Origin: Shigella phage vB_SdyM_006
Sequence record: MK295204
DNA length: 64,000 nucleotides
Reading direction: 5' to 3' (one strand)
Part shown: one piece after another, positions 1-64,000 of the stretch
Numbering within the stretch: position 1 is the stretch's first letter
How the letters are laid out: each line of letters opens with the position of its first letter
Notes under the pieces: model-generated
Told to the model about the DNA's origin: nothing
Databases searched by the model: none
The model's input: the letters and a program-made list of their open reading frames with translations, nothing else
Position numbers and translations under genes: made by a program

Positions 1-1244
1 CATTCCCTAATATGATCGGGTTTGATATCGCTGGTGTTCAGCCAATGAATGGACCAACTGGTCAGTACTTCTCATTACGTTCTATTTACGGTGAAGATCC
101 ACTGGCTAAAGATGCTAAAGAAGCATTCCATCCTATGTTTGCACCAGATGCAATGTACGGTGGTCGTGGTTCTCACGAAGTATTCGAAAAAATCGAAGCT
201 TCAAAATCATTAACCGAAGGTAAAGTTTACACATTTGAATTTGCCGAAACTGGTACTGCACATTTACAAGCTGTAGAAGCTGTTACTATTGCAGGTACAG
301 ATGTAGAAGTAGATGTTCTTAAGAATATTGAAGCTGGTAAATTAGTAGAAATCGCAGAAGCAATGGCAACAAGTATTGCGGAACTGCAACAAAGCTTTAA
401 TAAGTCTAAAGACAATCCATGGGATGAAATGACTTTCCGTATCGACAAACAAGTTGTTGAAGCGAAATCAAAACAACTTAAAGCAAGTTATTCTATCGAA
501 CTGGCACAAGATTTACGTGCAGTACATGGTATGGATGCTGATGCTGAGTTGAGTTCTATCCTGGCTACAGAAATTCTGTTAGAAATGAACCGTGAATTAG
601 TTAACTGGATTAACTATACTGCTCAACCTGGTAAAACTGGTATGACATTAACCATGGGTTCAAAAGCAGGTGTATTTGACTTCCAAGACCCAATCGATAC
701 ACGTGGTGCAAGATGGGCTGGTGAAAGCTTCAAATCTCTGTTATACCAAATCGATAAAGAAGCTGCAGAAATTGCACGTCAAACTGGTCGTGGTGCTGGT
801 AACTTCTTGATTGCTTCACGTAACGTTGTTAATATCTTAGCTTCTGTTGATGTTAACGTTACTCCAGCTGCTCAAGGTTTAGCACGTGGTCTGAATACAG
901 ATACAACTAAAGCAGTATTTGCCGGTGTTCTTGGTGGTAAATACAAAGTTTATATTGACCAATACGCTCGTCAAGATTACTTCACTGTTGGTTATAAAGG
1001 TGCTAACGAAATGGATGCAGGTATCTACTACTGTCCATACGTTGCATTAACACCATTACGTGGTAGCGATCCTAAGAACTTCCAACCAGTAATGGGCTTC
1101 AAAACTCGTTACGGTATTGGTATTAACCCATTTGCTGATTCTCGTTCACAAGCTCCAACAGACAGAATCACTTCTGGTATGCCTTCTTTAGATTCAATCG
1201 GTAAGAATGCTTACTTCCGCCGTGTGTGGGTTAAAGGTGCATAA
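1..1244 (+). CDS. 23: major capsid protein gp23, 3' portion (gene starts upstream of window)
   Basis: Frame is open from window edge; C-terminal region matches T4 gp23 as recalled; hairpin terminator follows. Confidence 0.9.
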   Translation, partial: FPNMIGFDIAGVQPMNGPTGQYFSLRSIYGEDPLAKDAKEAFHPMFAPDAMYGGRGSHEVFEKIEASKSLTEGKVYTFEFAETGTAHLQAVEAVTIAGTDVEVDVLKNIEAGKLVEIAEAMATSIAELQQSFNKSKDNPWDEMTFRIDKQVVEAKSKQLKASYSIELAQDLRAVHGMDADAELSSILATEILLEMNRELVNWINYTAQPGKTGMTLTMGSKAGVFDFQDPIDTRGARWAGESFKSLLYQIDKEAAEIARQTGRGAGNFLIASRNVVNILASVDVNVTPAAQGLARGLNTDTTKAVFAGVLGGKYKVYIDQYARQDYFTVGYKGANEMDAGIYYCPYVALTPLRGSDPKNFQPVMGFKTRYGIGINPFADSRSQAPTDRITSGMPSLDSIGKNAYFRRVWVKGA

Positions 1245-1257
1245 TCTTTAAGTTTAA

Positions 1258-1280
1258 AGCCCGGGAAACCGGGCTATTTT
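1258..1280 (+). terminator. intrinsic terminator after gene 23
   Basis: Stem AGCCCGG, loop GAAA, stem CCGGGCT, then ATTTT. Confidence 0.6.
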
Positions 1281-1362
1281 ATTAATATTTTATCGTAAAG
1301 TATTAATAAAATATTTTAAACTCTAACAACTAAAAAGATTTATACTTTAAGAGAGAAATAAA

Positions 1363-2613
1363 ATGACCAATAAGATTCAAAAATTATTGCGCGAATCAAG
1401 TACAACAGCCAGTTCATCTAATGGACGTCCTGATCTTGTTGGGTTAACACGCGCAACACATGATTTAATTTTTACAGATTTAATTGCAATACAGAATACA
1501 AATCAGCCAGAAGCGACTCTTTATGGTGTCAAATATTTAAATGACAATAAAGATATGAGTTTTATGACACCAGCTACATATTCTGGTGCTATAAAATCAA
1601 GAGAAAATATCGAAGAACTTGACCCATCTAAATCATATTCTAAAGATGATATGTTTAAATTTGAAGAAGTGGTTTATAAAGTCGTTAAAGATAATCCATT
1701 TACAGATTTGACGTCATTACCAAAAAATGAAGCTTTAGGCCAAGCAATTATAGATGGTTCTATTAGATTTATGTCTGAAGCGGCATTAACTGGGCATTTT
1801 GAAAAGAAAGACGTAGAAATAGCAGAAGCTTCTGTCAGATTAGATCGTTGGAATATTCCTGTAAGAACAAGAAAAATTAAAACAGAGCTCACAGTTGAAT
1901 TTGCTCAAGACTTAAATTCAAACCAGTTTGAAGCAGGTGCCGTAATTGATGACATGTTAGCTACTATTTTAGCTGAAGATGTTAATAAAGACGTTATCCA
2001 AAAAATTATGACTGTTTCTAGTCGATATAAGGTTAAAGGAATTTCTGATAAAGGAATGTTAGATTTAACCAAAACGGATGTTGCTCCTGAACAAGGACGT
2101 ACTTTATATCGTTATATTTGTGAAATGAATGCGTCTATCGAAAGAAATACAACTTATGATGGGACATATGTTTTAGCTAGTTCAAGATGTGCTGCTATTT
2201 TGTCTGCATCAGGTTGGATGGATATTAATCCTGATTATCCTTTAGCCGCTGGCACACTTAAAAATGGCTTACCTGTTTATTCTGACCCTTGGTCTCCTGT
2301 TGACTATGTAGTTGTAGGAACTAAACAAAACCTTGGTGAGCTAGAACATGTAGGTTCTTTATTCTATGCACCTTATATTGATTTTGATGGCGCAGGTGCT
2401 TATAAATTAGTTGTCGATCCAGATAGTTTACAACCTAAACTTGCTTTAATGGTCCGATATGGGTTATCAATTAATCCATATACAGTCATTGAAGTAGACG
2501 AAACACCTCAAAAAGAATCTATGTTAGTTCAAGGTGATGATTGGGACAATTTAGTTGGTAAGTCTAAAATGTCATATATTTTAGGTGTTCAATTACCTAA
2601 ACTTATAGAATAA
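1363..2613 (+). CDS. 24: head vertex protein gp24
   Basis: 416 aa paralog of gp23 directly downstream, as in T4; RBS GAGAG before ATG. Confidence 0.85.
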   Translation: MTNKIQKLLRESSTTASSSNGRPDLVGLTRATHDLIFTDLIAIQNTNQPEATLYGVKYLNDNKDMSFMTPATYSGAIKSRENIEELDPSKSYSKDDMFKFEEVVYKVVKDNPFTDLTSLPKNEALGQAIIDGSIRFMSEAALTGHFEKKDVEIAEASVRLDRWNIPVRTRKIKTELTVEFAQDLNSNQFEAGAVIDDMLATILAEDVNKDVIQKIMTVSSRYKVKGISDKGMLDLTKTDVAPEQGRTLYRYICEMNASIERNTTYDGTYVLASSRCAAILSASGWMDINPDYPLAAGTLKNGLPVYSDPWSPVDYVVVGTKQNLGELEHVGSLFYAPYIDFDGAGAYKLVVDPDSLQPKLALMVRYGLSINPYTVIEVDETPQKESMLVQGDDWDNLVGKSKMSYILGVQLPKLIE

Positions 2614-2641
2614 TTTATTTAATTTCCGGTAATTTATTACC

Positions 2642-2669
2642 TTTTTTGGGAACTTCGGTTCCCTTTTTA
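2642..2669. terminator. bidirectional intrinsic terminator between convergent genes
   Basis: TTTTTT, stem GGGAAC, loop TTCG, stem GTTCCC, TTTTT; between gp24 (+) and 2670..3233 (-). Confidence 0.65.
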
Positions 2670-3233
2670 TTAGAAAAAATCATCTAATGTAAACTCTTTA
2701 TATCCTATCATTTCTTTGAATTCGCACATCACTATTGGGTTATATAAATTATAAGTCTTTATCCCTAAATAACGTGCTAGATAAACAGCTGTTCTTGTCC
2801 CTCCAGAAACATTCCCATATTTATCCTCAGGTGCCCAAAATATAACTGAATCAACAGGATTTTCTAAAGTAGGTGTTAATATTTGCATACAATTTCTACA
2901 TTGAAGATGTTTAACAGTTTTAGAAACACTGTCTAATTTAGGATAAAATCTTCTTATAATATTAGCGGCTTTTTCTTGGATTTCGTCATTAAAGTCTGTA
3001 AATATATGAACACCATTCCCAGAATAGTGATTATTGAACCCCTGGTGAGGAATAATAACACATTTATTTTCAGATGAGTATTTCTTCATAAACAAATAAT
3101 CACTCCCAGGCGCTCCTCCTGATGTTCCTAGCACTCCTAAATTAGAAATATATTCTCCACCACTTATTAAAATATTAGATAAACGACTTGGTATTTTTCT
3201 TGACCCTATTAAAGCTACAGAATTTTTAACCAT
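2670..3233 (-). CDS. DprA/Smf-like SLOG (Rossmann-fold) protein
   Basis: Motifs IGSR, TSGGAPGSD and SGGTRTA resemble DprA/LOG-type nucleotide-binding fold; ATG with GAGGT RBS; a terminator hairpin sits immediately upstream. Confidence 0.5.
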   Translation of the reverse strand: MVKNSVALIGSRKIPSRLSNILISGGEYISNLGVLGTSGGAPGSDYLFMKKYSSENKCVIIPHQGFNNHYSGNGVHIFTDFNDEIQEKAANIIRRFYPKLDSVSKTVKHLQCRNCMQILTPTLENPVDSVIFWAPEDKYGNVSGGTRTAVYLARYLGIKTYNLYNPIVMCEFKEMIGYKEFTLDDFF

Positions 3234-3241
3234 GCTAACCT

Positions 3242-3262
3242 CAAAAAGGACCCGAAGGTCCT
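3242..3262 (-). terminator. intrinsic terminator directly upstream of the SLOG-like gene
   Basis: On minus strand: stem GGACC, loop TTCG, stem GGTCC, then TTTTT, then RBS and ATG at 3233. Confidence 0.55.
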
Positions 3263-3267
3263 TTAAT

Positions 3268-3423
3268 TTATTGTAAAGCTAAAATTAAACCCACAATAAT
3301 AAACCATAACACAAACCCAATCCATAATGGTGATAACACCCATAGCCAAGACCAAGCAATGACACCAACTAGTTTTAAAACAATAAACACAATACCTAGT
3401 ACACCCAAAAATCCAATTTTCAT
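3268..3423 (-). CDS. small hydrophobic membrane protein (51 aa), not in ORF track
   Basis: ATG 1 nt after stop of upstream gene; translation MKIGFLGVLGIVFIVLKLVGVIAWSWLWVLSPLWIGFVLWFIIVGLILALQ is almost entirely hydrophobic (about two TM helices). Confidence 0.35.
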   Translation of the reverse strand: MKIGFLGVLGIVFIVLKLVGVIAWSWLWVLSPLWIGFVLWFIIVGLILALQ

Positions 3424-3424
3424 A

Positions 3425-3670
3425 TTACCAACCTGTTATTTGTATTATATTAGAATCAAATTGGGTTCTTTTAACAGTTAACCCTTCGTTTTGTAATTTT
3501 GTAATAACTTTCTCTTGGACTCGGTATGAGATTTCACCTAGAGTCCAAGTTAAACTATCATACCCATGTTTAGATTTAAGCATTAATCGCTTTGCAATAT
3601 CATTAAACACCTGTTTAGATTCAAGCTCAACTAAGCTATCTTTAGAATCTTTTAATTTATCAATAAACAT
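3425..3670 (-). CDS. hypothetical protein (81 aa)
   Basis: ORF in leftward operon downstream of rnlB. Confidence 0.5.
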   Translation of the reverse strand: MFIDKLKDSKDSLVELESKQVFNDIAKRLMLKSKHGYDSLTWTLGEISYRVQEKVITKLQNEGLTVKRTQFDSNIIQITGW

Positions 3671-3677
3671 AATAAAC

Positions 3678-4682
3678 CTATTTTGTAATTAAATTGACCC
3701 AATCTTTTCGAATGAATTCTTGTATTTCTTTTTGAATAGATTTCTTGATTAATGCTGGGTCATCGTAATCAAGAATATCATGCCCGTCTTTTAACATATC
3801 TTTTAAAACATCCTGCATCATTAGACCTTGAACTTTGCCAAAATCTTTTGAAGATATTTCGCCAACATGGCTAATCACATTAGATAAACGTTGTGCAGTG
3901 ATATATGATGTAGAAAAATTAACCAGTTCTTGGTCGTCATTTGATAATTCTGGTGTAGGTCTAATTGTTTTTACTTTACCAGTTTCTTTGAACTTAGCAT
4001 TTTTACATTTAAAAATTACACGGCTTTTATTATTGAACTGTGTTGGAGTAATAGGTTTAAGAACATAACCTTCTGCAATATTTTCTGAACCTTCTTTTTG
4101 AGGACCAAATACGTGGGCATTTGCAGCCGGAATACCATGTTCTTTTACTATTGCATTAAATTCTGGGATTAAAGAATCAAATGAACGCTCTAAATTACTT
4201 AATTCATCAAAGTCACCAGTTAAAATAACAGGGCAGATTTTAAGATTTGTTTTAGAAGATAACATTCTTAAAAATAAAGCATCTACTAAATCACCATTAA
4301 TTAAAATATCAAATACCCAGAAATCTTTTTCTTCGTAATCTACTTCTCGTTGAATACCAGGGCCTGCATATTCGCCAAAGACTGTTAAAAGTTCTAAGTC
4401 AGGCATTGATTCTTTAACAGTATTAAACATGTCAAGAATGTTTTGTTTATAACGCTTTAAGATTAATTCGTATCCAAAAAATGCTTCAGATTCACCAATA
4501 AGATTAGTTCGTTTTGCACAAACAACATCTACACCATCACAAATAAAACTAAAATTAGTCCCATGTATTTTTTCTTGGGCAATCCAAGGAATACCTGGTG
4601 CTGTTTTTCCTTCAAAAAAGGCCTTTTCTACTAATTTAGTGTTATCAATATTTTCAATAGAATCATATTTAATAAATTGCAT
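3678..4682 (-). CDS. rnlB: RNA ligase 2
   Basis: 334 aa, same length as T4 Rnl2; nucleotidyltransferase motif EKIHGTN and co-linear similarity to T4 Rnl2. Confidence 0.9.
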   Translation of the reverse strand: MQFIKYDSIENIDNTKLVEKAFFEGKTAPGIPWIAQEKIHGTNFSFICDGVDVVCAKRTNLIGESEAFFGYELILKRYKQNILDMFNTVKESMPDLELLTVFGEYAGPGIQREVDYEEKDFWVFDILINGDLVDALFLRMLSSKTNLKICPVILTGDFDELSNLERSFDSLIPEFNAIVKEHGIPAANAHVFGPQKEGSENIAEGYVLKPITPTQFNNKSRVIFKCKNAKFKETGKVKTIRPTPELSNDDQELVNFSTSYITAQRLSNVISHVGEISSKDFGKVQGLMMQDVLKDMLKDGHDILDYDDPALIKKSIQKEIQEFIRKDWVNLITK

Positions 4683-5018
4683 TTATACCTCAAACAATCG
4701 TATTTTAAGACTAGTTGTATATTTGATTTCTAAATTATAAACTTTACCACTATAAACAACAAGAATTTTATTTGGGTTTTCTTCACACCACATTATATTA
4801 TCGTCATTAATAATGTTTAAAAATTCTAGCTCTGAATAACAAGCCCACGAGAATGATTTACTTAAAAACTCTTTTAAATCAAGCCAATCGGTTTCGTCAC
4901 AAATAGCAGGACTCATAACAGCAAGTTTGTGGGTATATGTTTCTTTATCACACCAACGAGTAAAAAACACTTCACGTTTTTCTTCTAAAGGAATAACACC
5001 AGCAGTATACCAAGACAT
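4683..5018 (-). CDS. hypothetical protein (111 aa)
   Basis: ORF; C-terminus resembles that of the next ORF. Confidence 0.5.
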   Translation of the reverse strand: MSWYTAGVIPLEEKREVFFTRWCDKETYTHKLAVMSPAICDETDWLDLKEFLSKSFSWACYSELEFLNIINDDNIMWCEENPNKILVVYSGKVYNLEIKYTTSLKIRLFEV

Positions 5019-5027
5019 AATAATTCC

Positions 5028-5312
5028 TTATTTGATTGGGATGATTCTAAATTTGTATTCACCGCCACGAGTAAATTTAACTTCTAACTGAGTTGATTCA
5101 CCAATGTAAAGAACCAAAATTGAATTTTTATTAGAACGTAACCAGTCTTGATATTCTTCAAAAGACTTGCGTAAAGATGGGATGCTATTTTTATATCGGC
5201 CTAAAATAGTCCATGAGAATTCACCACTGCCCATCCATTTAGTGGAACGGTCATATTTTAAAAGGTTTTCAATATCAATATTTAACCATGTTTTAAAGTT
5301 TTCTTTAATCAT
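5028..5312 (-). CDS. hypothetical protein (94 aa)
   Basis: ORF; C-terminal pattern ILVLYIGE..LEVKF resembles ILVVYSGK..LEIKY of 4683..5018. Confidence 0.5.
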   Translation of the reverse strand: MIKENFKTWLNIDIENLLKYDRSTKWMGSGEFSWTILGRYKNSIPSLRKSFEEYQDWLRSNKNSILVLYIGESTQLEVKFTRGGEYKFRIIPIK

Positions 5313-5500
5313 TTTCTTACCTTCATTCGTTTACGATAAACTACTTTTTCGCGAGTTTTAAATTCCTTCTGTTTTTGTTCAACTTCAATATAAACAGAAG
5401 CCATTTCTTTAGCTGTTCCACCCATTTTTCTGGCTATATCAACAAAGTGCATACCTTGTTGTTTAAGAAAGTGGATTTTTATTTTATCATGATTTGTCAT
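5309..5500 (-). CDS. small basic protein, possible helix-turn-helix
   Basis: Track ORF starts at TTG (5512); first ATG at 5500; Lys/Arg-rich C-terminus. Confidence 0.4.
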   Translation of the reverse strand: MTNHDKIKIHFLKQQGMHFVDIARKMGGTAKEMASVYIEVEQKQKEFKTREKVVYRKRMKVRK

Positions 5501-5660
5501 TATTTTCTTCAAAATCTTTACAGATATCCAAGAGTTTTTTGTTTAAAGCTTCAACAAATTCTGTAGCTGAATCAGGGTATTCGTTAAATAAATAACACAA
5601 ATACTCACTATGTATTTCATGGGCCACTTGAGAAACCATAGTCTTAAGTTCTTTATTCAT
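5487..5660 (-). CDS. hypothetical protein (57 aa from ATG with GAGG RBS)
   Basis: Track ORF extends to 5693 overlapping the macro gene; internal ATG at 5660 has RBS and removes the overlap. Confidence 0.4.
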   Translation of the reverse strand: MNKELKTMVSQVAHEIHSEYLCYLFNEYPDSATEFVEALNKKLLDICKDFEENNDKS

Positions 5661-5664
5661 ATAA

Positions 5665-6099
5665 TCACCTCTCAATAATGTGTATTCTATCATCTAAAAT
5701 ATCATTAAGCATAGGACCAATGACATCCCAATTTAAGCCACCATTAGAACACCCTGGTTTAGGCAGGAGAACTCTTTTAAAATTGTTATTAGATACTATC
5801 TCCATTAATTCTAATGCACTCTTACGTATCAGGTCTTTATCAGACTTGTTATACCAATCATGTTTAGTAGGAAATGATATTAAATTAATGTTATTATATT
5901 TCGTAAGAATTCTGCATACATGGCCGTATTGGATTAAGGATTTAGCCATGATTAAGTCTAAATTAGGAACCTTCAACGAAAAGAGACGGGCAATTCCGGC
6001 TCCCATAACAGCTCTTTTATTTTTCTTGATATTCATGTTTGTTGTAATGCAAATAGCATCACAAGGGATATCAAGAATATTTCCAGATACTATTTTCAT
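5665..6099 (-). CDS. macro-domain protein (ADP-ribose binding/hydrolase fold)
   Basis: 144 aa; N-terminal SGNILDIPCDAICITTN, glycine loop VMGAGIA, C-terminal PKPGCSNGG fit minimal macro domain. Confidence 0.75.
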   Translation of the reverse strand: MKIVSGNILDIPCDAICITTNMNIKKNKRAVMGAGIARLFSLKVPNLDLIMAKSLIQYGHVCRILTKYNNINLISFPTKHDWYNKSDKDLIRKSALELMEIVSNNNFKRVLLPKPGCSNGGLNWDVIGPMLNDILDDRIHIIER

Positions 6100-6518
6100 A
6101 AAGCTTCTTTTAAAACTTCTATAGCATGCTTAATTTCAAAAGGGATACCTTCTGATGGATGCTGGCGAATGTTATCGTCAATATGACTAAAATCCATGCC
6201 AATTACACGGACTTTATATTTTTGCTCACTATCAAATTCTGATATATTAGAACCCCAAGTGTTTGATGATGTAACTTCTTTAGTCTCAAAATAAGTACAT
6301 CCACAATGACAATATTCGTGCCAAAAATCACAGTCTTTATCAAATAAAGGGTGGTCTTCGCGAAGAGTTAAATATACCGCATAACTCCAATCCGGACGAC
6401 CATCATTAAATAAAGCTTTATAACTAGGTGGTAATCCTGTAAACCATGAAGTAACTTCAATAGCTTCGCCTTTCTTTTTATCTGCATGAACAGTGTATAC
6501 ATATTTTTGAATAGACAT
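6096..6518 (-). CDS. Cys/His-rich protein coupled to macro-domain gene
   Basis: Stop overlaps macro start (ATGA); contains CDFWHEYCHCGC cluster; no family recognised. Confidence 0.55.
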   Translation of the reverse strand: MSIQKYVYTVHADKKKGEAIEVTSWFTGLPPSYKALFNDGRPDWSYAVYLTLREDHPLFDKDCDFWHEYCHCGCTYFETKEVTSSNTWGSNISEFDSEQKYKVRVIGMDFSHIDDNIRQHPSEGIPFEIKHAIEVLKEAL

Positions 6519-6716
6519 TTATTTTACCTCAATAATAGTGAGTTCAGTATCTTCTGTCAAATCACAAAAGTCAAAAGCCAATGCAGCAATACCTGGGTAT
6601 TCTGATTCGTCAATAATACATTCAGTATTATTATTTTTGATGTCTAAGGCTAATTGATAATTAGACGTAGTAAATCCAAGTTCAAGTTCTTCGCACCATA
6701 CGGTATACTTTTTCAT
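6519..6716 (-). CDS. small protein, tandem paralog A (65 aa)
   Basis: Begins MKKYTVWCEE, ends TIIEVK; paralog of adjacent gene. Confidence 0.55.
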   Translation of the reverse strand: MKKYTVWCEELELGFTTSNYQLALDIKNNNTECIIDESEYPGIAALAFDFCDLTEDTELTIIEVK

Positions 6717-6911
6717 TTATTTTACCTCAATGAGTTCACAATCGTATAAACAACTACACAGTTCACAAAAAGAATAAGCCGATGCATATGAATCAGTGTC
6801 TATCCAAAACCCAAGATTATCAATAGCACCTTTACGAACTTCATAAGCAAGTTGATAATCAACTGTTTCAAATCCAATTTTCTTTTCTTCGCACCATACT
6901 ATATATTTCAT
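6717..6911 (-). CDS. small protein, tandem paralog B (64 aa)
   Basis: Begins MKYIVWCEE, ends ELIEVK; abuts paralog A. Confidence 0.55.
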   Translation of the reverse strand: MKYIVWCEEKKIGFETVDYQLAYEVRKGAIDNLGFWIDTDSYASAYSFCELCSCLYDCELIEVK

Positions 6912-7756
6912 GAGTATTCCTTGTCATAATAAGAATCTGGAGTAAAAATATTTAACATATTTGTAGAATTATCAATAGTAATAATATTTTCCTGTTCAAC
7001 TTCAGGTGTATAATATTTTAAAAACTCTTCTTTAACGTATTTTACTGGATCACTTTTATAATCGTCAGTAGAAATATCAAATAATTCAATTGTATACGTA
7101 TCAAGCCATTTTTCAGAACATGTTAATCGTCCACATAATAATCCATCATAAACGATAGCATATTCAATATGGCCCCATTTATATGAGCTATCAGCGTCGT
7201 GTCTGATTAGATAAAACTTAATATCAGAATTCTCACAATCATCACTAATATTGTCACGAACATCGTATTCATTGAGCTCGGTCAATTCACTTAAAGCATT
7301 AATAAACAGGTTTTTATATTGAGGGCCAGTTACTAACTTATCTTCTGTTAGTTCTTTCTCAATAAATTCTTTTAAAGTTAAAACTGGCAATTCATACTTA
7401 GGAAATAATGCAGTTTCAGTAATAGTGCCGATATTCAATTCGGCCAATTTCTTAATAACAGAATCTTCAGCTTTATCAGAATCAGTCCAAATATGAAGAA
7501 CTTTAAAATTATGATTATTCCAAATTTTTTGTGGGTCAACATCAATCACATCTTGGGTTTTAGACAAAAACATTAAAAGGTAATCAGAATCATTCCACCC
7601 TACTGGGTTTTCGTATTTTTGAATGACTAGATATTGGAAATCAGTCATTAATGCATTATATCTTTCTTTAGAAGCTAAAGAAGTAGAATCCATAGATGAA
7701 GAAAAAGCTTCAATAACACTAGCTGGGTTTTTAATTAACATTTTGAATAGTCCCAT
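6908..7756 (-). CDS. hypothetical protein (282 aa)
   Basis: ORF with ATG; ATGA overlap with downstream gene. Confidence 0.55.
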   Translation of the reverse strand: MGLFKMLIKNPASVIEAFSSSMDSTSLASKERYNALMTDFQYLVIQKYENPVGWNDSDYLLMFLSKTQDVIDVDPQKIWNNHNFKVLHIWTDSDKAEDSVIKKLAELNIGTITETALFPKYELPVLTLKEFIEKELTEDKLVTGPQYKNLFINALSELTELNEYDVRDNISDDCENSDIKFYLIRHDADSSYKWGHIEYAIVYDGLLCGRLTCSEKWLDTYTIELFDISTDDYKSDPVKYVKEEFLKYYTPEVEQENIITIDNSTNMLNIFTPDSYYDKEYS

Positions 7757-7977
7757 GTGATTTTAACACGATCATGATATATTACTCTATCATGGCTTTT
7801 TGAAACTGTAAATCCTTTTTCTTTAAGAATTTCAATCAACGCATCTTTAATGGCTTCATTTTCTGGAAGCTTTGCGTAATGCTCTGTACTATCATGCAAA
7901 GCCAGTTGGCAAATATCATTTAACACAATAGCTAAATTGTGTTCAACAACAGTATTTTTAAGATCAGATAAATTCAT
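7735..7977 (-). CDS. hypothetical protein (80 aa), first gene of leftward accessory operon
   Basis: ORF with ATG; candidate GTTTAC promoter upstream. Confidence 0.5.
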   Translation of the reverse strand: MNLSDLKNTVVEHNLAIVLNDICQLALHDSTEHYAKLPENEAIKDALIEILKEKGFTVSKSHDRVIYHDRVKITWDYSKC

Positions 7978-8010
7978 ATTATTCTCACAGTTGCGAATTG
8001 ATGATGTGTA

Positions 8011-8039
8011 TACTATATTATAAAATAGTGTTTGTAAAC
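8011..8039 (-). promoter_or_regulatory. candidate early promoter for leftward accessory operon
   Basis: Minus strand GTTTAC, 16 nt spacer, TATAGT. Confidence 0.35.
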
Positions 8040-8062
8040 ATCTAAAATAATTTAAAATAAAT

Positions 8063-8091
8063 GTTTACTTTTGCTGTCATTATGATATTAT
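8063..8091 (+). promoter_or_regulatory. T4-type early promoter, copy 1 of repeated promoter/5'UTR cassette
   Basis: GTTTAC (8063-8068), 17 nt, TATTAT (8086-8091); followed by conserved leader ending GGAGTATATTATG. Confidence 0.6.
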
Positions 8092-8133
8092 ATACATATT
8101 GAAACGAAACATGAAAAACAAATGGAGTATATT

Positions 8134-8478
8134 ATGAATAAGACACAAATCAATGCAGTTTTAAAAACTTTAGGTTATGGTAATTTACGTTATTCTAATG
8201 GTAAAACATACCGCAGAGGAAACTCTATGGTTAAAGGTTTTCATTTAATTTCTACTGGTGCATGTATGGTGACTTCACCAGAAACACAAAAATTTAGTGA
8301 TCTTGTTAATGAGTTAAAACAACATTTTGAATTACAATCATATTATGACAATTGCATGGCAATATTTGTGACAGGAAAATTAAAAATTGTTGTTTGTTTA
8401 ACAAATTTTAATACATACGGTGGCTTAAACCCAGATTATAAAACATGGTTTGCATCTGTTAATATTGAAAAGTTATAA
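8134..8478 (+). CDS. hypothetical protein (114 aa), rightward moron-like gene
   Basis: ATG at 8134 preceded by GGAG; opposite orientation to neighbours; own promoter and terminator. Confidence 0.55.
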   Translation: MNKTQINAVLKTLGYGNLRYSNGKTYRRGNSMVKGFHLISTGACMVTSPETQKFSDLVNELKQHFELQSYYDNCMAIFVTGKLKIVVCLTNFNTYGGLNPDYKTWFASVNIEKL

Positions 8479-8481
8479 AAC

Positions 8482-8509
8482 AAAAATGGGACCGTAAGGT
8501 CCCATTTTC
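8482..8509. terminator. bidirectional intrinsic terminator
   Basis: AAAAA, stem ATGGGACC, loop GTAA, stem GGTCCCAT, TTTT; between 8134..8478 (+) and gp54 (-). Confidence 0.6.
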
Positions 8510-9422
8510 AAATTAATCTTGTTACAGCTCCTATTCCTCCTCCAGCACCACCTAATCTTGTTAAATTTCTTAATGAAGAGCTTAAAGAGTTTTCTTCTGA
8601 AATTGTATCTATGGCACCAATTGCTTTTGATTCTAACCAATCAAGAGCTGCTTGCCTACCGACAGAACCTACCTGCATCACCCTGTATGCGAATGTAACA
8701 TCAAAAACAGCAATAGTATTATTATCTTCATATGAAAGTTCAGGAGCACCTACCGACATAGGAACACACCCTGTGAACATGGCAACAGTATGTGGAAGAC
8801 CGTTTCTATTGTGTAAATTAACCTGGATATCGGCTTCAACATCTATAGGTAAAGCACGTAGTCCTGTGATTGGGTCTTCAACTGAATTCACCCAATCTTG
8901 CATAGCTCGATAATTACTTGCTTCTGAATCCATCCTAAACGAAATTATCAACGGGTCATATTCTCTAGATAGAACTTTTATATTAGGTGAATTATGATTT
9001 TTATCCATCTCATAAGATAGTCTGTTTTCTGGTAATTTGACAGAATAAACCATTAACCCAGATGTTGGAAATGCCATATTAAAGAAATCTAATAGATAAG
9101 TCCCTACTTCAAATTCTCCTAATAATGATTGAACCACACGATTAGACATGGCTCCTAAAAGATATTTAGAAACACCAGATTTTCTCACTAGTTTTTGAGT
9201 ACCAGCAACAACTAGACTTGATACTGCACTAGTTACATCATTTTGAGATATTCCAAGAAAATCTGTATCTATAGGTAAATTGTTAAACAAAAAACCACCA
9301 AAATTATCTAAAAGCTCATTAGTTTTTGATGATGGGGCTGTGGCAAAAACAACACTAAACATGTTTGTTCTTTGGAAGTCAAGATTGACAGCTTGGCTTT
9401 TAAATTCTTCTAATGTATACAT
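8508..9422 (-). CDS. 54: baseplate tail-tube initiator gp54-like
   Basis: 304 aa; position and size fit T4 gene order 29-48-54. Confidence 0.65.
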   Translation of the reverse strand: MYTLEEFKSQAVNLDFQRTNMFSVVFATAPSSKTNELLDNFGGFLFNNLPIDTDFLGISQNDVTSAVSSLVVAGTQKLVRKSGVSKYLLGAMSNRVVQSLLGEFEVGTYLLDFFNMAFPTSGLMVYSVKLPENRLSYEMDKNHNSPNIKVLSREYDPLIISFRMDSEASNYRAMQDWVNSVEDPITGLRALPIDVEADIQVNLHNRNGLPHTVAMFTGCVPMSVGAPELSYEDNNTIAVFDVTFAYRVMQVGSVGRQAALDWLESKAIGAIDTISEENSLSSSLRNLTRLGGAGGGIGAVTRLI

Positions 9423-10465
9423 TATAACAATCCTTCTGCAAACAAAGTTCCACGATTTAGTGTTAAAATCTCTCTAAACGTTATTTCAAGAGTAAACGTA
9501 CTTGGTAAATTTGGGGCCATGGCTAGACCATTAAAATGTCCATTAGGAGATTTGTCAAATCTTATACTAGAAATCTGGGCTGGTCCAAATATATCAGTTC
9601 GGCCATCATAAGAAGATGTTTTACCAAAATTTCGTATAACCCATATTGTTGGGTTACTTACAACAAGAACATTAGTTAAAAAACTTGTAATATTTTCCAA
9701 TATTGTTCCTGAAGTATCAGCACCGTCTGGGGTATTAGGATTTATTAATGTTGTTTTATACCATTCATCAATAGCGGCTTTAATTTCTTTAGCAAATTTA
9801 GACACACCTGTTTCACCATAAGAGAAATAACTAAATATTTCGTAAATATACAAAATTTGTATAAGGTCTTGTGGAGTCCTTGGTGTTAAATGCCAGGTAA
9901 AAACTTTAGTTCTATTATCCGCTCCAGCATACATAGATCTAGCTGTAGTATAAATTTGTTCGCCTTTATCAGCCATAATTCCTTGTGTAATCGAATCTAA
10001 TGCACCAAAAACAGCCGTTGACGCAACATTACTCAAAGCACCTGTTACGCTACCACCACCTTTAGTTAATAAAGAATCTCCAACATCATTAAATCTATGA
10101 GAAATGTTATCTACGTCAGATTGACTTCTTGGCATTAATATATTAGCAACAGATTCTTGACTAAAGGTGGTTGTCCCACCTTTTTTAGAAAAATCAATAT
10201 TAATTGCGTCAACGGCATTTTGTTTTTTTCTAAAGTCTCTTAATGAGCCTGTATCGCGTGCATTATAATTATATGCAGTAAATAACAGCCCGTTTTTATA
10301 TAAGTCATTAAGTCTAAAATCTAAAGCATTATCTGTACCAGAGGCTCGTTCTGCTGGAAACTGAGCCACTAATGTTTTGGTTTGAGTATTTGTTGGATTA
10401 GAAGACCCAGCAGATATTTTTGTTCCTATTTTCTCTACTTCTTCATCCAGAACTTTTATTTTCAT
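9422..10465 (-). CDS. 48: baseplate tail-tube cap gp48-like
   Basis: 347 aa; synteny between gp29 and gp54. Confidence 0.65.
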   Translation of the reverse strand: MKIKVLDEEVEKIGTKISAGSSNPTNTQTKTLVAQFPAERASGTDNALDFRLNDLYKNGLLFTAYNYNARDTGSLRDFRKKQNAVDAINIDFSKKGGTTTFSQESVANILMPRSQSDVDNISHRFNDVGDSLLTKGGGSVTGALSNVASTAVFGALDSITQGIMADKGEQIYTTARSMYAGADNRTKVFTWHLTPRTPQDLIQILYIYEIFSYFSYGETGVSKFAKEIKAAIDEWYKTTLINPNTPDGADTSGTILENITSFLTNVLVVSNPTIWVIRNFGKTSSYDGRTDIFGPAQISSIRFDKSPNGHFNGLAMAPNLPSTFTLEITFREILTLNRGTLFAEGLL

Positions 10466-12186
10466 TAATTAACCTCTAAAGCTTTATACATGCCAGGAGC
10501 AGCATATCCTGTTACAGGATTTTGTTGAATAACAGTCTTATTATTAGCTACATTGTTTTGGACATTAGCTGTATTTGTGGTCGTTTGAGATGATGTTTCT
10601 GTTGTTTCTATATTATTGATATTTTCTGCACTTGTGTAAGCTTGAGATTCTTTAGGATCTTCAGGTTTAATAGATGGGATCTGCTCTAATAACAAATCTG
10701 ATCTATCTAATGCATCTATTCCTAATTTATAATAATCCGAATCGACTTCAACATCTTGGTTATCAACAATAGAACTTGCAAGTTCTCTTAATTCGCCAGC
10801 TATTTTAGTTAAAGCCTCTGGGTTATTTCTATGAGCTTCAGATAAGGCCATTAATTGATTTAATCTAGCTTCAGTTTTTACTTGTTCTTCTATATCGCCC
10901 ATTTCTGGTGCAGATTCATCTTGCTTTTTAGCTAAAGCAATAGCCCTATCAGCATCTTCTCTACTTATAACATTATTTTTTACATAAGTGTTTGCAGCTT
11001 CTTCTATAGACCCACCTGTAAATCTTGCTCTAGCTTTTATCATTGATAAATAGCCTTCATCATCACTTTTGGCGGTATTTCTAATGTCGTTACCACGAAC
11101 TTTAGCCATTAACTTAAGTTCATCTTCGTTAGGCATATAACCTGTATTTTTATTATATGCTTCTATAGTTGCAACTTCTAATTCGTCAGCCCAGTCGTCC
11201 TGCCCTATAGCTCGTAATAATGAAGATAACATTTTTCCTAATGCGTACTGTAAGCCTTGTAAAAGATTTTCTAAAACGTTTACCATACCTTTTACAATGG
11301 CTAATGCTAAATTACCAAAATCGCCTTCTTTCCAGAATTTTTTGACATCTTCTAGTGTAGCAAATATAGAACGCAATATCGGGGCTAGTGGTCCAAGTTT
11401 TTCTTCAAAATCGTCAAAGGCTTCATTAAATAATTTACCCCAATATTTAAAATGAATCATTATAAGGTCCATAGCTAATACTATAGCCAACATTATTGCT
11501 GCCCATTTGGCAGCAAACAACGCCGCTGTTACAGTGTATTTAAACAACATATCAGCTATTCTGTTTGTCATCCCATAAGCAGATTTGAACCCAGTTTTAA
11601 CATTTTTATTTAAAGAATTTAAAACTTTAGATAAAGAGTCTTTTTCTTTATTGTCATCTTTAGGTTCTTTCTTTTTCTTCTCTTCTTCTGGGACCGGTGC
11701 TCTATCGACGTCATCTCTTCTAATAACAAGGTCTTTAATAGCAGATTCTAGTTTATTATCTTCAACCGGAACAGGGAGTTTAGAAAAAGCTTCTTCGGTC
11801 TCAGAAACTTCTGGTTCTACAATTTCCTGTTTTTCTGGTTTAAATTTTTCTTTTAACATATTACTTAATTTAGATATGTTCGAAGAAAAAGAATTTGATA
11901 ATTTAGAATTACTTGTTGCTAAGTCTTTTAAGTTATTATTTGTTTCTTGACTAGAATCTATTAATAACTCAACACCAGCTTGAACATCTTCTACAGAAGA
12001 AACAACTTTAGAAGTCCCAGATTCTACGGTTTCTGCAACTAGCTCAATACCATTTGATAAGTCATCTAAAGAATCAGAAACATTAAGCATAGAGTTAGCA
12101 ACATTTTCTTGGCCTTTAGATTCTTTAGATATTTTATTTTTTTCTTCTATTACTTTATTTCTTCTAAACGAATCAGGTGTTTTCAT
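10465..12186 (-). CDS. 29: baseplate hub / tail length determinator gp29-like
   Basis: 573 aa (T4 gp29 about 590 aa); synteny. Confidence 0.65.
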   Translation of the reverse strand: MKTPDSFRRNKVIEEKNKISKESKGQENVANSMLNVSDSLDDLSNGIELVAETVESGTSKVVSSVEDVQAGVELLIDSSQETNNNLKDLATSNSKLSNSFSSNISKLSNMLKEKFKPEKQEIVEPEVSETEEAFSKLPVPVEDNKLESAIKDLVIRRDDVDRAPVPEEEKKKKEPKDDNKEKDSLSKVLNSLNKNVKTGFKSAYGMTNRIADMLFKYTVTAALFAAKWAAIMLAIVLAMDLIMIHFKYWGKLFNEAFDDFEEKLGPLAPILRSIFATLEDVKKFWKEGDFGNLALAIVKGMVNVLENLLQGLQYALGKMLSSLLRAIGQDDWADELEVATIEAYNKNTGYMPNEDELKLMAKVRGNDIRNTAKSDDEGYLSMIKARARFTGGSIEEAANTYVKNNVISREDADRAIALAKKQDESAPEMGDIEEQVKTEARLNQLMALSEAHRNNPEALTKIAGELRELASSIVDNQDVEVDSDYYKLGIDALDRSDLLLEQIPSIKPEDPKESQAYTSAENINNIETTETSSQTTTNTANVQNNVANNKTVIQQNPVTGYAAPGMYKALEVN

Positions 12187-12691
12187 TTTGGAATAATCCT
12201 AATATGTCGTCGCCATAAACAACTTTGTCTTCAAGGTTTATAGCAATACTTTTTCCAAGTTCATCAGCCCATTTATACACAAAAGCTGGCATACTACCAA
12301 AATCAACTTTTTCTAAACATAATGTTTCTAAAAGTTCTTTAGCTGAAGTGAATCTTTCTCCTGGTAATATGTCTCTAAATTTATATTCTTTTCCTTGATA
12401 AGTAAATTTAGGTGTTGGTAATAGATAAACATCATTTATTGAGTAAGTTTTATCTTTATATACGAATGTGTCTGTACATTTACCATTAAATTCGGCTAAA
12501 TGAAGCAAGACTAAATGAGCTTCTTTAAATGACAAATTTTTATCTACAGAATCAAGAACTATTTTTAAAGTATCTTCTGGAGATTTAGCTTCTTTGAATT
12601 TGTCATAATAATTAAGTCCGAGTTTAGGAATTGTTAATTCTTTTCCATTTATATTAATCTTCTTCAGTGGAAGAATTATCTTTAATTTCAT
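12173..12691 (-). CDS. 28: baseplate hub distal subunit gp28-like
   Basis: 172 aa; synteny. Confidence 0.6.
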   Translation of the reverse strand: MKLKIILPLKKININGKELTIPKLGLNYYDKFKEAKSPEDTLKIVLDSVDKNLSFKEAHLVLLHLAEFNGKCTDTFVYKDKTYSINDVYLLPTPKFTYQGKEYKFRDILPGERFTSAKELLETLCLEKVDFGSMPAFVYKWADELGKSIAINLEDKVVYGDDILGLFQNENT

Positions 12692-13799
12692 TTTTTACCT
12701 TAATATGATCTACTGGTTTAAGAATTTTACTATTACTGAACATGTAAATATGTGTAAAACTCTGATTATTAGACATTTCATGTATAACAGAATCTACATA
12801 AAAAGTACTTAAGAACTGATTCTTAGGGTCATAGAATTCTAATTTATTTCCAGGCGTTATATCAAAATCCCCATAAGTTGTACATTTTGCATAGGAATCA
12901 TATTGAGCCATTGTATTTAATTTAGTCGCTTCTTCATACCCATTTCTAAATAACTGATCTGAATACCCGCCATTTCTCGAAACTAAAATAGAATTTTCGC
13001 CATTTCCATTCACTATCCTAGTACAAGTTTTATCAATCATACTAAAAGAATATATAGTCGAGTTTTCGTATGGGTTTCTATTATGAGAATTTGTTTTTGT
13101 TATCCATTCAAAATCATATGCAAGTGGATATTCAAGTTGATCTGCAAATTGTCCAACCATTAACGGTTCTCCGACTACCATTTCCTTAACTTTTGAATTA
13201 ATGATTTGTTGGAAATCTGTGACGTGGATCCCATTAAAATCATCCCAAACCAAAGCAAACATATCAGATGCAACAGAAATACCAGTATCTCTAACATAGT
13301 CCATATATTCCTTAATTCCAAGAACCCATGGAACTAAAGGAACGTGAATATTCGTGCCAGTGATCGTAGGTTTCAATAAAGGGGTGTCGGTATATAAAAC
13401 ATTTATCATTTCTTCTATAGTCTCTGTGGCGTTCTTGAAGAACACTCGACTAAATTTAAGATTTTTATTTTTATACGGTGGAATCAATTGCATTGTAATA
13501 ATGTTATCGCCTTTTTGATCAACTGATACAGAAGAATATTTTACGGCATAAATTCTATTTTTAGTTATTGATGTATTTGCATTACCTACAGAAATTTGGA
13601 TTATTTGGTCTCCATCTAATTTAGTATGCATATTTTTATGATCGTAAATTTGTAACATCCCTTCGTTGGTCCCGTATAAATCATCTCTAATTGTCAACGA
13701 AGTAAAAGTTCCTGCTAATTCTATAAATCGGTTTTCTAACCAAGCATCATAACTTTGGTATAATTTTATCGATATATTAGGATAACCCACCTTTTGCAT
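12654..13799 (-). CDS. 27: baseplate hub subunit gp27-like
   Basis: 381 aa (T4 gp27 391 aa); synteny. Confidence 0.65.
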   Translation of the reverse strand: MQKVGYPNISIKLYQSYDAWLENRFIELAGTFTSLTIRDDLYGTNEGMLQIYDHKNMHTKLDGDQIIQISVGNANTSITKNRIYAVKYSSVSVDQKGDNIITMQLIPPYKNKNLKFSRVFFKNATETIEEMINVLYTDTPLLKPTITGTNIHVPLVPWVLGIKEYMDYVRDTGISVASDMFALVWDDFNGIHVTDFQQIINSKVKEMVVGEPLMVGQFADQLEYPLAYDFEWITKTNSHNRNPYENSTIYSFSMIDKTCTRIVNGNGENSILVSRNGGYSDQLFRNGYEEATKLNTMAQYDSYAKCTTYGDFDITPGNKLEFYDPKNQFLSTFYVDSVIHEMSNNQSFTHIYMFSNSKILKPVDHIKVKNEIKDNSSTEED

Positions 13800-14550
13800 G
13801 TTTTTTGTCCTTTAAATCTTTTTCTATTAATGCTAATGTGATTGTCCTGTTCATTGGGGTCATTTTCTCTATATCGTTTAGAGAATAGCCTTGTTTAACC
13901 ATGATATGATTAATTTTATAAAATGCTATAATTTCCTCTTCAGACAAAATTATTTTAAACAGGTCTAAAATGTTTCTATATACCATTTCGTGAGTATCAC
14001 AACAACTAAATTTAACAGGGATATAAATTGGATATATCTCTTTTATTATTTGTTCAAAATCATCTAGAGAAATAACAGACATAACAAGATTTTTATTCTC
14101 TTGGTCTAAATCTTCCCATATATAAGAACCATTATTGTCTTCAATTTTATATATACAGCTGTCAAATAATTTTTTTATATCAGTTGTCATTATATCTGTA
14201 AAATCAAAATGAATTTTTATTCCTGAAGTTTCTAGAACAGGTCTTTTAAGTCTTTTCAATTCTAAGTTTAAAAAGGTCTTCTTTTCTTTACCACATTTAG
14301 GGCATTTAAAACGTATAGGAAGAACAGATTTACCAATAGATGAAGTAAACCAAATTATAAATGCATAAGCTCTATATATTTTTGGCATATAAGGAAATGA
14401 CTCTTCTAATAATTCATCTAGTATTTGTTCTGCTTCTTCTTGATTTTTTTCTATTTCACTCCGTACAAATAATAATTGTAAATAATCATCATTAGTAAAC
14501 TGACGAATTCTGTATGTTTTTTCTGGTGTGACTATTCTTATTATGTTCAT
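13777..14550 (-). CDS. 51: baseplate hub assembly catalyst gp51-like
   Basis: 257 aa; first gene of leftward late operon; TATAAATA upstream. Confidence 0.6.
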   Translation of the reverse strand: MNIIRIVTPEKTYRIRQFTNDDYLQLLFVRSEIEKNQEEAEQILDELLEESFPYMPKIYRAYAFIIWFTSSIGKSVLPIRFKCPKCGKEKKTFLNLELKRLKRPVLETSGIKIHFDFTDIMTTDIKKLFDSCIYKIEDNNGSYIWEDLDQENKNLVMSVISLDDFEQIIKEIYPIYIPVKFSCCDTHEMVYRNILDLFKIILSEEEIIAFYKINHIMVKQGYSLNDIEKMTPMNRTITLALIEKDLKDKKHAKGGLS

Positions 14551-14566
14551 AGTGTCTCCTCTTATT

Positions 14567-14574
14567 TATTTATA
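14567..14574 (-). promoter_or_regulatory. late promoter TATAAATA for gp51 operon
   Basis: Exact TATAAATA on minus strand, 17 nt from gp51 ATG. Confidence 0.6.
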
Positions 14575-14578
14575 AATA
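14571..14578 (+). promoter_or_regulatory. late promoter TATAAATA for gp26-gp25
   Basis: Exact TATAAATA on plus strand, 18 nt before gp26 ATG; overlaps minus-strand copy. Confidence 0.6.
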
Positions 14579-14595
14579 GATAAAAAGGAGACACT

Positions 14596-15180
14596 ATGTT
14601 TGAAATAACATGTAACGACATAACATACAACGCTAGATATTTCACTCTAGACGAATACGAGGACGTTCTTAATAAAATAACTGATAATAATATTAAAGAC
14701 GCCATTAGTGGGCTCTTAATTGATTGTATAGACTCCTACGATACAAACTTGCCTAAACACTATGCAGAATGTATTTTTCTTAAATTATGGGCTCACAGTT
14801 TAGGTGGAGTAACTAAAGAACTAAATGATATTTTTGTTAATTTTAATTATATAGAAACACCTAAAGAAAAAGGATTTATTTACAAATTAGATGGATTGAG
14901 TCTCAAAATGAGATATCCAAAATTATTTGAAGACTCTGATAAATTAGAAATGGTCATAAATTGTATTGACTCAGTATTATTAGAAGACCAAACAGAAATT
15001 AAAGCTTCAGAGCTTTCTTCAGATGATTTAAACGTTTTATATTCATACTTGACGAAAGACGTAATTTTTTCGTTAAGAGACGAATTACTTAGACCTAAAC
15101 CGTATATCGCTTTTCCTGTTGATGACGAAATTAAAACAATAGAAGGGTTTAAAAATTTATTAGAGGTGATAGATGAGTAA
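14596..15180 (+). CDS. 26: baseplate hub subunit gp26-like
   Basis: 194 aa; AGGAG RBS; directly upstream of gp25. Confidence 0.65.
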   Translation: MFEITCNDITYNARYFTLDEYEDVLNKITDNNIKDAISGLLIDCIDSYDTNLPKHYAECIFLKLWAHSLGGVTKELNDIFVNFNYIETPKEKGFIYKLDGLSLKMRYPKLFEDSDKLEMVINCIDSVLLEDQTEIKASELSSDDLNVLYSYLTKDVIFSLRDELLRPKPYIAFPVDDEIKTIEGFKNLLEVIDE

Positions 15181-15559
15181 AATGAATGTTTTATATTCTG
15201 ACTTAGACCCTAAAATGGAAAAAGGCTGGGATAAAGACCTGCATAAAGTCGTAGGAGATAGGGCTGTCAAAAATTCTATTCTAGGAATAATTAGTACTAG
15301 GAAAGGGTCTAGACCCTTTGACCCAGAATTTGGGTGTAATATAACAGACCAATTATTCGAAAATATGAGTCCATTAATAGAAGACACTATAGAGCGATCT
15401 ATAGTTTCGGCTATTAAAAATTATGAGCCAAGAGTACAAAGATTAAAAGTTTCTGTTACTGCATTGTATGATTCAAATTCTATAGTTGTAGATATTATTT
15501 TTTCTATTGTAGATAATCCAGACACATTAGAACAGATAAAAGTTCAATTATCAAAATAG
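15173..15559 (+). CDS. 25: baseplate wedge protein gp25
   Basis: 128 aa; motif TRKGSRPFDPEFGC and overall co-linearity with T4 gp25. Confidence 0.9.
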   Translation: MSKMNVLYSDLDPKMEKGWDKDLHKVVGDRAVKNSILGIISTRKGSRPFDPEFGCNITDQLFENMSPLIEDTIERSIVSAIKNYEPRVQRLKVSVTALYDSNSIVVDIIFSIVDNPDTLEQIKVQLSK

Positions 15560-15760
15560 TTTACTATAGTTATTAATTTATTACTTAATAGTTATATATA
15601 ATATATAAAGAACTTAATAAAATAATAAAAATTCTGGAGCTGCGCTCCAGATTTCTTTAGAAATAGTAACATATAGTTATTAATTTATTACTTAATAGTT
15701 ATATAGAATATACTATACTTTTAATAAATTAATTTACTAGAGTTACTATTAATAGGCTAT
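15560..15760. repeat. AT-rich intergenic repeat region, copy 1
   Basis: Two copies of ATAGTTATTAATTTATTACTTAATAGTTATATA (from 15566 and 15673); about 85 bp near-identical to 52358..52441. Confidence 0.8.
15634..15650 (+). terminator. hairpin inside repeat region
   Basis: Stem CTGGAGC, loop TGC, stem GCTCCAG, then ATTTCTTT. Confidence 0.5.
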
Positions 15761-15798
15761 TATAATAAAATGGTTATAATGAATCATTTGGAGGAACT

Positions 15799-16209
15799 AT
15801 GAATTTAGAAGAATTACAAACAATGTTATCAGAAGATTTAAGAATTGATCCATTAAAACTTCAATATGAAGCTGCAAATAATCCAACATTATATGGAAAA
15901 TGGTTAAAAATTTATTCTGATATAAAGAAAGGAATTATTTCTTATGAAGCTAATAAGAAAAAACTTTTAAAACAAAGATTAGACCATTATACTGGACGTG
16001 GTGATGAAGTGTGTATGGACTTATATGAAAAATCAGAACTTAAAACTGTTATTGCAGCTGACCCAGAAATTTTGAAAACACAAACATCTGTGGAATATAG
16101 AACATTATTATTGGATTTTGCATCAAAAGCTTTAGATGCTATTAAAGCCCGTGGATTTAGTATTAAGCACATTCTAGAATGTAGACAATTTGAGGCAGGA
16201 ACAAAATGA
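15799..16209 (+). CDS. uvsY: recombination mediator UvsY
   Basis: 136 aa; KLQYEAANN and LLDFxSxALDAIKxRGFxIKHI match T4 UvsY. Confidence 0.9.
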   Translation: MNLEELQTMLSEDLRIDPLKLQYEAANNPTLYGKWLKIYSDIKKGIISYEANKKKLLKQRLDHYTGRGDEVCMDLYEKSELKTVIAADPEILKTQTSVEYRTLLLDFASKALDAIKARGFSIKHILECRQFEAGTK

Positions 16210-16577
16210 CAAGCATTGATGTATTGAATCAACAGATTGATTTAGCTTCTTCAATTGAAGGAATTACTGACAAAACTCCTGTAATAAAATCAATGAAACA
16301 CTATTTAAGAGATATAAATAATATTAAGCCAATGGCTGAAGGTATACTTAAAAGTAATAAATTACCTGATTATACATTATCTCAAATCATTGAAGAACTA
16401 AAAGGATGGGCTATGGACCATATTTGTGTAGTTTGTAAAAAGCCTATTGATGAGAGTTTAGTTATCTATAACGATAATAATGAACCTGTTCATCCGGGGC
16501 CTTGTTATAATTTTGCTAAAGAACAACCTGTAACAGAATCAGGTCATTCTTTAAATGAAGTAGAATTATTAATGTAA
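16206..16577 (+). CDS. hypothetical Cys-rich protein downstream of uvsY
   Basis: 123 aa; CVVCKK...HPGPCY suggests zinc ribbon. Confidence 0.5.
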   Translation: MTSIDVLNQQIDLASSIEGITDKTPVIKSMKHYLRDINNIKPMAEGILKSNKLPDYTLSQIIEELKGWAMDHICVVCKKPIDESLVIYNDNNEPVHPGPCYNFAKEQPVTESGHSLNEVELLM

Positions 16578-16583
16578 AAAATA

Positions 16584-16609
16584 AAAGACGAGGGTTACTC
16601 GTCTTTTTC
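16584..16609. terminator. bidirectional terminator
   Basis: Stem AAAGACGAG, loop GGTTAC, stem CTCGTCTTT, flanked by A- and T-runs. Confidence 0.55.
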
Positions 16610-16816
16610 TGTTTCTAAATCTTCTAATTCTAATCTCTTGCCTTCTAAGGCATCTCTTATAGAGATATCATCAGTATCTTTAATTTCTAATTCTTTTATA
16701 CGTTTAGAATAATATTTTTCTAATTCGTCTAAACCAGCCAATGTTTGACATTCTCTTATTTTGTTCATAAAAGTTTCGACACTAGCTTCGATTAAAATAT
16801 CTTTAAATTTTAACAT
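16595..16816 (-). CDS. UvsW.1-like small protein
   Basis: 73 aa directly downstream of uvsW. Confidence 0.5.
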   Translation of the reverse strand: MLKFKDILIEASVETFMNKIRECQTLAGLDELEKYYSKRIKELEIKDTDDISIRDALEGKRLELEDLETEKDE

Positions 16817-18315
16817 AATTTTACCTCTCTCATAGAATAATCAAATTGTTCACTTGCATACCTTTCTATACGTTCTAAAGCGTGTTTTAATGCATAATTT
16901 AAATGTACATATTTCTTTTTAGAATTTTTAGATTTAGGTTTTACACCCATGTCATCTACAATGTCCCAAAGAACACCTTCAGCTTTAGAACCATGTAATC
17001 TAAGAACACGTCCAATAGATTGTAATACGGTTACTTTTGATTTAATTGGGTGTGCAAATATAACATGGTGTAAATTTTTTATAGATACACCAGCACTGAA
17101 AACACCATAAGAAGCGACTACAACCATCCCTGAGCGTTTTTCTGCTAAGGCCTTTATAATATCTCTATCTTTGTCTTTAACTTCTCCTGCGATAAAGAAG
17201 ACGTTTTCTTCGCCATATATAGCCTTACATGCCTCGTATAGATCTTTACCATGGGCTATTCTATCAAACATAACAAACACATTTTCATTTTTAGATGCTA
17301 ATTTACATGCAAGTTTAGCTATCCATTCATTACGCTGTTTAGCTTTAATAATGATTTTAATTTCATCTTGATACGAAAATCCTTTAACTTTTTCTGTAAA
17401 CGCATCCGGGTATCTTAAAAACAAAGTATTAATTTTAAGTTTAGACACTTGTCCTGCTTCCATTAGTTCAGCCGTGGACACTGGTTTGTATATATCTCCA
17501 AATAATCCGATATATTGCATTACATTAGCTTTGCCATCTTTAACGGTTCCTGTTAGCCCGAATTTAAATTTACAGTTGTTTAATCCGTTAATAATAGTAC
17601 TAATACTTTTACCAGTCGCTAAATGACACTCATCATTCATTAACATTCCAAATTGACTAAACCATTCTTTTGGTTGCTTAATAGCTGTCTGCCAGGTTGA
17701 TACGTAAACCAAAGCATCAGAATCTTTAGCTGTACCGCCTTTTATTCCTAATAACATTTCTTTAGAAAATAGTCTATAGTCGACTAAGTCATCAATCATT
17801 TGTTTAACAAGAATAGTTGTTGGAACTAAAATTAAAACTTTACCTTGAAAGTTTTCTATATAATAACGTGCTAAGAGCGCCTGGATCAACGATTTACCAG
17901 CTGATGTAGGTAAATTCAATAAAGCTCTATTTTGTGTTAAGCCTTTAACTACAGAATCTTTTTGATACCAATGAGGCGTTATCTTAGATGACCCAGAATA
18001 TATTTCTTTAGAATCTATCCAATCAGAAACTTCTTTTTCAGTAATATCGCCATTATCATATATTTTAGGATCCGTTTCTACAGTATAGTCCATATTAGAA
18101 GCAAACTTTTTAACATAGTTCACAAGCCCGTATGGTAATAAGCCGTCATACCCTAAAATTCTAATCTTGCCGTCCCATTGACCATATTTAAATTTTGGAT
18201 TAAATTGGTACCCAGGAGTTTCGAAAGAGAAATAATCTCTTAATTCAAAGAACACAGAATCTTCACACTCGATTTTTACACTACTATAATCGTAAAACTT
18301 TAATTTAATATCCAT
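16810..18315 (-). CDS. uvsW: DNA/RNA helicase UvsW
   Basis: Strong co-linearity with T4 UvsW from MDIKLKFYDYS; helicase motifs LNLPTSAGKS and DECH; track ORF has 13-codon extension, start placed at MDIK. Confidence 0.9.
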   Translation of the reverse strand: MDIKLKFYDYSSVKIECEDSVFFELRDYFSFETPGYQFNPKFKYGQWDGKIRILGYDGLLPYGLVNYVKKFASNMDYTVETDPKIYDNGDITEKEVSDWIDSKEIYSGSSKITPHWYQKDSVVKGLTQNRALLNLPTSAGKSLIQALLARYYIENFQGKVLILVPTTILVKQMIDDLVDYRLFSKEMLLGIKGGTAKDSDALVYVSTWQTAIKQPKEWFSQFGMLMNDECHLATGKSISTIINGLNNCKFKFGLTGTVKDGKANVMQYIGLFGDIYKPVSTAELMEAGQVSKLKINTLFLRYPDAFTEKVKGFSYQDEIKIIIKAKQRNEWIAKLACKLASKNENVFVMFDRIAHGKDLYEACKAIYGEENVFFIAGEVKDKDRDIIKALAEKRSGMVVVASYGVFSAGVSIKNLHHVIFAHPIKSKVTVLQSIGRVLRLHGSKAEGVLWDIVDDMGVKPKSKNSKKKYVHLNYALKHALERIERYASEQFDYSMREVKLC

Positions 18316-18329
18316 TACTTTCACCTTGT

Positions 18330-18337
18330 TATAAATA
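18330..18337 (+). promoter_or_regulatory. late promoter TATAAATA for inh-like/hoc
   Basis: Exact TATAAATA 33 nt before ATG at 18371. Confidence 0.5.
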
Positions 18338-18343
18338 CATATA

Positions 18344-18351
18344 TATTTATA
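18344..18351 (-). promoter_or_regulatory. late promoter TATAAATA upstream of uvsW
   Basis: Exact TATAAATA on minus strand about 29 nt before uvsW ATG. Confidence 0.45.
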
Positions 18352-18370
18352 CAAAGCCTAAGAGGACATT

Positions 18371-19084
18371 ATGAAAATTGATCAACAATATATTGATTCT
18401 TTAACTGAAGAATATACTTCAGGCGAAATTGATAGAAAAACAGCTAAACAAAAATTAACAGATTATGCTAAAGAATCTTTTAATTTTGATTTAAACAAAC
18501 AAAAAAGTTTTGAGAATATGATTGTTCAGCTTAAAGAAATGATCGATAATTATGTAGAACCCGAATTAGAAGAACAAGATGGAATTTCTATTAAAGATCT
18601 AATTACCGCAGCTGACCAATTAGATGGTAAAAGTGTTTTTAATGATGCCAATGAAGAAGCATTAGAATTACTTTCAGATGTTTCTTATGATGGAATTAAA
18701 CCAGATTTGGTAATTAAAACACCCCAACCACAAATTACTAAAGAAGAAATTATTGATAAACCAGAAAAATCTTTAATAAGTAAGAATTTAGAAGTTAAAG
18801 AAGAAATTAAATCCCAAGAATATATGCCGGAATCGGCAAAATATGTTCTTCCTGATGGGTTCTCTCCAACTATTACATTAATTGGTAAAACTCCTGGATA
18901 TTATACTCTTCCATGGTGGATTTATCAATGGATTTTAGAAAATGAAGATTGGAAAGATAGGCCAGAAGAATGCCCCGAGTATTCAGCTATTAATATTTTA
19001 AAATCATTGATTTACTTTATTAATAGAGATGGACAGGTCAAAATTAGAGAAACAAGAAATTCAAGATTTTATACCCTAAAATAA
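18371..19084 (+). CDS. acidic protein at the inh position
   Basis: 237 aa (T4 Inh 226 aa); position immediately upstream of hoc; no sequence confirmation. Confidence 0.4.
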   Translation: MKIDQQYIDSLTEEYTSGEIDRKTAKQKLTDYAKESFNFDLNKQKSFENMIVQLKEMIDNYVEPELEEQDGISIKDLITAADQLDGKSVFNDANEEALELLSDVSYDGIKPDLVIKTPQPQITKEEIIDKPEKSLISKNLEVKEEIKSQEYMPESAKYVLPDGFSPTITLIGKTPGYYTLPWWIYQWILENEDWKDRPEECPEYSAINILKSLIYFINRDGQVKIRETRNSRFYTLK

Positions 19085-19093
19085 GGATTATAT

Positions 19094-19918
19094 ATGAGTA
19101 TAGTACTAAAATTAACACCAGAGAACCCTAAAATTACTATAGGAGAATCTCAAGAATTCACCATGACTACAGAGAATCAAACAGATGAGACTCTAAAATA
19201 TGAATGGTATATTAATGAAGACATATATGAAGCCACAAATAAAAATATGACATATACACCTGATAAATCAGGTGAATTTATTATAAAATGTAAAGTATCT
19301 TCTTTAGGATTAGAAGGGGAAACCGTTTTAGGCGAAGAATCCACCACTTTAACTGTAAATCTTAAAACTATAACCGATTTGACGACAAATATTACAGGCC
19401 CAAAAGAAGCAGAATATGGCGAAGAATTTGAACTTGTTGTAAATGCTGAAACTACAGCAGAATCTCCTAAATATACATATAAATGGTCTAGTGGTGAAAC
19501 TACAAAAAAAATAAAGGTAATTGAATCTGAAGAAGGTGAAAAAACTTTTACATGTACAGTAACATGTAAATCAACTAATTATGAACCCGCTACTTCAACA
19601 TCAGAACATAAAGTTTCTATATCAAAACCCGTAGTTCCTGAACCAGATCCGTCTTGTGAATCATGTAGATATATTCATCCTTTAGACCATAGAGAATCAG
19701 CATATTTATGGGTAGGATACTGGGTACTAGAAGAAATAGAAAAAGCCGTGGAAGAAGGAATTGATTGGAAGAAGCCAGATGATACTGATCTAAAATATAA
19801 ATGTGATTTGAAGACCCTCGCATTTATGTTAGAAAAATACCCTAATGTAGATGTACAAGAATCAAGAAATGGATATATCTTATCTAAAGACGATATTGAA
19901 AATGGGGTTATTTACTAA
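19094..19918 (+). CDS. hoc: outer capsid protein Hoc (two Ig-like domains plus capsid-binding C-terminus)
   Basis: C-terminus HPLDHRESAYLW...DVQESRNGYI matches T4 Hoc; two Ig-like repeats rather than three. Confidence 0.85.
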   Translation: MSIVLKLTPENPKITIGESQEFTMTTENQTDETLKYEWYINEDIYEATNKNMTYTPDKSGEFIIKCKVSSLGLEGETVLGEESTTLTVNLKTITDLTTNITGPKEAEYGEEFELVVNAETTAESPKYTYKWSSGETTKKIKVIESEEGEKTFTCTVTCKSTNYEPATSTSEHKVSISKPVVPEPDPSCESCRYIHPLDHRESAYLWVGYWVLEEIEKAVEEGIDWKKPDDTDLKYKCDLKTLAFMLEKYPNVDVQESRNGYILSKDDIENGVIY

Positions 19919-19920
19919 AC

Positions 19921-19947
19921 AAAAAAGGGACCAATTGGTCCCTTTTT
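19921..19947. terminator. bidirectional terminator after hoc
   Basis: AAAAAA, stem GGGACC, loop AATT, stem GGTCCC, TTTTT. Confidence 0.6.
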
Positions 19948-19951
19948 ATTT

Positions 19952-20221
19952 TTATTTTCTAAAGATCTTACCAAATTTGCTAATCACAAAATTCTCACCA
20001 ACTTTAATATCGATACGAATAGAAACATGTCCTATTGTATCAGTATTCAACATATCACTTAAAGACATTGAAGAATGTCTTTCGAAATCTTCAACAATAT
20101 TAAACCCATCATTATCACAATGAGTGTCAATAAATTCTTTAAGCTTTACTGAGCTTCCTTCAGATAAAATAGGGTCATTATAGAAACGACAAGATGATTC
20201 AAATAATTTTAAAGTAACCAT
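19952..20221 (-). CDS. hypothetical protein (89 aa)
   Basis: Track start is TTG at 20281; ATG at 20221 has AAGGAG RBS. Confidence 0.5.
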   Translation of the reverse strand: MVTLKLFESSCRFYNDPILSEGSSVKLKEFIDTHCDNDGFNIVEDFERHSSMSLSDMLNTDTIGHVSIRIDIKVGENFVISKFGKIFRK

Positions 20222-20281
20222 GATATTCTCCTTTGTTGTTGATGTAAGTATAGTAACACTACACAAAGGAGATGTAAACAA

Positions 20282-22345
20282 TTAAATAATAAATTTTTCT
20301 GGGACAAAAGTAAGATCAACAGCTGTTGATAATAATTCTAGCCCTTTTTGACTAATTTTACCAGTATTTTCTTTTAAGAATTCTTTAAACCCAATTTTTT
20401 CGATTTTTCCTTCAGATAAAAACTTATTTCCGTCAATAAGTTCGCTTTCATCTAGTAATTCTGGATCCACTACAGATGTTTCTACTAATATTGGTCTATT
20501 AAATTCTATATCACGAGCGTTTTCATAACCGTGGATAGAATGAATCTTAAGAGCTAAACCTCTAGGTAAAATCACCTCGCATTCACTAGAGTATTTTGAC
20601 ATATTACCAGGAATAATAACATTGACTTTATGTGCACCTTTAATAGTTATACCCATAGAAATGTTAATATCTGTTTTCTTAGTTGCTTTCTTACCATTAA
20701 CGGCTACACCAATATTTTTTGGTGTCATAACTGTTGATATAACATCATCGAATGTTTCGGATTCAAAAGTTACTGTAGTCGCGTTAGGTTTAATATTATC
20801 AAGAACATCATTTCGTTCCCCAAAAATAATTGGAGCTAATGAAGTCGAAATATAATTAGGAAAATATAATGTTTTATTTTTAGCAGCTTTTTCTACGTCG
20901 GCATAAGGTAATTTTTGTGCTCTATATAAAATAGTTCCTTTTTCTAACTTGGTTCCTTTTTTGAAGGCCCCATCTAAGACAGGAATTTTGTTTTCATACA
21001 CAGATTTTAAACTTTTATCTTTACCAAGCAAAAAGTCGTTCATTTCTTCATATCCACGTAAAGCATAATCTGTGATAACTTTTCGCTCTTCTTCTGTTAA
21101 ATCCATTTCTGTTTCGGTTCTAAATAACTCTTCTAAAGGAGTATAGAAAACATTTCTGTTTAAAGCAGAGATACAGCCTCTTAAAGCTCTAGTCTTAGCC
21201 ACATTATCGTCAGGTCCATATGTTTCTAAATCTTCGGCTATTTTTTTGTAAACATCCATAGCATTATTAGAAGTTTTGAGCGCATTGTTAATTATCAATA
21301 TATACGGTTTTGCTAATTTATATTTTTCTTCACTAGATAAATGATAAAAATTTTCAACACCATACCCAGATATGCGTTCTAAAGAATCTAATAAAAATCT
21401 AGCTTCTAGATCTGATTCTTCTTCACTCACGGCCGAATTTATTTTATCTAAAAACACAGATTTAGATTCATCAATTTTATTAAGGACATTTTTATGAACT
21501 AATGCAATTTTTGTAGAATCACTTTGGACAATAGGAGGATTATCTTGTAGTTCAATATATTTTCTTCTTCCTTCTTCAGAATAATTTTCTAAGTCTTCTG
21601 GTTTAGAAACACCATACATTGCTGATAATAATTCACGTCTAGAAACTTTAGTTTTTGAAATGACAGATCGTTCACTTCTTGTGTTTTCTTGTGCTGCAAT
21701 ACTTCCTGCAATGGCTTCTAATTTAGACACTTGCTTGCCAGTTTTGTCATTGATATACACATCACCTACTTTAGAATCGACTTTAGTATATAAGTCAGAA
21801 TCAATACCAGGAATCCCAGCGATGTCTTCTAAAGGTCTGTTTTTACGATATATTAAAACATAAGCATGTTTACCTGTAAATTGATACAAATCTTCTAAGA
21901 CAACAAATTTACCACCAGTACGTTGCATAGCCAGACGTTTGATTATTCTTTGTAATGTCTTTTCTTGGCCTTTCATTTTTTTAGCAGGGAATCTAAATAA
22001 AACTGCGTCCATTTTAAGTTTTTTAACTTGTTCGTATACAGTGTCAAAAATAGTATTCAATGCCCCAATAGGGTCTGAGCCTAAACCATTTCTTAATTCT
22101 GCTGCATTACCATTTTTAGACAAACTCATCAAAAACACTTGAACAAATTTATCACCTTGCTTTACTGCTTTTAATGCATCGCCTTTAGATAAATAAGACA
22201 CCATTCTAACTAAAAGATTGTCATTTCCAGGAACACTGACATTCCATAATTGAGGGACCTTAGCCCTTTTATTAAGATTAATAGCTTTATATTGAGCTAT
22301 TTCTGAATCAAAAACCTCATTTAAATTAATTTCATTTAATTCCAT
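20282..22345 (-). CDS. alt: ADP-ribosyltransferase Alt
   Basis: 687 aa (T4 Alt 682 aa); R-S-E type motifs YRAQ, YISTS, ECEVILPRG; late promoter upstream. Confidence 0.85.
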   Translation of the reverse strand: MELNEINLNEVFDSEIAQYKAINLNKRAKVPQLWNVSVPGNDNLLVRMVSYLSKGDALKAVKQGDKFVQVFLMSLSKNGNAAELRNGLGSDPIGALNTIFDTVYEQVKKLKMDAVLFRFPAKKMKGQEKTLQRIIKRLAMQRTGGKFVVLEDLYQFTGKHAYVLIYRKNRPLEDIAGIPGIDSDLYTKVDSKVGDVYINDKTGKQVSKLEAIAGSIAAQENTRSERSVISKTKVSRRELLSAMYGVSKPEDLENYSEEGRRKYIELQDNPPIVQSDSTKIALVHKNVLNKIDESKSVFLDKINSAVSEEESDLEARFLLDSLERISGYGVENFYHLSSEEKYKLAKPYILIINNALKTSNNAMDVYKKIAEDLETYGPDDNVAKTRALRGCISALNRNVFYTPLEELFRTETEMDLTEEERKVITDYALRGYEEMNDFLLGKDKSLKSVYENKIPVLDGAFKKGTKLEKGTILYRAQKLPYADVEKAAKNKTLYFPNYISTSLAPIIFGERNDVLDNIKPNATTVTFESETFDDVISTVMTPKNIGVAVNGKKATKKTDINISMGITIKGAHKVNVIIPGNMSKYSSECEVILPRGLALKIHSIHGYENARDIEFNRPILVETSVVDPELLDESELIDGNKFLSEGKIEKIGFKEFLKENTGKISQKGLELLSTAVDLTFVPEKFII

Positions 22346-22375
22346 TTTATCACCTTTATAATAAGAATATATTAC

Positions 22376-22383
22376 TATTTATA
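22376..22383 (-). promoter_or_regulatory. late promoter TATAAATA for alt
   Basis: Exact TATAAATA on minus strand about 30 nt before alt ATG. Confidence 0.55.
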
Positions 22384-22387
22384 CCAA

Positions 22388-22410
22388 AAAGGAGACCGAA
22401 GTCTCCTTGT
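22388..22410 (-). terminator. intrinsic terminator (UUCG tetraloop family)
   Basis: Minus strand AAGGAGAC-TTCG-GTCTCCTT then T-run; same hairpin at 27314..27336, near-copy at 26969..26992. Confidence 0.6.
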
Positions 22411-22425
22411 TTTTATATTATTTAT

Positions 22426-22635
22426 TTATTCACCAATTTCTTCTAAGAAATTCTCATAATCAGTTGGGAATCTTTTCCAAAACTTTTTAATTTTTTGTTC
22501 TTTATTCTTGCATTCTGCCAATGAAATCATTAAACCGTTATCAGAATCAGATTCAACTCGTGTTAATGTTAAACCTAATTCAGAAAGTGCTGTTAAGTGA
22601 TTTTGTGCCAATACATATAAATATAAATCAAACAT
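22426..22635 (-). CDS. hypothetical protein (69 aa)
   Basis: Track ORF starts at TTG; ATG at 22635 preceded by GGAGTATATT leader of cassette copy 2. Confidence 0.5.
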   Translation of the reverse strand: MFDLYLYVLAQNHLTALSELGLTLTRVESDSDNGLMISLAECKNKEQKIKKFWKRFPTDYENFLEEIGE

Positions 22636-22675
22636 AATATACTCCGTTGTTTCCGTGTGTTGTTTCAATATGTAT

Positions 22676-22704
22676 ATAATAACATGTCTACAGCAAAAGT
22701 AAAC
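22676..22704 (-). promoter_or_regulatory. T4-type early promoter, cassette copy 2
   Basis: Minus strand GTTTAC, 17 nt, TATTAT; leader near-identical to copies at 8063 and 22989. Confidence 0.6.
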
Positions 22705-22723
22705 ATGTTATTGTGGCTTTTTA

Positions 22724-22960
22724 TTAAATAATTCTAGCTATCAATGCAGAAGTATTAATACTAACAGTAAATTCCATTGGCGTTTCATCTTCTTCAGAAC
22801 TAATTACCATTGAATGGATTTCGGTAACACCAGATACGGATAAAACTCTATCTTCAATAATAGTTATATGTGAAGAATATTCAAAAGGACCATATGGGTC
22901 TCCATCTAATCTAGATGTATCTTTAAGCATTTTTAACAATTCAGCACTTGATAATTTCAT
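22724..22960 (-). CDS. hypothetical protein (78 aa)
   Basis: Track ORF extends through promoter; ATG at 22960 preceded by GGAGTATATA. Confidence 0.5.
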   Translation of the reverse strand: MKLSSAELLKMLKDTSRLDGDPYGPFEYSSHITIIEDRVLSVSGVTEIHSMVISSEEDETPMEFTVSINTSALIARII

Positions 22961-22988
22961 TATATACTCCATTTTCGTATGTTGTTTC

Positions 22989-23017
22989 AATATGTATATA
23001 ATAACATGTCTACAGCA
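22989..23017 (-). promoter_or_regulatory. T4-type early promoter, cassette copy 3
   Basis: Minus strand GTTTAC, 17 nt, TATTAT, directly after terminator hairpin. Confidence 0.6.
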
Positions 23018-23022
23018 AAAGT

Positions 23023-23038
23023 AAACAAAAAAGAGCCT
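23023..23038 (-). terminator. intrinsic terminator fused to early promoter
   Basis: Minus strand stem AGAGCC, loop GAAA, stem GGCTCT, TTTTTT, then GTTTAC. Confidence 0.55.
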
Positions 23039-23045
23039 TTCGGCT

Positions 23046-23249
23046 CTAAATAATTTTTGATAAATCATCTTGTATTGCTAAGATTTTATGAAAATCTGAT
23101 TCTCTTATAGGACAAGACTTATCTAACTTAAATGATATTAAAGAATTCATAAAGATAGATTCTATTTGTTCTTCTAAATCATCTATTAAAATATTCTTCT
23201 GGTGATTGTCCAAAGATTTCATAAAAGTCATTTGCCTCTTGTTTATCAA
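23046..23249 (-). CDS. hypothetical small protein, start uncertain
   Basis: ORF overlaps ligase 3' end by 71 nt as drawn; true start may be an internal ATG. Confidence 0.3.
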   Translation of the reverse strand: MINKRQMTFMKSLDNHQKNILIDDLEEQIESIFMNSLISFKLDKSCPIRESDFHKILAIQDDLSKII

Positions 23250-24651
23250 GACGTCTCATTTTAACACGTGGTAAAAATAAACTATATGTTTCTCGTCCAT
23301 CAACTTTTTGAGCTGCATTACATACACCCGAGATAATCATACCGACAAGTTTACCTTTCTTATGAAGATCCCATAATAAACGACGGTCTAATTCATGACG
23401 TTTATCGAGTGGAATCCAGATTTTTTCTTTTGAACCTTTTACCTTTTCGTAATCTTTATCCTTAAAACCAGAACCACAGTCAACTAAAATAGTCCCATCT
23501 CTAGACCTTAAATTGACACCACCTAATTTTTCAGGGTCTTTAGAATGTGGATACGCACCAATAATTTCTAAATCAAAATCTTTTTCTTCTTTAAATTTTA
23601 CTTGGTCACAAGTACGTCCATCAGACCAAACACCAAGTTTATTTTTTAGAATAATACCTTCTAACTTCATATCAACATATTTTCTGTAAATAACTTGGGC
23701 TTCTTCTAAAGTCTTAACTTCTTCTGATGGAATTAATTCTAAACGTCCTGCTTTTTTAGTAATTAATTCTAAATTTTTTAACCTTTCTTTGTAAGGTTTA
23801 TTAATTTCTGAATTATCAGTCTGTGTACCTTGTGTAACTTCATAGTTAATTAGATCCCAGACCTGGAATTTAACACAATCTGCTTCGGTTTTTGAAATGG
23901 TTCCTTGGATTGATTTATTTGCAATACCGTTACCTTCTTCTCTAGAAGCAACAATATTTTCTTCTTCGTCTTCATCAAAGAATAAATCTAGACCTTGTTT
24001 TGTTGATTTAGGAAAATAAACTAGTTCACCATCAAGAACAACGTTTCCTAATCCTTCAGTGATAGATACAATTTCTTCTTTTAGCAAATCTAGACCAAGA
24101 TATTCGCTACCAGAACGAGAATATAAATTAACTTCCCCGTCTACAACTTCGGCAAAACATCTAGCACCATCTGCTTTAAGCTGAGCTAATGCTGGGAATT
24201 TAATTTTAGATACATTAGCTTTACTAAAAGGCGCTGCTAAAAACTGCGGCTGCTTTGGTAATAAATTTTCCCATACTTTGTTTGGAATACTTCTTCCTAC
24301 ACCACATTCCAAGTCACGTTTGACAATGCGTTTAATTAATGCTGCATCTTTAGGGCATAAACTTTCTAATACATCTTTTAAAGCAGCAATTGCAGCATGT
24401 CCTGTTAAAACCCGTTCACCTAAAACATTTTCTAAAAAATCTAAAGCGTCACGAAGTGTTTTAGATTCGGTTTTAGGTTCATATTCTGGAATCTTTTTAA
24501 TATGGAATTTGACTCTTTGAGAATATGTTAATCTAAACACATCTTTTACTAATAAATTGTTTTTATATTTTAAAAGAATATTTTCTTTTTCTTTTAATGA
24601 ATCCGTAGAAGCTAGTTCTACAATAATATCGTATACCATACCTTTTTCCAT
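23179..24651 (-). CDS. 30: ATP-dependent DNA ligase gp30
   Basis: Active-site KADGAR (KxDG) and long co-linearity with T4 DNA ligase; start may be second ATG (24639). Confidence 0.9.
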   Translation of the reverse strand: MEKGMVYDIIVELASTDSLKEKENILLKYKNNLLVKDVFRLTYSQRVKFHIKKIPEYEPKTESKTLRDALDFLENVLGERVLTGHAAIAALKDVLESLCPKDAALIKRIVKRDLECGVGRSIPNKVWENLLPKQPQFLAAPFSKANVSKIKFPALAQLKADGARCFAEVVDGEVNLYSRSGSEYLGLDLLKEEIVSITEGLGNVVLDGELVYFPKSTKQGLDLFFDEDEEENIVASREEGNGIANKSIQGTISKTEADCVKFQVWDLINYEVTQGTQTDNSEINKPYKERLKNLELITKKAGRLELIPSEEVKTLEEAQVIYRKYVDMKLEGIILKNKLGVWSDGRTCDQVKFKEEKDFDLEIIGAYPHSKDPEKLGGVNLRSRDGTILVDCGSGFKDKDYEKVKGSKEKIWIPLDKRHELDRRLLWDLHKKGKLVGMIISGVCNAAQKVDGRETYSLFLPRVKMRRLDKQEANDFYEIFGQSPEEYFNR

Positions 24652-24660
24652 TTATAGTCC

Positions 24661-25296
24661 TTATTTTATACTATTTAATGATTCTTCTAAGTCTGGTAAA
24701 ATGGATTCAAAATCATACCAGTCTTTAACATTGATAATAGGACAATCTGGCAAATCACGTTGTCCACGTGGCATATGAATCAAAGGTAGTCTCGAAATAA
24801 CTTTATGACAATCTTCAAGATTATGAGCCAAATCATCAACAAAACATAAAAGATTTTTAGTGTGTTTAACTTTAACATCTAAATAATGAGGAGTTTTAGA
24901 TTCACCATAATTCACAAGTAAAATATCACTAAATGCATTAGGAAATAAAGAATTCAAATTATATAACCGATTAAACAATGCCTGGTTAGTAGTTCCTAAA
25001 GCTGTGATAGCAACAAATTCATACTTATGTTTAAGCCTATTAATGACTTCAATGGCATCAGTATATCCAGTTAGATACTTAATATATTTTGAGTTATTGT
25101 ATTCCGTCATTAATTTTAAGCCAAGTTCTTCATTACAACGGAACATTTCGCCTGGCGACATAAAAACATTTTCTGTGATAACTCTTAAAATATTTGATGT
25201 ATCAATACCATAATCTTGTGCAAAATAAGGAAGTCCAGATGCCCACTGGACTAAAATGCCATCAACGTCAGTTAAAATAACAGGTTTTACTTGCAT
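24661..25296 (-). CDS. HAD-like phosphatase-fold protein
   Basis: N-terminal LTDVDGIL resembles HAD motif I. Confidence 0.45.
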   Translation of the reverse strand: MQVKPVILTDVDGILVQWASGLPYFAQDYGIDTSNILRVITENVFMSPGEMFRCNEELGLKLMTEYNNSKYIKYLTGYTDAIEVINRLKHKYEFVAITALGTTNQALFNRLYNLNSLFPNAFSDILLVNYGESKTPHYLDVKVKHTKNLLCFVDDLAHNLEDCHKVISRLPLIHMPRGQRDLPDCPIINVKDWYDFESILPDLEESLNSIK

Positions 25297-25739
25297 TATG
25301 CATCCTCATATTTAATTGCCATAAGAGCCTTTTTAGTGAATTCGTAGATGTCAATATTTTTAACACCTTGGCTTAAAATAGATTCCACTGTTTTATCAAG
25401 AACTGGCTTAATAAAAGGTCCTTGAAGATTCATTGTTCCAGTTCTATCTTTAAATGCGATAACGAATTTACGATCGACCCAATTATTTTTGGGTTCAAGA
25501 TTTTCTATTTTTTCAAAATAACCATGTTCATCAACGTCAATAATAAACGCTACTGTAAAATCGTCTTCGGTTAAAGTTTCGTCACCACATTTAAGTTTTT
25601 TGACATGTCCACTTTCGTCAAGTTCAATAACTTTAAATGGGCTATTTGAGATAGCATTAGCAATACGTTCATTAGAATAATTTTCATCAACAAATCCGTC
25701 AATGTCAATTAATTTATACCAACCATTTAATTCAAACAT
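25296..25739 (-). CDS. hypothetical protein, tandem paralog (147 aa)
   Basis: SNSPFKVIELDESG resembles GKNPFKVLALGPGN of next gene. Confidence 0.5.
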   Translation of the reverse strand: MFELNGWYKLIDIDGFVDENYSNERIANAISNSPFKVIELDESGHVKKLKCGDETLTEDDFTVAFIIDVDEHGYFEKIENLEPKNNWVDRKFVIAFKDRTGTMNLQGPFIKPVLDKTVESILSQGVKNIDIYEFTKKALMAIKYEDA

Positions 25740-25746
25740 AGTATTC

Positions 25747-26199
25747 TCACTTAAAAGTAATAGATTGGGTGATTTCAGCAGTTTTATCTAAAGTATACAT
25801 TTCAACTTTACCAGTAGGATTTTTTGTTAAAAATGCTTCGATACTTTTATGTGCTGATTCTTCATCTAGAGGAACTGAAGAAGTTTCTACACCGTTTAAA
25901 ATTTGGACTAAAACTACACGGGCTGACGGGACTACAACTTCATTAAAATACTCCACTTCATATTTAGAAATCACCACTGTTAATTGAGAGTCAAAATCAG
26001 AAGGTGTGTATTCTTTTCCGTTAATTGAAATTAAAACAACATCACGATTGCCAGGCCCAAGAGCTAAAACTTTAAAAGGATTTTTCCCAATAAGGTTATA
26101 AATTTTTTCATTATATGCCGAGTACTCTTTAAACTCGTGTTCATTGATAAGTTGATAAGATTTACCGATTTCAAATTCAAAAGCTGTTTTAGTTTTCAT
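25747..26199 (-). CDS. hypothetical protein, tandem paralog (150 aa)
   Basis: See previous feature. Confidence 0.5.
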   Translation of the reverse strand: MKTKTAFEFEIGKSYQLINEHEFKEYSAYNEKIYNLIGKNPFKVLALGPGNRDVVLISINGKEYTPSDFDSQLTVVISKYEVEYFNEVVVPSARVVLVQILNGVETSSVPLDEESAHKSIEAFLTKNPTGKVEMYTLDKTAEITQSITFK

Positions 26200-26200
26200 A

Positions 26201-26521
26201 TTAGGACCTTATTTTTAAGATTGTTTTCATTGCAGCAACTAATGGTTTTTTATCCTCAACCCAGTCATCACAACATAAATTTTCATTATCGAAATTATTG
26301 TATCTAGAACCTAGACAATGTAAACCGATAAATGTATCATTTGATGTTTTTGTTACACTGATATCATGGTCTAACATTAAGACCCAAGCTTGATTAATAT
26401 TATTACATGGATCAAATTTTAAGCCATTAATATAAACAAATAACTTAAACCCTTGGTTTTCTACTGTGTATTCATACCCAAGACTTTTAGCTAGTTCAAT
26501 ATTAATATCAAGTTCAGTCAT
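26201..26521 (-). CDS. hypothetical protein (106 aa)
   Basis: ORF. Confidence 0.5.
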   Translation of the reverse strand: MTELDINIELAKSLGYEYTVENQGFKLFVYINGLKFDPCNNINQAWVLMLDHDISVTKTSNDTFIGLHCLGSRYNNFDNENLCCDDWVEDKKPLVAAMKTILKIRS

Positions 26522-26955
26522 AACCGTCTCCTTAAAGATGTCAATATACCACAGAATTCTTGGTTTGTTAATATAGTTTCGAACTTATTTTCGCATCCTA
26601 TAGTATGAACTAATGTTTTATCGCCTGTTGCTCTCAGAGCATCTCTGAATGATTTATTCTGATTAAACATATGAATATATGCTCTGACTAGTAAACGTTT
26701 GTAGGCTTCACTGTGACGATTAATAGGGCATCCATTATACCACATAGTGTCATTTTTCATTTTAGGACCAGCTAATTTGGCCTTTAATCCATGCAGTTTA
26801 AACACTTCAGATTGTTCTTTAGGGTCTTTAATTTTTAATCCTTGTAAAAATCCTTCTATACTGCCAAAGAGCTGATTGTCCATTTTAAAAGGATGCTCAG
26901 CAAAATTACTTAAAGCACATGAAGGCCAAGGGCCTCTAGAATGAATATCAATCAT
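26518..26955 (-). CDS. NADAR (YbiA-like) domain protein
   Basis: LSNF..PF, S.E.F.Q..K and MFNQN..FRDALRATGDKTLVH align with E. coli YbiA motifs FSNF..P, TSEHYFQAQKF and KFEQH..LRALLLATAPAKLVEH. Confidence 0.7.
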   Translation of the reverse strand: MIDIHSRGPWPSCALSNFAEHPFKMDNQLFGSIEGFLQGLKIKDPKEQSEVFKLHGLKAKLAGPKMKNDTMWYNGCPINRHSEAYKRLLVRAYIHMFNQNKSFRDALRATGDKTLVHTIGCENKFETILTNQEFCGILTSLRRRL

Positions 26956-26968
26956 ATATCCTCTAAAC

Positions 26969-26992
26969 CAAAAAAGGAGACCGGAGTCTCCT
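26969..26992 (-). terminator. intrinsic terminator (tetraloop family)
   Basis: Minus strand AGGAGAC-TCCG-GTCTCCT then TTTTTT. Confidence 0.55.
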
Positions 26993-26999
26993 TAATCAT

Positions 27000-27236
27000 T
27001 TATAGTGTCACCAAATCCAAGATACGCTCTATTTGGTCAATAATTGCTTTGCCAGAGTCATTATCGTAAACAAACTTTGTTAATGCTATATTTCTTATAG
27101 TAGTTGTTTTTGCTAATTCTTTAAGATCGTTATTAAAGAAATAAAGTGCGTCGGCTTCATTGTCGAAATACTTATTATAAACCTTTTTTTCTTTAACAAT
27201 TCTGTATACTAAATTATATTGAGTTGATGTTGACAT
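27000..27236 (-). CDS. hypothetical protein (78 aa)
   Basis: ATG with GGAGG RBS; early promoter upstream. Confidence 0.5.
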   Translation of the reverse strand: MSTSTQYNLVYRIVKEKKVYNKYFDNEADALYFFNNDLKELAKTTTIRNIALTKFVYDNDSGKAIIDQIERILDLVTL

Positions 27237-27264
27237 TTTAGACCTCCGTTATTAATTGTGATCT

Positions 27265-27294
27265 ATAATATCCTTTTTTAAAAGAGAAGTAAAC
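27265..27294 (-). promoter_or_regulatory. T4-type early promoter
   Basis: Minus strand GTTTAC, 18 nt, TATTAT, immediately after terminator. Confidence 0.5.
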
Positions 27295-27313
27295 ACTTAT
27301 TTTCAATAAAACC

Positions 27314-27336
27314 AAAAAAGGAGACCGAAGTCTCCT
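27314..27336 (-). terminator. intrinsic terminator (UUCG tetraloop family)
   Basis: Same hairpin as 22388..22410. Confidence 0.6.
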
Positions 27337-27342
27337 TAAATT

Positions 27343-27474
27343 TATTTCTTGTTTCCTAAATTAGCTAAAAACTTAGCTCGCCCATTTTCTTGTCGTTTAA
27401 CAAATCCAACCAGTTTGTCTAGGTCTTGGTTAATACGTTTATTTGTTTTTCGTTTGTAACCTTTACGTGCGGAC
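27343..27474 (-). CDS. small basic protein (43 aa), not in ORF track
   Basis: ATG at 27474; translation MSARKGYKRKTNKRINQDLDKLVGFVKRQENGRAKFLANLGNKK. Confidence 0.3.
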
Positions 27475-27485
27475 ATAGTAATTCC

Positions 27486-27731
27486 TTATTTCAATGTAAC
27501 AATATAATGACGAACAGCTTTACGTGCATTAGAACTTAAATGCTTAGCATATTTTAAATTATCATTTTCGATAAGCTCTTGGTGAAGATTTTTTTGTTCT
27601 GGATTTAAGTGTTTAAAACCTTCAAGAACTTTAAGTGCTTCAGCCAGAACATCGATTGATGCACCATAGTTTTCATGGCCATTTTGGAAAGAATTACGTT
27701 GGATATCTAAAATTGTTTTTACAAAAGTCAT
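27486..27731 (-). CDS. hypothetical protein at the rIII position
   Basis: 81 aa directly downstream of gp31 in transcription order (T4 rIII 82 aa); synteny only. Confidence 0.4.
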   Translation of the reverse strand: MTFVKTILDIQRNSFQNGHENYGASIDVLAEALKVLEGFKHLNPEQKNLHQELIENDNLKYAKHLSSNARKAVRHYIVTLK

Positions 27732-27804
27732 AGATGCCTCAAAAATGCGAGGTTAATATTTAGTGGTCATAATGACCACCGGTTTAGAACACATGTTCAT
27801 ATAG

Positions 27805-28122
27805 TTATTTATACACTGCTGCAATAGATTTATAATGAGCAGTAATAAATTTTATTGGGAATTCACTAGCTTTTTTATCATTAAAAACAGTTTCTGGATG
27901 AGGAACATTACGCATGTTACCTGTAGGTAAAGGGACCTTATCACCGATCTCAAAATAACCTTGAGGAACACAATCACCAATGGCATAAATTTCACCATAT
28001 TGTGGTAATTCACCTTGTTGACGAACACCAATAACAATACCTGAAGCCGAAACTTCTTCGGTCCCAGCTGATTCTGCTTTTGCTGCTATAATAACGCTTT
28101 CACCTAATGCTTTAATATCCAT
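27805..28122 (-). CDS. 31: co-chaperonin gp31 (GroES-like)
   Basis: 105 aa; RNVPHP and C-terminal HYK resemble T4 gp31. Confidence 0.8.
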   Translation of the reverse strand: MDIKALGESVIIAAKAESAGTEEVSASGIVIGVRQQGELPQYGEIYAIGDCVPQGYFEIGDKVPLPTGNMRNVPHPETVFNDKKASEFPIKFITAHYKSIAAVYK

Positions 28123-28451
28123 TAAACCAACCTTAAAATGTCTTCATACTTCATAGAATTAACAGAAATAATTGATTCTGTTGTAATAGAACGCCATGCA
28201 TTAATCTCTGTATCAAATACTCGGATATATGATGGTGTTTTTGTTTCTTTTTCTGTTAAAGGTTTAGAACTATCTTGTTTAGGATGATGTTCTTCAGGAA
28301 TAATATCATAATCTAGTGTACAGCGAATAACTCTAATAGAACCATCTTTTTTAGTAAAAACAATTTCATTTTTACCATTATGTAGTAAGGTTTTAATTAA
28401 AGCAGTTAATTTAGCTTTTCTTTCTTCTGTAAGTTTCATTTTACACCACAA
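28122..28451 (-). CDS. hypothetical protein (109 aa)
   Basis: ORF between cd and gene 31. Confidence 0.45.
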   Translation of the reverse strand: MWCKMKLTEERKAKLTALIKTLLHNGKNEIVFTKKDGSIRVIRCTLDYDIIPEEHHPKQDSSKPLTEKETKTPSYIRVFDTEINAWRSITTESIISVNSMKYEDILRLV

Positions 28452-28987
28452 TAGTTAGTTATAGTAGACCAATCAATATGATTGAGATTAGAACGCTCAT
28501 ATTTAATAACTTCAATTCCAGAATCTAATAAAATCTGGTCCCATCCAGGAACATTGCGATCATATGTTTCTGCATAAACAAGTTTTTTAATACCAGATTG
28601 AGCAATCGCTTTAGCACAATCAGGACATGGCGATAATGTTACATACATTGTTCCGCCATCAATAGAAATACCATTACGAGCAGCAAAAATAATTGCATTT
28701 AATTCTGCATGGATTTCATGTTTAGAAGACCATGCATTATGTTGCTCACGGAATTCCATATTTAATCCTGTAATAGTTTTAGGACGAGGACCTGGAACAA
28801 TAATAGGTTTAGTCCAACCTTTTTCTGCTGCATGGTCGCAGCAATTGACGCCACCAGTAGGAGAACCATTATAACCAGTAGAAATGATTCTTCCACCTTT
28901 TTCAATAACAGCACCAACTTTCCAAGAAACACATTTAGATTCTTGAGAAATGATATAAGCAAGTTGGAGATATGTCGAAGCTTTCAT
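28436..28987 (-). CDS. cd: dCMP deaminase
   Basis: Zinc-binding deaminase motifs HAELNAI and PCPDCA. Confidence 0.9.
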   Translation of the reverse strand: MKASTYLQLAYIISQESKCVSWKVGAVIEKGGRIISTGYNGSPTGGVNCCDHAAEKGWTKPIIVPGPRPKTITGLNMEFREQHNAWSSKHEIHAELNAIIFAARNGISIDGGTMYVTLSPCPDCAKAIAQSGIKKLVYAETYDRNVPGWDQILLDSGIEVIKYERSNLNHIDWSTITNYCGVK

Positions 28988-29273
28988 TAGAACGATCCTC
29001 TATGTATTCTAAACATTTAGACGGAGTTTGAACCTGTACATCATAAGTATGGCTCTCATAATTGAATTCTGCTTTAACAACATATTTTAAAGCATGTTCT
29101 GGGTCCATTAATTGAATTAATGTATGGATTGTTGATTTCAAATTTAATTGAAGTTTCCAATCGCATATCTCAAATAAATTATTTTTATGCCATTGTTCAA
29201 TATACAAACGAAGAAACTCATCCAAATTTTCTGGAGATGCATGATTTAATTCTTTTACAACTTTAATACTCAT
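28935..29273 (-). CDS. hypothetical protein (112 aa)
   Basis: ORF. Confidence 0.45.
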   Translation of the reverse strand: MSIKVVKELNHASPENLDEFLRLYIEQWHKNNLFEICDWKLQLNLKSTIHTLIQLMDPEHALKYVVKAEFNYESHTYDVQVQTPSKCLEYIEDRSNESFDISPTCLYHFSRI

Positions 29274-29275
29274 TA

Positions 29276-29614
29276 TTATTCCTTAAGCATATACATATAA
29301 ACTAAATAGGTTGTGTTTCTAGTTTTTACAATAGCTACTCTATCATCTAACATTTTAAAGCTCTTTACAGTAGATGTACTAACATAAGTTTCATCTTTAA
29401 ATCGATTAGAAATATCACTGTAAATAAGTCCAGAAATACCAAATCTGGCTTCTAAATTAACTTCAAGAATATGCTCTAATTTATCAGACATTCGATGTCC
29501 GATAACAGCTAGAATAGCATCGCATGCACAAGCATTTCGAATAGAAGATAATTCAGATTCTTGGTTTTGCCCTATTTTATCTTCAATTGCGTTAATCAAT
29601 TTTTCTGTTTTCAT
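29276..29614 (-). CDS. hypothetical protein (112 aa)
   Basis: ORF directly downstream of DAHP synthase gene. Confidence 0.5.
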   Translation of the reverse strand: MKTEKLINAIEDKIGQNQESELSSIRNACACDAILAVIGHRMSDKLEHILEVNLEARFGISGLIYSDISNRFKDETYVSTSTVKSFKMLDDRVAIVKTRNTTYLVYMYMLKE

Positions 29615-30585
29615 TATAAGTCCACAATTAATTGTGCAGTGTCAAAGATATCAATACAAGGATCTGTAATTGATACACCCCATAAAAGATTATCGGAAAT
29701 CTTTTGATTACCTTCTATTAAATTACTTTCAATCATAAGCCCAAAAGTATTTTTAGCTTTAATTGCTTCTTTAGCTACATTAATTTGGTTTTTAAAATTA
29801 CCTTCACAATTAGCGTGTGAGCAGTCAACCATAACTGGAATCTCTAAAGACTCAATATATTCTTTAGAATAATTAGTTTTATATTCTTTACCGATTTTAC
29901 CACCACGTAAAATAATATGCGTATTTAGATTTCCACTTGCATAGATTTTACTAATCACGCCATCCATATTAATACCTAAATACGAATGTGGAAAAGCTGA
30001 ACTCTTCATAGCATCTAATGCTACTTGAATATCACCTGATGTTGAATTTTTAAATCCAACGGCCATAGGCAGCCCAGAAGCTATTTCACGATGAGTCTGT
30101 GATTCTGTTGTTCTAGCGCCGATAGCAGTCCAACTAAAAATACCAGATAGATACTTAATAGTAAATGGGTCTAAGACCTCTGTCGCCAAAGGAAGCCCAA
30201 GATTCAATAGTTCTATGCATAAGTGACGAGCAATTCTTAACCCTTCATCCATGTTAAACGAACCATTTAATTCAGGGTCATTAACAAGTCCTTTCCAACC
30301 TACGGTTGTACGTGGCTTTTCAAAATAGACCCGCATTACTAAAAGACATTTATCACCAATATGGTTTTGTAATCTTTTTAAATACTGCCCGTAAATGACC
30401 GCTTGTGCTGGGTCATGAATAGAACAAGGCCCAACAACGATCAGTTTTTTAGAACTCACGCCAGAAATAATATCTTTAACTTCTTGGCGATGATTTTCCA
30501 CTTGTTGCTTTAATTCATCAGAAATTGGCAACTCATCATGTAGCTCTTGTGGTGTGCTAATAGTTTTAACGTGCATGGATATCAT
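29614..30585 (-). CDS. DAHP synthase (type I alpha, AroG-like)
   Basis: LIVVGPCSIHD, MRVYFEKPRTTVGWKGLVNDP, IGARTTESQTHREIASGL match E. coli AroG nearly residue for residue; ATG with GAGG RBS. Confidence 0.85.
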   Translation of the reverse strand: MISMHVKTISTPQELHDELPISDELKQQVENHRQEVKDIISGVSSKKLIVVGPCSIHDPAQAVIYGQYLKRLQNHIGDKCLLVMRVYFEKPRTTVGWKGLVNDPELNGSFNMDEGLRIARHLCIELLNLGLPLATEVLDPFTIKYLSGIFSWTAIGARTTESQTHREIASGLPMAVGFKNSTSGDIQVALDAMKSSAFPHSYLGINMDGVISKIYASGNLNTHIILRGGKIGKEYKTNYSKEYIESLEIPVMVDCSHANCEGNFKNQINVAKEAIKAKNTFGLMIESNLIEGNQKISDNLLWGVSITDPCIDIFDTAQLIVDL

Positions 30586-30901
30586 ATTCCTCTGAATGGA
30601 TTAAATGAGTATCATCTTCGATTTTTAACCATAACGTTAATTTAAAAATACCTAAACGACAACTGATATCCCATTCAACATCTGATTTAAATAGTGTTTT
30701 GAAAATACGATTGACCTGATAAACAATAGCTTCATCAGTAGAAGCATAATCAGAACACATGGAAATTACGCCTTGAGCCATATCTGATATTGATAATTGC
30801 TTAGGAACTTTGTATACATTACACATAAAGAATTCTCCAAGTATATCCACCTTCTGGATATTCACCAATAATAAAATATTGAATACCTTTTGGCGATTCA
30901 A
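30566..30901 (-). CDS. hypothetical protein (111 aa)
   Basis: ORF. Confidence 0.45.
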   Translation of the reverse strand: MNRQKVFNILLLVNIQKVDILGEFFMCNVYKVPKQLSISDMAQGVISMCSDYASTDEAIVYQVNRIFKTLFKSDVEWDISCRLGIFKLTLWLKIEDDTHLIHSEEYDIHAR

Positions 30902-31030
30902 CTGTTACTAAAACTTCATTAATAAACCCAGAATTAATAGTATTGTGTGAGTTTAAAGTTACAGTTGAATCAACTATTTTTTCTGAGAGAGCTTTTGCAA
31001 ACTCTCTAACTTTATTTTTAAACATTATAA

Positions 31031-31222
31031 TTAACCTAAGTTTAAAACAACTTTTTTAATTTCGCAATCAGGGCCGAAACGAGTATCTATTGCATCTTTA
31101 GCTTCTTTGAATGATTTGTACAAACACAAATGTTCTTCTCGTTTTCGTGTAAAGATTCCTTGCGAAATAGAAATACCTTGAATCATAAAAGTATTTTTAC
31201 GAAAAATTGCAAATAATTCCAT
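31031..31222 (-). CDS. hypothetical protein (63 aa)
   Basis: ORF. Confidence 0.4.
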   Translation of the reverse strand: MELFAIFRKNTFMIQGISISQGIFTRKREEHLCLYKSFKEAKDAIDTRFGPDCEIKKVVLNLG

Positions 31223-32220
31223 TAAAAGTCACCTCTATTAACTTGCCAGCACTCAAGTCCAAGAACTCGCCACATATCAACTACTTGTTGACGGTCATCT
31301 AAAACATAAAGAACATTATACCTATTTGCAATGTGTTTGTAAAACAATTCTTTCTTAACAATAGAATCTTTTCTATGATCTTTATGACTACGCATAATAA
31401 GCTTAGAATATTTTACGCCGTGTTTGTTAAGCCATTTTTCGGTCCCAATACGATGCTCTTTTTCTTCACCTTCTTCGCGTCCAGATGTTAATAATATCTC
31501 AACACCTAAATCATGCATCATATTAATATGATTAATAACATTTTGACGAGGTGTATCTTTCCATAATTTATACAGGTCATGTGGGCTACGATGATTGTTG
31601 TCAGCAATAGTTCCATCAATATCAACAATAATAGCTTTAGGCAAATCTAAAGTCTTAGACCAATCAGGAACACCATGCAAGTAATGTTGCATTTTTTCAT
31701 AAAACGAATAAATTACTGCTGGAGGAACTGCTGATTCTCCACGGTACAAGTTTCGTTTATATAGTGTTTCTAAGTCTTCATCAAAATAAACCCAATCAAG
31801 CTGGTATTTAAAGGTTTTAGCAATATCTTTCCATTTATCTCGTGTTTTTGGATTTAAGTTTGTGTCTGACACAATAACAATGCGATGACCAGATTTATTA
31901 AGCCATTCAACTGCGAGCAATTGCTGTTTATCTGTAACTTCTCGCTCACGTTGTTTTGATGGCTTATATTCATTACGCTTGCAATTAAATAGTTCACAGC
32001 GTAAATCATCACGATTAACATTTAGAACAATACCTGGATTAGCAGATACCATTTCTTCAGCCCAAGTAGATTTACCAGAACCTGGTGCACCAACTGTCAT
32101 AATAATTTGTTTTACAAATTCTTCTTTTGGTTTTGGAATATCATAACCCATGTACTTAAGAACCTGTTCATTTTCAATATTAACCCAAGTAATATCATCA
32201 CTTTGCATTGGTACAAACAT
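31222..32220 (-). CDS. pseT: polynucleotide 5'-kinase / 3'-phosphatase
   Basis: P-loop GAPGSGKST, phosphatase DIDGT, C-terminal WRVLGLECWQV match T4 Pnk; true start probably internal. Confidence 0.9.
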   Translation of the reverse strand: MFVPMQSDDITWVNIENEQVLKYMGYDIPKPKEEFVKQIIMTVGAPGSGKSTWAEEMVSANPGIVLNVNRDDLRCELFNCKRNEYKPSKQREREVTDKQQLLAVEWLNKSGHRIVIVSDTNLNPKTRDKWKDIAKTFKYQLDWVYFDEDLETLYKRNLYRGESAVPPAVIYSFYEKMQHYLHGVPDWSKTLDLPKAIIVDIDGTIADNNHRSPHDLYKLWKDTPRQNVINHINMMHDLGVEILLTSGREEGEEKEHRIGTEKWLNKHGVKYSKLIMRSHKDHRKDSIVKKELFYKHIANRYNVLYVLDDRQQVVDMWRVLGLECWQVNRGDF

Positions 32221-32395
32221 AATAATCCTTATTCTTTAATCAAAGAATTCATAAATTCGATAAAAGCTTCACGTGCATCATTGAGTTGCTCAGCCGTTTT
32301 ATTATATTCGTCGTAATCAGTCACATGTCTAAGAGATGTTCCTAATTGTTCGAATTGGCTAAACAACCCATATAAAATATGAAACTCTAGAGGAG

Positions 32396-33109
32396 TCATT
32401 TTAATTCCTGCTCAATTTTGTCAATGATTGCATAAATTTCATGTTTAACTGGAGTAACGGTTTTACCTGATTTTTTAAACAACTTAGAAGCTTCTTCAGG
32501 ATTTGTTTTATACAATTTTTTAGCTTCTTCTTTGATGATAGTGGCTTCTTCAACTGCAGACATAAGTTCTTTAAGCTTTTTACGAAGATCTTCGATATCA
32601 TTATTACATGGAACAAAATCTTTTTCTAAAATCATAAAACGATGCCATTGAGTAACAGAAATTGGGTCAGTTAATTTAAAATCTGATATTTCTGTTTTAC
32701 CAGGAATAATGATATCATTATCAGTCTCAGCAACTTTGACTACAACATGAGTCACTTTGTCATCTTCAATAGTTGGAATAAACCGAGGTCTTAAATCAGG
32801 ATTTGCCTTTTTAGTAGAATGCAAAGAAGCAAATCGTTTAAACCGAGTATCTGTAATACTATGGACAAACGAAGCATCATTAAGCATATATACGTTCTGG
32901 TCATCTTCAAGAATGTGCACATCACCTGGGAGATGTAACATATATCCTGACGATGAAGCAGGGCTAGAATTGAAACCTGGTAAATGATTAACTTCAGAAT
33001 AATCGATCTTAAAAAGACCATCAGATCTTCGTGTTGCATTGACAGTAATAGGGAACACAATACCTGCCATGCTTGCAAAACCATTATGGCTTGTTAATTT
33101 AATTTTCAT
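32396..33109 (-). CDS. hypothetical protein (237 aa)
   Basis: N-terminal GIVFPITVNAT resembles next ORF. Confidence 0.5.
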   Translation of the reverse strand: MKIKLTSHNGFASMAGIVFPITVNATRRSDGLFKIDYSEVNHLPGFNSSPASSSGYMLHLPGDVHILEDDQNVYMLNDASFVHSITDTRFKRFASLHSTKKANPDLRPRFIPTIEDDKVTHVVVKVAETDNDIIIPGKTEISDFKLTDPISVTQWHRFMILEKDFVPCNNDIEDLRKKLKELMSAVEEATIIKEEAKKLYKTNPEEASKLFKKSGKTVTPVKHEIYAIIDKIEQELK

Positions 33110-33111
33110 AA

Positions 33112-33333
33112 TTATTCCTCTATAACTGAAAACTCACGTGGTGTAAAATAATAAGAATCTGTTGATGCGGATTTGTCAAATCCTTTTAATTTAATGAACT
33201 GAGATTGGGCAACGTTGATACAAGCGCTGTTATCACAATCAGGTGTAGCATAGACTTCAATAGGAAACTGAATACCTTCTAAAGAAGTAAACCTGCCATC
33301 ACATAATATTTTTACTTTTATCATAATTTTCAC
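33112..33333 (-). CDS. hypothetical protein (73 aa), paralogous N-terminal domain
   Basis: GIQFPIEVYAT shared with 32396..33109. Confidence 0.45.
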   Translation of the reverse strand: MKIMIKVKILCDGRFTSLEGIQFPIEVYATPDCDNSACINVAQSQFIKLKGFDKSASTDSYYFTPREFSVIEE

Positions 33334-33607
33334 ACTTAGGTTCGTTTAAGTCAACACGGTAATAACATACCATAGTTTTCATTTGTTGTAAATATCTTTT
33401 TACATCTTCAAGCCAAATTCTTAAATCTTGAGAGTCTTTATAAGATAAAGCAACTTGTGGGCCGTCTTTATTAATGACTTTCCATTTTACATCTAATGGC
33501 TGAACAGGAGCTGGCCATTGTGGATGGATTTTAGGCACTTCCTGTGGTGCAGGAACAACGCTATTGCACCCGGTTAATAACATAATAGGAATTATCAGAT
33601 GTTTCAT
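33299..33607 (-). CDS. outer-membrane spanin (o-spanin) lipoprotein
   Basis: Signal peptide with lipobox LLTGC, Pro-rich periplasmic segment; follows i-spanin as in T4. Confidence 0.7.
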   Translation of the reverse strand: MKHLIIPIMLLTGCNSVVPAPQEVPKIHPQWPAPVQPLDVKWKVINKDGPQVALSYKDSQDLRIWLEDVKRYLQQMKTMVCYYRVDLNEPKCENYDKSKNIM

Positions 33608-33963
33608 TTCGTTTCCTCTACAACACTATCAGTGAACTTTTTAAACGAATTATTAATAAGTTTAGACACTAGTCCAGGTTTAGATTCAACGATATGTTCA
33701 CGAGCTGCATCTTTTTTTAGTTTATAAGTTATGCTATTGGTTTCCGTCTGAATAGAACTAAACTTATCGTTTAAAGCGTTGTATTGCTTTATTTGATTAT
33801 TAAGTTTTTCTTTATAATCATCAAATTCTGTATTAAGCTTTTGTAGTGCTTTTTCTGTTTGATCTAGTTTTGTTGCATTTTCTGTGTATAAATGGAATAA
33901 TACCCCATTACTCAAAATAAGAACAAGACCAATAACTAAATAAATTTTTGTGTTCATTGACAC
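33604..33963 (-). CDS. inner-membrane spanin (i-spanin)
   Basis: N-terminal TM helix IYLVIGLVLILSNGVLF then coiled-coil-like periplasmic domain. Confidence 0.65.
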   Translation of the reverse strand: MSMNTKIYLVIGLVLILSNGVLFHLYTENATKLDQTEKALQKLNTEFDDYKEKLNNQIKQYNALNDKFSSIQTETNSITYKLKKDAAREHIVESKPGLVSKLINNSFKKFTDSVVEETK

Positions 33964-34454
33964 ACCTTAAAAATTGTGTTAATGATGTCGTCAGAAGATA
34001 ATCCTCTGAATAGAATATGATTTCTTGATGTTGAAGAACTACAGGAAAAAGAAGGGATTAAAGAAGCCATATCATCGTATGTTAGTTCTTTATGCATAAT
34101 ACCAAGTTGGTGTTTTTCATAAATCGGGTCAACGATAATATAGCATTTATGGCCATTGATATGAACATTAGGCTGTGAAATATTAATAAAGACCTCTGCA
34201 TCAGTGTTAGCTAAATAACTTTCTAAAAATGACTTCATTTCTTGAACAGCTTCAGGTAATTTTTCGCGTCGTTCTTCAGAAACACGATTATTATATTCTT
34301 TTTGTTTGAGTGATTTAGATTTATTACGACCTAAAGCTGCTCTTAAATCAGACAAATAGCCTACGCGTTTAGAGCCTTTCCAAACAGATAACCCATCATG
34401 ACGGTCTCCAAAAGAAGCCACTACCATATCATTTGTAATTAGTTGTAAATCCAT
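33954..34454 (-). CDS. hypothetical protein at the alc position
   Basis: 166 aa (T4 Alc 167 aa) between rnlA and spanins; synteny and size only. Confidence 0.4.
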   Translation of the reverse strand: MDLQLITNDMVVASFGDRHDGLSVWKGSKRVGYLSDLRAALGRNKSKSLKQKEYNNRVSEERREKLPEAVQEMKSFLESYLANTDAEVFINISQPNVHINGHKCYIIVDPIYEKHQLGIMHKELTYDDMASLIPSFSCSSSTSRNHILFRGLSSDDIINTIFKVCQ

Positions 34455-34511
34455 GTTAACCTCTCATTTTCAAATTTGTCTTACTATATTATAAAAATGA
34501 GAGGTTGTAAA

Positions 34512-35630
34512 CTACTTTTTATATACTTCTGGGATAAAAAATGTGTAGTATTTAACAAATAGATCGTTTAAACATGATAATAATACGTCATAGTCAAATC
34601 CATTATACATTTTCATATAGGCAGAAAACACTTGTGGCACGCCTGCTTTATTGAATTCTGTCTGACCATTGATTGCGTAGTCTTTTCGATCTTTTCCAAG
34701 ATTTGCTTCATAAACCATTTTAACAGATTCAACTTGGTCATGAATAGCTTGAGTATAGACTTCTTCAAAGGCTTTAATTTTTTCTAAAGATTCTTGGTCA
34801 TTTGCAAATAATGATTTCAAATCGTCAGAGGTTCCTTCTACAATTGCTTTAAAAAGGTCTTCATTTGAAGTAATAGAATCTTTTGTTCTGTGTAAAGAAA
34901 CATAAGCATAACTTTTTACTTTAAATTTAGTCCCATCAGACATCTGAGCAACAACGCCTTCAATACCTTGTGATTCATAAACACGCTCTACCCAACCTTC
35001 TTCAGGTTCGTATCTAGTAACCAAAATTGGTCTTAATTCTTTAATTGCTTTTAAAGAGTCATAATCAATATATTCGCCGGTTTCATTATGACGAGCATTT
35101 AACAAGATTAAAGCTGGCTCAGAGTATTTAAGAACAATACGATTTGTTGGTGCAACATATTCAAAATTAAAAGTGTACTCAGGGTTATCTTTAATCACTT
35201 TCCTAACTTCAGAATACATTTCACTATTGATTAGTTTACATGCCTCTAGAGCCTGTTCTGAGCTAATAGAACCTTTAGATTTTAGATAAACGAACCCGTC
35301 AACAAGATAAGAACTAATTAATGAGCCGTCAGCTTTATCCATGAGATATTCTACTTTAGAAAGATCTAAATCCATTGTCATAGGATTTTCGTTTAAATTA
35401 AAAAACTTTTCCATAGGTCTAGAAAGAACTTTGACTGGATTATTATCTTTATCAAGTTCAAACATAATACCACGACATTCTAAAGCATCTGGCAATAACC
35501 AATCTGAATATGAAGCATAATTATAATTAAAAATCCTTCCTTTTTTATCTATACTCAAATTTACGTCATTATAGAAAAACTTTGTTCTATCATACTCGCA
35601 TAAAGCCATCAAATTGTCAAATAGTTTCAT
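34512..35630 (-). CDS. rnlA: RNA ligase 1
   Basis: FNYNYASYSDWLLPDALECRGIMFE, RPMEKFFNLNENP, KADGSL match T4 Rnl1. Confidence 0.9.
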   Translation of the reverse strand: MKLFDNLMALCEYDRTKFFYNDVNLSIDKKGRIFNYNYASYSDWLLPDALECRGIMFELDKDNNPVKVLSRPMEKFFNLNENPMTMDLDLSKVEYLMDKADGSLISSYLVDGFVYLKSKGSISSEQALEACKLINSEMYSEVRKVIKDNPEYTFNFEYVAPTNRIVLKYSEPALILLNARHNETGEYIDYDSLKAIKELRPILVTRYEPEEGWVERVYESQGIEGVVAQMSDGTKFKVKSYAYVSLHRTKDSITSNEDLFKAIVEGTSDDLKSLFANDQESLEKIKAFEEVYTQAIHDQVESVKMVYEANLGKDRKDYAINGQTEFNKAGVPQVFSAYMKMYNGFDYDVLLSCLNDLFVKYYTFFIPEVYKK

Positions 35631-36037
35631 TCTTTTTCCTTATGTTGTGTATTCCAATCAGGGTTAAACATTTTAATAAAAATTGGCTCTTCAAGGTCCA
35701 TAGTACTTATTTCCATTTGCCCTAAATCATTTTTAGCCACTAAGTCAAAACACTGACGATAATAAAATATTACAGATTTACCTTGATTTAAAGAATCATA
35801 GATATTTTTAGATTTAGTGGAATCTGAAGTCCAAGTTTGCCTGTTCATGGAAGTTCTGTAATAATTTATCCTCTTTCTAAGATTTTTAGTTTTACCAATG
35901 TAAACTAATTGTCCATCAACTTCTATAGCGTATATTACATTTCTTTTTGTTTTAAGCTCTTTTGGAATAGGTGATATTTCATTATTGTCTAAATTGAGCT
36001 CTAAATATTTTACAAATCCGAATTGTTTAAATGACAT
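35627..36037 (-). CDS. denA: endonuclease II (GIY-YIG)
   Basis: 136 aa, same length as T4 DenA; VIYAIEVDGQLVYIGKT; position between rnlA and nrdB. Confidence 0.8.
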   Translation of the reverse strand: MSFKQFGFVKYLELNLDNNEISPIPKELKTKRNVIYAIEVDGQLVYIGKTKNLRKRINYYRTSMNRQTWTSDSTKSKNIYDSLNQGKSVIFYYRQCFDLVAKNDLGQMEISTMDLEEPIFIKMFNPDWNTQHKEKE

Positions 36038-36044
36038 AAAAATA

Positions 36045-36060
36045 AAGGGCCGAAGCCCTT
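36045..36060 (-). terminator. intrinsic terminator after nrdB
   Basis: Minus strand AAGGGC-TTCG-GCCCTT then TATTTTT. Confidence 0.5.
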
Positions 36061-36064
36061 CTCC

Positions 36065-37237
36065 TTATAAGTATTTCTTAAATCCATCTAAAACTTCTGG
36101 ATTAATATCTTCATCAATTTGAGAAATTAAATAAGAATCGATTTCAACTTCTTGAGGTGCTGATTGAACACCTTCAGAATTTAGATATTTAGACATCCAG
36201 ACTAAAGGATTTTTAAGACCTTTATATGGACTATTTAATCCAGCATGACGCATTCGGATATCAGTAATATAGTCTACATAGCCTTTAAGATTTGTATGGT
36301 TTAAACCTGAGACAGTCCCAAATTTAAACAGATCATCTACCCAATCTTTTTCTTGTTGATTTACTTCTAAGAATAATGTAGTAGCTTCTTCTTCAAGTTC
36401 ATCTGCGATTTTTTTCCAGTGTTCGCCTTCTTTACCAGATTGCCATTGACGAATCATATATTGAGTGCCTTTAAGATGTAATTGTTCATCACGGGCAATC
36501 AACTTCATGATTTTGGTATTGCCTTCAAGAACACCTTTGTTTTCGAAGAAATTAAATGTACACGCAAAAGATACATAAAACCGAATAGCTTCTAAAGCAT
36601 TAATGGCATGCATACATAGATATAGTTTACGCATGGCATCATCTAAATCTTTTTCATATCGATTCCAAGCGCCAATTAATTGGAATCCTGTTGGGTCTCG
36701 TTGTTCTTCTTCCTCAATAATGTCTTTAATATTTTCGTATTCTCTGATAGCCTTAATTAAAGAATCATAATATTTTGTGATTGATTCTGCACGAGCCATA
36801 ATAGCATCATCAAGAACAATTTCGTCAAATTCTTTTGATGGGTCTTCATAAAGATTACGCATAATATGAGTATAAGACCTAGAATGAATTGTTTCGCTAA
36901 ATGACCATGTTTGAATCCATGTTTCTAATGAGACATCAGAACAAATAGACAATAAAGCTTCTGATGGACCACGTCCTTGAATAGAATCAAGAAGTGTTTG
37001 ATATTTTAAGTTATTAGTAAAAATTCTTTTTTCGTGTTCAAGTAATTTGTCGTACTGTGATTTGTCTGTCATTAAATTAACTTCTTCTGGCCGCCAAAAA
37101 AAGCTTAAAGCTTTTTCAGTCAAATCTTCAAAGACTCGATGTTTTACTGTTTCGTAACGTGCAATACCTGTTGATTCACCAAAGAACATTGGCTGAGACA
37201 TGATGTCGATTTGTTCTTTATTAAAAATAGTTGCCAT
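36065..37237 (-). CDS. nrdB: ribonucleotide reductase beta subunit (class Ia), uninterrupted
   Basis: Co-linear with T4 NrdB (FFWRPEEVNL, SYTHIMRNLY, EAIRFYVSFACTFNF); single continuous ORF. Confidence 0.95.
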   Translation of the reverse strand: MATIFNKEQIDIMSQPMFFGESTGIARYETVKHRVFEDLTEKALSFFWRPEEVNLMTDKSQYDKLLEHEKRIFTNNLKYQTLLDSIQGRGPSEALLSICSDVSLETWIQTWSFSETIHSRSYTHIMRNLYEDPSKEFDEIVLDDAIMARAESITKYYDSLIKAIREYENIKDIIEEEEQRDPTGFQLIGAWNRYEKDLDDAMRKLYLCMHAINALEAIRFYVSFACTFNFFENKGVLEGNTKIMKLIARDEQLHLKGTQYMIRQWQSGKEGEHWKKIADELEEEATTLFLEVNQQEKDWVDDLFKFGTVSGLNHTNLKGYVDYITDIRMRHAGLNSPYKGLKNPLVWMSKYLNSEGVQSAPQEVEIDSYLISQIDEDINPEVLDGFKKYL

Positions 37238-37377
37238 TTTAATCCTTAATTTTTCTTTTTACAAGGGTCCCATCTTTTACTGCTTTGTCATAAGCAATTT
37301 TAATTAATCGTAGACGTTCCACTTTAGAATTTCTAATTTTGTTAAAATCTATCTCGGACGAATCCGAGATAGTTGTA

Positions 37378-39618
37378 TTATAACTTACAGCTTTCGCAAT
37401 CTGACTGTCCTTGATCTTCATCTTGATTATTACCATCATTAGTATTATGATAATACATAGTTTTTCCACCTAATGACCAGAAGTATAACATATCATCCAT
37501 GATTACGCTCATTGGTACCTTAGATTTTTCATAAATACTTGGAGTGTAATAAGTATTAACAGAAATACTTTGGTCTACAAACTTCTGCATAATAGCAGCT
37601 TGAGTTAAATAACCTTTCATTCCGCGTTTACTTAGGTCCCAGGCATAATCATAAAGATCTTCATTAAACTCAATATTAGGAACAACTTGATTAAACGACC
37701 CGTCTTTAGAAGCTTTAGCTGTTACAGATTTTCTTGGTGGTTCAATACCATTTGTGCTATTAGAAACTTGAGAAGACGATTCACACGGCATTAATGCAGA
37801 TAAAGTACTGTTTCTGATACCATATTTCTTAAGGTCTTTTCTTAAAGATTCCCAATCACAAACATATTCCGGTTTAACAATTTTATCTAAATTTTTATTA
37901 TACCAATCAATAGGTAATAAGCCTTGAGAATACTTAGTTTCGTGATAAAGTTCGCATGGACCTTTTTCTTTAGCTAAATCAACAGAAGCTCTGATTAATG
38001 CATATTGTAGTCGTTCAAATAACTCATGAGTAAACTGTTGTGCATTATCATAATTTAAGAACTGAGAAGCTAACGCCGCTGCATAGTTAGTTACACCCAT
38101 TCCTAATGCTCTACGTTTTTTAGCAATTAAAGCTTTTTCAACAGGATAATCTTGATAATCTAATAAAGCATCTAATGCTCGGACACCGACACGTGCAATT
38201 TTATTAATTTGTTCTTGGTCTTGATAATCAAAAGAATCTAGAACAAATGCACTTAATGTACATAAAGCTATTTCGCCATCAGGTTTGCCTACATCACTTG
38301 TTGGCAATGTAATTTCAGCACATAAATTACTTAATCTGATAGGTGATGTTCTTCTGATAAAAGAACCTTGTCTATTAACATTATCGACAAAGAACGGATA
38401 AATTCTTGCAGTGTTAGCTCGTTCAGTTAATAGAATAGAAAATACTTCTGAAGCCTTAATTCGTTTTTTACGAATATTAGGGTCTTTTTCTGCTGCTTCA
38501 TATAAATTACGGAATTTCTCTTCATCAGAAAAATATGAATCATACATTCCTTGGACTTCATGTGGGCTGAACAGAGTAATATAATCGTTATTAATTAAAC
38601 GTTCAATCATAAGGTTATTAATTTGAATTCCATAGTCAAGATGTCGAATACGGTTTTCTTCAATGCCTTTATTATTTTTTAGAACAAGCAATTTTTCTAA
38701 TTCAAGATGCCAAATTGGATAATATAATGTAGCAGACCCACCACGAATACCACCTTGAGAACAACTTTTTACAGAAGCCAAATGAGTTTTCCAGAAAGGA
38801 ATAACGCCAGTGTGTCTTACTTCGCCTGAACCAATTTTAGAACCTTCAGCACGATACATACCAGCATTAATGCCAATCCCAGCTCGTTTAGAAATATATT
38901 TGATAATTGAACGGTTTGTTTCATTAATAGAATCTAATGAGTCACCACTATCAATAACAACACAAGAGCTAAATTGACGAGTAGGTGTTCGTACACCAGC
39001 TAAAATAGGTGTAGGTAATGATAATTGTTTATCCGAGACTACGTCATAGAATTCAATGACCTGGTTTAATCGATTATTAGTTTCTTCTTGGAATAAGCAC
39101 ATCCCAATTAGCATAAATGCATATTGAGGAGTCTCGTAAATAATTCCAGTCGAACGGTCTTTAACTAAGTATTTACTTATTAATTGCATTGTCCCTGCAT
39201 AAGTAAATTTAAAATCTTTATCATGATTGATATGATTTTCTAATTCTTCAATTTCTTGTGCTGTATATTTACTTAAAATCTCAGAATCATATAATCCCAG
39301 GTTTACATTACGAGAAATTAATTCAATAAATGGAATAGGATTAGATTGTCCATATACTTTTTTACGTAATGCAATATGCTCTAAATTAGAAGCCACATAC
39401 TGATAATCTGGGGTTTCTTTTGAAATATTAGAAGCAGCAACTTTAATAATTGTTCGTTGAATCTGCTCTGTGGTCATATTATCTGTAAACATTGGTCTAG
39501 AGATTTCCATTACTTCATATGGGTCCACTGATGTATTTCTGCATGCAATCTCTAGTACATTAATAATTTTAGATTCGTCAAAATCTTGAGTTACACCTGA
39601 TGATTTAATTACTTTCAT
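37378..39618 (-). CDS. nrdA: ribonucleotide reductase alpha subunit (class Ia)
   Basis: 746 aa, ATP-cone N-terminus, C-terminal CESC; upstream of nrdB as in T4. Confidence 0.9.
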   Translation of the reverse strand: MKVIKSSGVTQDFDESKIINVLEIACRNTSVDPYEVMEISRPMFTDNMTTEQIQRTIIKVAASNISKETPDYQYVASNLEHIALRKKVYGQSNPIPFIELISRNVNLGLYDSEILSKYTAQEIEELENHINHDKDFKFTYAGTMQLISKYLVKDRSTGIIYETPQYAFMLIGMCLFQEETNNRLNQVIEFYDVVSDKQLSLPTPILAGVRTPTRQFSSCVVIDSGDSLDSINETNRSIIKYISKRAGIGINAGMYRAEGSKIGSGEVRHTGVIPFWKTHLASVKSCSQGGIRGGSATLYYPIWHLELEKLLVLKNNKGIEENRIRHLDYGIQINNLMIERLINNDYITLFSPHEVQGMYDSYFSDEEKFRNLYEAAEKDPNIRKKRIKASEVFSILLTERANTARIYPFFVDNVNRQGSFIRRTSPIRLSNLCAEITLPTSDVGKPDGEIALCTLSAFVLDSFDYQDQEQINKIARVGVRALDALLDYQDYPVEKALIAKKRRALGMGVTNYAAALASQFLNYDNAQQFTHELFERLQYALIRASVDLAKEKGPCELYHETKYSQGLLPIDWYNKNLDKIVKPEYVCDWESLRKDLKKYGIRNSTLSALMPCESSSQVSNSTNGIEPPRKSVTAKASKDGSFNQVVPNIEFNEDLYDYAWDLSKRGMKGYLTQAAIMQKFVDQSISVNTYYTPSIYEKSKVPMSVIMDDMLYFWSLGGKTMYYHNTNDGNNQDEDQGQSDCESCKL

Positions 39619-39629
39619 TTTATTCCTTT

Positions 39630-40196
39630 CTAGATATAATATTGATCTATTTTTCTAATATGGCTTTTAATAAACGAACTTAATATGGATGACAATTTTA
39701 TAGAATTTTCTACATTGTAACACCCCATAATCTTTTTATCACAAGATGCTAAAGAAAACATATAAACAGGTTCTTTGTTTTCATCATTTAAATAATTAAC
39801 AATAGATACAGCAGAAGAAAAATGGTTATTGTTTTTATCATCTGTTAAAAAATCTTTGATACATATTTCTGTCTTAGATTCTGCATGGTATTTCCAACTA
39901 TCTAGATATTTCACAAGTTTATTAAGCTTAGTTTTATAATGGGATAAAATTTTATCTGCACATATTTTATTAGGGGTTTTACCGTATGAATAAAAACTTG
40001 GTGTGTGTAAAATAATATGTCTAGTCCCGAAATTAAATCCTATAGATGCCACTAAATTTATAGGTCTATTTTTATTTCTTATCTTTTTGTATTCTAAAGA
40101 AACAGATTCTGATAAAACAATCCATTCGGATTCGTTAATTTCATAAAAAGCATTATTTGATATTTCTGTGGAAATATCAGTTTTATTAATATACAT
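39630..40196 (-). CDS. hypothetical protein (about 188 aa)
   Basis: Track start is TTG at 40241; ATG at 40196 avoids overlap with upstream gene. Confidence 0.45.
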   Translation of the reverse strand: MYINKTDISTEISNNAFYEINESEWIVLSESVSLEYKKIRNKNRPINLVASIGFNFGTRHIILHTPSFYSYGKTPNKICADKILSHYKTKLNKLVKYLDSWKYHAESKTEICIKDFLTDDKNNNHFSSAVSIVNYLNDENKEPVYMFSLASCDKKIMGCYNVENSIKLSSILSSFIKSHIRKIDQYYI

Positions 40197-40203
40197 AAAA
40201 GTC

Positions 40204-40488
40204 TCACAAATATATTTTATCATTAAACAGTTTATTAACAACTTCGGCTATTATATCACCATGGCATGGCTTAGGATAACATGTGCAACCAAGTCTAGAG
40301 CCTCTTAAAACTTCAAGATGATGTTTATTTATTTCGCCAGTTTTTATTTTATTAAGAAAATATGGGATAAACCTTTTGATGTTTTCTTCTCTAGTTCCAT
40401 CTTTAAAAGGATTACCCCACATTGTCCCTCTTTGAATATTAATATCAAAGTCAGAGTTATATTTATTAACGACTCTACAATGTTTCAT
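40204..40488 (-). CDS. DUF4326-like small protein
   Basis: WGNPF near N-terminus and LGCTCYPKPCHGDI near C-terminus fit the DUF4326 pattern as recalled. Confidence 0.5.
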   Translation of the reverse strand: MKHCRVVNKYNSDFDINIQRGTMWGNPFKDGTREENIKRFIPYFLNKIKTGEINKHHLEVLRGSRLGCTCYPKPCHGDIIAEVVNKLFNDKIYL

Positions 40489-40649
40489 TAACTATACATT
40501 AAAGGAAGAATTACAACAAACAATAATAGCATAATTAATAATAATTCCATTATATCTCCTTAAACCAAGGTTGGGTTTCTTCATACAAAAATCCGGCCAT
40601 TAAACAAATAACAGGAAACCAAATAATAAAAGCTATTAAATATTCCATG

Positions 40650-40997
40650 TTAGTCCTTTGGCTTCATGAATTCTAATAAAGCTTCTTTAAGTTCGCTAAT
40701 ATTAAGCCAGGCATTAAATTCTGATTTATATTCTCTAAAGTCTATAATATATTCTAAAGGAACAATAGAACCCAATTTTAGTTCATGTGTATAATCAAAC
40801 AGTAACGTTGAACCAGAATAACAACTAATTTTTAAATTTTCGTATTCGTTATAATTAAATTCAATTGTCTTATCAAATGGGTCTACATCATACAATAATT
40901 CGCATTTATACAATTCGGAACAAAGGGATTCTACAGAATCCCAAATTCCTAAAGTGTGCTCATAATCATCATAGACCGCTTGGACTAAAAAATTCAT
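40650..40997 (-). CDS. hypothetical protein (115 aa)
   Basis: ORF. Confidence 0.45.
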   Translation of the reverse strand: MNFLVQAVYDDYEHTLGIWDSVESLCSELYKCELLYDVDPFDKTIEFNYNEYENLKISCYSGSTLLFDYTHELKLGSIVPLEYIIDFREYKSEFNAWLNISELKEALLEFMKPKD

Positions 40998-41005
40998 AAT
41001 ATTTC

Positions 41006-41857
41006 CTATACACTGAAAGGGTATTTAATAGCAGGGTGATATTGATAATCTTGTACTTCAAAATCATCTACAGTGACCCAGGTTTCAATATCTTCTAATG
41101 ATCTGATATTATCATTAATAATAAGTTTAGGTGCATTAAACGGCGTCCTAGACACATGCTCTGGGACTAAAGATAATTGGTCTTCATAGATATGGGCATT
41201 TGTTATCTTATGAAACACTTTACCAGGTTTATTTGCTGTAATCTGGGCCATTAAATGTAAAAGCACATAACACTGAATCATATTAAAATTTAAACCTAAT
41301 GGGACATCACATGATCTTTGGTATGAAGTTAAATATAAAGTCCCATTAACGAGAGAAAAATTATGGGTATGCATACAAGGACGTAAACAACCTAAGTCAA
41401 ATTCTCCTGGATTCCAGAACGTTAGGATTTCTCCACGATCATCAGTTCCTTCACTTAAATTATCATAGATTTTTCTGAGTTGGTCAATAGTGCTATTAGG
41501 TCCTTGCCATTGTCGTCCTTGAACACCATAAACACGGCCCATATCGTCTTCACCTTTGCGATGAGGGTTATTTAGCCATGCTTGATTTTCATTAGCGTTT
41601 GCATTCCATGTATTACAACCAATTTCACGAAATTGCGCTGCATTGTCGTAACCACGAAGATATCCTAACAGTTCAGCAATAGCAGCTTTATAAAAGCTTT
41701 TACGAGTTGTATCAATTGGGAATTCAGAATATTCTAGGTCGGCATTAATAATAACACGACAAAATTTTCCAGTTCGTTTATTATATACGTCTTGGCCTTC
41801 ATTATAAATCTTTTTTAATAATTGTTGATACTGATTCTTTTCTAAGATCTTTTCCAT
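41006..41857 (-). CDS. td: thymidylate synthase family protein, uninterrupted
   Basis: [29 protein letters not shown] align with ThyA; active-site region reads LRPCMH not the usual PCH; position between frd and nrdA. Confidence 0.8.
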
Positions 41858-42147
41858 TTATTATCACTCACGTACACCAATTGTTTAAAAGATAGTTTAA
41901 GCTGTTCTATAGATACTTTAGAATCCGCTGTAACGAATTCTAATTCACCCATTCCTAGCATTTTACCATCAACCCAAAGTTCAATACATGTCATGTCCCA
42001 CCAATTTTTTCTAGAATTCAAGAAATCTCTAACTTGTTCTAAGTTAGAGAAAACTCCTGCGTTTCTAGAGGATTCACACATATTATGGTCAACAACAATA
42101 AGTATCTTCGACATTTTTATCCACCAAAACAAAATAAATTTGCTCAC
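41842..42147 (-). CDS. hypothetical protein
   Basis: ORF; start uncertain. Confidence 0.4.
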
Positions 42148-42496
42148 CTTGTTTAATAAAATATCCGTAGATTTTTACTTCAGTATCTTTAACTTTAACA
42201 TACCCTTCAGAAACGGCTTTTGTTATGTCAAATAGTGTAGTACGAATATAAACCAAGCCATCTTTAGTTCTAATAGATGTACATGATGAATTTATATTTG
42301 AGCCAAGTTCTTTTATATCACAAGAAATCTCATAAATACCATGGTGTAATTCTCGTTCTTGACAATTTCTATAATTAGATTTAAAAGTTTTTAAAGAAAT
42401 AGAATCTAAAAAGAATGTTCTTGAAGGAGGCGCTTTAACTAATTTCCATGAGCACATTGGTTGTACAAACTTTTTATACAATTTAATTTCAGCCAT
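42089..42496 (-). CDS. hypothetical protein, tandem paralog (135 aa)
   Basis: Shares W.LV.APK, HG.YE, ISEG with next ORF. Confidence 0.5.
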   Translation of the reverse strand: MAEIKLYKKFVQPMCSWKLVKAPPSRTFFLDSISLKTFKSNYRNCQERELHHGIYEISCDIKELGSNINSSCTSIRTKDGLVYIRTTLFDITKAVSEGYVKVKDTEVKIYGYFIKQGEQIYFVLVDKNVEDTYCC

Positions 42497-42890
42497 TATT
42501 CAAGTCCTCATTTATTAAAGGATAAAGACAAATAATACGGCCATTTTTTCTAAAGATACCTTTAACTGTAATTAAGTTATTTTCAATTTTAGTATGTCCT
42601 TCAGAAATAGATTTAAAAAGACGACATAAACATGTGTCCATTTTAACAGCTCGTTTATCTGTGATATCTGAATTTGTCAAATATAAATCGTGTCCATTAC
42701 CGCCATATTCTCTATCAATTTTATAATTTTTTAATTCGTAGACACCATGCGGCATAACATCAACATGTTCTTTTCGTATTAAAGATTTATACCCATCGAT
42801 AGTAAGGTCTTTAAAGAATAAGAAATGTTCTTTAGGTGCTTCTACAAGAACCCAATTATTTTGTTCTTCAAATCTGTGAATTAGTTGCAT
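42489..42890 (-). CDS. hypothetical protein, tandem paralog (133 aa)
   Basis: See previous feature. Confidence 0.5.
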   Translation of the reverse strand: MQLIHRFEEQNNWVLVEAPKEHFLFFKDLTIDGYKSLIRKEHVDVMPHGVYELKNYKIDREYGGNGHDLYLTNSDITDKRAVKMDTCLCRLFKSISEGHTKIENNLITVKGIFRKNGRIICLYPLINEDLNNG

Positions 42891-43510
42891 ACTCGTTCCA
42901 GTATAGTTTCTTCGATATAATTTTTAATATCGATATCGTTAAAATAATCAGTAACATATAAATGAGATTCTACTAACTTAAATTTAGCGTATCCACTCAA
43001 ATATTGCCCAATAGATTTATCTAAAAATGTATCTGCAGGATTTGTATCTGCATGTAAAACAGAAGTCCAAATAATCCTATCACAAAATTCAAATGAAGCT
43101 TCGATTAAACGTTTACCACCTATAATAGAAACTAAGTTCTTAGGGTTCTTGTTGTTAAATGTTGGAGCAACTTCGGCTTCTTTACAGATTTGTTCTAATT
43201 CATAAGGACCCCATGGTCCTACTATTTCTTTATCAGCAGGTTTTCCGTCTAATGAAAGTAGTTCACCTCTAGGGTCATCAACAAGAACAATAGAAATTCG
43301 GTCTTTCAATTTAGGCATAGACATAAATGTTTTAGGGCCCATGATAACATACGAATCAATTTGAGACGTAACAGGAACCATTCTAGGAGCTATAGTTCTT
43401 GATCTGAAGTTATCCATATCTTTTTTAATACGTGGCCAAGGAAGGGTTCCTTTGAATCCTATTCCGTATCCTTTCTGGTCGTATTGAGTTGCAAAAACGG
43501 TCTGAATCAT
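42881..43510 (-). CDS. frd: dihydrofolate reductase
   Basis: GFKGTLPW and VIMGPKTF resemble DHFR motifs; adjacent to td. Confidence 0.75.
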   Translation of the reverse strand: MIQTVFATQYDQKGYGIGFKGTLPWPRIKKDMDNFRSRTIAPRMVPVTSQIDSYVIMGPKTFMSMPKLKDRISIVLVDDPRGELLSLDGKPADKEIVGPWGPYELEQICKEAEVAPTFNNKNPKNLVSIIGGKRLIEASFEFCDRIIWTSVLHADTNPADTFLDKSIGQYLSGYAKFKLVESHLYVTDYFNDIDIKNYIEETILERVCN

Positions 43511-43544
43511 AGAATCTCCAAAGGGACTTTCGTCCTTTAATTTA

Positions 43545-43895
43545 TTAAGCTAGCCAAAAATCTTTATTCGTACCAAAAATATTAATTGTGACCTTATCAG
43601 CAGTCTCATCATATTTTTTATTAACTAAAACTAGGTCATCAATCTTGTGACATACACGAAGTTTCTTATAAAAATAATTTAATATTTCATAAAGTTCTTT
43701 TGTTTCTTCACGCGGTTCGTTAGACATACAATAACAACGAATAGCAGATAAATCATATCCAAATTCTTCTGGGCCCATAAGTTTTGCATTAATTTCTGCA
43801 GGGTCAACATCTTTATAACAACACATAGGGTAGACAGTCCCATCCATGTCACGAAATTTGAAGCCGTAATCTGCCAGTGTTTTTAAAGTTTTCAT
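43545..43895 (-). CDS. hypothetical protein (116 aa)
   Basis: ORF. Confidence 0.45.
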   Translation of the reverse strand: MKTLKTLADYGFKFRDMDGTVYPMCCYKDVDPAEINAKLMGPEEFGYDLSAIRCYCMSNEPREETKELYEILNYFYKKLRVCHKIDDLVLVNKKYDETADKVTINIFGTNKDFWLA

Positions 43896-43902
43896 ATTGT
43901 TC

Positions 43903-44406
43903 TCACATTTTTACCAAAGTTTCTTTTAAAAATTCATATGCACTGATGAAGTCTTTTTCTTCAGTATATCCAAGTTCAGGTATTTCAATAGAAGGGTCTT
44001 TAAATCTAGCTTCAAGAGTTTTTATCATTTTCTTGACACCTTTTTTATCTAAAAATACCGCTTTACCTGGTGTATATAAATTCGCAGAATACACTTTATG
44101 CTTAGTGGGCCCATCTACAATCTTACCTTCATCTAAAGGTTCTAAAAACTGTATTGTAAATTGAGTAAACAAATAAGGTGTAATAACCCATGGAACAAAT
44201 ACACCATCAACACAGAGTCGATAACAAGATTGATTAATTCGTTTAAGCCCAAATTCAACATCCCATTTACTAAAATCATTATTTGTAATATAATTAGCAA
44301 TTTGAGTATTTTGAACTCCATTTTTAGCATTAATGAATTTATTAAAATCTTCTTTAGATTTAAATTTGTACCGACATACGTTTTTAAGGTTTTTAGGCTG
44401 TTTCAT
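43903..44406 (-). CDS. hypothetical protein (167 aa)
   Basis: ATG with GAGG RBS; early promoter upstream. Confidence 0.5.
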   Translation of the reverse strand: MKQPKNLKNVCRYKFKSKEDFNKFINAKNGVQNTQIANYITNNDFSKWDVEFGLKRINQSCYRLCVDGVFVPWVITPYLFTQFTIQFLEPLDEGKIVDGPTKHKVYSANLYTPGKAVFLDKKGVKKMIKTLEARFKDPSIEIPELGYTEEKDFISAYEFLKETLVKM

Positions 44407-44434
44407 AATCTACCTCATTTGTTTTGATGTGTCC

Positions 44435-44463
44435 ATAATATCACGCTAAAAATCTTTGTAAAC
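44435..44463 (-). promoter_or_regulatory. T4-type early promoter
   Basis: Minus strand GTTTAC, 17 nt, TATTAT, just after gp32 terminator. Confidence 0.55.
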
Positions 44464-44482
44464 ATTTATTTTCTATAAAACC

Positions 44483-44508
44483 AAAAAAGGAACCCGAAGG
44501 TTCCTTTT
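44483..44508 (-). terminator. intrinsic terminator after gene 32
   Basis: Minus strand AGGAACC-TTCG-GGTTCCT then TTTTTT. Confidence 0.6.
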
Positions 44509-44517
44509 ATTAAGAAA

Positions 44518-45414
44518 TTAGATGAGTTCGTTTAAAATATCATCAACTGACTGGTCAGTCATTGAGCTTTCACCCAAATCAACTGGTTCGTTAAATGAAG
44601 ACATTTGACTAGAAAAATCATCTTGAGCAGATAAATTATCTAATTCGGCATCAATATCAGCAGAAGCATTTGATGCAGAACCTGCAACCATTCCAACACC
44701 CATAACTTGTTTAAACTTAGTTTCTAACTCAGCATAAGGTTTAAACTGGTCTTTAGCAACGATAGCTTGTAAATCTACACATTGATCAATAATTGATTTT
44801 TGAACAGCTTCATCATCAATATTAGGAATTTCTGATTGTGCATAGAACTTACAGTCATCATAATTAGGGAAATTACTTACTTTTTTAACTTTAAGAGCAA
44901 AGTTAGCACCTTCAAAAGGACAGAAAATATTTACTGGTGTCTCACCCATTTCGATATCAACGTTTGCCATAGAATCAATCTTATCCATGATTTTTTGACC
45001 GAAACGATATTTAAATACTTTACCTTCATTTTCAGGAGCACTTGGGTCTTTAACAACTAAAATATTAGCCCAATAAGAATGTTTACGTTTAATCAGTTTA
45101 TATTCTTCTGGATTAGTATTGTATGAGTCTTTTTCTGTTAAATATTTACACACTGGGCATGAATCATAATCGCCGTGTGTAGAACTACAATTATTGATAT
45201 ACCATTTACCATTTTTCTTAAAACCATGATTTGTTAGTTTAACAAATGGAGTAGCATTATCATCTTTAGCTGGTAAAAAACGAATTACTGCGTTACCATT
45301 ACCTGCGGCATCAGTTTTTAATTTCCATTCGTTTTTATCTTCGTTTTGAAAACCACCACCTTTTAAGCCAGCTAATTGTTCTTGAAGTTCTGTTACTGAT
45401 TTACGTTTAAACAT
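44518..45414 (-). CDS. 32: single-stranded DNA-binding protein gp32
   Basis: [51 protein letters not shown] match T4 gp32. Confidence 0.95.
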
Positions 45415-45455
45415 ACTTTTACCTTTATATTATTTACAGTTTTACTTTATTTACT

Positions 45456-46109
45456 TTAATATTTACATGCATTGATTGTTTCAACAAAAACTTTCTTTGC
45501 CGTTTCACTATCTATTTCTAGAAGTTTTTTATATGAACTTAATTTAGTTGAATATGTAGACCAAACTAAGTCAGTCGAACATTGGTCATGTTTATTTATA
45601 ATACCTAAAAACGAATCAAGTAAAATAAAAGTTTCATAACCAATGATATTAGATTGGAGAAGTTTGAATATATAAGATGTTTGTGTTTTAGTATTATATT
45701 CAAATATATCTTTAAGCGAACTTACATTTATCTTTTTAGAGAAGTAATAAATGTTTTTAAGGTCTTCTTTATAAACATCAGAAAGACCTTGTAATTTACC
45801 AATATATTCTCTATAAAATACCAAGGCGTCGGCGTCGGATATTTCACCTATCCAAGCATCTTGGTTAGCTACTAAATTAGAAATAAAAATATAAACAAGT
45901 TCATTAAGTTTATATTTATCAGAAAGTTTTTCAAAAAAATATTTATCACGACGTTTATTATAAGCCGCATCCGATATACGCATTGTCCAGTTATACTTAA
46001 TTACATCGTATTTACCGTTCATATGATTTTTTAACATCAAATATAATTGGTACACACTTTTACCGGTAATATATCTATTTGAATTATGTGGAATACGGAC
46101 TTTAATCAT
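45456..46109 (-). CDS. 59: helicase loader gp59
   Basis: 217 aa, co-linear with T4 gp59 (GKSVYQLYLMLKNHMNGKYDVIKYNW, ISNLVANQDAWIG). Confidence 0.95.
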   Translation of the reverse strand: MIKVRIPHNSNRYITGKSVYQLYLMLKNHMNGKYDVIKYNWTMRISDAAYNKRRDKYFFEKLSDKYKLNELVYIFISNLVANQDAWIGEISDADALVFYREYIGKLQGLSDVYKEDLKNIYYFSKKINVSSLKDIFEYNTKTQTSYIFKLLQSNIIGYETFILLDSFLGIINKHDQCSTDLVWSTYSTKLSSYKKLLEIDSETAKKVFVETINACKY

Positions 46110-46113
46110 AATA

Positions 46114-46383
46114 TTAAAATAAGAAATCTAATGTATTCATTGTAAAAGATTTACGAACAGATGGACGAAGCTCGTTGTTTTCTAAAGCTTCTTTAGTAAT
46201 TTTATCAACTATAGCACCTGGTAAATACTTATTACATAAATTGTATGGAATAGAATTTTCTTCTAACCAATTTGTAGAAGCTTCTAAATAAGAAGCTCCT
46301 TCTTTAACTTTTTGTTCAATTAAAGCTCCAACTAATGTTGGGTCTTCTATATCAATATTATTGGTTTGGGAACAAAGAGTCAT
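46114..46383 (-). CDS. 33: late transcription co-activator gp33-like
   Basis: 89 aa between 59 and dsbA; synteny only. Confidence 0.5.
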   Translation of the reverse strand: MTLCSQTNNIDIEDPTLVGALIEQKVKEGASYLEASTNWLEENSIPYNLCNKYLPGAIVDKITKEALENNELRPSVRKSFTMNTLDFLF

Positions 46384-46627
46384 ATAAATCTAATGCCTCG
46401 TCAGTTTCTGCTTCGAATCGTTCACGAGTTTGTTTATGGTAAATTGCAAATACACGATTCCACATTTTAGAATCAACACCTAATTCGTCTTTGGCTTGGT
46501 TTTTAATGTCTTTAATTTTTTCGGCGTATCCTTCCATAATAGTTTTTTGGTCAGATGCATCTTTAATCATTGCTGCTAATTTTTCACCATGGACTGCTTC
46601 ATCAAATTCAATTTTTTCTTTAGACAT
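46358..46627 (-). CDS. dsbA: dsDNA-binding protein DsbA-like
   Basis: 89 aa (T4 DsbA 89 aa) between rnh and 33; synteny. Confidence 0.5.
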   Translation of the reverse strand: MSKEKIEFDEAVHGEKLAAMIKDASDQKTIMEGYAEKIKDIKNQAKDELGVDSKMWNRVFAIYHKQTRERFEAETDEALDLYDSLFPNQ

Positions 46628-46635
46628 AATTACCT

Positions 46636-47553
46636 CTAAAACATGTTAATATCTTTAGTTAATTTAACTAAACCGGATTTTATAAAATATGGATAAATTT
46701 TACTTCTTCCAGGAACTTTAAAATTATCAAACTCATCAATAATTTTTGTTTTAATATCTTCTGGAATACAAGTCATATCTATCATAATCTTGTTTTCATT
46801 AAAGCGTTTAAGTTCTTCTTCAGAAAGATGTTTTTCTGGACCATCGTCTAAACAATCTTGAATTAACTTAGACGAAATACTTGGTGCACGTTCACCTTCT
46901 AAACGAGTAAACCAGTAGTCTGAACGGCATTTTACACCAGCTACAGCATCTTTTCTATCACCTTTAAGAAGTTTAGTCATTAAAAACTCTGGGATAGGTT
47001 CTTTTGATTTAACCATCTTTTTAAGTTGTGGTGCCCATTGTTCAACATTATTATGTATATGCAATTGTTTATAGTCACCATCTGAAGAAATAATCATTAT
47101 TTTTCTGTCTAAACATTCTCTAAGAGTAAGAACGCCGATAATATCATCAGCTTCAACTCGTGGAATGTCAATAGAATAATAAGGCATATTATCTTTAAAT
47201 TCGGCTTTAATTATTTCCATTGCTGAAAAATAACCTTCCCAATCAAAAGAAGTATTATCTTCACGGGCGGCTGCACGTGTTTTCTTGTAATAATACCCGT
47301 AGTCTCGACGCCAATAGCCGTTATTAGCATTATCAAAAGCTAGCACTGTAATTGGATATTTGTCATTAAATTTTTTAAGATTGTACCTGATACTGTTTAA
47401 GATAATATGGCGTAACATCCCGATTTTAATAGGAACATTTTGGAATTCTTGTAAGGCTGAAGCTAATGCAATTTGAGACATATCAAAAAACTTAATTCCA
47501 GGTTTTTCGTCTTCTTCGTCTTCAAAAAATGCGCTTAAATTAACTTGATTCAT
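46636..47553 (-). CDS. rnh: RNase H (FEN-family 5'-3' exonuclease)
   Basis: FDMSQIAL, YWRRDYGYYYKK, IISSDGDYKQLH co-linear with T4 RNase H; track start is GTG at 47610, ATG at 47553. Confidence 0.9.
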   Translation of the reverse strand: MNQVNLSAFFEDEEDEKPGIKFFDMSQIALASALQEFQNVPIKIGMLRHIILNSIRYNLKKFNDKYPITVLAFDNANNGYWRRDYGYYYKKTRAAAREDNTSFDWEGYFSAMEIIKAEFKDNMPYYSIDIPRVEADDIIGVLTLRECLDRKIMIISSDGDYKQLHIHNNVEQWAPQLKKMVKSKEPIPEFLMTKLLKGDRKDAVAGVKCRSDYWFTRLEGERAPSISSKLIQDCLDDGPEKHLSEEELKRFNENKIMIDMTCIPEDIKTKIIDEFDNFKVPGRSKIYPYFIKSGLVKLTKDINMF

Positions 47554-47591
47554 AAATCCTCTAATAAATATAGTAAAGAAAGGAGCCATAT

Positions 47592-50500
47592 ATGACTTTA
47601 AATAAATCACTTAAAGCAACGTACGGACTTGATGCCTCTAATGAAAAAGTTATAAATGTCGGATTAGCTGACAAAAATACTTTAACAGATGGCGTTAATG
47701 TCGAATTTTTAATTCAAGAAAACACAATCCAAGCATACGACAAAAATCGTGGATATGAAAAAGGCTTTGCTGTTATATTTGAAAATAGAATTTATGTTTC
47801 AAATCAAAAAATAGAATCTCCAGCTGGAGATTTTGAGCCTCATAAATGGTTTTCTTTACGTGTAGACCCTAAATGGGACACGGTATTTGAAACCGTAGCA
47901 TCAGGTCAAATTATAACATCAGGACAGTTTATTGCAGCTAATACGTCAATAAACGATTTATATTTTAAATTGCCTAGAAAACCACAACCAGGTGATACAA
48001 TTTGTATCAAAGAGGTCTCTGGTAATTCAGGCTATAAGTTCCTTAAAATAGGTAAAACCGATAATAATATTTTATGGAACGGAACTAATGTTGAAGAATT
48101 ATATCTAACACGTCCGTATTCGCAAACTTATTTTATATTTTCTGGGAACGTTTGGAATGTATTTCAAATAGAGCACGAAGATATTGGTAGAATAATATCT
48201 ACTTCACCATTAAAGCAACAAGTTTCTTCTGGAGAGAGATTATATAGATTATCCAATACTGGTCCTATCAATATCATGTTACCTAAATATGCTATGCATG
48301 GTGATGTTATTGAGATGTTTGATATTGATGGATTAACTTCAATAAATCACTTAACTCTTTACACGTCTGAAGGGTCTGGGCATGCTATAGGAACTTTAGG
48401 ACAATCTAAATTAGAAATAAGAACTATTGGTAACGGGCGATTAGTATTTGATAGTTCTAATAATCTATGGAGATTATGGGACGGCGATATAAGAACTCGT
48501 TTAAAAACTATCAAAGAAGATCGTAAACTATTACCTAATGAACAGGTTCTTGTCTATGGGATGAATAATACAGTTAAAGAAACCGTCACTCTAACGTTAC
48601 CTAGAAATATTGCTGTCGGTGACACAGTTGAGATTTCTTTAGGTTATATGAGAAAAGGCCAGACAGTTATCATAAAGACTGAGGGCGATGATATTATTGG
48701 GACTGATAAAACATTATTACAATTCCCTAAACGATCTCAGTATCCGCCTGAAATGACCTGGGTTGAAGTAAAAGAACTTGTGTTTAATGGTACTGATGAT
48801 TATTTACCTTATTTAAAATTTGCGTATGTAGAAACATTATCTGATTTAGGGTGGGCAGTTCAACATTATCGTCCTAATGTTGAGCGTGTAGATTTTAAAA
48901 ATCCAGAAAGAATCGGATTGATAGCATTAGCTACTCAAGATCAAGCAAACAAAGATCATGAAAACAACCCAGAAAAAGAATTGGCTGTAACACCATTTAC
49001 TTTGGCAAATAGAGTTGCTACAGAAGAACGACGTGGTATTGCTAAAACAGCAAAAACTTCTATGGTCAATCAAAACTCAAATGGAAAATTTGAAGATGAC
49101 ACAATTGTCACACCTAAAAAATTAAACGAACGAACAGCTACAGAAGAACGACGTGGCCTAGCCGAAATTGCTACTCAAGAAGAAACAAATACAGGTAAAG
49201 ATGATACGACTATTGTTTCTCCATTAAAACTCGAGAACAGGAAAGCCTCAGAAACTTTATCTGGTATTGCTAAAATAGTCCCATCTAAAGGAACGCCAGG
49301 AACACAGCGTGATAAACAAGGAACTGGTGTTTATAATTACACGGATAATAAGACTATTGTTTCTCCTTCAGCTATACATGAGCTTTTAAGTACAGAAAAT
49401 TCTCATGGTGTTGTTTATTTAGCTTCTGAAACTGAAGTTATTGAAGCACCAGATATGGACCCTAAATTTCCTGTTGCTGTAACTCCGGTTCAATTACATA
49501 AGAAAACTGCTACAGAAGATAGAATAGGTTTCTCTCAAATCGCTACACAAGAAGAAACTGATGAAGGAACTGATAATTTTAAATTTATAACACCTAAAAA
49601 ATTAAATGATCGAAGATCAACAGAAACTTTAGAAGGTATCTCAAGATACGCTACTTATGAAGAGTTTAAAAAAGGTGATTCAAATTTAATATCCGAGCCT
49701 AATAAAATAAAACAGTTTTTACAAGAAGCAAGAATAAAAGTTGTTCCTGAATCTGGAATAGTTTTTACTGGTAATATTTGGGACACATGTAATTTTGATA
49801 TCAAACCTTCAACTGAAGTTGATAGAGGGACATTAAAATTATCAACTCAAGGCCAAGCTAATACTGGTGAAGATGATACAACAGCAATTACACCTAAAAA
49901 ATTACATAATAAAAAATCAACTGAATTGGTTGAAGGTATAATCCAACTTTCTAATTACGCTGAAACAATAGCAGGTGATGTTAATAATAAAGCAATATCT
50001 CCTCAGAATTTTGTTTTAGCTGTTCAAACAGAAAATAATGGATTAGAAGCCTCTACTTCTTTACGTGGATTTGTTAGACTGTTAGATGGTGCTAGTATTT
50101 GGCAAGGAACAGATGAATCTGGTAGTGACCCGGATAATGAAGACTTTTTGCATAATGGATATGCAGTATCTCCACGAGAATTAAATAAAGCTTTAAGTCA
50201 TTATCTTCCTATCAAAGGAAAAGCAGTTAACTCTACTTTATTTGATGACTTAAAAACTTCTGATTTTATTAGAAGAAACATAGACCAAGAAATTGATGGG
50301 GATATGACTTTTAATAACCCAGTTATTCTTAAAGATACATTAGTTTCTACAAGTTCTGGTAAATTTGAATCACTAGAAAGTAAAACGGTTTCTGTCGGTG
50401 ACGGTACTAAAGGTTCAATAAACTTTTTGTCTGCTACACCATGGAAAATTGATGTACAAGATGATTTCAAAATTAACAATGTAAAAATTGATAAAGATGA

Positions 50501-51248
50501 AGTTATCCATTCTAAAGGATTAGAAACAATTTCTCATGTTGACACTTCAGAATATAGATTAAATGGTAAAACATTTATTTCTGGACAAGGTACTATCAAT
50601 GTAGGTGATGCTGAATCTCAAATTAGATTCCAATCCAAAAATCCTAATGATGTTAGAATTTCTGGCTCTACAATTATTGTTAATACCAATTTAGAAGAAA
50701 AAGGTAATAAGCACTTTATTAATCGTAAACAAGATACCGTTGACGGAGATATTGAATTTACTAAACCAGTTAAAATCAATATCCAAGAAAATATGGTTGA
50801 AGTTTCCGAAGGTATATTTGTTGCCAAAATAACTTCTAAACAAGAATATGAGAAATATCCAGGTATTGCAGTTCCTAAAATAGACCAAGAAACACAAAAA
50901 GTTATTGATTATACTTATGTTAAAGGACCTGGTACACTTACTCAATATGGTGATACTAAATCTTATACATACAGAATCTGGGCTCCACAAGCTTTAGGTC
51001 AAGAAGATAATCATAACAACTATTCATTATGGATGCAGGTTTATAATCCAGTTAAAGGAGAATTTGATGCATGGGGTAGAATATACACATCTCAAAATCC
51101 ACCAACTGCTGCTGAAATAGGAGCTGTGTCTTCATCTGGTTCTACTTTCGAAACACTTAAAGTTAATCAATGGTTACAAGTTGGACCTGTAAGAATGGTT
51201 CCAGACCCAGTAACTAAAACTGTAAGGTATATATGGATCGATGAGTAA
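47592..51248 (+). CDS. 34: long tail fibre proximal subunit gp34
   Basis: 1218 aa; N-terminus matches T4 gp34 pattern (GLDA..K.INV.LAD...TDGVNV..LIQENT.Q.YD..RGY). Confidence 0.9.
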   Translation: MTLNKSLKATYGLDASNEKVINVGLADKNTLTDGVNVEFLIQENTIQAYDKNRGYEKGFAVIFENRIYVSNQKIESPAGDFEPHKWFSLRVDPKWDTVFETVASGQIITSGQFIAANTSINDLYFKLPRKPQPGDTICIKEVSGNSGYKFLKIGKTDNNILWNGTNVEELYLTRPYSQTYFIFSGNVWNVFQIEHEDIGRIISTSPLKQQVSSGERLYRLSNTGPINIMLPKYAMHGDVIEMFDIDGLTSINHLTLYTSEGSGHAIGTLGQSKLEIRTIGNGRLVFDSSNNLWRLWDGDIRTRLKTIKEDRKLLPNEQVLVYGMNNTVKETVTLTLPRNIAVGDTVEISLGYMRKGQTVIIKTEGDDIIGTDKTLLQFPKRSQYPPEMTWVEVKELVFNGTDDYLPYLKFAYVETLSDLGWAVQHYRPNVERVDFKNPERIGLIALATQDQANKDHENNPEKELAVTPFTLANRVATEERRGIAKTAKTSMVNQNSNGKFEDDTIVTPKKLNERTATEERRGLAEIATQEETNTGKDDTTIVSPLKLENRKASETLSGIAKIVPSKGTPGTQRDKQGTGVYNYTDNKTIVSPSAIHELLSTENSHGVVYLASETEVIEAPDMDPKFPVAVTPVQLHKKTATEDRIGFSQIATQEETDEGTDNFKFITPKKLNDRRSTETLEGISRYATYEEFKKGDSNLISEPNKIKQFLQEARIKVVPESGIVFTGNIWDTCNFDIKPSTEVDRGTLKLSTQGQANTGEDDTTAITPKKLHNKKSTELVEGIIQLSNYAETIAGDVNNKAISPQNFVLAVQTENNGLEASTSLRGFVRLLDGASIWQGTDESGSDPDNEDFLHNGYAVSPRELNKALSHYLPIKGKAVNSTLFDDLKTSDFIRRNIDQEIDGDMTFNNPVILKDTLVSTSSGKFESLESKTVSVGDGTKGSINFLSATPWKIDVQDDFKINNVKIDKDEVIHSKGLETISHVDTSEYRLNGKTFISGQGTINVGDAESQIRFQSKNPNDVRISGSTIIVNTNLEEKGNKHFINRKQDTVDGDIEFTKPVKINIQENMVEVSEGIFVAKITSKQEYEKYPGIAVPKIDQETQKVIDYTYVKGPGTLTQYGDTKSYTYRIWAPQALGQEDNHNNYSLWMQVYNPVKGEFDAWGRIYTSQNPPTAAEIGAVSSSGSTFETLKVNQWLQVGPVRMVPDPVTKTVRYIWIDE

Positions 51249-52359
51249 TATAATGGTTGAATTCGGCCAAGATTATGTAGGTGCTCAAACGTTTGCAGAG
51301 AACAATGCACTTACATATAAGTTAACTATTAAGGCTAGTAATAAAAACACACAGGGTGAATCCTGTGTGTTAATTAACGATAATCAAATAACAACTGAAT
51401 GCGATACTGGTATTAATGTTTGGGTCATTAATAATATAGGTAAACTTGATAATACTATGTGTTTTGATGTATCAACAGAATCTGGTATAACAGCATTTAT
51501 AACATTTTTGAAAGAACAAACTTCTGGAATAATTTGTTTAGCTTCATCTAACGAATTAGATTCAACTCAAGTCTTAGCTGATTATATGAAATCTATAGGT
51601 TCTGCTTCATGGAATAATTTTATGATTTCTAAAATCAAAACAGTGTCTTATGCAGCAGTCTATCGTCCAGAATTAAAATCCATTGTTCTGGAATCTATAC
51701 AATATTCTGATGGAATTAAAGAAGATGAATTACTTGAGTTAGAAACCATTTTTGATTCTAATAATTCTATAGGAATAACAGGATTTCCTGGTTCAATCGT
51801 ATATGATTATAAAGAATACACGTCAATTGAACAAGATTATAAAAAATGGCCTACTAATCTTTTAAATAACAAGCTTTCTGATTATGGTCTTAAACCTGGC
51901 GATTGGGTTTCTTTGAGTGCTTCTATATTTGGAGATAAAGAATTAAAAGATGACGGTGGATGGACTAGAATAGATTGTAGATGGGTATTTGGTAATGCAT
52001 GGAAACAATCATTTTATTTAGAAAGTACATTGAAAGGGAATTATCCTGTTCAGTCTATGGTTAATCCTGGTATCTGGGAATCTAAAACAGTTTATTCTCA
52101 AATACCAGAAGGTGTAGATGGATTTGTTATAATAGCTTCAAGATATAATTCAGACTTAGGCCATTCTGCTGTAAAAAATGTTGCATTCGGAAGAGCTGCA
52201 GAACCTATAATAGAAAAATCTGATAGACAAATAGGTATAAATGGTATTAGAAATTCTTTTGTAAAAGAGGAAGAACAAAAAGTAGGATCGTTATTAAGTT
52301 TGTTAAATCTTAAAGACAAATCCGACACAGTTTCTTCTATAAACTTTAAAGAAATATAG
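51241..52359 (+). CDS. 35: long tail fibre hinge protein gp35
   Basis: 372 aa (T4 gp35 372 aa); follows gp34. Confidence 0.7.
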   Translation: MSNIMVEFGQDYVGAQTFAENNALTYKLTIKASNKNTQGESCVLINDNQITTECDTGINVWVINNIGKLDNTMCFDVSTESGITAFITFLKEQTSGIICLASSNELDSTQVLADYMKSIGSASWNNFMISKIKTVSYAAVYRPELKSIVLESIQYSDGIKEDELLELETIFDSNNSIGITGFPGSIVYDYKEYTSIEQDYKKWPTNLLNNKLSDYGLKPGDWVSLSASIFGDKELKDDGGWTRIDCRWVFGNAWKQSFYLESTLKGNYPVQSMVNPGIWESKTVYSQIPEGVDGFVIIASRYNSDLGHSAVKNVAFGRAAEPIIEKSDRQIGINGIRNSFVKEEEQKVGSLLSLLNLKDKSDTVSSINFKEI

Positions 52360-52525
52360 TAACATATAGTTATTAATTTATTACTTAATAGTTATATAGA
52401 ATATACTAGACTTTTAATAAATTAATTTACTAGAGTTACTAATTTATTACTTAATAGTTATATATAATATAAAGAACTTAATAAAAATAATAAATTCTGG
52501 GAGCTTTGCTCCCAGTTTTCTTTAG
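52358..52525. repeat. AT-rich intergenic repeat region, copy 2 (rearranged)
   Basis: 52358..52441 near-identical to 15663..15748; 52441..52515 similar to 15574..15650, including hairpin. Confidence 0.8.
52497..52515 (+). terminator. hairpin inside repeat, compensatory variant of 15634..15650
   Basis: Stem CTGGGAGC, loop TTT, stem GCTCCCAG, then TTTTCTTT. Confidence 0.5.
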
Positions 52526-52547
52526 AAAATGCTCTTTTATAAATAGT

Positions 52548-52555
52548 ATAAAGAA
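52548..52555 (+). promoter_or_regulatory. late promoter TATAAATA for gene 36
   Basis: Exact TATAAATA 11 nt before gp36 ATG. Confidence 0.5.
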
Positions 52556-52565
52556 AGGAGATTAT

Positions 52566-53030
52566 ATGGCAGATCTTAAAAGAGGAAGTACTGCTGGAGG
52601 AGAATTAATCCTTACACAAGGTAATTTTCCATTAATTCCAGTAGGAAATTCCTTATATTTTAATAAGCATAAAGTCTATACCGAACACGATAAGCCTACA
52701 GCAGAAGAAGTTGATTCTGTTTCGGCATCTAAAGGTGGAGAATTTAAAGAAAGAGTAATTTTTAAAGAATTACAGGTAGGGAAACAAGACCCTTTAATTA
52801 TTAAAGACCATTCTATAGCTGGGACTGAAATAATTCTTAAACAATTAGAAATTAAAAACTTAGAAAAATCATTACTAGTTCTTAATCCTGATAATCCAGA
52901 ATTACTTCAAGTTCAATCAATGAAAACAGATAGATTGGTTTTAGACACAATATCAACTCAACCTAATCATGCAGTTAGATATGACCAAGTGGTTCTTGTT
53001 GGAGATATTATAGATTTTGGAGAATTCTAA
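52566..53030 (+). CDS. 36: long tail fibre distal connector gp36
   Basis: MADLKRGSTAGGELILTQGNFPL matches T4 gp36 N-terminus; track ORF has 20-codon extension; AGGAG RBS. Confidence 0.85.
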   Translation: MADLKRGSTAGGELILTQGNFPLIPVGNSLYFNKHKVYTEHDKPTAEEVDSVSASKGGEFKERVIFKELQVGKQDPLIIKDHSIAGTEIILKQLEIKNLEKSLLVLNPDNPELLQVQSMKTDRLVLDTISTQPNHAVRYDQVVLVGDIIDFGEF

Positions 53031-55123
53031 TGGCAAAAATTCCAAGAATACAATTTAAAAGAACTAAAACACCAGGAACAAAGCCTTCAAAAGATATTTT
53101 AGCTGAAGGTGAATTAGCAATTAACTTAGCTGATAGAACTCTTTTTACAAAATCCGGAGATGATATTATTGATCTTGGCTTTGCTAAAGGCGGCACAGTT
53201 AATGGAGATATTAATCAAGAAGCTGGAAATTTTACAACCAATGGGTCAATGACTGCTAAAACATACATTGATATAAAAAATAGCTTAAATGACAAAAAAA
53301 TATTTAGGCTTTCTTATGAAGGAGATCGTGGCGCTTTATTGTCTGTTAATGAAGGCGACAATAAATGGAAAACTATACTTGTTCCATTAGACGAAGATGG
53401 GACTAAAACTATAGCTACTCGTGAACACGTAGGAAAAATGGTTTCTACTAATGATGGAGAAACCAAATTAAGGGCTCCAAACCAGACTAACTTATTGATT
53501 GCAAAAGACAATAAAGAACTTGTTTGGTACGATGGATCCACTAATAATAGAATGGTTAATTTTGGTGCAGGTGGTTTAGATTTAGCCCACAAAGGTAGTG
53601 ATATTGTCGGAGTTAGTTTATACAAAAAAGATGGCAATCAGGTTCGAATAGAAACCCATGCCCATTCATCGGCCCTTATGTTAGCTTTTGCATATAAAGA
53701 TTCTGCAGGAAATAATTCATATGTAATCAATATGCCAAAAGAAAATGGTATATTAGCTACACAAGGATGGACAGATGCCAAATACTATAAAAGGAATGAC
53801 AGCCCATCGTTCAAAGAATACGTTAATGTTTTTCATAATACCACAGGGTCTTATACTCAATTAGGATATGGTAATGCAGGTGCTACATGGTCAGTTAACA
53901 CAGGCGGCAATTGGTATATATTAAAACATCCCCTAGCTAATGGTACAGTTGCTTCTCAAGAATGGAGTCAAGCTACGCATTACAATAAATCAGAATCTGA
54001 TAATAGATATGTTAAAATTGGTATAGGTGGTGGTTACCCACTACATAATTATAATGCAGGTGGCCATGGCTATTCTACTTGGAATGAAAAAGGTGTACGT
54101 CAAGCTTATATAGGATTCGCAAATGATGGTTCTACAGAATTTACCATTAGTAACGAAAAAGGATCTAATAGTACTATTAACCTTAAAGCGGGTAATGTTT
54201 TAGTTAATGGTGTAACTATCGCCTCTCAAAACTGGGTAATTTCTAATTTTTATAAAAAAACAGAAACATATAATAAATCTGAAATTGATGGCAAAGTTAA
54301 TGGACGATTAACACAGGCCCAAGGTGATGCTAGATATTATACTAAAACCGATTCTGACGGTCGTTACTTACGAATGAATATCACCAACAAAACTAGTATG
54401 CCGGTATTCTATAGAACAGCAAACTATGGAGATGATGCAAACCAACGTGATTTAAATTACGCAGGATTTTATAGAACTAACGGATTAAACAGCTTACCGA
54501 GTCTCATAATTCATGTTCCTCATAGTAGTGGGCTAGCTCATGGAAGAGGTATAGGATTTGACTACGGTTCAGCCGGATATGGGATTTATACTTATGCATA
54601 TGATGCGAATGGAAAATATCAAGGTCAAAAATCTATCGCATTGAGCGAGTATCACTATTCAAAAACTGTATCAGATGATAGATATTACCAGAAGTCTCAA
54701 ACATATTCTAGAGCAGAAGTTGATTCTAGAGTAAACGGAAGATTAACTCAAGCCACGGCGGATGGAAGATACGCGTATAAAGGTGGTGCTAATGCTCAAA
54801 ACTTTGGTGCTAACATAGTTGATGCTGCTGACGTTAATATTCGTTCAGATTTAACTGTAAAATCAAATTTAGTTAAAATAAATAATGCTATACAAACTGT
54901 TAAAACATTAACAGGGTATACATATGATTTAAAATTAAACGATAATACATATAAACAATCTGCAGGTATAATAGCACAAGATGTACAAAAAGTTCTACCA
55001 GCATTAGTTACAGAGGACTCTTTAGGATTATTATCTGTTAATTATAATGGTTTAACTGCAGTTCTTGTTAATGCTATAAATGAATTATCTGAAAGATTAG
55101 AAAGATTAGAACGAGGTGTATAA
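53030..55123 (+). CDS. 37: long tail fibre distal subunit gp37 with C-terminal intramolecular chaperone domain
   Basis: N-terminus IQFKR.K..GT.P....LAEGELAINL.DRT.FTK matches T4 gp37; C-terminus has SDLTVKSNLVKI and GIIAQDVQKVLPALV pattern. Confidence 0.85.
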   Translation: MAKIPRIQFKRTKTPGTKPSKDILAEGELAINLADRTLFTKSGDDIIDLGFAKGGTVNGDINQEAGNFTTNGSMTAKTYIDIKNSLNDKKIFRLSYEGDRGALLSVNEGDNKWKTILVPLDEDGTKTIATREHVGKMVSTNDGETKLRAPNQTNLLIAKDNKELVWYDGSTNNRMVNFGAGGLDLAHKGSDIVGVSLYKKDGNQVRIETHAHSSALMLAFAYKDSAGNNSYVINMPKENGILATQGWTDAKYYKRNDSPSFKEYVNVFHNTTGSYTQLGYGNAGATWSVNTGGNWYILKHPLANGTVASQEWSQATHYNKSESDNRYVKIGIGGGYPLHNYNAGGHGYSTWNEKGVRQAYIGFANDGSTEFTISNEKGSNSTINLKAGNVLVNGVTIASQNWVISNFYKKTETYNKSEIDGKVNGRLTQAQGDARYYTKTDSDGRYLRMNITNKTSMPVFYRTANYGDDANQRDLNYAGFYRTNGLNSLPSLIIHVPHSSGLAHGRGIGFDYGSAGYGIYTYAYDANGKYQGQKSIALSEYHYSKTVSDDRYYQKSQTYSRAEVDSRVNGRLTQATADGRYAYKGGANAQNFGANIVDAADVNIRSDLTVKSNLVKINNAIQTVKTLTGYTYDLKLNDNTYKQSAGIIAQDVQKVLPALVTEDSLGLLSVNYNGLTAVLVNAINELSERLERLERGV

Positions 55124-55716
55124 TGGCAGTAACAGGACCACGAGTCGGTAGTTCTGCTAAAGCAGAAACCGGCCTAGCTAGTATGAAGGCCGCCGGCGCT
55201 AAATTAGGTTTAAGTGTCCCTTTTAAAATGTCACAAATGATTGGTAAAAGTGTAGCAGTTAAATGTATTATGGGTTCAGCACAGAAGCCAGTGTTTAATC
55301 AACAAATCTATTTTGTCTATGCATCAAAAGGGGTACTACAAAGTCCGAGAATACCAAGTACATTGAACATTGGTGATATACCTGAATCTAACCCGCCATT
55401 GAACACTACTTATAAAATTGAAGATGTGGAAGTTATCTCTATATACCGTTCTGATGATGTGGCTAAAACTAAAAATGAATATGGTTTTGGTATTCAAACA
55501 AAAGATTATAAACAACCGTGTAATGAGATAGAAGTTGAAATTAAAGGATATAAAGCTAAATTGAAATTAGTGTGGCGTGTTGGGGGTTATGCAAAGCCAA
55601 CATTTTATGTAAGCACTCGTGATGTTGGTAATAACAACTGGCAAGACGTTAGAGATGTTTATGATTTCTTACAAGCTGGCAAAGAATACGAATTTATTAT
55701 TAAAAAGGTGAGTTAA
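55123..55716 (+). CDS. hypothetical protein at the gene-38 position
   Basis: 197 aa between gp37 and holin t; no glycine-rich motifs; position only. Confidence 0.4.
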   Translation: MAVTGPRVGSSAKAETGLASMKAAGAKLGLSVPFKMSQMIGKSVAVKCIMGSAQKPVFNQQIYFVYASKGVLQSPRIPSTLNIGDIPESNPPLNTTYKIEDVEVISIYRSDDVAKTKNEYGFGIQTKDYKQPCNEIEVEIKGYKAKLKLVWRVGGYAKPTFYVSTRDVGNNNWQDVRDVYDFLQAGKEYEFIIKKVS

Positions 55717-55757
55717 CAATATTTTGCGCATAATTTAATTAGTTTAAGAGAACAACT

Positions 55758-56381
55758 ATGGATAAAGGCTTTTTTCTAAGCCTGCTTGATACATTGTTTA
55801 AAGACGCCGATGGAAAATTAATCCTTTGGCGTCTTCTTTCTATAGGAGTACTTGGGATTGGATGTTTTTTATATGTCGCTAGAAATGAATTTTTGGAATT
55901 ATATAAAAACACTAGATATGAGGCTTATCAACAAGTTCAAAAACAAGAAAGAGAACTTAAATTTGAAAAAGCTGTTGTAGACCAATTGCAAATAGTCCAT
56001 GTATCATCTGAAGCAGAGTTCAGTGGAATAACTGAATTTAGACCTGTAGGATTAAATTATTTTTTTGATTTAATTGCTTATGAAGGGAAACTTCCTGAGG
56101 AATTAAACTCAAAAAATTTAGGAGGCTGGCCTGTAGATAAAACTGCAGAAGAATATATCAATCATATGAATGGACATTATTATACATCAACAGAACATTT
56201 TAGATTACCAACAAGGACTAAAATAGAAAATAAATGGTTGTTTTCTTGTCCTTATTATAATTTAAATAATAATTATGCCGGGAGTATATTTATGATGTGG
56301 CCTGAAAAACCTGAGATAAATGAAGATAGACTTAATATTATATGTTCTCAGGCTTCCAGGACCATAGGTAGGACTAAATAA
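55758..56381 (+). CDS. t: holin T
   Basis: LDTLFKD, QLQIVHVSSEAEFSGITEFRP, LNYFFDLIAYEGKLP, SCPYYNL match T4 holin. Confidence 0.95.
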   Translation: MDKGFFLSLLDTLFKDADGKLILWRLLSIGVLGIGCFLYVARNEFLELYKNTRYEAYQQVQKQERELKFEKAVVDQLQIVHVSSEAEFSGITEFRPVGLNYFFDLIAYEGKLPEELNSKNLGGWPVDKTAEEYINHMNGHYYTSTEHFRLPTRTKIENKWLFSCPYYNLNNNYAGSIFMMWPEKPEINEDRLNIICSQASRTIGRTK

Positions 56382-56383
56382 AA

Positions 56384-56779
56384 TTACGAATATAATCTAT
56401 CATATTGTTGTTTATGTTGTGACTGAAAGGATTCTACACAACATTTACAATATGGAAATAACTTGTCTTCAGAATTATTCGATTCTGAAAATGAACTAAT
56501 CATTAATTGTTTACCACATCCTTTACAAACTTTTGTTGATTTAACAAATGTGTCTGGGCATGGCTCTACTAATAATTTTGATAAAACCGATTTACCTAAT
56601 GTAACCACTACTAAATCCGATTGTAAATAATTGTTTTTACAATCACCCCAATCAACATAAATAGTACGTCGCCCTCTATCTTTAACTACACCAATTTTAT
56701 TAATAGGGTTTTGTTTATCGCCTATATAGTATTTTGATGACGGACTAATATAAACTAAATCGCCAGTTTTAATGTGCAT
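56384..56779 (-). CDS. hypothetical protein with C-terminal Cys cluster
   Basis: 131 aa; CKGCGK ... CKCC suggests zinc ribbon. Confidence 0.45.
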   Translation of the reverse strand: MHIKTGDLVYISPSSKYYIGDKQNPINKIGVVKDRGRRTIYVDWGDCKNNYLQSDLVVVTLGKSVLSKLLVEPCPDTFVKSTKVCKGCGKQLMISSFSESNNSEDKLFPYCKCCVESFQSQHKQQYDRLYS

Positions 56780-56781
56780 AA

Positions 56782-57036
56782 TTAATCCTTATGATGTTTG
56801 CTTGTAGCGGTTTTAATAATTGTGTTGTTATTAACAAAATCTTCAGCTTCTTGTTCAGAAACAATTTTGATAACTAATGTGTCTTCGCCATTTTCTAAAC
56901 GTTCTTCTAAAGGGCATATCGAATCCACATAATCTTTAATAGATTTGATATAATTATTGTCTGTTACTACTCGCTGAGTCCCAGAAGCAAACATATCCAC
57001 TTTACCATTTCTTTTATAAGATGCAATAGAATACAT
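56782..57036 (-). CDS. hypothetical protein (84 aa)
   Basis: ORF. Confidence 0.45.
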   Translation of the reverse strand: MYSIASYKRNGKVDMFASGTQRVVTDNNYIKSIKDYVDSICPLEERLENGEDTLVIKIVSEQEAEDFVNNNTIIKTATSKHHKD

Positions 57037-57395
57037 TATAAGTGACCTTCTTCTTGATTTAAGTTAATTTTATATTCAAATACGTGAGCGTAATAACCGT
57101 TATGAATATTAACAAGTTCTAAATAATACCCACCTGTGATTTCAAAACAGATACTATTAAAATAATTAGAATTGTCATCGCCAATAGAAAAGTCTGTTAG
57201 CCCAATAAAGCAAACATCTTCCGGAAGATCTTCAAATTCAACTGAGGTAAAGCCATCATCAGATTTTTGATAAAATTTATAATACGCTGATTCACAACAG
57301 TGTTGAGAAGACACATCGTATCCAACAAAATTATCATTTTGATCAATAAAATTTGTTGTAGTAGACCACTCTTTTACACATTTCTTTTTAATCAT
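57036..57395 (-). CDS. hypothetical protein (119 aa)
   Basis: ORF. Confidence 0.45.
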   Translation of the reverse strand: MIKKKCVKEWSTTTNFIDQNDNFVGYDVSSQHCCESAYYKFYQKSDDGFTSVEFEDLPEDVCFIGLTDFSIGDDNSNYFNSICFEITGGYYLELVNIHNGYYAHVFEYKINLNQEEGHL

Positions 57396-57739
57396 TTTTT
57401 AAGTTCCAATTCTTCTTTAGAAAACCAACGAATCATACCGTATTTGTCAACACACGCATAAGATAAACTATCACTATCATCAATCTCGTGAACAGTAAGT
57501 TCTTCGCCAATAGAAACATCAGATTCACAACCTACTAGATTCTTAGTAAATACAACCTTATCACCAACAGAGAATCCTTCATATAGATTCCAGTCTTCTA
57601 GTTTAAATTTACCTTTTAGTCCAGGACTTAATTCAATTTCTAAAGGATAATCACCACCTGAAACACCTACAAGAGTTCCTTTAATATTACCATTTATGAC
57701 AGTAGCACCAATATTGATACCATTACCAACTTTAAACAT
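57392..57739 (-). CDS. hypothetical protein (115 aa)
   Basis: ORF. Confidence 0.45.
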   Translation of the reverse strand: MFKVGNGINIGATVINGNIKGTLVGVSGGDYPLEIELSPGLKGKFKLEDWNLYEGFSVGDKVVFTKNLVGCESDVSIGEELTVHEIDDSDSLSYACVDKYGMIRWFSKEELELKK

Positions 57740-57740
57740 A

Positions 57741-58013
57741 TTAACCTCTATTTAAATGCATTTCAATAATAGAATAAGTCGATTTATGGCCCATATTAAA
57801 TTCTTCAATTAATTGTTTTTTCTCGTCTTCAGTTAATGACTTAATTAAAGACTTTAAGTTACTTCTATTAAATAACTTTCCGTTATTACGAATACCTAAC
57901 TCATTAATGAACGCTATGAAAAGATTTTCATCTTCAATTATATCTTCACTTTCGAATTTGATAAGAATTGAGATAACAGCAAAAATTTCAGATAAAGTTT
58001 CCAATTTGTTCAT
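57741..58013 (-). CDS. asiA: anti-sigma-70 factor AsiA
   Basis: 90 aa, same length as T4 AsiA; SILIKF, DIIE, FIAFINE, LIEEFN match. Confidence 0.85.
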   Translation of the reverse strand: MNKLETLSEIFAVISILIKFESEDIIEDENLFIAFINELGIRNNGKLFNRSNLKSLIKSLTEDEKKQLIEEFNMGHKSTYSIIEMHLNRG

Positions 58014-58236
58014 TTTGTACCTTGCTATGTGTATTAAAAATAGGTAAATATGTTACTAATTCAGCAGATGGCATTACAATATCCCATTCGGATAAAATAT
58101 CCATCATTCCTGATAAATATGGTTTTCCATCACAATATAAATGGCAACCATCTGGACTATATACTTCGTTTCCTGTTATTCTTGACTTAACTCGGAATCC
58201 TTTCCGAGCTTTATCCATTGCACTAAAGAAATTCAT
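57988..58236 (-). CDS. hypothetical protein (82 aa) between motA and asiA
   Basis: ATG with GAGG RBS. Confidence 0.5.
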   Translation of the reverse strand: MNFFSAMDKARKGFRVKSRITGNEVYSPDGCHLYCDGKPYLSGMMDILSEWDIVMPSAELVTYLPIFNTHSKVQNEQIGNFI

Positions 58237-58242
58237 TTAACC

Positions 58243-58848
58243 TCACTTAGAAGCTTCTATGATATTAGTCATATTTTCTTCTGTTAATTTAATATCTACA
58301 TAATAATTATTGCCTTTAAATTTAATTTCAGCGCCAATTGCTTTATATTTTTCTAATAACTGTTCTGATAATTTGTAACCAAATACACGGATTTCACCTT
58401 TATGTCTGATTTCGAATTGACGAATTCCATTAGTACGTTTTTCTAAACGTAATTCTAAATTACTTCTGTTTTCGAAAATTCCTTTGATAGCAAAAGGAGA
58501 TAATTCTTTCATTTTATCAGCAATATCTATCATTTCTTGAGTGATACCACGTGGTTTACGTGTTGACTTAATTTTAGAAGGATTTTCTTCTGCATAGATA
58601 TCAGCAGCTTTAAGAACAACCTCTGTACCTTGTTCAGTTGTAACTAACCCATCACCAGATTTTTCAATAAAACCTTTCTTAATAAGAACACCAATATTTG
58701 AATTGATTGATGCAGCTGAAATTTCTGGAAGTGCTTCACGAATATCCTTAGCTTGTAAGAAATTAGTTTTAGCAACAACTAAAAGAATAGCACCAGTTTT
58801 TTCGTTTAATTCTGAGTTTGCTTTTAAAACATAAGATAATTTAGACAT
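58243..58848 (-). CDS. motA: middle-transcription activator MotA
   Basis: NSNIGVLIKKGFIEKSGDGL matches T4 MotA; track ORF runs through its promoter; ATG at 58848 has GGAG RBS. Confidence 0.85.
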   Translation of the reverse strand: MSKLSYVLKANSELNEKTGAILLVVAKTNFLQAKDIREALPEISAASINSNIGVLIKKGFIEKSGDGLVTTEQGTEVVLKAADIYAEENPSKIKSTRKPRGITQEMIDIADKMKELSPFAIKGIFENRSNLELRLEKRTNGIRQFEIRHKGEIRVFGYKLSEQLLEKYKAIGAEIKFKGNNYYVDIKLTEENMTNIIEASK

Positions 58849-58892
58849 AATAGACTCCGATGATAAATTGTTCATTTCGTTTTGATGATAAG

Positions 58893-58922
58893 ATAATACT
58901 ATATCTAAAAAGCTTTGTAAAC
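58893..58922 (-). promoter_or_regulatory. T4-type early promoter for motA
   Basis: Minus strand GTTTAC, 18 nt, TATTAT, directly after terminator. Confidence 0.55.
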
Positions 58923-58942
58923 AGTTATTTTCAATAAAATGC

Positions 58943-58966
58943 AAAAAGGAGCACAAGGCTCCTTAA
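58943..58966 (-). terminator. intrinsic terminator
   Basis: Minus strand AAGGAGCC-TTGT-GCTCCTT then TTTT; near-identical hairpin at 59901..59920. Confidence 0.55.
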
Positions 58967-58974
58967 ATATAAGA

Positions 58975-59412
58975 TTAATAACTGATTTTTAATCTATCAC
59001 AAATTTCTTTTAGATGATTAATTCTATGTTCAGGTAGATTTTTGTCTAAAATAACTAAACCATATTCATCAGGATGATAATCACCTAAGAATTTGATTTG
59101 ATGGTTTATTATAGCAAACTGGTTGATATTAGCATCAAATCTATCAATAGTTTCTTTTAAACCACTTTTAGCAACTAAAATGTCATTATTGTCTCTTTTA
59201 AATAATGTAATCCATTTATCTACAAAAGACTTATCTTCATGTGCTTTTTCTGTATAACCTTTAGACATCATTAATTTACGAAACCTTTCCATATTTAATG
59301 GACGCACCCAATAATCAATATCTCTTGGTGGTGTTTTGTAATAATAATCTCTAGCGGTCCCGCCAATGATATGATAATTAATATTATTATCACTTAATAT
59401 TTTAGAAATCAT
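58975..59412 (-). CDS. minimal nucleotidyltransferase-fold protein (CCA-adding/poly(A) polymerase head-domain-like)
   Basis: 145 aa; HIIGGTARDYYYKTPPRDIDYWV fits GG.RD...D.D signature of Pol-beta superfamily class II head domain. Confidence 0.5.
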   Translation of the reverse strand: MISKILSDNNINYHIIGGTARDYYYKTPPRDIDYWVRPLNMERFRKLMMSKGYTEKAHEDKSFVDKWITLFKRDNNDILVAKSGLKETIDRFDANINQFAIINHQIKFLGDYHPDEYGLVILDKNLPEHRINHLKEICDRLKISY

Positions 59413-59600
59413 TCTTTAATAGCCCATCCTTCTTTATACATTGTTCTTACATAAAATAGTTCAGTAAAATCAAATCCATCTTCTGACATGATAAATGGCC
59501 CTTCCATGTAAAAATATTCTTCATCAGAAAAATACTTATGGGTTATTTTATACCCTTTGTGCATAAGAAGTAAAGCTTCACCACGAGATAAATTATACAT
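59409..59600 (-). CDS. hypothetical protein (63 aa)
   Basis: ATGA overlap with nucleotidyltransferase gene. Confidence 0.45.
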   Translation of the reverse strand: MYNLSRGEALLLMHKGYKITHKYFSDEEYFYMEGPFIMSEDGFDFTELFYVRTMYKEGWAIKE

Positions 59601-59838
59601 ATTGACCTTCTGTTAAAGAATTCAAGTATACATCCCAGAATGAATCAAATATTGATTTGATAGATGAATCTGGACCAATCACACATGACGCAGAACAAAA
59701 ATCTTCAAAATCAATAGTCGGCATGGTTTTACCAGCAGCTGTTATATAAATTGATGCCAAAGGCCATTCTGGATTTTTAGCTGTTAATAAAGAAACCATC
59801 GCAATAAACTGTTCAAATAATCTAATTTTCTTGTTCAT
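59593..59838 (-). CDS. hypothetical protein (81 aa)
   Basis: Track ORF extends to 59910; ATG at 59838 has GAAGGA RBS. Confidence 0.45.
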   Translation of the reverse strand: MNKKIRLFEQFIAMVSLLTAKNPEWPLASIYITAAGKTMPTIDFEDFCSASCVIGPDSSIKSIFDSFWDVYLNSLTEGQYV

Positions 59839-59866
59839 TTCTATTCCTTCTATAAAGTGTGTACTT

Positions 59867-59896
59867 ATAATATCATGATAACATTTGTATGTAAAC
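59867..59896 (-). promoter_or_regulatory. T4-type early promoter
   Basis: Minus strand GTTTAC, 18 nt, TATTAT, directly after gp52 terminator. Confidence 0.5.
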
Positions 59897-59900
59897 AAAA

Positions 59901-59920
59901 AAAGGAGCACAAGGCTCCTT
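59901..59920 (-). terminator. intrinsic terminator after gene 52
   Basis: Same hairpin as 58943..58966, then TTTTTTT. Confidence 0.55.
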
Positions 59921-59923
59921 AAA

Positions 59924-61279
59924 TTACGCTAAAATATTATCAATATCTTTTTTGTACTCAACATCAGGTGTTGTAGACTTCCAATACTGATATTCTTTTT
60001 TATGTTCTTTTGCAGAATCTTCTAGTTTTTTAATTTCGTCTTTTGTCATGTGATATAAATTCATAGAAATCAATTTATCAGCAAAAGGCTTAAGGTCTTG
60101 GAATTGTTCAATTGATTCTAATGCAGCTTTTTTACTTTTACCAGATAGTTCAATAGTGCCATCAAGGACTTTTTTAATAAAAACAACTTTGGCTTTTGCG
60201 TATTCGTACCCATATTCTGATTCAGAAATTTTTAGGTCAATTCGTTTTTGATAAAACGGCTTTCTTACTTCAACAAAATATTTAATTAGCTCAGATGCTG
60301 TTTTAAAATCATCCCTAATTCTACCTTGGTCATCAATAACTGTAAAAAACTGACCTATTTTTTGAGACAACCCAAACTCTTTAATAATTTGTTCATGTCG
60401 TTCTTTAGGGTCTGTTTTAAGGTCAAAATCTTTTTTCAATGTAATCTTAAACCCAAATTTAACTTGACCTGTTTTTTCGTCTTTACCAGAAAGGTCATCA
60501 TATTCTGCTATTTTACCTTGATTAACCAAATTATCTAAAACTTTTACCGTATAGTCTTCTCGTTCCCATTTATATGGAATTTCTGTAATTGTTAGTTGTG
60601 TTTTACCTTTAAGTTCATATGTTCCTTGTAGTTCAACACCAGCTTCAGTAGGAATAATTTTACCATTAAACTGTGGGTATTGAACTTCAGGTTCTTTATC
60701 TAACTTACCTTCAATTGCTAATTTAGTGCATTCAACAACAGATTTTAAAGAATGTGGAAGAATATTTGTTGCATAACCAGTTGCAATACCTTTTACGCCA
60801 TTTAAAAGAACAGTAGGAATAATAGGCAAATAAAATTTAGGAGGAACATGTTCAATATCTTTGTGCTCTGGAGAAATCTCAATATCTTTATATAAATCAA
60901 AGAAATTCTGAGAGATTCTACAGAAAACATAACGAGCTGCACCACCTTTTTGGATTAATCTTGAACCAAAAGCACCTTGCCCATCTAAAAAAGGAACATT
61001 ATTATTCCAATCATTTGCCATTAATTTACCAGCTTCGGCAGCAGAGCCTTCACCATGATGATAACCAATTTCAGCTACACCACCAGACAAACCAGCTAAT
61101 TTATGGAATTTCTTTCTATCACCTTTAGCTTTTTCTAAAGCACGGTAAATTATAAATCGCTGAACAGGTTTAAATCCATCAACTAGATTAGGAATAGCAC
61201 GTTCTTCAACTGTATAAAGTGCATACTCTTTAGCTTCTATGTCAATAATACTTTTTAATGAACGGATATTTAATTCCAT
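59924..61279 (-). CDS. 52: DNA topoisomerase II medium subunit gp52
   Basis: 451 aa (T4 gp52 about 441 aa); GyrA-like N-terminus (AIPNLVDGFKPVQRFIIY, active-site-Tyr region ARYVFCRIS); AGGAG RBS. Confidence 0.8.
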   Translation of the reverse strand: MELNIRSLKSIIDIEAKEYALYTVEERAIPNLVDGFKPVQRFIIYRALEKAKGDRKKFHKLAGLSGGVAEIGYHHGEGSAAEAGKLMANDWNNNVPFLDGQGAFGSRLIQKGGAARYVFCRISQNFFDLYKDIEISPEHKDIEHVPPKFYLPIIPTVLLNGVKGIATGYATNILPHSLKSVVECTKLAIEGKLDKEPEVQYPQFNGKIIPTEAGVELQGTYELKGKTQLTITEIPYKWEREDYTVKVLDNLVNQGKIAEYDDLSGKDEKTGQVKFGFKITLKKDFDLKTDPKERHEQIIKEFGLSQKIGQFFTVIDDQGRIRDDFKTASELIKYFVEVRKPFYQKRIDLKISESEYGYEYAKAKVVFIKKVLDGTIELSGKSKKAALESIEQFQDLKPFADKLISMNLYHMTKDEIKKLEDSAKEHKKEYQYWKSTTPDVEYKKDIDNILA

Positions 61280-61296
61280 TATTACTCCTAATACAA

Positions 61297-61314
61297 AAAG
61301 GCCTTTCGGCCTTT
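61297..61314 (-). terminator. intrinsic terminator
   Basis: Minus strand AAAGGCC-GAAA-GGCCTTT then TTGTAT. Confidence 0.5.
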
Positions 61315-61333
61315 AAAGTTAAATATTTTTTGA

Positions 61334-61822
61334 TTAATTATATTTAAAAGAAAACCCTTCTTTAATTCGAGTTTTAACTTCATACATATTATTATAAATA
61401 TCGGTTTCTGTTTTAGCTAATTTACCAAACAAAGTTCCTTGTTTACCAATCTTATTTGTTAAATATTTAGCGTCTTGCATAGATACATAATAAATTTCAA
61501 TAGTCGATGCATCTAAATGACGTTTTAACTTAGCAGATGGACGATATTTAGGATTAGTAATTTTATTAATTACACTGTATAATCCACATGAAGTTTTATA
61601 TTTGTCACTGACTCGAATACGGCCTAAAGAATACATATTAAGCCCTTCACCAGAGAATTTATCTACAAAGAAATAAAAACCCGGCTTATACATCCCAGAA
61701 TCATCTTCACCGTTAATAATAATATCGATATTATAATGACCACGTTGTTTTTCTAAAGTTGCAACTAAAGAAGAAAATCCAGAAATAGCCTTTTTATTAA
61801 AAATCATAATAACCTCTTTCAC
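61334..61822 (-). CDS. hypothetical protein (162 aa)
   Basis: ORF. Confidence 0.5.
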   Translation of the reverse strand: MKEVIMIFNKKAISGFSSLVATLEKQRGHYNIDIIINGEDDSGMYKPGFYFFVDKFSGEGLNMYSLGRIRVSDKYKTSCGLYSVINKITNPKYRPSAKLKRHLDASTIEIYYVSMQDAKYLTNKIGKQGTLFGKLAKTETDIYNNMYEVKTRIKEGFSFKYN

Positions 61823-61846
61823 ATTAATTGATATGACATATTATAC

Positions 61847-62467
61847 TTAAAAATTTTTGGATGTAAACACTTTAAAACAAAAATTTTTATCATGATTAAT
61901 TCTTCCGGTCAAATAATATCCGTCGAATTTAGATTTCTGAATACTACCATTCTTTGTGGATAAAGCATACTGATCTGATAAAATATAAGGAATAAGTCTG
62001 AATGTGTTCTGAGAGACTTTTTCTGTTTTGAATATAATTATAACATCGGCTACGCCGAATTTCAAGAACGGTCCTAGGTTTATCCCTGTCACACCAGGAC
62101 AATCTCCGTCTATACCAGAATTAACAACGACCCATTTAGAGCCAGATTGATGTGTTTTAACTTCAATTCTTAAACCAGAATAGACTGGATGTGCTATAAC
62201 ATCATAAGCATACGTATACGGGTCATTTATATCTTCTTGACCATGATTAATAAATCCATTAACATGTTCTCTTACATATTCTTCTGCTAGTATAGCAACC
62301 ATACATTTTTCAAAGCATTGATGGATTGTTTGATCTGGGTTTGATTCTAATGAATATTTAGTTGTAGATTTTATTTTTTCTTTAACTTCTTCAGATACAT
62401 CACTTAAAGACATGATTCTAGGTTTTAATTCGGTAAGCCTTTGCCAGCCAGGATTTGTTTCTACCAT
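61847..62467 (-). CDS. hypothetical protein (206 aa), possible PD-(D/E)xK-like motif
   Basis: AYDVIAHPV...LRIEVKT has D ... E.K spacing; weak. Confidence 0.4.
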   Translation of the reverse strand: MVETNPGWQRLTELKPRIMSLSDVSEEVKEKIKSTTKYSLESNPDQTIHQCFEKCMVAILAEEYVREHVNGFINHGQEDINDPYTYAYDVIAHPVYSGLRIEVKTHQSGSKWVVVNSGIDGDCPGVTGINLGPFLKFGVADVIIIFKTEKVSQNTFRLIPYILSDQYALSTKNGSIQKSKFDGYYLTGRINHDKNFCFKVFTSKNF

Positions 62468-62484
62468 TTTATCTCCATACGAAA

Positions 62485-62502
62485 AATGGGCCGAAGCCCA
62501 TT
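62485..62502 (-). terminator. intrinsic terminator
   Basis: Minus strand AATGGGC-TTCG-GCCCATT then TTTT. Confidence 0.5.
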
Positions 62503-62519
62503 ATTTAATAATTTAATGT

Positions 62520-62720
62520 TTATTTAGATAATTCTTTAATATCTTTATGATATCCTGCTTTAACTTCTCGTAATGCAGATAAACCACAAGAAGGTTCTCT
62601 ACCAGAAATAACACAACTATTAATTTGGGCTTCAACCTGAAGTAATTTGCCAAATAAGTATTCACGTTCTACAGCACAGCCATATTTAGCTTTTCCAAAT
62701 CTTCTTTCTATAGATTTCAT
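62520..62720 (-). CDS. hypothetical protein (66 aa)
   Basis: ORF. Confidence 0.45.
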   Translation of the reverse strand: MKSIERRFGKAKYGCAVEREYLFGKLLQVEAQINSCVISGREPSCGLSALREVKAGYHKDIKELSK

Positions 62721-62783
62721 TTAAGTACTCCCACTAAGAATTAAGTATGAGAGTACTATACTATTAAAACTACAGTTTGTAAA

Positions 62784-64000
62784 CTATCTAAATCGTTTTT
62801 TGAATGTTTCAGTAACATCTTCAAGAACAGTATAACCACATGTTCTCATTTTAGCATCATTATAGTCAACAGGAATAGAAACTACATCACGTGGATGAAC
62901 CTTAACTGACACAATACGTCGATTACCGACAGCACCAATATATGATTCAGAACATACATGAAGACCAGAAGAACACGTTACATTGTCGTCTTCATCAACG
63001 GTATTTCTTGGAACTTCAACACGTTTTCCTGGTGAATTATCAAAAGTACCACTAAAACAATCTTTATAATCGTTACGGACATATTTCCATGCAATAAAAT
63101 GACCATCTTCTGTGATTTCAATATCCGTTGCCATTAAGAAATCATATAAACGTGCTACCGCTTTACGACTAGGATTCAACATTAAATTTTCTAAGAATGG
63201 TAGCAAGAATTCGAAATCTTTACCTTCTTTCATCATCTCGATAATTTTACGAGTTAATCCAGAATCAACAACAAGGTCTTTGTAATATAATGTAGAGCCT
63301 TCAATTTTGATATGGCCTTTTGTGTATGATTTAATAGCACGGCGTGTATTAATTAAATCCAAAGCCTTTTTAACGTGAGTCTGTTCTTTTTGGACATCGC
63401 CTTCAGAAATAGCAGACATTGCTTTTGATAATTGATTTAAAGCCGTAGTAAAGTTATCATGGTCTTTACCTGCATTATATGTTTTAGTCCCAACAGTAAT
63501 AGAAATAAATTTACTATTAGCATTCCATACTAAATTTTCTAATTCAGGCTCTTGCTTAACAACTTCAGGCTTAGATTCAGGTTCTTGTTTAATAGGTTTA
63601 GCTCTAAGAGTTTTAACATGTGTAGTGATATCTGATCTTTGATTATCATGATTAGGTGCATAAACAATACGGCTTAATTCTAAATCTGCAACTTTTAAAA
63701 TACCAGGAACAAATAAATCATTTTCTCCTGAGAAATTGTCTCGATTTTTAGGGTTATTGATACACAACGTGTGGCATTTTAATACAGGAGATTTTAATGC
63801 TGGGTCAATAAGAACATCATCAGCAAAAATCCAAGAATAAGTCTCATTTTTTGAAGGAACAAATTCTTGTTCTTTTAATACACGTGTAATTGTATCTGAA
63901 GAAACATTAAAGTGACGAGCAATCAAAGCTTTAGTTTTTCCTTCAGAAAACAGACGATAAACCGTCTGTTTTTGTTGTTCGTTTAAAATTTTAACAGCCA
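62784..64000 (-). CDS. helix-turn-helix domain protein, N-terminus beyond window
   Basis: Track start at 63926 is TTG; frame stays open to window edge; N-terminal TVYRLFSEGKTKALIARHFNVSSDTITRVL looks like an HTH. Confidence 0.5.
   Translation of the reverse strand, partial: AVKILNEQQKQTVYRLFSEGKTKALIARHFNVSSDTITRVLKEQEFVPSKNETYSWIFADDVLIDPALKSPVLKCHTLCINNPKNRDNFSGENDLFVPGILKVADLELSRIVYAPNHDNQRSDITTHVKTLRAKPIKQEPESKPEVVKQEPELENLVWNANSKFISITVGTKTYNAGKDHDNFTTALNQLSKAMSAISEGDVQKEQTHVKKALDLINTRRAIKSYTKGHIKIEGSTLYYKDLVVDSGLTRKIIEMMKEGKDFEFLLPFLENLMLNPSRKAVARLYDFLMATDIEITEDGHFIAWKYVRNDYKDCFSGTFDNSPGKRVEVPRNTVDEDDNVTCSSGLHVCSESYIGAVGNRRIVSVKVHPRDVVSIPVDYNDAKMRTCGYTVLEDVTETFKKRFR

Follow-up and report, generated by a model that had tools for sequence, protein, structure and literature searches.

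Tandem pairs of diverged small paralogs in accessory regions of a T4-like Bragavirus genome

Small genes of phage T4 represent the closest described counterparts of the gene pairs treated here. The T4 ORFans are small, non-essential, situated between core modules, restricted to sub-branches and without database homologs, and three of them from the hyperplastic regions (55.1, 55.2 and 39.2) modulate host proteins to which they bind (PMC4396842). T4 also amplifies dmd-tifA in tandem via microhomologies of 6-10 bp (PMC9391042), which is paralleled by the poxvirus K3L 'accordion' cited in the same paper. According to the T4 record, alt.-1 and alt.-2 represent an old local duplication and modA and modB are adjacent; on goF the record states "overcomes rho mutant effects" and nothing further. 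Tandem diverged small paralogs are ordinary and expected in the variable, plastic regions of T4-like phages.

The window analyzed in the present study, i.e. the whole stretch of 64,000 nucleotides from the sequence record MK295204, stems from Shigella phage vB_SdyM_006, for which 98% similarity to Proteus phage phiP4-3 has been reported (PMC7925395). It belongs to a T4-like myovirus of the genus Bragavirus (Straboviridae), which comprises phages of Proteus and relatives. Positions 4000-9000 are 96.6% identical to phiP4-3 and the proteins encoded between ~13 kb and 47 kb are ~100% identical to those of Proteus phage SJ_PmiM; the window is thus mosaic, with segments resembling either phiP4-3 or SJ_PmiM. 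The T4 gene order is kept, running from gp23, gp24 and rnlB via gp54/48/29 to alt and 30, and continuing via cd, pseT, the spanins, alc, rnlA, denA, nrdB/A, td and frd to 32.

Five adjacent pairs of small genes

An earlier note, made from the DNA letters, had claimed that adjacent pairs of small paralogous genes recur at five loci of the window and had regarded such repeated local duplication and divergence as typical of arms-race loci, for example inhibitor families. The adjacency and the homology were both borne out. All five pairs, here designated A to E, consist of real open reading frames (ORFs) on the minus strand, and the partners are homologous above chance, as judged by their matches to PHROG families and by Smith-Waterman alignments (BLOSUM62), in which the observed score was not reached by any of 2000 shuffles per pair (z = 8 to 19).

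6519-6716 / 6717-6911, minus strand: pair A, z = 19.1, both genes in phrog_21221
4683-5018 / 5028-5312, minus strand: pair B, z = 8.0, phrog_18468 and phrog_19888, cross-hitting
25296-25739 / 25747-26199, minus strand: pair C, z = 9.9, both genes in phrog_3710
32396-33109 / 33112-33333, minus strand: pair D, z = 11.9, PHROGs 20482 and 13367, cross-hitting
42089-42496 / 42489-42890, minus strand: pair E, z = 16.7, both genes in phrog_1928

The local identities between the partners are 43% for A, 30% for E, ~31% for D, 41% over 39 aa for C (24% over 141 aa) and 48% over 25 aa for B. When the 97 ORFs were compared all-against-all by blastp, immediate neighbours made up five of the seven non-self pairs at E <= 2e-3 (chance ~8e-8). 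The only other strong paralog pair of the window in this comparison, gp23/gp24, is likewise adjacent, and every convincing paralog pair within the window consists of neighbours. The five families themselves show no relationship to each other (hhalign probability < 4%); the string WCEE common to pair A and B1 was considered as a sign of homology and attributed to chance (hhalign probability 3%, 9 columns). In the records of related phages, all ten ORFs, or else their orthologs, are listed as hypothetical proteins. The genes of the pairs other than A are as follows.

4683..5018, minus strand: B1, 111 aa, phrog_18468, with a C-terminal motif of ~35 aa in common with B2
5028..5312, minus strand: B2, 94 aa, phrog_19888
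25296..25739, minus strand: C1, 147 aa, goF-like paralog, phrog_3710
25747..26199, minus strand: C2, 150 aa, goF-like paralog, phrog_3710
32396..33109, minus strand: D1, 237 aa, N-terminal D2-like domain and C-terminal phrog_4482 domain
33112..33324, minus strand: D2, 70 aa from ATG, stand-alone counterpart of the N-terminal D1 domain
42089..42496, minus strand: E1, 135 aa, phrog_1928, between frd and td
42489..42890, minus strand: E2, 133 aa, phrog_1928, 8-nt overlap with the start of E1

The match between B1 and B2 is confined to a C-terminal stretch of ~25-35 residues, and four copies of this motif are found in three adjacent genes of Morganella phage MP1. The similarity of D2 to D1 is limited to the N-terminal ~65 residues of the latter; the D2 ORF reaches a GTG at 33333 (73 aa), the likely start being the ATG at 33324 as in the annotation of SJ_PmiM. 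Pair C is homologous to T4 goF (hhalign 97.4%, E = 1e-11, 96 columns). Moreover, hmmsearch of its family against the T4 ORFs returned goF (5.5e-13) and frd.2 (2.4e-10), and the C paralog of phage PM2 is 33% identical to T4 goF in blastp (E = 2e-9). Homologs of A, B, D and E were not found in 1-50 kb and 100-150 kb of T4, syntenic regions included. The proteins of pairs B to E, each compared with Pfam and PHROGs, matched no known inhibitor, and PDB sequence searches with C2, E1 and D1 gave nothing meaningful.

Pair A and the domain it encodes

The A genes lie in the following setting.

7977..2670, minus strand: gene cluster that contains pairs A and B
8010..8046, minus strand: two overlapping sigma-70-type promoter-like sites (TTTAGA-18-TATAAT and TTTACA-17-TAGTAT) upstream of this cluster
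6908..7756, minus strand: 282-aa gene, function not assigned, present only in A2-carrying genomes
6717..6911, minus strand: A2, 64 aa, upstream copy with the canonical family sequence, phrog_21221 (E = 1.1e-37)
6714..6731, minus strand: copy 1 of the 18-nt exact direct repeat ATTGAGGTAAAATAAATG, at the A2/A1 junction, encoding IEVK, the stop and the next ATG
6519..6716, minus strand: A1, 65 aa, downstream diverged copy, phrog_21221 (E = 2.5e-32)
6516..6533, minus strand: copy 2 of the 18-nt exact direct repeat ATTGAGGTAAAATAAATG, at the junction of A1 and a 140-aa gene

The surroundings form a run of small accessory genes, which RNA ligase 2 and a macro-domain ORF adjoin. The promoter-like sites at 8010..8046 are consensus matches only, with a regional total not exceeding the shuffled expectation; the record of MP1 carries an annotated promoter at the equivalent position. 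The 282-aa gene occurs in the window, in phiP4-3 and in the metagenomic contigs L009 and L010, all of which also carry A2, and has a distant homolog in MP1 (gp0182, 29% identity) located upstream of the A2-type gene of that phage.

Both A proteins are full-length members of their family, with residues 2-65 of A1 aligning to positions 1-66 of the phrog_21221 profile, and they share 43% identity over 69 columns (blastp E = 2e-8). The motif that had drawn attention to them was verified exactly, reading MKKYTVWCEE...IIEVK and MKYIVWCEE...LIEVK. A2 contains five Cys and keeps the AYEVRKG...N motif of the wider family, with Y3, V5, W6, G13, T16, A22, Y23, E24, R26, K27, N32, F48 and C49 all in place. 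A1 carries ALDIKNNN instead of the AYEVRKG motif and retains only the hydrophobic, Gly and FC positions; it is classified as a divergent family member because Y-E-x-R-K-G has been lost. With a pI of 4.05 and a net charge of -10, A1 is the most acidic ORF of the window. Membership of the acidic DNA-mimic anti-restriction proteins (Ocr, Arn, DMP12-like) would require, besides a strongly acidic surface, a structure resembling that of a known mimic.

The repeat ATTGAGGTAAAATAAATG occurs twice in the whole window, at a distance of 198 nt, and closes both A genes, and the 15-mer GTATGGTGCGAAGAA is likewise repeated in pair A with a spacing of exactly 198 nt, i.e. in register. A GAGG within ATTGAGGTAAAATAAATG sits 8 nt before the ATG, a placement typical of a Shine-Dalgarno sequence, and A2 and A1 abut as TAAATG with the Shine-Dalgarno sequence inside the upstream gene. 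Since ATTGAGGTAAAATAAATG encodes both, the IEVK part of the motif partly reflects the ribosome-binding site of the next gene. Selective constraint on Shine-Dalgarno, stop and start could explain the 18-nt repeat bounding A1. A1 and A2 are translationally coupled within the minus-strand cluster 7977..2670.

When 1.84 billion representatives were searched exhaustively with a HMMER profile (E <= 1e-3), 26 proteins were found, among them one low-complexity false hit (P0031); a word-indexed protein search returned two close relatives of A1 only. The family is defined by a domain of ~60 residues with the consensus xxYIVWNxxKTEGFxTTDxQLAYExRKGAxxNCxxxxGxxSxLAxxFCxxxxxxDCTIxE and the signature Y-I-V-W ... 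G-F-x-T ... A-Y-E-x-R-K-G ... N ... F-C ... D-C, the latter being retained in A2 at the positions listed above. It occurs stand-alone (63-70 aa) or at either end of proteins of 100-250 aa, in early or replication regions of phages and prophages. Thirteen other loci revealed neither a recurrent neighbour nor a tandem copy, the domain being single-copy in all of them. The domain, with its motif and fusions, is delineated here and has no Pfam or NCBIfam entry; PHROG 21221 and PHROG 18211, both matched by distant relatives, carry no annotation. Family A also found nothing in PADLOC, and PDB sequence searches with the profiles A1 and A3 gave nothing meaningful.

The AlphaFold model of A2, calculated from a 25-sequence alignment, reached a pLDDT of 88.5 and a pTM of 0.75; an earlier model based on eight sequences (pLDDT 56) was discarded. 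The model comprises strands at 2-6, 13-16 and 59-63 and helices at 19-27, 30-35 and 39-53, in the order beta-beta-alpha-alpha-alpha-beta, and Foldseek found no significant match to it in PDB and BFVD. The predicted fold bears a weak topological resemblance to the beta-beta-alpha-alpha-beta core of the GIY-YIG nuclease superfamily. All sequence tests of this lead were negative: none of 25 family members matches the Pfam GIY-YIG model even at E <= 10, the hhalign probability against GIY-YIG alignments of six and nine sequences is below 0.3%, and the A domain ends before the helix that would bear the catalytic Glu. In one distant relative (P0024) the A domain is fused to a HicB-like domain. A HicB antitoxin identity was dismissed for A1 and A2, which have no HicB match in Pfam or PHROG, and the HicB/HicA idea suggested by the fusion was abandoned, the gene upstream of it not being HicA-like and no HicA neighbour being present.

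Copy number and rates of change among related phages

The distribution of families A, B, C and E was analyzed by tblastn against 50,697 phage records, and D was compared with the fetched relatives only. In the tblastn search, A, B and C are confined to T4-like phages of Proteus, Morganella and Providencia, and E was found in Proteus phages, Escherichia phage EcS1 giving one additional weak match. Members of the T4-like branch of the A family were found only in phages recorded on Proteus, Morganella or Providencia and in the one reported on Shigella, a range that may point to a host-specific target. Two A copies exist in the window, phiP4-3, L009 and L010. PM2 and SJ_PmiM each have a single copy of the A1 type, and MP1, Rgz1 and PSTRCR_121/127 a single copy of the A2 type; Pm5461 lacks A and instead carries a tandem pair formed by a neighbouring gene. 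All Bragavirus genomes examined carry B and E as pairs; in MP1, E is single and the B motif is present in four copies instead of two. The window contains two C copies versus three in SJ_PmiM, and D2 is shared by the window and SJ_PmiM only among the relatives compared.

The C locus allows a closer look at such a difference. SJ_PmiM contains a cassette of 603 bp (SJ_105 and SJ_106) that is absent from the window, with surroundings ~100% identical in both genomes. SJ_105 represents a third C paralog, located between C1 and C2 and 29-37% identical to them. The junction of the cassette lies inside the 13-nt TATGTTTGAATTA, which is common to the paralog starts (MFEL...) and would be the footprint of unequal recombination between paralogs. 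Collectively, our data indicate that gene copies are gained, lost and exchanged at very short homologies at the C and A loci.

Regarding selection, pairwise, gene-wide estimates were used. Compared with PM2, the window shows a median dN of 0.10 and a median dN/dS of 0.13. The dN of the paired genes exceeds that of the other genes (Mann-Whitney p = 0.005), a comparison made without control for gene class, and unpaired small ORFs evolve as fast as paired ones. C1 has the highest dN versus PM2 (0.67), followed by C2 (0.50), D1 (0.46), A1 (0.27) and B1 (0.26); E2 has a dN of 0.17, and B2 (0.10) and E1 (0.06) are not fast. In each pair one partner changes faster than the other, namely A1, B1, C1 and E2 in pairs A, B, C and E. 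For pair A, four genomes differ by 0-1 amino-acid changes in A2 and by 3-9 in A1, and pairwise NG86 dN/dS is 0-0.26 for A2 and 0.09-0.46 for A1; with a summary range of 0.1-0.25 for the two, both genes are under purifying selection. The A1 allele of L010 is a mosaic with a PM2-like middle part, showing a dS of 0.7 versus the window, and both flanking genes have dS = 0.

The dN/dS comparison recommended in the earlier note gave no indication of positive selection: the ratio is below 1 for every gene measured (A1 and A2 in the relatives; all genes compared between the window and PM2) and lies overall at about 0.1-0.6. The repeated local duplication and divergence proposed there is supported by the restriction of paralogs to neighbours, the lack of relationship between families, the variable copy number, the 13-nt junction and the fast change of paired genes. 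The label of an arms-race inhibitor family stood in part: the dynamics fit it, but the depth of divergence, the dN/dS values below 1 and the lack of homology to inhibitors fall short of establishing it.

Origin and possible function of the pairs

The small accessory genes treated here make up five independent families and lie between core modules that are conserved in the T4-like (Bragavirus) genome. On balance, it appears somewhat probable that they arose by local duplication, diverged asymmetrically and encode binding proteins. Each pair would have originated by a local duplication, probably via unequal or microhomology-mediated recombination, whereupon one copy remained conservative and the other changed fast, and copies were presumably lost or re-expanded in a lineage-specific manner after divergence. 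Within pair A, A2 represents the conservative copy of a widespread phage domain of ~60 residues and A1 an old derived, strongly acidic copy that has lost the polar motif. The cluster 7977..2670 is likely transcribed early, as suggested by the promoter-like site at 8010-8046 and the promoter annotation of MP1. As to function, a stoichiometric action through binding to a macromolecule of the host or the phage seems most likely, a reading based on the analogy with the T4 ORFans 55.1, 55.2 and 39.2 (PMC4396842) and with TifA/Dmd (PMC9391042); the products are probably not enzymes. The A family showed no homology to known inhibitors or binders in Pfam, NCBIfam, PADLOC, PDB sequence and fold searches. 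For A1 and A2, either separate partners or joint action as a hetero-pair is probable, and the genomic setting makes a putative anti-host role plausible.

The history of pair A might have been different from that of a local duplication. The A1/A2 split is old, without recent amplification, because A2 groups in the tree with the Morganella-phage copy and not with A1. In the neighbour-joining analysis of A-type sequences with 20 outgroups (300 bootstraps), the A1-type clade received 100%, the clade of the A2 of the window with MP1 and P0008 94%, and a grouping of A1 with the A2 of the window 3%; the A1 branch is long, and long-branch attraction could have distorted the tree. The dS between the two A types is saturated. 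This split would go back either to a duplication at or before the divergence of Bragavirus and Gualtarvirus followed by differential loss, or to an import of A2. According to the latter reading, A2 and the 282-aa gene were acquired together from a Gualtarvirus-like phage and landed beside a resident A1, making the tandem a by-product of mosaic exchange. It would fit the joint presence or absence of A2 and the 282-aa gene as well as the identity of 66% between A2 and the single MP1 copy (64-66% for the Morganella and Providencia phage copies), which exceeds that of the flanking 282-aa gene (29%) and 140-aa gene (46%) with MP1, whereas A1, with 43% to MP1, behaves like its neighbours. To the single copies of PM2 and SJ_PmiM, A1 is 68-69% identical. 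The mosaic state of the window and the recombinant A1 allele of L010 are further points in favour of an import. However, no phage was found that could have donated a closely similar cassette, the 282-aa gene being itself distant from its MP1 homolog, and the distribution is accounted for equally well by one deletion, in the PM2/SJ lineage, of the 282-aa gene together with A2. MP1 also has its A2-type gene in the corresponding place, directly upstream of its homolog of the 140-aa gene, which suits vertical descent with a slowly changing A2. Hence, we regard an import as unlikely, but as an alternative to be taken seriously.

A very different timing is assumed if the pairs are viewed as anti-defence inhibitors that have recently been amplified as a 'genomic accordion' and are still under selection. 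Copy numbers of C and D2 do differ between near-identical genomes, junctions lie in short shared sequence with a precedent in T4 (PMC9391042), and small accessory genes accumulate beside RNA ligase 2 and the macro-domain ORF. However, the copies are 25-45% identical with saturated dS instead of being near-identical repeat units, and this depth of divergence already contradicts recent amplification for A, B and E, of which B and E are moreover kept as pairs across the genus. Even SJ_105 likely predates the split between the window and SJ_PmiM, as suggested by its identity to C1 and C2. Together with dN/dS below 1 throughout and no match to known anti-defence proteins or PADLOC models, this renders the reading highly improbable. 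The stability of E and B across Bragavirus, with coupled or overlapping reading frames, would rather suit partners maintained as obligate hetero-oligomers, i.e. ordinary housekeeping accessory complexes and not conflict genes; the TAAATG junction of A2 and A1 with its internal Shine-Dalgarno sequence and the fact that gp23/gp24 are structural partners point in the same direction. Obligate partnership is at odds with A1-type genes alone in PM2 and SJ_PmiM, an A2-type gene alone in MP1, the single E gene of MP1 and the single-copy A domain in 13 other phage loci, so that this explanation is considered quite improbable. Finally, the A domain might represent a new widespread module, either a small ligand- or nucleic-acid-binding or a nuclease-derived one, with the phiP4-3 lineage combining an active A2 with an acidic, motif-less A1 that serves as decoy, regulator or mimic. 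The conserved polar positions N7, K10, D18, E24, R26, K27 and N32 and three conserved Cys could form a ligand-binding, metal-binding or catalytic site in place of a surface for protein contacts, which is a point against the favoured binder account. Such a function is judged rather doubtful; if true, A1 and A2 would be a natural active/pseudo-active pair in an anti-host system.

Returning to the favoured account of locally duplicated families encoding binders, the finding of tandem paralogs leaves the understanding of T4-like genomes unchanged. The gain is rather an unannotated phage domain of ~60 residues, whose structure is predicted with confidence and which occurs here as a natural pair, the motif being kept in one copy and lost in the other. 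Furthermore, the pairs represent compact candidates for anti-defence or host-takeover screens.

In comparison with known systems, the families of the window resemble the T4 ORFans 55.1, 55.2 and 39.2 in size, packing and restricted range, but have no sequence relationship to them. T4 alt, alt.-1 and alt.-2 as well as modA and modB are, like the pairs of the window, adjacent paralogs that go back to old local duplication in an early region of this kind, and the neighbourhood of alt is syntenic with the window; unlike the families described here, the T4 genes or fragments belong to ADP-ribosyltransferases with known chemistry. Pair C is homologous to T4 goF (comC-alpha) and frd.2, a multi-copy family of T4-like phages, whose members are dispersed in T4 (5.8 kb and 146 kb) and in tandem in the window. 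The amplification of dmd-tifA creates tandem copies of a small early gene via short homology with fast changes in copy number (PMC9391042), and in contrast to the identical units of dmd-tifA and K3L under acute selection, the copies in the window are ancient (25-45% identity) and under purifying selection. The 13-nt junction at pair C and the in-register 18-nt repeats at pair A may be compared with dmd-tifA, and the C junction matches the microhomology-mediated amplifications and deletions shown experimentally for T4 (PMC9391042).

Genes around pair A and a further tandem family

The tandem paralogs of pair A, which encode small proteins, are followed on the same strand by two genes:
6096-6518, minus strand: 140-aa gene directly downstream of family A, kept in relatives
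5665-6099, minus strand: 144-aa ORF, the second gene downstream of pair A; borderline match to the Macro domain in Pfam

The 140-aa gene is conserved in all relatives examined, including Pm5461, which is without family A; it carries a Cys/His-rich motif (H..YCHCGCTYFE ... MDFSH) and found no match in Pfam. The Macro-domain match of the 144-aa ORF (E = 2.4e-4) scores 21.5 bits, below the cut-off of 22. An intact gene of 144 aa occupies this place in the PM2 record, and the phiP4-3 and Pm5461 records hold just a 46-aa ORF beside a stretch that is either unannotated or taken up by an ORF on the opposite strand. Because only this short ORF is annotated there, the Macro-like gene may be disrupted in these two phages or may have been missed in their records.

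At the place equivalent to family A, Pm5461 has a tandem pair of its own, Pm5461_169 and Pm5461_170 (L008 7176-7653), both of which are homologous to the lone 80-aa gene at 7735-7977 in the window. Hence, this pair is a sixth tandem family at the locus. Further along, a strong, terminator-like stem-loop with a 13-bp stem was noticed at 8481-8510, between the minus-strand gene gp54 and the ORF 8122-8478 on the plus strand; it could act as a terminator for transcription arriving from either side.

Mosaic make-up and gene content

The comparison with phiP4-3 and SJ_PmiM revealed a mosaic structure across positions 1-47000. Up to approximately 13 kb the encoded proteins are phiP4-3-like, with about 96% DNA identity, and are 60-98% identical to those of SJ_PmiM; from there to 47 kb the proteins are 97-100% identical to SJ_PmiM. 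Protein E1 shows 100% identity with a protein of Shigella phage vB_SdyM_006, hence, the window probably derives from this phage or a near-twin of it. Two genes in the latter part are:
29614-30585, minus strand: 323-aa ORF between cd and pseT, named from the annotation of its orthologs
33299-33607, minus strand: o-spanin gene, lipobox MLLTGC

Orthologs of the 323-aa ORF carry the annotation phospho-2-dehydro-3-deoxyheptonate aldolase (DAHP synthase), and this auxiliary metabolic gene, DAHP synthase-type by annotation, has no counterpart in the corresponding T4 region. The longest reading frame of D2, the stand-alone copy of the D1 N-terminal domain (33112-33333, minus strand), begins at GTG, which places 35 nt of it within the 3' end of the o-spanin gene; translation more likely starts from the ATG at 33324.

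Gene content also varies among the relatives. One metagenomic contig related to phiP4-3 is without the RNA ligase 2 gene, and the sole ORF called at that position (L009 6030-6460) comprises 47 aa, flanked by a homolog of B1, the family B gene at 4683-5018, and by an 81-aa gene. In PM2, inserted ORFs break the uvsW helicase gene into several pieces (L005 16132-19789). At least one of the inserted ORFs contains an HNH-like sequence (…HHIVPRCLGG…), hence, they are probably homing-endonuclease insertions.

Copy number of goF-like genes and their T4 relatives

The goF-like locus of family C comprises three paralogs and a 53-aa ORF in SJ_PmiM (L006 23046-24589) and two paralogs at that place in the window. 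The two loci differ by 603 bp, and the junction of this difference (25739-25747 in the window) falls in a 13-nt stretch that is common to the start codons of the paralogs. In phage T4, the family C profile is matched by goF (E = 5.5e-13, L015 5842-6267) and frd.2 (E = 2.4e-10, L027 46143-46544) and weakly by motB.1 (E = 0.0026), hence, T4 has dispersed paralogs of family C.

Follow-up and report, generated by a model that had tools for sequence, protein, structure and literature searches.

The three open reading frames and their surroundings

ORF-A, ORF-B and ORF-C are small open reading frames, each preceded by one copy of a repeated sequence of about 70 nt that extends from a −35 hexamer to the start codon. 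Coordinates (Table 1) are those of the window, i.e. the whole 64-kb stretch of DNA that was analyzed, and the strand is given for each element. The repeated sequence, termed here the cassette, is present exactly three times in the window, and all three copies are intergenic. Reading of the sequence and alignment place every copy where a first-pass annotation of this DNA had located it. In the case of copy 3 the site was correct, but the range proposed (22960..23038) runs into a neighboring hairpin; the promoter proper begins at 23026.

The open reading frames behind the three copies had been described as unrelated, and this is borne out. BLASTP comparisons among ORF-A, ORF-B and ORF-C show no similarity, the three are assigned to three different PHROG families, and a search for Pfam domains in them found none.

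ORF-A is a lone plus-strand gene. On one side of it are minus-strand early genes, and on the other is the minus-strand baseplate gene 54, whose product (gp54) is the baseplate tail tube initiator. ORF-B and ORF-C lie together. The order on the minus strand is DNA ligase, a 58-aa open reading frame, a hairpin, copy 3, ORF-C, copy 2, ORF-B, a second hairpin, the motif TATAAATA and alt. The motif was recognized by the T4 late-promoter consensus as quoted in PMC1524935. The regions flanking alt differ in the number of open reading frames among phages.

Table 1. Positions of the cassette copies, open reading frames and neighboring signals in the window
Feature	Position	Strand	Details
Divergent early-type promoter, GTTTAC-N18-TAGTAT	8010..8039	-	Ahead of gene 7977-7735 (-); consensus match only
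Cassette copy 1	8063..8136	+	-35 GTTTAC 8063-8068; -10 TATTAT 8086-8091; GGAG 8124-8127; ATG 8134-8136
Predicted +1 of copy 1	8098	+	A; placed from spacing
ORF-A, 114 aa	8134..8478	+	PHROG 13016, no annotated function; behind copy 1
Hairpin between convergent ORF-A and gp54	8481..8510		Terminator scan; -17.3 kcal/mol, z = -5.7
TATAAATA, T4 late-promoter motif ahead of alt (22345-20282)	22376..22383	-	Conserved in Pm5461; putative function
Terminator hairpin closing the ORF-C/ORF-B early unit	22389..22408	-	Fold z = -3.6
ORF-B, 69 aa	22426..22635	-	PHROG 25836, no annotated function; behind copy 2
Cassette copy 2	22633..22704	-	-35 22704-22699; -10 22681-22676; GGAG 22645-22642; ATG 22635-22633
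Predicted +1 of copy 2	22669	-	
ORF-C, 78 aa	22724..22960	-	PHROG 22000, no annotated function; behind copy 3
Cassette copy 3	22958..23026	-	-35 23026-23021; -10 23003-22998; GGAG 22970-22967; ATG 22960-22958
Predicted +1 of copy 3	22991	-	
Terminator hairpin AGAGCC-GAAA-GGCTCT + T6	23027..23047 (stem-loop 23047-23032)	-	Directly abuts the -35 of copy 3; z = -3.8

Anatomy of the cassette

Each copy displays GTTTAC, a 17-nt spacer with TGn at its end, TATTAT, an A-rich unstructured leader, and GGAG followed after 6 nt by ATG; the GGAG-6 nt-ATG arrangement is found in three of three copies. The alignment of the three copies can be written as GTTTAC-TTTTGCTGT-(8 nt)-TATTAT-ATACATATTGAAAC-(17–22 nt, A-rich)-GGAGTATAT(T/A)ATG. 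The spacer AGACATGT is identical in copies 2 and 3. AT-rich DNA is found 5′ of the −35 hexamer: AAAATAATTTAAAATAAAT at copy 1, the T run of the terminator at copy 3, and the weaker tract AATAAAAAGCCACAATAACAT at copy 2.

The leaders fold less stably than their own shuffled sequences (z = +0.7 to +1.2), whereas by the same measure the stability of the hairpins is high (z = −3.6 to −5.7). A terminator hairpin had been reported as fused to the third copy, and it is indeed seen there, adjoining the −35 hexamer. A stem-loop beside the promoter is found at copy 3 only; the 55 nt located 5′ of copies 1 and 2 fold at −4.2 and −4.0 kcal/mol, respectively. The hairpin at 8481–8510 is probably a bidirectional terminator and, as such, the 3′ boundary of the ORF-A module. 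By analogy with T4, the GGAG sequence could be a target of RegB cleavage; a tblastn search of the 64-kb window with T4 RegB gave no match.

Similarity beyond the promoter consensus

The 20-mer TATTATATACATATTGAAAC occurs three times where 0.05 occurrences are expected, and none of 100 shuffled sequences reached three. The sequence GTTTACTTTTGCTGT is found exactly at the three cassette sites only in the window. A repeat finder pairs copy 2 with copy 3 in a direct repeat (D5) of 56 nt with 96% identity, 322 nt apart, and copy 1 forms inverted repeats of 56–57 nt with each of the other two (I1 and I2, 84%). The SD-ATG block appears as a separate match of 33 nt (I5, 79%). Copies 2 and 3 are identical across 47 nt, including spacer positions that have no known function.

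For comparison, the window has 15 sites of the form GTTTAC-N16–18-TAnnnT, most of them 5′ of an SD sequence and a start codon. Over the region −35 to +8, the three cassette copies match pairwise at 38, 38 and 44 of 44 positions. The remaining 102 pairs among the 15 sites have a mean of 21.3 matches (sd 3.6) and a maximum of 30, and the 12 other GTTTAC promoters do not converge on the cassette sequence. Thus chance, or a generic promoter consensus, is ruled out as the source of the similarity. The alignment that the first-pass annotation had proposed therefore comes out in its favor, as the similarity extends past the promoter hexamers. A sigma70 scan detects all three copies as TTTACT-16-TATTAT with a preceding TG. 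The generic scan, however, gives no enrichment over shuffled sequences in this AT-rich DNA and thus by itself proves nothing.

Comparison with related phages

Megablast searches show the relatives of this DNA to be Proteus T4-like phages of the genus Bragavirus (Straboviridae). Identity to phiP4-3 is 98.4% over positions 7000–12000. Positions 21500–24500 have 99.6% identity to SJ_PmiM and 98.0% to phiP4-3. Pm5461 and PM2 display about 83% identity, with gaps. The cassette is found three times in the entire phiP4-3 genome. When IMG/VR was scanned with a degenerate 43-nt pattern, the isolates Pm5461, phiE142 and phiP4-3 were the only matches.

All three ORF families are present in Pm5461, PM2 and Providencia phage PSTCR6, and each has a promoter of this family there, the promoters being less alike than are those of the window. 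The first-pass annotation had taken the cassettes to bring in genes. Because all three ORF families have long been paired with such promoters in the genus, these genes are not a recent import by the cassettes. The fate of the individual open reading frames differs.

ORF-A has homologues at the same position in Pm5461 (Pm5461_171), SJ_PmiM (SJ_129) and PM2, with 46–47% aa identity. These are preceded by GTTTACATATGCTTTCAACATGATATTATAGACATATCAAAAC...GGAGTATATAATG. In the comparison with these three phages, ORF-A has 59% nt identity, the cassette core 80%, the 3′ hairpin 90–100% and gp54 81–83%.

ORF-C likewise has a homologue at the same position, Pm5461_189 (44% aa and 57% nt identity). It is preceded by a hairpin, GGGAC-TTTT-GTCCC, and then by the promoter GTTTACTTTTGCTTTTAAGTTTGATACTAT. 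The Pm5461/PM2 stem is situated at the same place as that of the window; thus the hairpin structure has been kept and its sequence has changed. The T run with GTTTACTTTTGC and the alt leader are conserved at this locus.

Copy 2 and ORF-B form a block of about 300 nt that Pm5461 and PM2 lack at this position. Distant homologues of ORF-B (35–38% aa identity) are found downstream of alt in Pm5461, PM2 and PSTCR6, each with its own GTTTAC early promoter, whereas ORF-B of the window is upstream of alt. Pm5461_187 (35% aa identity to ORF-B) directly follows the alt stop codon, behind GTTTACTTTTGCTTCTAATATGATATTAT. The promoter of the ORF-B family in Pm5461 and PM2 starts with GTTTACTTTTGCT. PSTCR6 has a tandem row of four promoter-ORF units downstream of alt, and hairpins precede two of them. 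These tandem units show that the flanks of alt are a hyperplastic region.

In this comparison, as judged from the aligned sequences, the coding parts (35–47% aa identity) are far more diverged than the regulatory boundaries. The pattern reads as the replacement and displacement of genes within conserved regulatory borders, which is what the promoter-early stem-loop (PeSL) model described below predicts. An examination of the downstream open reading frames in other phages had been suggested in the first-pass annotation, and it yields replaced or displaced open reading frames between conserved regulatory flanks.

Homogeneity of the copies within one lineage

The ORF-A and ORF-B promoters of Pm5461 match at 32 of 44 positions, versus 38–44 of 44 for the three promoters of the window. 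All three window copies share TGCTGT (G), ATACAT (T), ATTGAAAC (TG) and the GGAGTATAT block; neither copy 1 of the Pm5461 type nor the cross-genus type described below has these states. SJ_PmiM is a mosaic in which copies 2 and 3 are of the window type and copy 1 is of the PM2 type. What is special to this lineage is the presence of three near-identical promoters and the position of ORF-B upstream of alt. Judged from few genomes, gene conversion, or replacement of promoters by copies of each other, appears to have taken place in the window/phiP4-3/SJ_PmiM lineage.

A promoter type found in other genera

A blastn search with the 70-nt copy 3 yielded full-length matches of 76–83% identity in about 135 phages of Escherichia, Shigella, Pectobacterium and Yersinia, at one to three places per genome. 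In E. coli phages the 44-nt core, at 82–86% identity, precedes nrdC.10, motA and an inserted open reading frame; the cassette is thus a member of a cross-genus promoter type. The sites include nrdC.10 (RB69, PhAPEC2, WG01), motA (ATK47 and others), and variable small open reading frames near goF or between 61.4 and sp (PP01_037). The common core, GTTTACTTTTGCTTTAAACATGTTATTATAGACCTATCAAAAC, agrees with copies 2 and 3 at 36–38 of 44 positions; for the individual sites before RB69/WG01 nrdC.10, ATK47 motA and PP01_037 the values are 36–40 of 44. The RB69 nrdC.10 promoter has 38 of 44 positions in common with copies 2 and 3, the same value as copy 1. Much of the similarity from −35 to +8 is that of a promoter type common across genera.

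The first 50 kb of T4 have no site with more than 28 of 44 matches to the cross-genus core. Most T4 early promoters have a spacer of 18 nt and a leader unlike that of the cassette. The general early consensus of T4 is ruled out on these grounds as the source of the similarity. The T4 nrdC.10, motA and imm.1 promoters share another long promoter-leader sequence, AAAATTTTTTCACAAAACnGTTTACAA...TGGTACTATACAACTATCAACTACTGATACGGA. Thus the cassette type before nrdC.10 and motA in T4 differs from that in RB69-like phages. In PP01, which is closely related to T4, an RB69-type cassette stands before an extra inserted open reading frame. Together these relationships favor exchange of the cassette type and its homogenization within genomes; selection for a single optimal sequence is a less probable alternative.

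A wider proposal can be built on this. A promoter-leader of 44–70 nt may be a module that is exchanged horizontally across the Straboviridae (Bragavirus, Mosigvirus, Dhakavirus, Tequatrovirus), is homogenized in each genome by gene conversion, and travels with accessory open reading frames such as PP01_037. It is put forward tentatively, as a possibility that is on balance doubtful. If true, it would explain the switch of nrdC.10 and motA promoter type between T4 and RB69-like phages as well as the sharing of one type by three unrelated Bragavirus genes. The promoter-leader would then be a transferable “adaptor” that evolves in concert and sets the sites of gene entry, possibly with a dedicated recombination activity.

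Relation to known regulatory elements

A PeSL combines an AT-rich tract and a sigma70-like early promoter with a stem-loop, an SD sequence and ATG. About 100 bp are conserved, and the elements are intergenic in hyperplastic regions with adjoining open reading frames that vary between close relatives (PMC2839356, PMC4122927). Those of RB49 and phi1 have promoter and terminator activity in experiments and recombine into mini-circles (Arbiol et al. 2010, PMC2839356). PeSLs are also found in T4/PST and KVP40/nt-1 (Comeau et al. 2014, PMC4122927), and the T4/PST consensus is TTTACW-N17-TAYWAT (PMC4122927).

The −35 and −10 elements of the cassette (TTTACT ... N17 ... TATTAT) fit the T4/PST consensus. 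The cassette also shares with PeSLs the repeated intergenic arrangement of AT-rich tract, sigma70-like promoter, SD sequence and ATG, and it adjoins small open reading frames that differ between close relatives by replacement, insertion or displacement. A stem-loop is present at one of the three copies; copies 1 and 2 have none, and thus only copy 3 is a full PeSL composite. The match to PeSLs made in the first-pass annotation is accordingly partial: the promoter-leader-SD unit before unrelated open reading frames, the one hairpin and the turnover of open reading frames agree with it, but two of three copies do not have the stem-loop. There are other differences. There are three copies per genome here and dozens are reported in RB49, the part that is conserved here is the core promoter and leader (−36 to ATG) and not the stem-loop and upstream region, and Bragavirus, a genus with Proteus hosts, has no earlier PeSL description. 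The mini-circle evidence comes from RB49 and phi1, whereas the cassettes of this lineage are known from sequence.

A second repeat family (D2) occurs in the window at 27342–27289, 44511–44458 and 58970–58917. In its members a hairpin and a T run precede GGTTTTATTGAAAATAA and GTTTAC, and the family resembles the stem-loop half of a PeSL more closely than the cassette does.

T4-type early promoters have a GTTTAC −35 hexamer within an extended consensus (Nolan et al. 2006, PMC1524935). The cassette shares with them this hexamer, a TAnnAT −10 element, GT-rich sequence ahead of −12 and AT-rich DNA upstream, as well as location 5′ of small novel open reading frames and conserved early genes. The cassette differs in its 17-nt spacer, as most T4 promoters and most promoters of the window have 18 nt, and in the extent of identity among the three copies (38–44 of 44, against a mean of 21 for the other promoters of the window). 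The T4 analogue is that phage's own within-genome promoter-leader family before nrdC.10, motA and imm.1. The RB69-type promoters (nrdC.10 and motA of Mosigvirus/Dhakavirus, PP01_037 of Tequatrovirus) have the same core, an A-rich leader and a GGAG SD sequence in common with the cassette; the downstream genes are different, and so is the SD-ATG block (GGAGAATAAAATG versus GGAGTATATWATG). The ORF-A unit resembles lambdoid morons in that promoter, gene and terminator form one self-contained block, whose transcription runs against that of the flanking genes. The regulatory sequences of those morons are non-repeated and not thought to mediate movement (PMC2839356), in contrast to the repeated and conserved cassette promoter.

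Discussion

The reading preferred here, with a probability of roughly 0.7, is that a single immediate-early expression cassette of the T4 type is present in three copies, which act as recombination linkers in the manner of the PeSL model. Host sigma70 RNA polymerase would read GTTTAC, the 17-nt spacer and the extended −10 element TGnTATTAT, and transcription would start about 7 nt downstream of the −10 element at the A of ATTGAAAC. The predicted leader of 31–36 nt, A-rich and unstructured, would then expose the GGAG SD sequence 6 nt 5′ of the ATG. With a promoter, a start site and a leader with SD sequence supplied by each copy, a small accessory gene would become an autonomous early transcription-translation unit. 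The hairpins 23047–23032, 22408–22389 and 8481–8510 may insulate these units from neighboring transcription, including that of the late gene alt. Cassettes and hairpins would form conserved linkers between which the homologous recombination machinery replaces, inserts and moves open reading frames, and recombination or gene conversion between copies may have given rise to the near-identical copies of the window/phiP4-3/SJ_PmiM lineage. The anatomy of the cassettes, the repeat statistics and the comparative pattern are seen directly in the sequences; promoter activity, start sites and termination are predictions from the nt sequence, and recombination is the presumed cause of the comparative pattern. 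Several observations count against this reading. The generic sigma70 scan gives no enrichment over shuffled sequences, one copy of the three has a stem-loop, and copy 1 is no closer to copies 2 and 3 than is the RB69 nrdC.10 promoter. The low copy number (three per genome, compared with dozens in RB49) speaks against an explanation of the PeSL type, and the order ORF-C then ORF-B is unlike the outcome of a simple integration into copy 3 of a circle carrying the cassette and ORF-B.

Vertical descent together with selection for a strong promoter could account for much of the similarity with no mobility. In its full form this explanation has the early promoters maintained independently by selection on one optimal promoter-leader, with vertical inheritance and neither mobility nor recombination; it is considered unlikely, even though several observations agree with it. 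The same 44-nt type stands before non-orthologous genes in other genera (36–40 of 44), same-family promoters are already paired with all three ORF families in Pm5461, PM2 and PSTCR6, and copy 1 is no closer to copies 2 and 3 than is the RB69 promoter (38 of 44 in both cases). It does not lead one to expect the 47-nt identity of copies 2 and 3 across spacer positions with no known function, in front of open reading frames that have no similarity. Nor does selection for an optimum explain why TGCTGT, ATACATATTGAAAC and GGAGTATAT are in three of three window copies and not in the Pm5461-type promoters of these genes, why the 12 other GTTTAC promoters of the window have not converged on the cassette, or why the ORF-B family is found at differing sites relative to alt among phages.

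Two further explanations were considered, and both are given very little weight. The spacer sequence TGCT(G/T)TA might be a MotA box, making these middle or dual early-middle promoters, or the conserved leader might be a cis-regulatory RNA; either is very improbable. The sequence TTTTGCTGTA does resemble the MotA box of T4, for which PMC1524935 quotes the consensus (a/t)(a/t)(a/t)TGCTTtA, and the RB69-type copies have a perfect TGCTTTA. But TGCTGTA ends 7 nt before TATTAT, where 11–13 nt are required, and no TAnnnT is present at 11–13 nt, so that the wrong box-to-−10 spacing rules out a MotA-dependent middle promoter. With regard to the leader, no Rfam family reached its gathering score (the best were 24.8 versus 50.2 bits and 26.8 versus 55), and there was none at 22300–23300; these sub-threshold scores and the absence of structure in the leaders rule out a structured leader or known RNA family. 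Least probable of all is a tandem duplication of one promoter-gene unit, of which copies 2 and 3 would be remnants, with ORF-B and ORF-C as paralogues diverged beyond recognition. The arrangement is what a duplication would give, i.e. adjacent units in direct orientation, 322 nt apart, with promoters of 96% identity. Near-identical promoters and dissimilar open reading frames would, however, imply incompatible rates of change, and ORF-B and ORF-C each have a separate homologue at different loci in Pm5461 and PM2. A tandem duplication with paralogous open reading frames is ruled out by the absence of any BLASTP alignment between ORF-B and ORF-C at E ≤ 100 and by their different PHROG families.

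The gain from the recombination-linker reading is incremental, since the PeSL concept is already published. If this reading is true, Proteus phages of the genus Bragavirus share a device with RB49/phi1, T4/PST and KVP40/nt-1, namely expression signals that double as landing pads for recombination. ORF-A, ORF-B and ORF-C would be immediate-early genes of high turnover, and thus likely candidates for host takeover or anti-defense functions. The position of the cassettes would also predict the sites at which new genes appear in these phages, which are therapeutic candidates. The cross-genus promoter type, together with promoter sets that are homogeneous within a lineage, would provide a concrete and testable case of concerted evolution of phage promoters.

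Regulatory repeats of the window

A second family of regulatory repeats, termed D2 by the repeat finder, is made up of a terminator hairpin (AAGGAGNC-nnnn-GNCTCCTT), a T run, GGTTTTATTGAAAATAANT and GTTTAC, in that order. By its sequence, D2 is a composite of stem-loop and early promoter, and it is separate from the three-copy cassette. The full composite and the hairpin alone are both found (table).

The T4 late-promoter motif TATAAATA is positioned directly 3′ of a terminator hairpin and 5′ of alt. Comparison with phage Pm5461 shows that the motif is kept ahead of alt in this relative as well.

The longest of all repeats found in the window by the repeat finder is a very AT-rich 86-nt sequence, whose two copies are both intergenic and display 99% identity. 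A degenerate copy adjoins each of these, and its end consists of a hairpin and a T run (CTGGAGCTGCGCTCCAG; CTGGGAGCTTTGCTCCCAG).

Small open reading frames and coding repeats

The two adjoining small open reading frames share 43% aa identity (E = 2e-12) and at the DNA level form repeat D6; they are tandem paralogues. A 144-aa open reading frame gives a borderline match to the Macro domain (21.5 bits, with a cut-off of 22). At 49017–49925, short direct repeats of families D3 and D4 (31–41 nt, 66%–84% identity) are in phase and spaced 108–480 nt apart, which suggests a coding region with internal repeats.

Features of the window and of related phages
Feature	Positions	Strand	Location or source
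86-nt repeat	15663-15748; 52356-52441	+	window repeat search
86-nt repeat with degenerate neighbour	15556-15748; 52356-52507	+	window repeat search
D2, full composite (hairpin, T run, GTTTAC)	27342-27289; 44511-44458; 58970-58917	-	repeat finder
D2, hairpin alone	22413-22360; 26998-26945; 59925-59872	-	repeat finder
T4 late-promoter motif	22376-22383	-	ahead of alt (22345-20282)
Pair of small ORFs (65 aa; 64 aa)	6519-6716; 6717-6911	-	window
144-aa ORF	5665-6099	-	window
D3/D4 repeats	49017-49925	+	window
motA, nrdC.10, imm.1 promoter-leaders	L019 13600-13722; L020 5318-5440; L013 27011-27135		phage T4
Two additional promoter-ORF units	L009 270-970		phage PP01

Comparison with related phages

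Relative to the window, phage SJ_PmiM is a mosaic: ligase-alt shows 99.6% identity and the baseplate genes about 83%. Its match detectable by megablast starts at the -35 hexamer of cassette copy 1; leftwards of 8063, upstream of this copy, megablast gave no similarity.

In T4, the motA, nrdC.10 and imm.1 promoters have a long identical promoter-leader in common, preceded in two of the three cases by a terminator hairpin. PP01 carries, between 61.4 and sp, two promoter-ORF units additional to those of T4, one of which is driven by an RB69-type promoter-leader and not the T4 type. In Mosigvirus, nrdC.10 and motA also share one promoter-leader, but it is unlike that of T4. Because the promoter-leaders of these two genes differ between T4 and Mosigvirus, the cassette type carried by the same genes is lineage-specific.

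Follow-up and report, generated by a model that had tools for sequence, protein, structure and literature searches.

An old inversion of the hoc-to-gene-54 block in a Bragavirus genome and other T4-like phages of Morganellaceae

The genome of Shigella phage vB_SdyM_006 (sequence record MK295204) raises the question of whether its cluster of tail-baseplate, repair and head-decoration genes is inverted relative to T4 and, if so, how old the rearrangement is and how it came about. The window, the whole stretch of 64,000 nucleotides analysed here, is that of a Bragavirus, a T4-like phage of Proteus, and across the region it is ~99% identical to phiP4-3 and 85% identical to Pm5461. When the window ORFs were compared by tblastn with positions 100000-130000 of T4 (NC_000866), the 11.4 kb block at 8508-19918 was found to read 54-48-29-28-27-51-26-25-uvsY-uvsW-inh-hoc, with both order and strand exactly reversed (Table 1). 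The T4 record itself runs 24(+), rnlB(-), 24.2(-), 24.3(-), hoc(-), inh(-), segE(+), uvsW(+), uvsY.-2(-), uvsY.-1(-), uvsY(-), 25(-), 26(-), 51(+), 27(+), 28(+), 29(+), 48(+), 54(+), alt.-3(-), alt(-), 30(-). The flanks are unchanged, with 23, 24 (whose counterpart in phiP4-3 is annotated as the capsid vertex protein), rnlB and a 24.2-like gene on the left, and alt and 30 on the right. The inversion is also borne out by marker-gene order in 32 compared loci. Thus tblastn and the T4 annotation confirm the hoc-to-gene-54 inversion between retained 24/rnlB and alt/30 flanks that a preliminary description had proposed, and the T4 gene order on which the proposal hinged is the one in the T4 record. 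The extent it gave, 8480-20281, stands except on the right, where the boundary lies at ~19920-19950 and not at 20281; with the terminal hairpins counted, the inverted segment spans 8483-19947.

Table 1. Features of the inverted block and its flanks, in window positions
Feature	Coordinates	Strand	Remarks
gp23	12-1244	+	tblastn match to T4; T4 orientation kept
gene 24 (capsid vertex)	1363-2613	+	49% identity to T4 gp24, E 7e-116
rnlB (RNA ligase 2)	3678-4682	-	43% identity to T4 rnlB, E 1e-81
24.2-like small gene	7735-7977	-	last gene of unchanged left flank
divergent promoter-like spacer	7978-8121		GTTTAC at 8034-8039 (-) and 8063-8068 (+)
ORFan-type gene, phrog_13016	8122-8478	+	apparent insertion at left junction
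left breakpoint stem-loop terminator	8483-8508		AAAATGGGACC-GTAA-GGTCCCATTTT; follows gene 54 and also serves convergent ORF 8122
gene 54 (tail tube initiator)	8508-9422	-	68% identity to T4 gp54, E 5e-127; first gene of block
gene 48 (baseplate tail tube cap)	9422-10465	-	60% identity to T4 gp48
gene 29 (hub subunit / tail length determinator)	10465-12186	-	33% identity to T4 gp29, E 6e-44
gene 28 (hub distal subunit)	12173-12691	-	38% identity to T4 gp28
gene 27 (baseplate hub)	12654-13799	-	55% identity to T4 gp27, E 4e-147
gene 51 (hub assembly catalyst)	13777-14550	-	34% identity to T4 gp51, E 6e-47
overlapping divergent T4-type late promoters	14567-14578		TATAAATA; minus for 51-54, plus for 26-25
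gene 26 (baseplate hub)	14596-15180	+	27% identity to T4 gp26, E 8e-25
gene 25 (baseplate wedge)	15173-15559	+	59% identity to T4 gp25
uvsY	15799-16209	+	60% identity to T4 UvsY
uvsY.-2-like gene, 123 aa	16206-16577	+	C-terminal 54 aa match T4 uvsY.-2, 61%
internal hairpin	16583-16607		AAAAGACGAG-GGTTA-CTCGTCTTTT; between convergent uvsY and uvsW units
uvsW.1 (C-terminal helicase piece)	16595-16816	-	67% identity to 3' part of T4 uvsW
uvsW helicase	16810-18354	-	61% identity to T4 UvsW
second divergent late promoter pair	18330-18351		TATAAATA; plus for inh-hoc, minus for uvsW
inh (prohead protease inhibitor)	18371-19084	+	42% identity to T4 Inh, E 8e-45
hoc (head outer capsid protein)	19094-19918	+	34% identity to T4 Hoc, E 2e-43; last gene of block
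right breakpoint bidirectional terminator	19922-19947		AAAAAGGGACC-AATT-GGTCCCTTTTT; perfectly palindromic
small gene in T4 alt.-3 position, phrog_25116	19952-20221	-	alt side, outside inversion
early-promoter-like site for small gene	20250-20279	-	TTTACA-17-TACTAT with TG; GTTTAC 20274-20279
alt (ADP-ribosyltransferase)	20282-22345	-	30% identity to T4 Alt over 735 aa, E 5e-85
gene 30 (DNA ligase)	23179-24651	-	44% identity to T4 gp30, E 9e-109; T4 orientation kept

Two gene models within the block deserve comment. The uvsY.-2-like gene matches phrog_26998 and phrog_1043, and the true start of uvsW probably lies inside the listed ORF, as the corresponding phiP4-3 CDS is 1506 nt. At the right junction the breakpoint is confined to 33 nt between the stop codons of hoc and of the small gene at 19952-20221, a gap that is filled by the hairpin. 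The listed ORF for this small gene, 19952-20281, is over-extended from a TTG; a Shine-Dalgarno sequence and an ATG give the shorter form, equivalent to a CDS of 270 nt that the phiP4-3 annotation has in this place. The family is also represented by Pm5461 gp185, PSTCR6 QPB12400 and MP1 gp190. It should be emphasized that the 33-nt argument is weakened because the gene is not proven to be the alt.-3 orthologue, homology to T4 alt.-3 not being demonstrated by hhalign (probability 2%).

On the left, the 24.2-like gene matches phrog_8208, and BLASTP connects its product to Pm5461 gp201 (E 4e-9) and MP1 gp209 (E 3e-4); on visual inspection, the EGF/GY...ITF/ISW motif at its C terminus looks similar to T4 24.2 and Metamorpho_093. 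The direct neighbour of gene 54 in PSTCR6 is a 24.3 homologue (E 6e-8 to T4 24.3, 6e-17 to Metamorpho_091), which is the adjacency that a clean inversion predicts. The ORF at 8122-8478 is not part of the ancestral inversion. It has no equivalent at the left junction of PSTCR6 or MP1, bears no relation to the alt.-3 profile, and has homologues only in Bragavirus and in ~150-160 kb phages of Salmonella, Escherichia and Klebsiella. This unrelated small gene was very probably inserted later, in Bragavirus only, where the terminator of gene 54 meets the early promoter that serves the 24.2-like gene.

The same junctions occur in every clade member examined, comprising the four Proteus phages phiP4-3, Pm5461, SJ_PmiM and PM2, together with MP1, Rgz1, PSTRCR_121 and PSTCR6; in SJ_PmiM and PM2, collinearity with the window spans the hoc|alt junction. 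The T4 order 54-alt-30 is kept in 25 other T-even-type loci (T4, phiR1-RT, Metamorpho, Cronus and 21 IMG/VR loci). Since all inverted genomes group as one clade in a midpoint-rooted neighbour-joining tree of gp27, gp48 and gp54, and the 25 other loci keep the T4 order, the segment very probably represents a single, ancient and fixed inversion inherited by all the Morganellaceae-host T4-like phages examined. The inheriting lineages are Proteus Bragavirus, Morganella/Providencia Gualtarvirus and the Providencia phage PSTCR6. The inversion is thus an ordinary lineage marker and not particular to the window genome. It could be argued that the inverted order is ancestral and that T4 and the other T-even phages are derived. 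The tree is indeed only midpoint-rooted, and the distant Straboviridae RB43 and nt-1 lay out these genes differently and are unable to polarise the change. Against this, the 25 loci with the T4 order are distributed among several deep branches that lie to either side of the inverted clade, the inverted order is confined to one compact clade that the tree suggests is nested inside T4-order lineages, and the same pattern extends across the Tevenvirinae genus prototypes in Oliveira et al. (PMC5384007), making an ancestral inverted order very unlikely. That the inversion is an artefact of assembly or orientation can be virtually dismissed: we found no point in its favour, both junctions are continuous sequence in the window, both flanks keep the T4 polarity, and the idea is refuted by the same junctions in independent genomes from Portugal, China, Israel and the USA.

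The transcriptional layout of the block suggests how an inversion of this size could persist. The block consists of four late transcription units in two back-to-back pairs, each pair with its own overlapping divergent late promoters (the TATAAATA pairs are at 14567/14571 and 18330/18344), and late-promoter features are annotated in Pm5461 at places matching both pairs. The outermost genes, 54 and hoc, read outward and each is ended by a stem-loop terminator. The block is thus a self-contained transcriptional module of late genes, and flipping it as a whole would part no gene from its promoter or terminator. As both ends are alike, each a 3' end followed by a terminator, the flip would change nothing but the late unit that looks towards alt and the one that looks towards rnlB. 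We infer that the rearrangement was probably close to neutral, and that this self-contained layout may be why it was tolerated.

What, then, lies at the junctions? Sequence and folding energy bear out the suggestion of terminators at both breakpoints, each a palindromic stem-loop. The left one folds at -17.8 kcal/mol on the minus strand and at -17.3 kcal/mol on the plus strand (z about -5.4), the right one at -16.6 and -17.0 kcal/mol; for the two together the range is -16.6 to -17.8 kcal/mol, with z-scores of -4.2 to -5.4. A search for repeats shared by the breakpoints, as had been advised, was rewarded. The hairpins are 78% identical over 36 nt (they score 41 in local alignment, and shuffles reach 26 at most), their shared arms measure ~11 bp, and GGGACC-N4-GGTCCC occurs at just two sites in the 64 kb, against 0.00 expected, and both are at the junctions. 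The inner 6 bp of the stem are common to only 6 of the 406 pairs of hairpin loci in the window. The GTTTAC promoter elements that had been placed at both breakpoints lie elsewhere: they are ~300-450 nt away, belong to promoter-like sites of the flanking genes, and on either side have a complete ORF between them and the breakpoint (left, 8122-8478; right, 19952-20221). The left spacer holds sigma-70-like sites in both directions (TTTACA-17-TAGTAT, 8038-8010, minus; TTTACT-16-TATTAT, 8064-8091, plus). The left and right promoter regions show no mutual similarity beyond that of shuffles, and GTTTAC is a common hexamer, with 50 sites in the window versus 37 expected. Of the proposal that regulatory cassettes recombined, the stem-loop part is therefore reasonable but unproven, on the strength of the hairpin likeness, and the promoter part falls, the promoters being dissimilar and off the breakpoints.

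The inversion may, tentatively, have arisen through recombination between two palindromic G-rich terminator stem-loops that bounded the block in T4-order phages; because a palindrome is its own inverted repeat, a hairpin-hairpin exchange would invert the intervening DNA. Consistent with this are the unique cores and likeness of the junction hairpins, the G-rich stem-loops that T4-order phages have at the two corresponding positions (T4 itself shows GGGGACC-GAAA-GGTCC downstream of gene 54 and AAGGGGC-CGAA-GCCCCTT downstream of hoc), and the left junction of MP1, where a stem-loop is followed immediately by a GTTTAC early promoter. However, the hairpin match in Bragavirus cannot be just a remnant of the first exchange, judging from MP1 and PSTCR6, which are also inverted and lack matching hairpins: those of MP1 differ from each other (GGACC vs GGGAACC), and PSTCR6 has no hairpin after gene 54. 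The breakpoints may instead reflect selection only, an unrelated illegitimate event having survived in short 3'-end spacers because breaks elsewhere would cut essential late genes or promoters; these spacers necessarily hold terminators, whose likeness would be convergence on a common design. In this compact genome the spacers at both ends are essentially the hairpin, and the essential baseplate genes of the block leave viable breakpoints just there. The AAWGGGACC-N4-GGTCCCWTT design is common, being found in at least 120 IMG/VR contigs, other terminators of the window also occur in repeated families, and the dissimilar hairpins of MP1 and PSTCR6 fit the same explanation. It accounts less readily for the placement of the sole two GGGACC-N4-GGTCCC sites exactly at the junctions, for the paired stem-loops of T4-order phages and for the precedent of RB49, in which exchanges of T4-type regulatory cassettes were mapped inside the stem-loop (PMC2839356); we give selection alone an even chance of being correct. 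A block that still flips, its near-identical palindromic ends recombining repeatedly so that populations contain both isomers, would agree with the identical stems and freely variable loops of the junction hairpins in the three Bragavirus genomes examined. This is highly improbable, as all isolates examined, from independent laboratories, assembled in one orientation, the shared arms are so short, and no recombinase-like ORF lies in or beside the block, where all genes are T4 homologues or encode small proteins with no assigned function.

The inversion had already been published for this phage group in 2017, when a >10 kb inversion of the baseplate-hub and outer-capsid cluster was described in the Morganella phage vB_MmoM_MP1 (MP1) and the Proteus phage Pm5461 (Oliveira et al. 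2017, Sci Rep 7:46157, PMC5384007). The block from 54 through hoc, the flanks and the phage clade are the same, and there is no essential difference. This study adds gene-level breakpoints, the terminal stem-loops and the very probable later insertion of ORF 8122-8478 in Bragavirus, and it shows the inversion in further phages, PSTCR6 and PSTRCR_121 of Providencia and Rgz1 of Morganella. Stem-loop exchange of the kind considered above is documented for the promoter-early stem-loop (PeSL) cassettes, whose modular shuffling in T4-type phages has been described (Arbiol et al. 2010, PMC2839356; Comeau et al. 2014, PMC4122927). As with PeSLs, the DNA next to the rearranged block holds stem-loop terminators along with sigma-70-like early promoters that contain GTTTAC, the two being contiguous at the left junction of MP1, and crossovers inside stem-loops are documented for PeSLs (PMC2839356). 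PeSL exchanges, however, are reported to insert, delete or replace small ORFans in hyperplastic regions (PMC2839356), and the word 'inversion' does not appear in Arbiol et al.; here 11.4 kb of core genes are inverted, promoter and stem-loop at each junction of the window are parted by a whole ORF, and the recombination is hypothetical. The block also recalls the G segment of Mu (Gin) and the C segment of P1 (Cin) in being a segment with short inverted end sequences that is found in opposite orientation. In contrast with those systems, it lacks an invertase gene and shows no sign of existing as two isomers, its genes are essential late ones and not alternative tail-fibre exons, and its orientation is fixed across the whole clade.

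Comparison of the ORFs of the window with the T4 record NC_000866 (100-130 kb) by tblastn confirmed that an 11.4 kb segment, extending from the stop codon of gene 54 (8508) to that of hoc (19918), is inverted in the Shigella phage, and corrected its right boundary. All genes of the block are flipped in both order and strand relative to T4, while T4 polarity is retained on the left by 23 and 24 (plus strand) and rnlB (minus strand), and on the right by alt and 30 (both minus strand). The inversion from hoc to 54 claimed in the preliminary description is thus borne out, gene by gene and against unchanged flanks, and the T4 gene order given there agrees with the T4 record, where the block indeed has the opposite orientation. 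The right limit, however, had been placed too far out, at 20281, as the ORF at 19952-20221 is a separate minus-strand gene of the alt side.

Gene orders and features of the inverted block, its junctions and the repeated stem-loop families
Feature	Coordinates	Strand	Description
T4 order, left part			23+, segD-, 24+, rnlB-, 24.2-, 24.3-, hoc-, inh-, segE+, uvsW+
T4 order, middle			uvsY.-2-, uvsY.-1-, uvsY-, 25-, 26-, 51+, 27+, 28+, 29+, 48+, 54+
T4 order, right part			alt.-3-, alt.-2-, alt.-1-, alt-, alt.1-, 30-
Window block, first half			54-, 48-, 29-, 28-, 27-, 51-, 26+, 25+ (tblastn vs T4)
Window block, second half			uvsY+, uvsY.-2-like+, uvsW.1-, uvsW-, inh+, hoc+ (tblastn vs T4)
Last left-flank gene	7735-7977	-	24.2-like protein
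Small gene phrog_13016	8122-8478	+	Exactly at the left inversion junction
Left terminal stem-loop	8483-8508		AAAATGGGACC-GTAA-GGTCCCATTTT
Late promoter pair	14567 and 14571	- and +	Between 51 and 26
Internal hairpin	16583-16607		Divides the convergent uvsY and uvsW units
Late promoter pair	18330 and 18344	+ and -	Between uvsW and inh
Right terminal stem-loop	19922-19947		Palindromic, AAAAAGGGACC-AATT-GGTCCCTTTTT
Small gene	19952-20221	-	Own Shine-Dalgarno sequence, ATG, upstream promoter-like site
Repeated stem family, three copies	22389-22408, 26974-26993, 27318-27337		AAGGAGAC-CGAA/CGGA-GTCTCCTT, early regions
Repeated stem family, two copies	58946-58964, 59902-59920		AAGGAGC-ACAAG-GCTCCTT, early regions

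Several genes in and beside the block depart from T4 in their own right. The uvsY.-2-like ORF 3' of uvsY (16206-16577, plus strand) encodes 123 aa, only the C-terminal 54 residues of which match T4 uvsY.-2 (61%), and its product is apparently an extended or fused form of the protein of that small T4 gene. Hoc (19094-19918) is shorter, at 274 aa, in the window and in phiP4-3 than in Pm5461 (359 aa) or T4 (376 aa). What is present matches the C-terminal part of the T4 protein, such that some 85-100 N-terminal residues, about one Ig-like domain, appear to be missing in the window/phiP4-3 lineage. Two small minus-strand ORFs that lie side by side, 6519-6716 and 6717-6911, are paralogues (43% identity, E 1e-10) and form a tandem duplication in the variable region between rnlB and the left junction.

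When 6000-24000 was compared with a phage collection by megablast, the matching records were Proteus T4-like phages, which are members of the genus Bragavirus, family Straboviridae. Identity was 98.8% at the nucleotide level with phiP4-3, in the aligning pieces only, 94.8% with SJ_PmiM over 86% of the query, and approximately 85% with Pm5461 and PM2. The phiP4-3 alignment consists of three pieces that amount to 54% of the 18 kb, the remainder lying below the sensitivity of megablast, a patchiness that suggests mosaic exchange among Bragavirus genomes. The inversion itself is already known and serves as a lineage marker; Oliveira et al. 2017 (PMC5384007) described a block of >10 kb, containing baseplate hub/tail-tube and outer capsid genes, in the orientation opposite to T4. 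Such a block occupies 8508-19918 here, with the same marker order as in Pm5461 and Morganella phage MP1 (54 on the rnlB/24 side and hoc on the alt/30 side), and the window falls in the MP1/Pm5461 branch (99% identity with phiP4-3, 85% with Pm5461, a single clade in the tree). The papers describing Pm5461 and PSTCR6 do not mention the inversion. What is added here to the published inversion, its occurrence in Providencia phages and the anatomy of the breakpoints, is only small.

The inverted layout is also present in phiP4-3, Pm5461, Providencia phages PSTCR6 and PSTRCR_121, and Morganella phages MP1 and Rgz1, and megablast showed SJ_PmiM and PM2 to be collinear with the window across the hoc-alt junction. 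T4 order, by comparison, is found in T4, Yersinia phiR1-RT, Klebsiella Metamorpho and Erwinia Cronus. Scanning IMG/VR with gp54 as the seed gave 24 loci, 21 of which have T4 order (54 followed by alt and 30). The three inverted loci, with 24.2/rnlB/24 after 54, belong to the isolates phiP4-3, Pm5461 and MP1, and no uncultivated new member of the clade was detected with this seed. That the inversion is an assembly artefact is excluded, as independent genomes from four countries carry it. In a neighbour-joining tree of concatenated gp27, gp48 and gp54 the inverted genomes form one clade, and lineages with T4 order occupy several branches around it. These data are most simply read as a single inversion in an ancestor common to the T4-like phages that infect Morganellaceae. 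It could be argued that T4 order is the derived state, but both the tree and the distribution speak against this unlikely polarity. RB43 and the Vibrio phage nt-1 were rejected as polarising outgroups since rearrangements of other kinds make their hub genes uninformative: in RB43 27(-), 28, 29-like, 48, 54, 51, 26 and 25, in this order, all lie after gene 30, while in nt-1 54 and 26 are beside genes 2, 4, 3, 53 and 5. T4 order is thus kept only among the closer T-even relatives, and the hub-gene cluster is mutable deeper in Straboviridae. Metamorpho, a Jiaodavirus in which T4 order is otherwise kept, has hoc alone turned round with respect to inh (27106-29007), with annotated bidirectional terminators between the two. 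This makes a second inversion, smaller and in a different lineage, at the hoc end of the block.

The block contains two overlapping divergent pairs of exact T4-type late promoters (TATAAATA), both of which agree with promoter features annotated in Pm5461. Together with the internal hairpin, these indicate that the block consists of two pairs of late units, four in all, each pair arranged back to back. Both terminal genes, 54 and hoc, read outward and each is followed by a strong stem-loop, as had been claimed for both breakpoints; on either strand these fold at -16.6 to -17.8 kcal/mol (z-scores -4.2 to -5.4). Because the module is symmetrical, inversion leaves each gene its promoter and a terminator, and we infer that this layout is why the inversion is tolerated. 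The conserved T-even core can thus be rearranged where a module is transcriptionally self-contained. The spacer between 25 and uvsY (15554-15733) is unusually long and contains a pair of direct repeats of 73 nt each, spaced 107 nt apart, which are 82% identical, share an identical 27-nt core and lie on both sides of a hairpin (15633-15651). In position the spacer corresponds to the T4 replication origin oriF(uvsY), the orientation of which would be flipped by the inversion.

At the left junction of PSTCR6 a clear 24.3 homologue directly adjoins gene 54, exactly as expected if the T4 layout were cleanly inverted. In the window this position is taken by 8122-8478, homologues of which occur only in Bragavirus (phiP4-3, SJ_PmiM, Pm5461 and PM2) and in Salmonella, Escherichia and Klebsiella phages of ~150-160 kb, which we take to be Ackermannviridae-like. 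Neither MP1 nor PSTCR6 has a homologue at the left junction, and the gene is therefore a later insertion. The window/phiP4-3 version is only 47-49% identical to those of SJ_PmiM, Pm5461 and PM2, compared with 94-98% for the adjacent gp54, and the gene resembles a cassette that was swapped or evolves fast. On the right, the stop codons of hoc and 19952-20221 are only 33 nt apart, a spacer filled by the palindromic hairpin. The latter ORF is the counterpart of a CDS of 270 nt that the phiP4-3 annotation has at this site, its relatives in Pm5461, PSTCR6 and MP1 are likewise placed, and it occupies the place of T4 alt.-3. This equivalence is positional only, as hhalign of the ORF and its relatives against the alt.-3 profile gave a probability of 2% (E 0.025). 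The 8122-8478 protein gave no match to that profile; since neither junction ORF matches it, the notion that the inversion took alt.-3 with it was rejected.

Inspection of the breakpoints for shared repeats revealed that the two junction hairpins are copies of one core (36 nt, 78% identity) that is unique in the 64-kb window, with a local alignment score of 41, where shuffles reached at most 26. The pattern GGGACC-N{3,8}-GGTCCC occurs at two sites in the 64 kb, both at breakpoints, where 0.00 are expected, and by our count only 6 of 406 pairings of the window's hairpin loci agree in the six innermost base pairs of the stem. Besides the hairpins, a search for long inverted repeats between the junctions yielded only AT-rich matches of 70-75%. 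Phages with T4 order have G-rich stem-loops at both homologous sites, and RB49 and phi1 provide documented cases of exchange inside the stem-loops of promoter-early stem-loop (PeSL) cassettes (PMC2839356; PMC4122927). As any palindrome also reads as an inverted repeat of itself, two similar hairpins that recombined would turn round the DNA between them and leave a hairpin at each end; recombination at the terminal stem-loops is a possible, if somewhat doubtful, origin of the inversion. Against it stand the other repeated terminator families of the genome (AAGGAGAC-CGAA, three copies; AAGGAGC-ACAAG, two copies), recurrent early-region stem-loops that are candidate PeSL-like regulatory cassettes. 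It should be emphasized, furthermore, that the MP1 junction hairpins are unlike each other (GGACC vs GGGAACC) and that no hairpin was found after gene 54 in PSTCR6; the identity of the Bragavirus hairpins is thus not a conserved relic. Their design, present in at least 120 unrelated IMG/VR contigs, is by that measure generic. Selection alone would confine viable breakpoints to the two 3'-end spacers. It is improbable that the nearly identical Bragavirus terminators are themselves a recombination substrate, through which PeSL-type exchange inverted 11 kb, their identical stems perhaps being kept alike by ongoing exchange, with low-level flipping in phage populations; if true, such exchange would extend from small ORFans to an 11 kb core-gene module.

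Promoter cassettes fare less well. The GTTTAC sites near the junctions (8034 (-), 8063 (+) and 20274 (-)) lie inside sigma-70-like sites of the flanking genes and not, as had been proposed, at the breakpoints. Approximately 445 nt, including 8122-8478, separate the left hairpin from the minus-strand promoter 8038-8010, and some 300 nt, including 19952-20221, separate the right hairpin from the promoter 20278-20250. The promoter regions of the two junctions are no more similar than shuffles, and GTTTAC is mildly enriched in the window (50 sites vs 36.9 ± 6.6 expected). Recombination between regulatory cassettes is therefore unsupported for the promoters, the regions being unlike and off the breakpoints, and survives, tentatively, for the stem-loops. 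The preliminary description was thus right on the inversion and the terminators and wrong on promoter position; the inversion mechanism as a whole is unproven. The inversion is a clean synapomorphy of Proteus, Providencia and Morganella T4-like phages, usable as a taxonomic marker and assembly check, with little importance beyond such bookkeeping. Of some wider interest is whether terminator stem-loops, mediators of small T4-type cassette exchanges, may drive large core-gene inversions.

It could be proposed that the block is an active flip-flop switch, but this is unlikely as the orientation is the same in all genomes examined and no recombinase was found in or beside the block, where each ORF either is homologous to a T4 structural or repair gene or belongs to the small PHROGs of unknown function. 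In contrast with Gin/Cin/Hin-type switches, no serine invertase gene was found beside the block and no second orientation among the clade members examined. In PeSL cassettes a sigma-70-like early promoter lies directly beside a stem-loop, and the motif is repeated in the genome, providing homology for exchange, with recombination between copies demonstrated through mini-circles and chimeric cassettes (PMC2839356; PMC4122927). In the window, by contrast, junction promoters and stem-loops are not adjacent. The promoters are dissimilar and the junction hairpins are two copies of one core, a count that covers only 38% of the ~168 kb genome. The left junction of MP1, however, does resemble a PeSL: on the gene 54 strand, the 54 stop is followed by the stem-loop AAGGACC-TTCG-GGTCCTT, a GTTTAC early promoter and small early genes, a composite of stem-loop and early promoter.

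Follow-up and report, generated by a model that had tools for sequence, protein, structure and literature searches.

The 12-bp perfect palindrome TATTTATAAATA between genes 51 and 26 of Shigella phage vB_SdyM_006 is most probably a back-to-back pair of gp55-dependent late promoters of the T4 type, which overlap by 4 bp and are the orthologue of the pair found between genes 26 and 51 of T4. The orthology is read from the sequence comparison: the same genes stand head to head, the boxes are arranged in the same manner, and the arrangement is continuous through intermediate lineages. Exact TATAAATA boxes on both strands with four nucleotides in common had been proposed as divergent late promoters in the initial annotation, and all of its coordinates and gene names proved to be correct. 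Both boxes were recovered by a motif scan, and the location between gp51 and gp26 was confirmed by PHROGs, Pfam and the public annotation (Table 1). The assignment to divergent T4-type late promoters is well supported by the position and orientation of the boxes, by the genes of the late transcription machinery, and by the deep conservation of the 12 bases.

The window, by which we mean the whole analysed stretch of 64,000 nucleotides of sequence record MK295204, belongs to a T4-like virus of the family Straboviridae, genus Bragavirus. Its base composition is 31.4% G+C; approximately 94% of it is coding and 5.7% is non-coding. In megablast comparisons positions 13000-16000 were 99.8% identical to Proteus phage phiP4-3 and 99.0% identical to SJ_PmiM, and the Bragavirus relatives PM2 and Pm5461 were 85% identical over the same region. 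With T4 as a reference, the segment that runs from gene 54 to hoc (8508-22345) seems to have the opposite orientation with respect to the Alt-like gene and the early genes: alt comes after gene 54 in T4, whereas here the Alt-like gene (20282-22345, minus strand) comes after hoc. Judged by gene order, an inversion of the 54-hoc block relative to the neighbouring early genes is tentatively proposed as a difference from T4. Two terminator-like hairpins, each bordered by T-runs to the left and right, are called in both orientations at 15633-15651 and 16583-16607. The latter lies between the open reading frame (ORF) after uvsY and a small ORF downstream of uvsW, and fits the conserved bidirectional terminator described downstream of uvsW.1 (Nolan et al., 2006; PMC1524935).

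Table 1. Features of the two divergent promoter pairs, their flanking genes and related genes in the window (positions are those of the window).
Feature	Position	Strand	Remarks
gp51-gp26 start-codon spacer	14551..14595		45 bp, AGTGTCTCCTCTTATTTATTTATAAATAGATAAAAAGGAGACACT
Perfect palindrome TATTTATAAATA, 12 bp	14567..14578		two boxes, common TATA 14571-14574
Putative late-promoter box for gp26-gp25	14571..14578	+	predicted start site 14584
Putative late-promoter box for the gp51-27-28-29-48-54 operon	14567..14574	-	predicted start site 14561
Left arm of extended inverted repeat, CATAGTGTCTCCTCTT	14548..14563		gp51 start codon and Shine-Dalgarno complement
Right arm of extended inverted repeat, AAAAGGAGACACTATG	14583..14598		gp26 Shine-Dalgarno and start codon
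gp51, baseplate hub assembly protein	13777..14550	-	PF12322, PHROGs, phiP4-3 and Pm5461 annotation
gp26, baseplate hub protein or chaperone	14596..15180	+	PF12322, PHROGs, phiP4-3 and Pm5461 annotation
Putative late-promoter box for inh-hoc	18330..18337	+	predicted start site 18343; annotated promoter in Pm5461
Putative late-promoter box for uvsW	18344..18351	-	predicted start site 18338; annotated promoter in Pm5461
gp33, late-transcription co-activator	46114..46383	-	PF16805, E = 3.6e-21
dsbA (DsbA)	46358-46627		PF11126, E = 9.4e-25; overlaps the gp33 gene

T4 late promoters consist of nothing but an 8-bp box at -13 to -6 (PMC1524935; PMC2988020). Start sites were placed by extrapolating this T4 rule (PMC1524935) to the present phage, and the two predicted starts of the gp51-gp26 pair are then 23 bp apart. 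Each box lies 16-17 nt from its start codon on the correct strand. The predicted leaders comprise 12 nt before the gp26 AUG (AAAGGAGACACU) and 11 nt before the gp51 AUG (GAGGAGACACU), and begin 1-2 nt before the Shine-Dalgarno sequence. The DNA downstream of the boxes is A+T-rich (GATAAA on the plus strand and AATAAG on the minus strand, five of six positions being A or T in each), as in T4 late promoters. The same holds for the 8-bp TATAAATA box itself and for the presence of a late-gene orthologue (gp26, gp51, inh and uvsW) 16-33 nt downstream. With respect to the machinery, gp33 is encoded in the window, and gp55, gp45 and the clamp loader (gp44/62) are annotated in the congener Pm5461, their genes lying outside the window in the present phage. 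The gp51-27-28-29-48-54 operon is located downstream of the minus-strand box and gp26-gp25 downstream of the plus-strand box, so that one divergent late unit begins with gp51 and the other with gp26, and no other box is found upstream of either gene. A host-type promoter was also considered and rejected, as a scan of 14551-14595 found neither a sigma-70-like site nor a sigma-70-type -35/-10 pair.

The number of boxes in the window is in itself of little help. The whole window contains 11 TATAAATA boxes, compared to 17.1 expected from shuffling, i.e., there is no enrichment. Six of the 11 fall in the non-coding 5.7%, always with a start codon of the same strand 16-33 nt downstream; the genes concerned are gp51, gp26, inh, uvsW, an Alt-like ADP-ribosyltransferase and ORF 52566-53030, which should be gp36, as it comes after gp34 and gp35. 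With 73% A+T, the non-coding DNA yields 2.1 boxes when shuffled, and six or more are reached in 103 of 5000 shuffles (p ~0.02). The palindrome TATTTATAAATA occurs once in the window, and approximately three 12-mers with up to one mismatch are expected per window. Because A+T-rich non-coding DNA yields boxes when shuffled, evidence from the window alone is suggestive at most. Enrichment within the window was accordingly dropped as proof, given a total below expectation and the modest result of the non-coding shuffle. The decisive evidence is rather conservation in relatives, next to which counts in the window weigh little.

Another box-like sequence is seen at the junction of rnh and gene 34 (47551-47592). 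Taking the first in-frame ATG puts the rnh start 2 bp from the start of gene 34; the ATG at 47553, which is preceded by a GAGG Shine-Dalgarno sequence, is the more likely start and gives a spacer of 38 bp. A variant late box, AATAAATA, with A at -13, occupies 47563-47570 of the plus strand at a distance of 21 nt from the downstream ATG of gene 34, and directly adjoins the ribosome-binding site of rnh.

The T4 26/51 spacer contains the identical 12-mer (NC_000866, 116450-116461). It is also present in the spacers of nine further named phages, among them VR7, PS2, P545, CC31, STP4-a, Cronus and the Acinetobacter phages PhT2 and DLP1. The gp26 proteins of these phages share no more than 24-33% identity with that of the present phage. 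IMG/VR was scanned with gp25, the better-conserved neighbour, as the anchor, the gp26 alignment being without a conserved stretch. The exact 12-mer was found upstream of gp26 in 48 of the 58 gp25-anchored loci, in 37 distinct sequence contexts, and one of the remaining loci is truncated; by chance 0.0017 occurrences are expected per locus. The flanks have diverged, the commonest base just outside the 12-mer reaching only 38-50% across the loci. Within the genus, the spacer of Pm5461 is identical at 44 of 45 positions, compared to 85% over the surrounding 3 kb (P = 0.0065). A functionless match in DNA of 31% G+C, which the total box count below the shuffle expectation and the roughly three near-matches expected per window might have suggested, is refuted by the recurrence of the exact 12-mer at the same junction at such low gp26 identity, and its probability is vanishingly small.

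The conserved bases are informative with respect to the two strands as well. The four bases belonging only to the minus box (14567-14570) and the four belonging only to the plus box (14575-14578) are equally invariant, and therefore both boxes are under selection. This bears on the possibility that a single promoter works at the junction and that the other box has arisen incidentally, TATAAATA being nearly symmetric and the DNA rich in A+T. The box is indeed nearly self-complementary, about two chance boxes per window are expected in A+T-rich spacers, and RB49-like phages keep an exact box on the gp51 side only, from which it follows that the gp26-side promoter can move or weaken. However, the box-specific bases of both strands are invariant in the 48 loci while their neighbours drift, each of the two genes heads a divergent late unit that has no other upstream box, and lineages devoid of the 12-mer have rebuilt two boxes in a different layout. 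We consider a single working promoter quite unlikely.

The rebuilt layouts are of several kinds. The Aeromonas-type exceptions have a 10-bp palindrome, TATTTAAATA, which was found in three loci and also in phages phiAS4 and Riv-10. Morganella phage MP1 and Acinetobacter phage Ac42 have a 14-bp palindrome, TATAAATATTTATA, in which the boxes are face to face and overlap by 2 bp, and in Pseudomonas phage PspYZU05 the boxes are face to face with a 7-nt gap. Ac42 in addition retains a copy of the 12-mer with one mismatch. Its spacer (locus positions 1815-1845) contains three boxes in a row, TATAAATA on the plus strand, TATTTATA on the minus strand and TATAAATG, with one mismatch, on the plus strand, and could be taken for an intermediate form linking the 12-bp back-to-back and the 14-bp face-to-face palindromes. 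Judging from these variants, two tightly juxtaposed boxes persist at the junction whatever the layout, the exceptions being built from the same box. The CC31 record (locus 1034-1183) differs in another respect, as the annotated gp51 start leaves a spacer of 148 bp; an in-line upstream CAT behind GGAGACC lies at the usual distance from the palindrome, and gp51 as annotated is therefore probably too short.

A palindrome might also be kept mainly as the site of a dimeric protein such as DsbA, as a cruciform or as a recombination site, rather than as promoters. The symmetry of the 12-mer is perfect, DsbA is encoded in the window, and in T4 this protein has been reported on A/T-rich sites overlapping two late promoters (PMC2988020). 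Yet the two 8-bp boxes account for every conserved base, with none conserved outside them, and the alternative layouts seen in other lineages preserve the boxes and not a fixed palindrome. Furthermore, the affinity of DsbA is micromolar and its gene is non-essential (PMC2988020). Such a role is very unlikely, and the divergent promoter pair is the reading followed below. What speaks against the pair itself is that leaders of 11-12 nt are short, that the box is not enriched in the window as a whole and only modestly so in its non-coding DNA, and that not all of the 50 listed T4 late sites have been shown to work in vivo (PMC2988020); with these points weighed, the pair is still highly probable overall.

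The initial annotation had also pointed out a second divergent pair at 18330..18351, between uvsW and inh. Its boxes are exact and its location is as claimed; the boxes of this pair do not overlap, however, and it is not a copy of the first. The plus box stands to the left of the minus box, face to face across a 6-nt gap (18338-18343), in the arrangement WATAAATA-N6-TATTTATA. The predicted starts therefore cross, and the first 6 nt of either mRNA would be complementary to those of the other. The annotated ATG of uvsW is at 18315 (minus strand) behind an AAGGTG Shine-Dalgarno sequence, and inh starts at 18371 (plus strand). This arrangement recurs in Pm5461, Merlin (Moonvirus), F48 (Marfavirus), CIP9 (Kanagawavirus) and O157 typing phage 6 (Mosigvirus), and also in T4, where uvsW is now separated from the element by the mobile gene segE. 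The gap of 6 nt is exact in seven lineages, and the sequence of the gap and the lengths of the flanking leaders vary, which may point to some constraint on gap length. The gap is 11 nt in RB49. DLP1 has a back-to-back layout, which GuL6 matches only imperfectly. The uvsW-inh pair is a second composite of the same boxes, placed face to face over 6 nt.

If both pairs function as predicted, the promoters would be read by gp55 with gp33 as the co-activator and the sliding clamp gp45 as the activator. The plus box of the gp51-gp26 pair would drive gp26 and gp25, and its minus box the hub and tail-tube operon 51-27-28-29-48-54. As late promoters have no -35 element, each box would be a whole promoter. 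In cryo-electron microscopy structures late-promoter DNA is open between -12 and +2, the upstream duplex carries gp33, and gp45 surrounds the DNA at the upstream end and must do so in one polarity (PMC7892883). Projected on the gp51-gp26 spacer, the bubbles would extend over 14572-14585 and 14560-14573 with the central TA (14572-14573) common to both, and the upstream duplex of each promoter, where gp33 and gp45 are bound, would be the melted and transcribed DNA of the other. This overlap of bubbles and upstream DNA, as inferred from the published structure, implies that only one polymerase could be engaged at once. At the uvsW-inh pair the bubbles would extend over 18331-18344 and 18337-18350 and overlap by 8 bp, and simultaneous occupancy is probably sterically excluded at both pairs. 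The competition between initiation complexes that had been suggested in the initial annotation is a different matter, and beyond steric exclusion it may be negligible. At Escherichia coli bidirectional promoters competition is measurable only at high occupancy or upon strong activation of one direction (PMC12825309). Since an insertion or deletion anywhere in the 12 bp would cost at least one box, no further function is needed to account for the persistence of the 4-bp overlap.

In the present phage the symmetry extends beyond the boxes. The spacer together with both start codons (14548-14598) is a near-perfect palindrome of 51 nt, a feature that sets it apart from T4 and may stem from gene conversion between the arms or from selection. 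CATAGTGTCTCCT and AGGAGACACTATG are perfect inverted repeats, and the 13-nt AGGAGACACTATG is identical on both sides. A 67-nt read-through RNA is predicted to fold with -25.5 kcal/mol (plus strand) or -23.9 kcal/mol (minus strand), z being about -8, and with the Shine-Dalgarno sequence and the AUG paired. RNAs from the predicted late starts, on the contrary, are unstructured, with -3.4 and -3.2 kcal/mol and z about 0. In terms of geometry and predicted starts, the ribosome-binding site and the start codon would be sequestered and the late start would lie inside the hairpin. In T4 the lysozyme gene (e) and soc are under a translational control that combines a hairpin and a late promoter, and the spacer hairpin resembles these.

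The Bragavirus spacer might thus serve also as an RNA switch, in which the read-through hairpin would bury the Shine-Dalgarno sequence and the AUG and only the RNAs from the late starts would be translatable. The contrast between the two kinds of RNA, the identical 13-nt repeats and the near-identity of the spacer in two Bragavirus species are in favour of it. However, the fold is not maintained across the family: for 33 distinct spacers the native halves gave -11.2 kcal/mol compared to -11.8 kcal/mol for chimeras, and 4153 of 5000 re-pairings folded as well. As native halves are no better than chimeras, there is no family-wide selection on the hairpin beyond the automatic pairing of Shine-Dalgarno and anti-Shine-Dalgarno sequences, and the strong hairpin is Bragavirus-specific rather than a conserved feature. 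In addition, the region is flanked by bidirectional terminator-like hairpins. The switch is for these reasons an unlikely addition to the promoter pair. The spacer was also considered as a terminator, and this was rejected, since the hairpin is without a following T-run and the terminator scan reports none there.

Both gp51 and gp26 belong to PF12322 and to PHROG 150. In a profile-profile comparison they align over 192 columns, collinear from the N-termini, with 99.5% probability (E = 7.7e-23), and BLASTP of T4 gp51 against T4 gp26 gives E = 2e-6. By these similarities the two are head-to-head paralogs, and the palindrome is consequently the axis of a head-to-head paralog pair. The order of the genes is different in the RB43-like phage vB_EkoM5VN, where 51, 26 and 25 form a tandem on a single strand. 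The neighbour of gp25 is gp5/gp6, and not gp26, in Aeh1, a KVP40-type Vibrio phage and cyanophage syn9, and a tblastn search with gp51 returned nothing beyond RB43-like phages.

On a more speculative level, the element might be a polarity-sorting switch on the symmetry axis of an ancient head-to-head arrangement of these paralogs, although we regard this as rather unlikely. The gp45 clamp activates only promoters that face the same way as its interaction face; in such a scheme, clamps left in opposite orientations on the two daughter duplexes would act on one arm and on the other, respectively. Were this true, the split between 26-25 and 51-54 would be set by clamp polarity and the direction of replication rather than by polymerase competition, and the invariant 6-nt gap between uvsW and inh would be a second geometry constrained by the machinery.

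The promoter pair has close counterparts in well-studied viruses. The overlapping promoters of T4 genes 26 and 51, with divergent transcription of the base plate cluster, were reportedly mapped by Scarlato, Storlazzi, Gargano and Cascino in 1989 (Virology 171:475). T4 has the same flanking genes, the identical TATTTATAAATA and the same late machinery; its spacer is 50 bp compared to 45 bp here, and its box-to-start distances are 17-21 nt compared to 16-17 nt, i.e., the leaders are slightly shorter in the present phage. In Pm5461 (KP890823), the spacer of which differs at 1 of 45 positions, all four boxes of the two pairs are annotated as promoters at the corresponding positions; these features are MEME predictions that were manually verified, and the overlap is not discussed in the paper (Melo et al., 2016; PMC4923195). 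In RB69 an overlapping pair, Pl:118620(+) and Pl:118672(-), is listed just upstream of gp51 (Nolan et al., 2006; PMC1524935, Additional file 5). Other overlapping divergent late pairs, predicted by hidden Markov models, are listed for RB69, RB49, RB43 and Aeh1 (PMC1524935). At the RB49 junction the gp51-side promoter alone was predicted (PMC1524935), in agreement with the exact box seen in our comparison.

There is also a likeness to the bacterial bidirectional promoters described by Warman et al. (PMC12825309), in which a short, pseudo-symmetric, A+T-rich element is used on both strands, one polymerase excludes the other, and the divergent starts lie within approximately 25 bp. The preferred start-site spacings in that class are 18, 10 and 23 bp (PMC12825309), and the 23 bp predicted here is among these three. 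In contrast, the bacterial class uses sigma-70, whereas here the promoters would depend on gp55, show no -35 bias, be activated by a polar sliding clamp, and have a perfect consensus in both boxes. The element may therefore work alike, but by its sigma factor it would not be a member of the class.

As the same palindrome is present in T4, both pairs are annotated in a congener and the RB69 pair has been predicted, the element is already known. Its recognition in one more genome adds little to a known feature of T4-like phages, the T4 late system being among the best studied. The value of the observation is rather comparative. Two geometries, a 4-bp overlap back to back and a 6-nt gap face to face, are fixed across genera in which the flanking proteins are only about 25-45% identical, and a few lineages have alternative palindromes. 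Such natural variants could be used to probe promoter interference by a clamp-activated polymerase that makes no -35 contact, as well as the choice of direction by clamp polarity.
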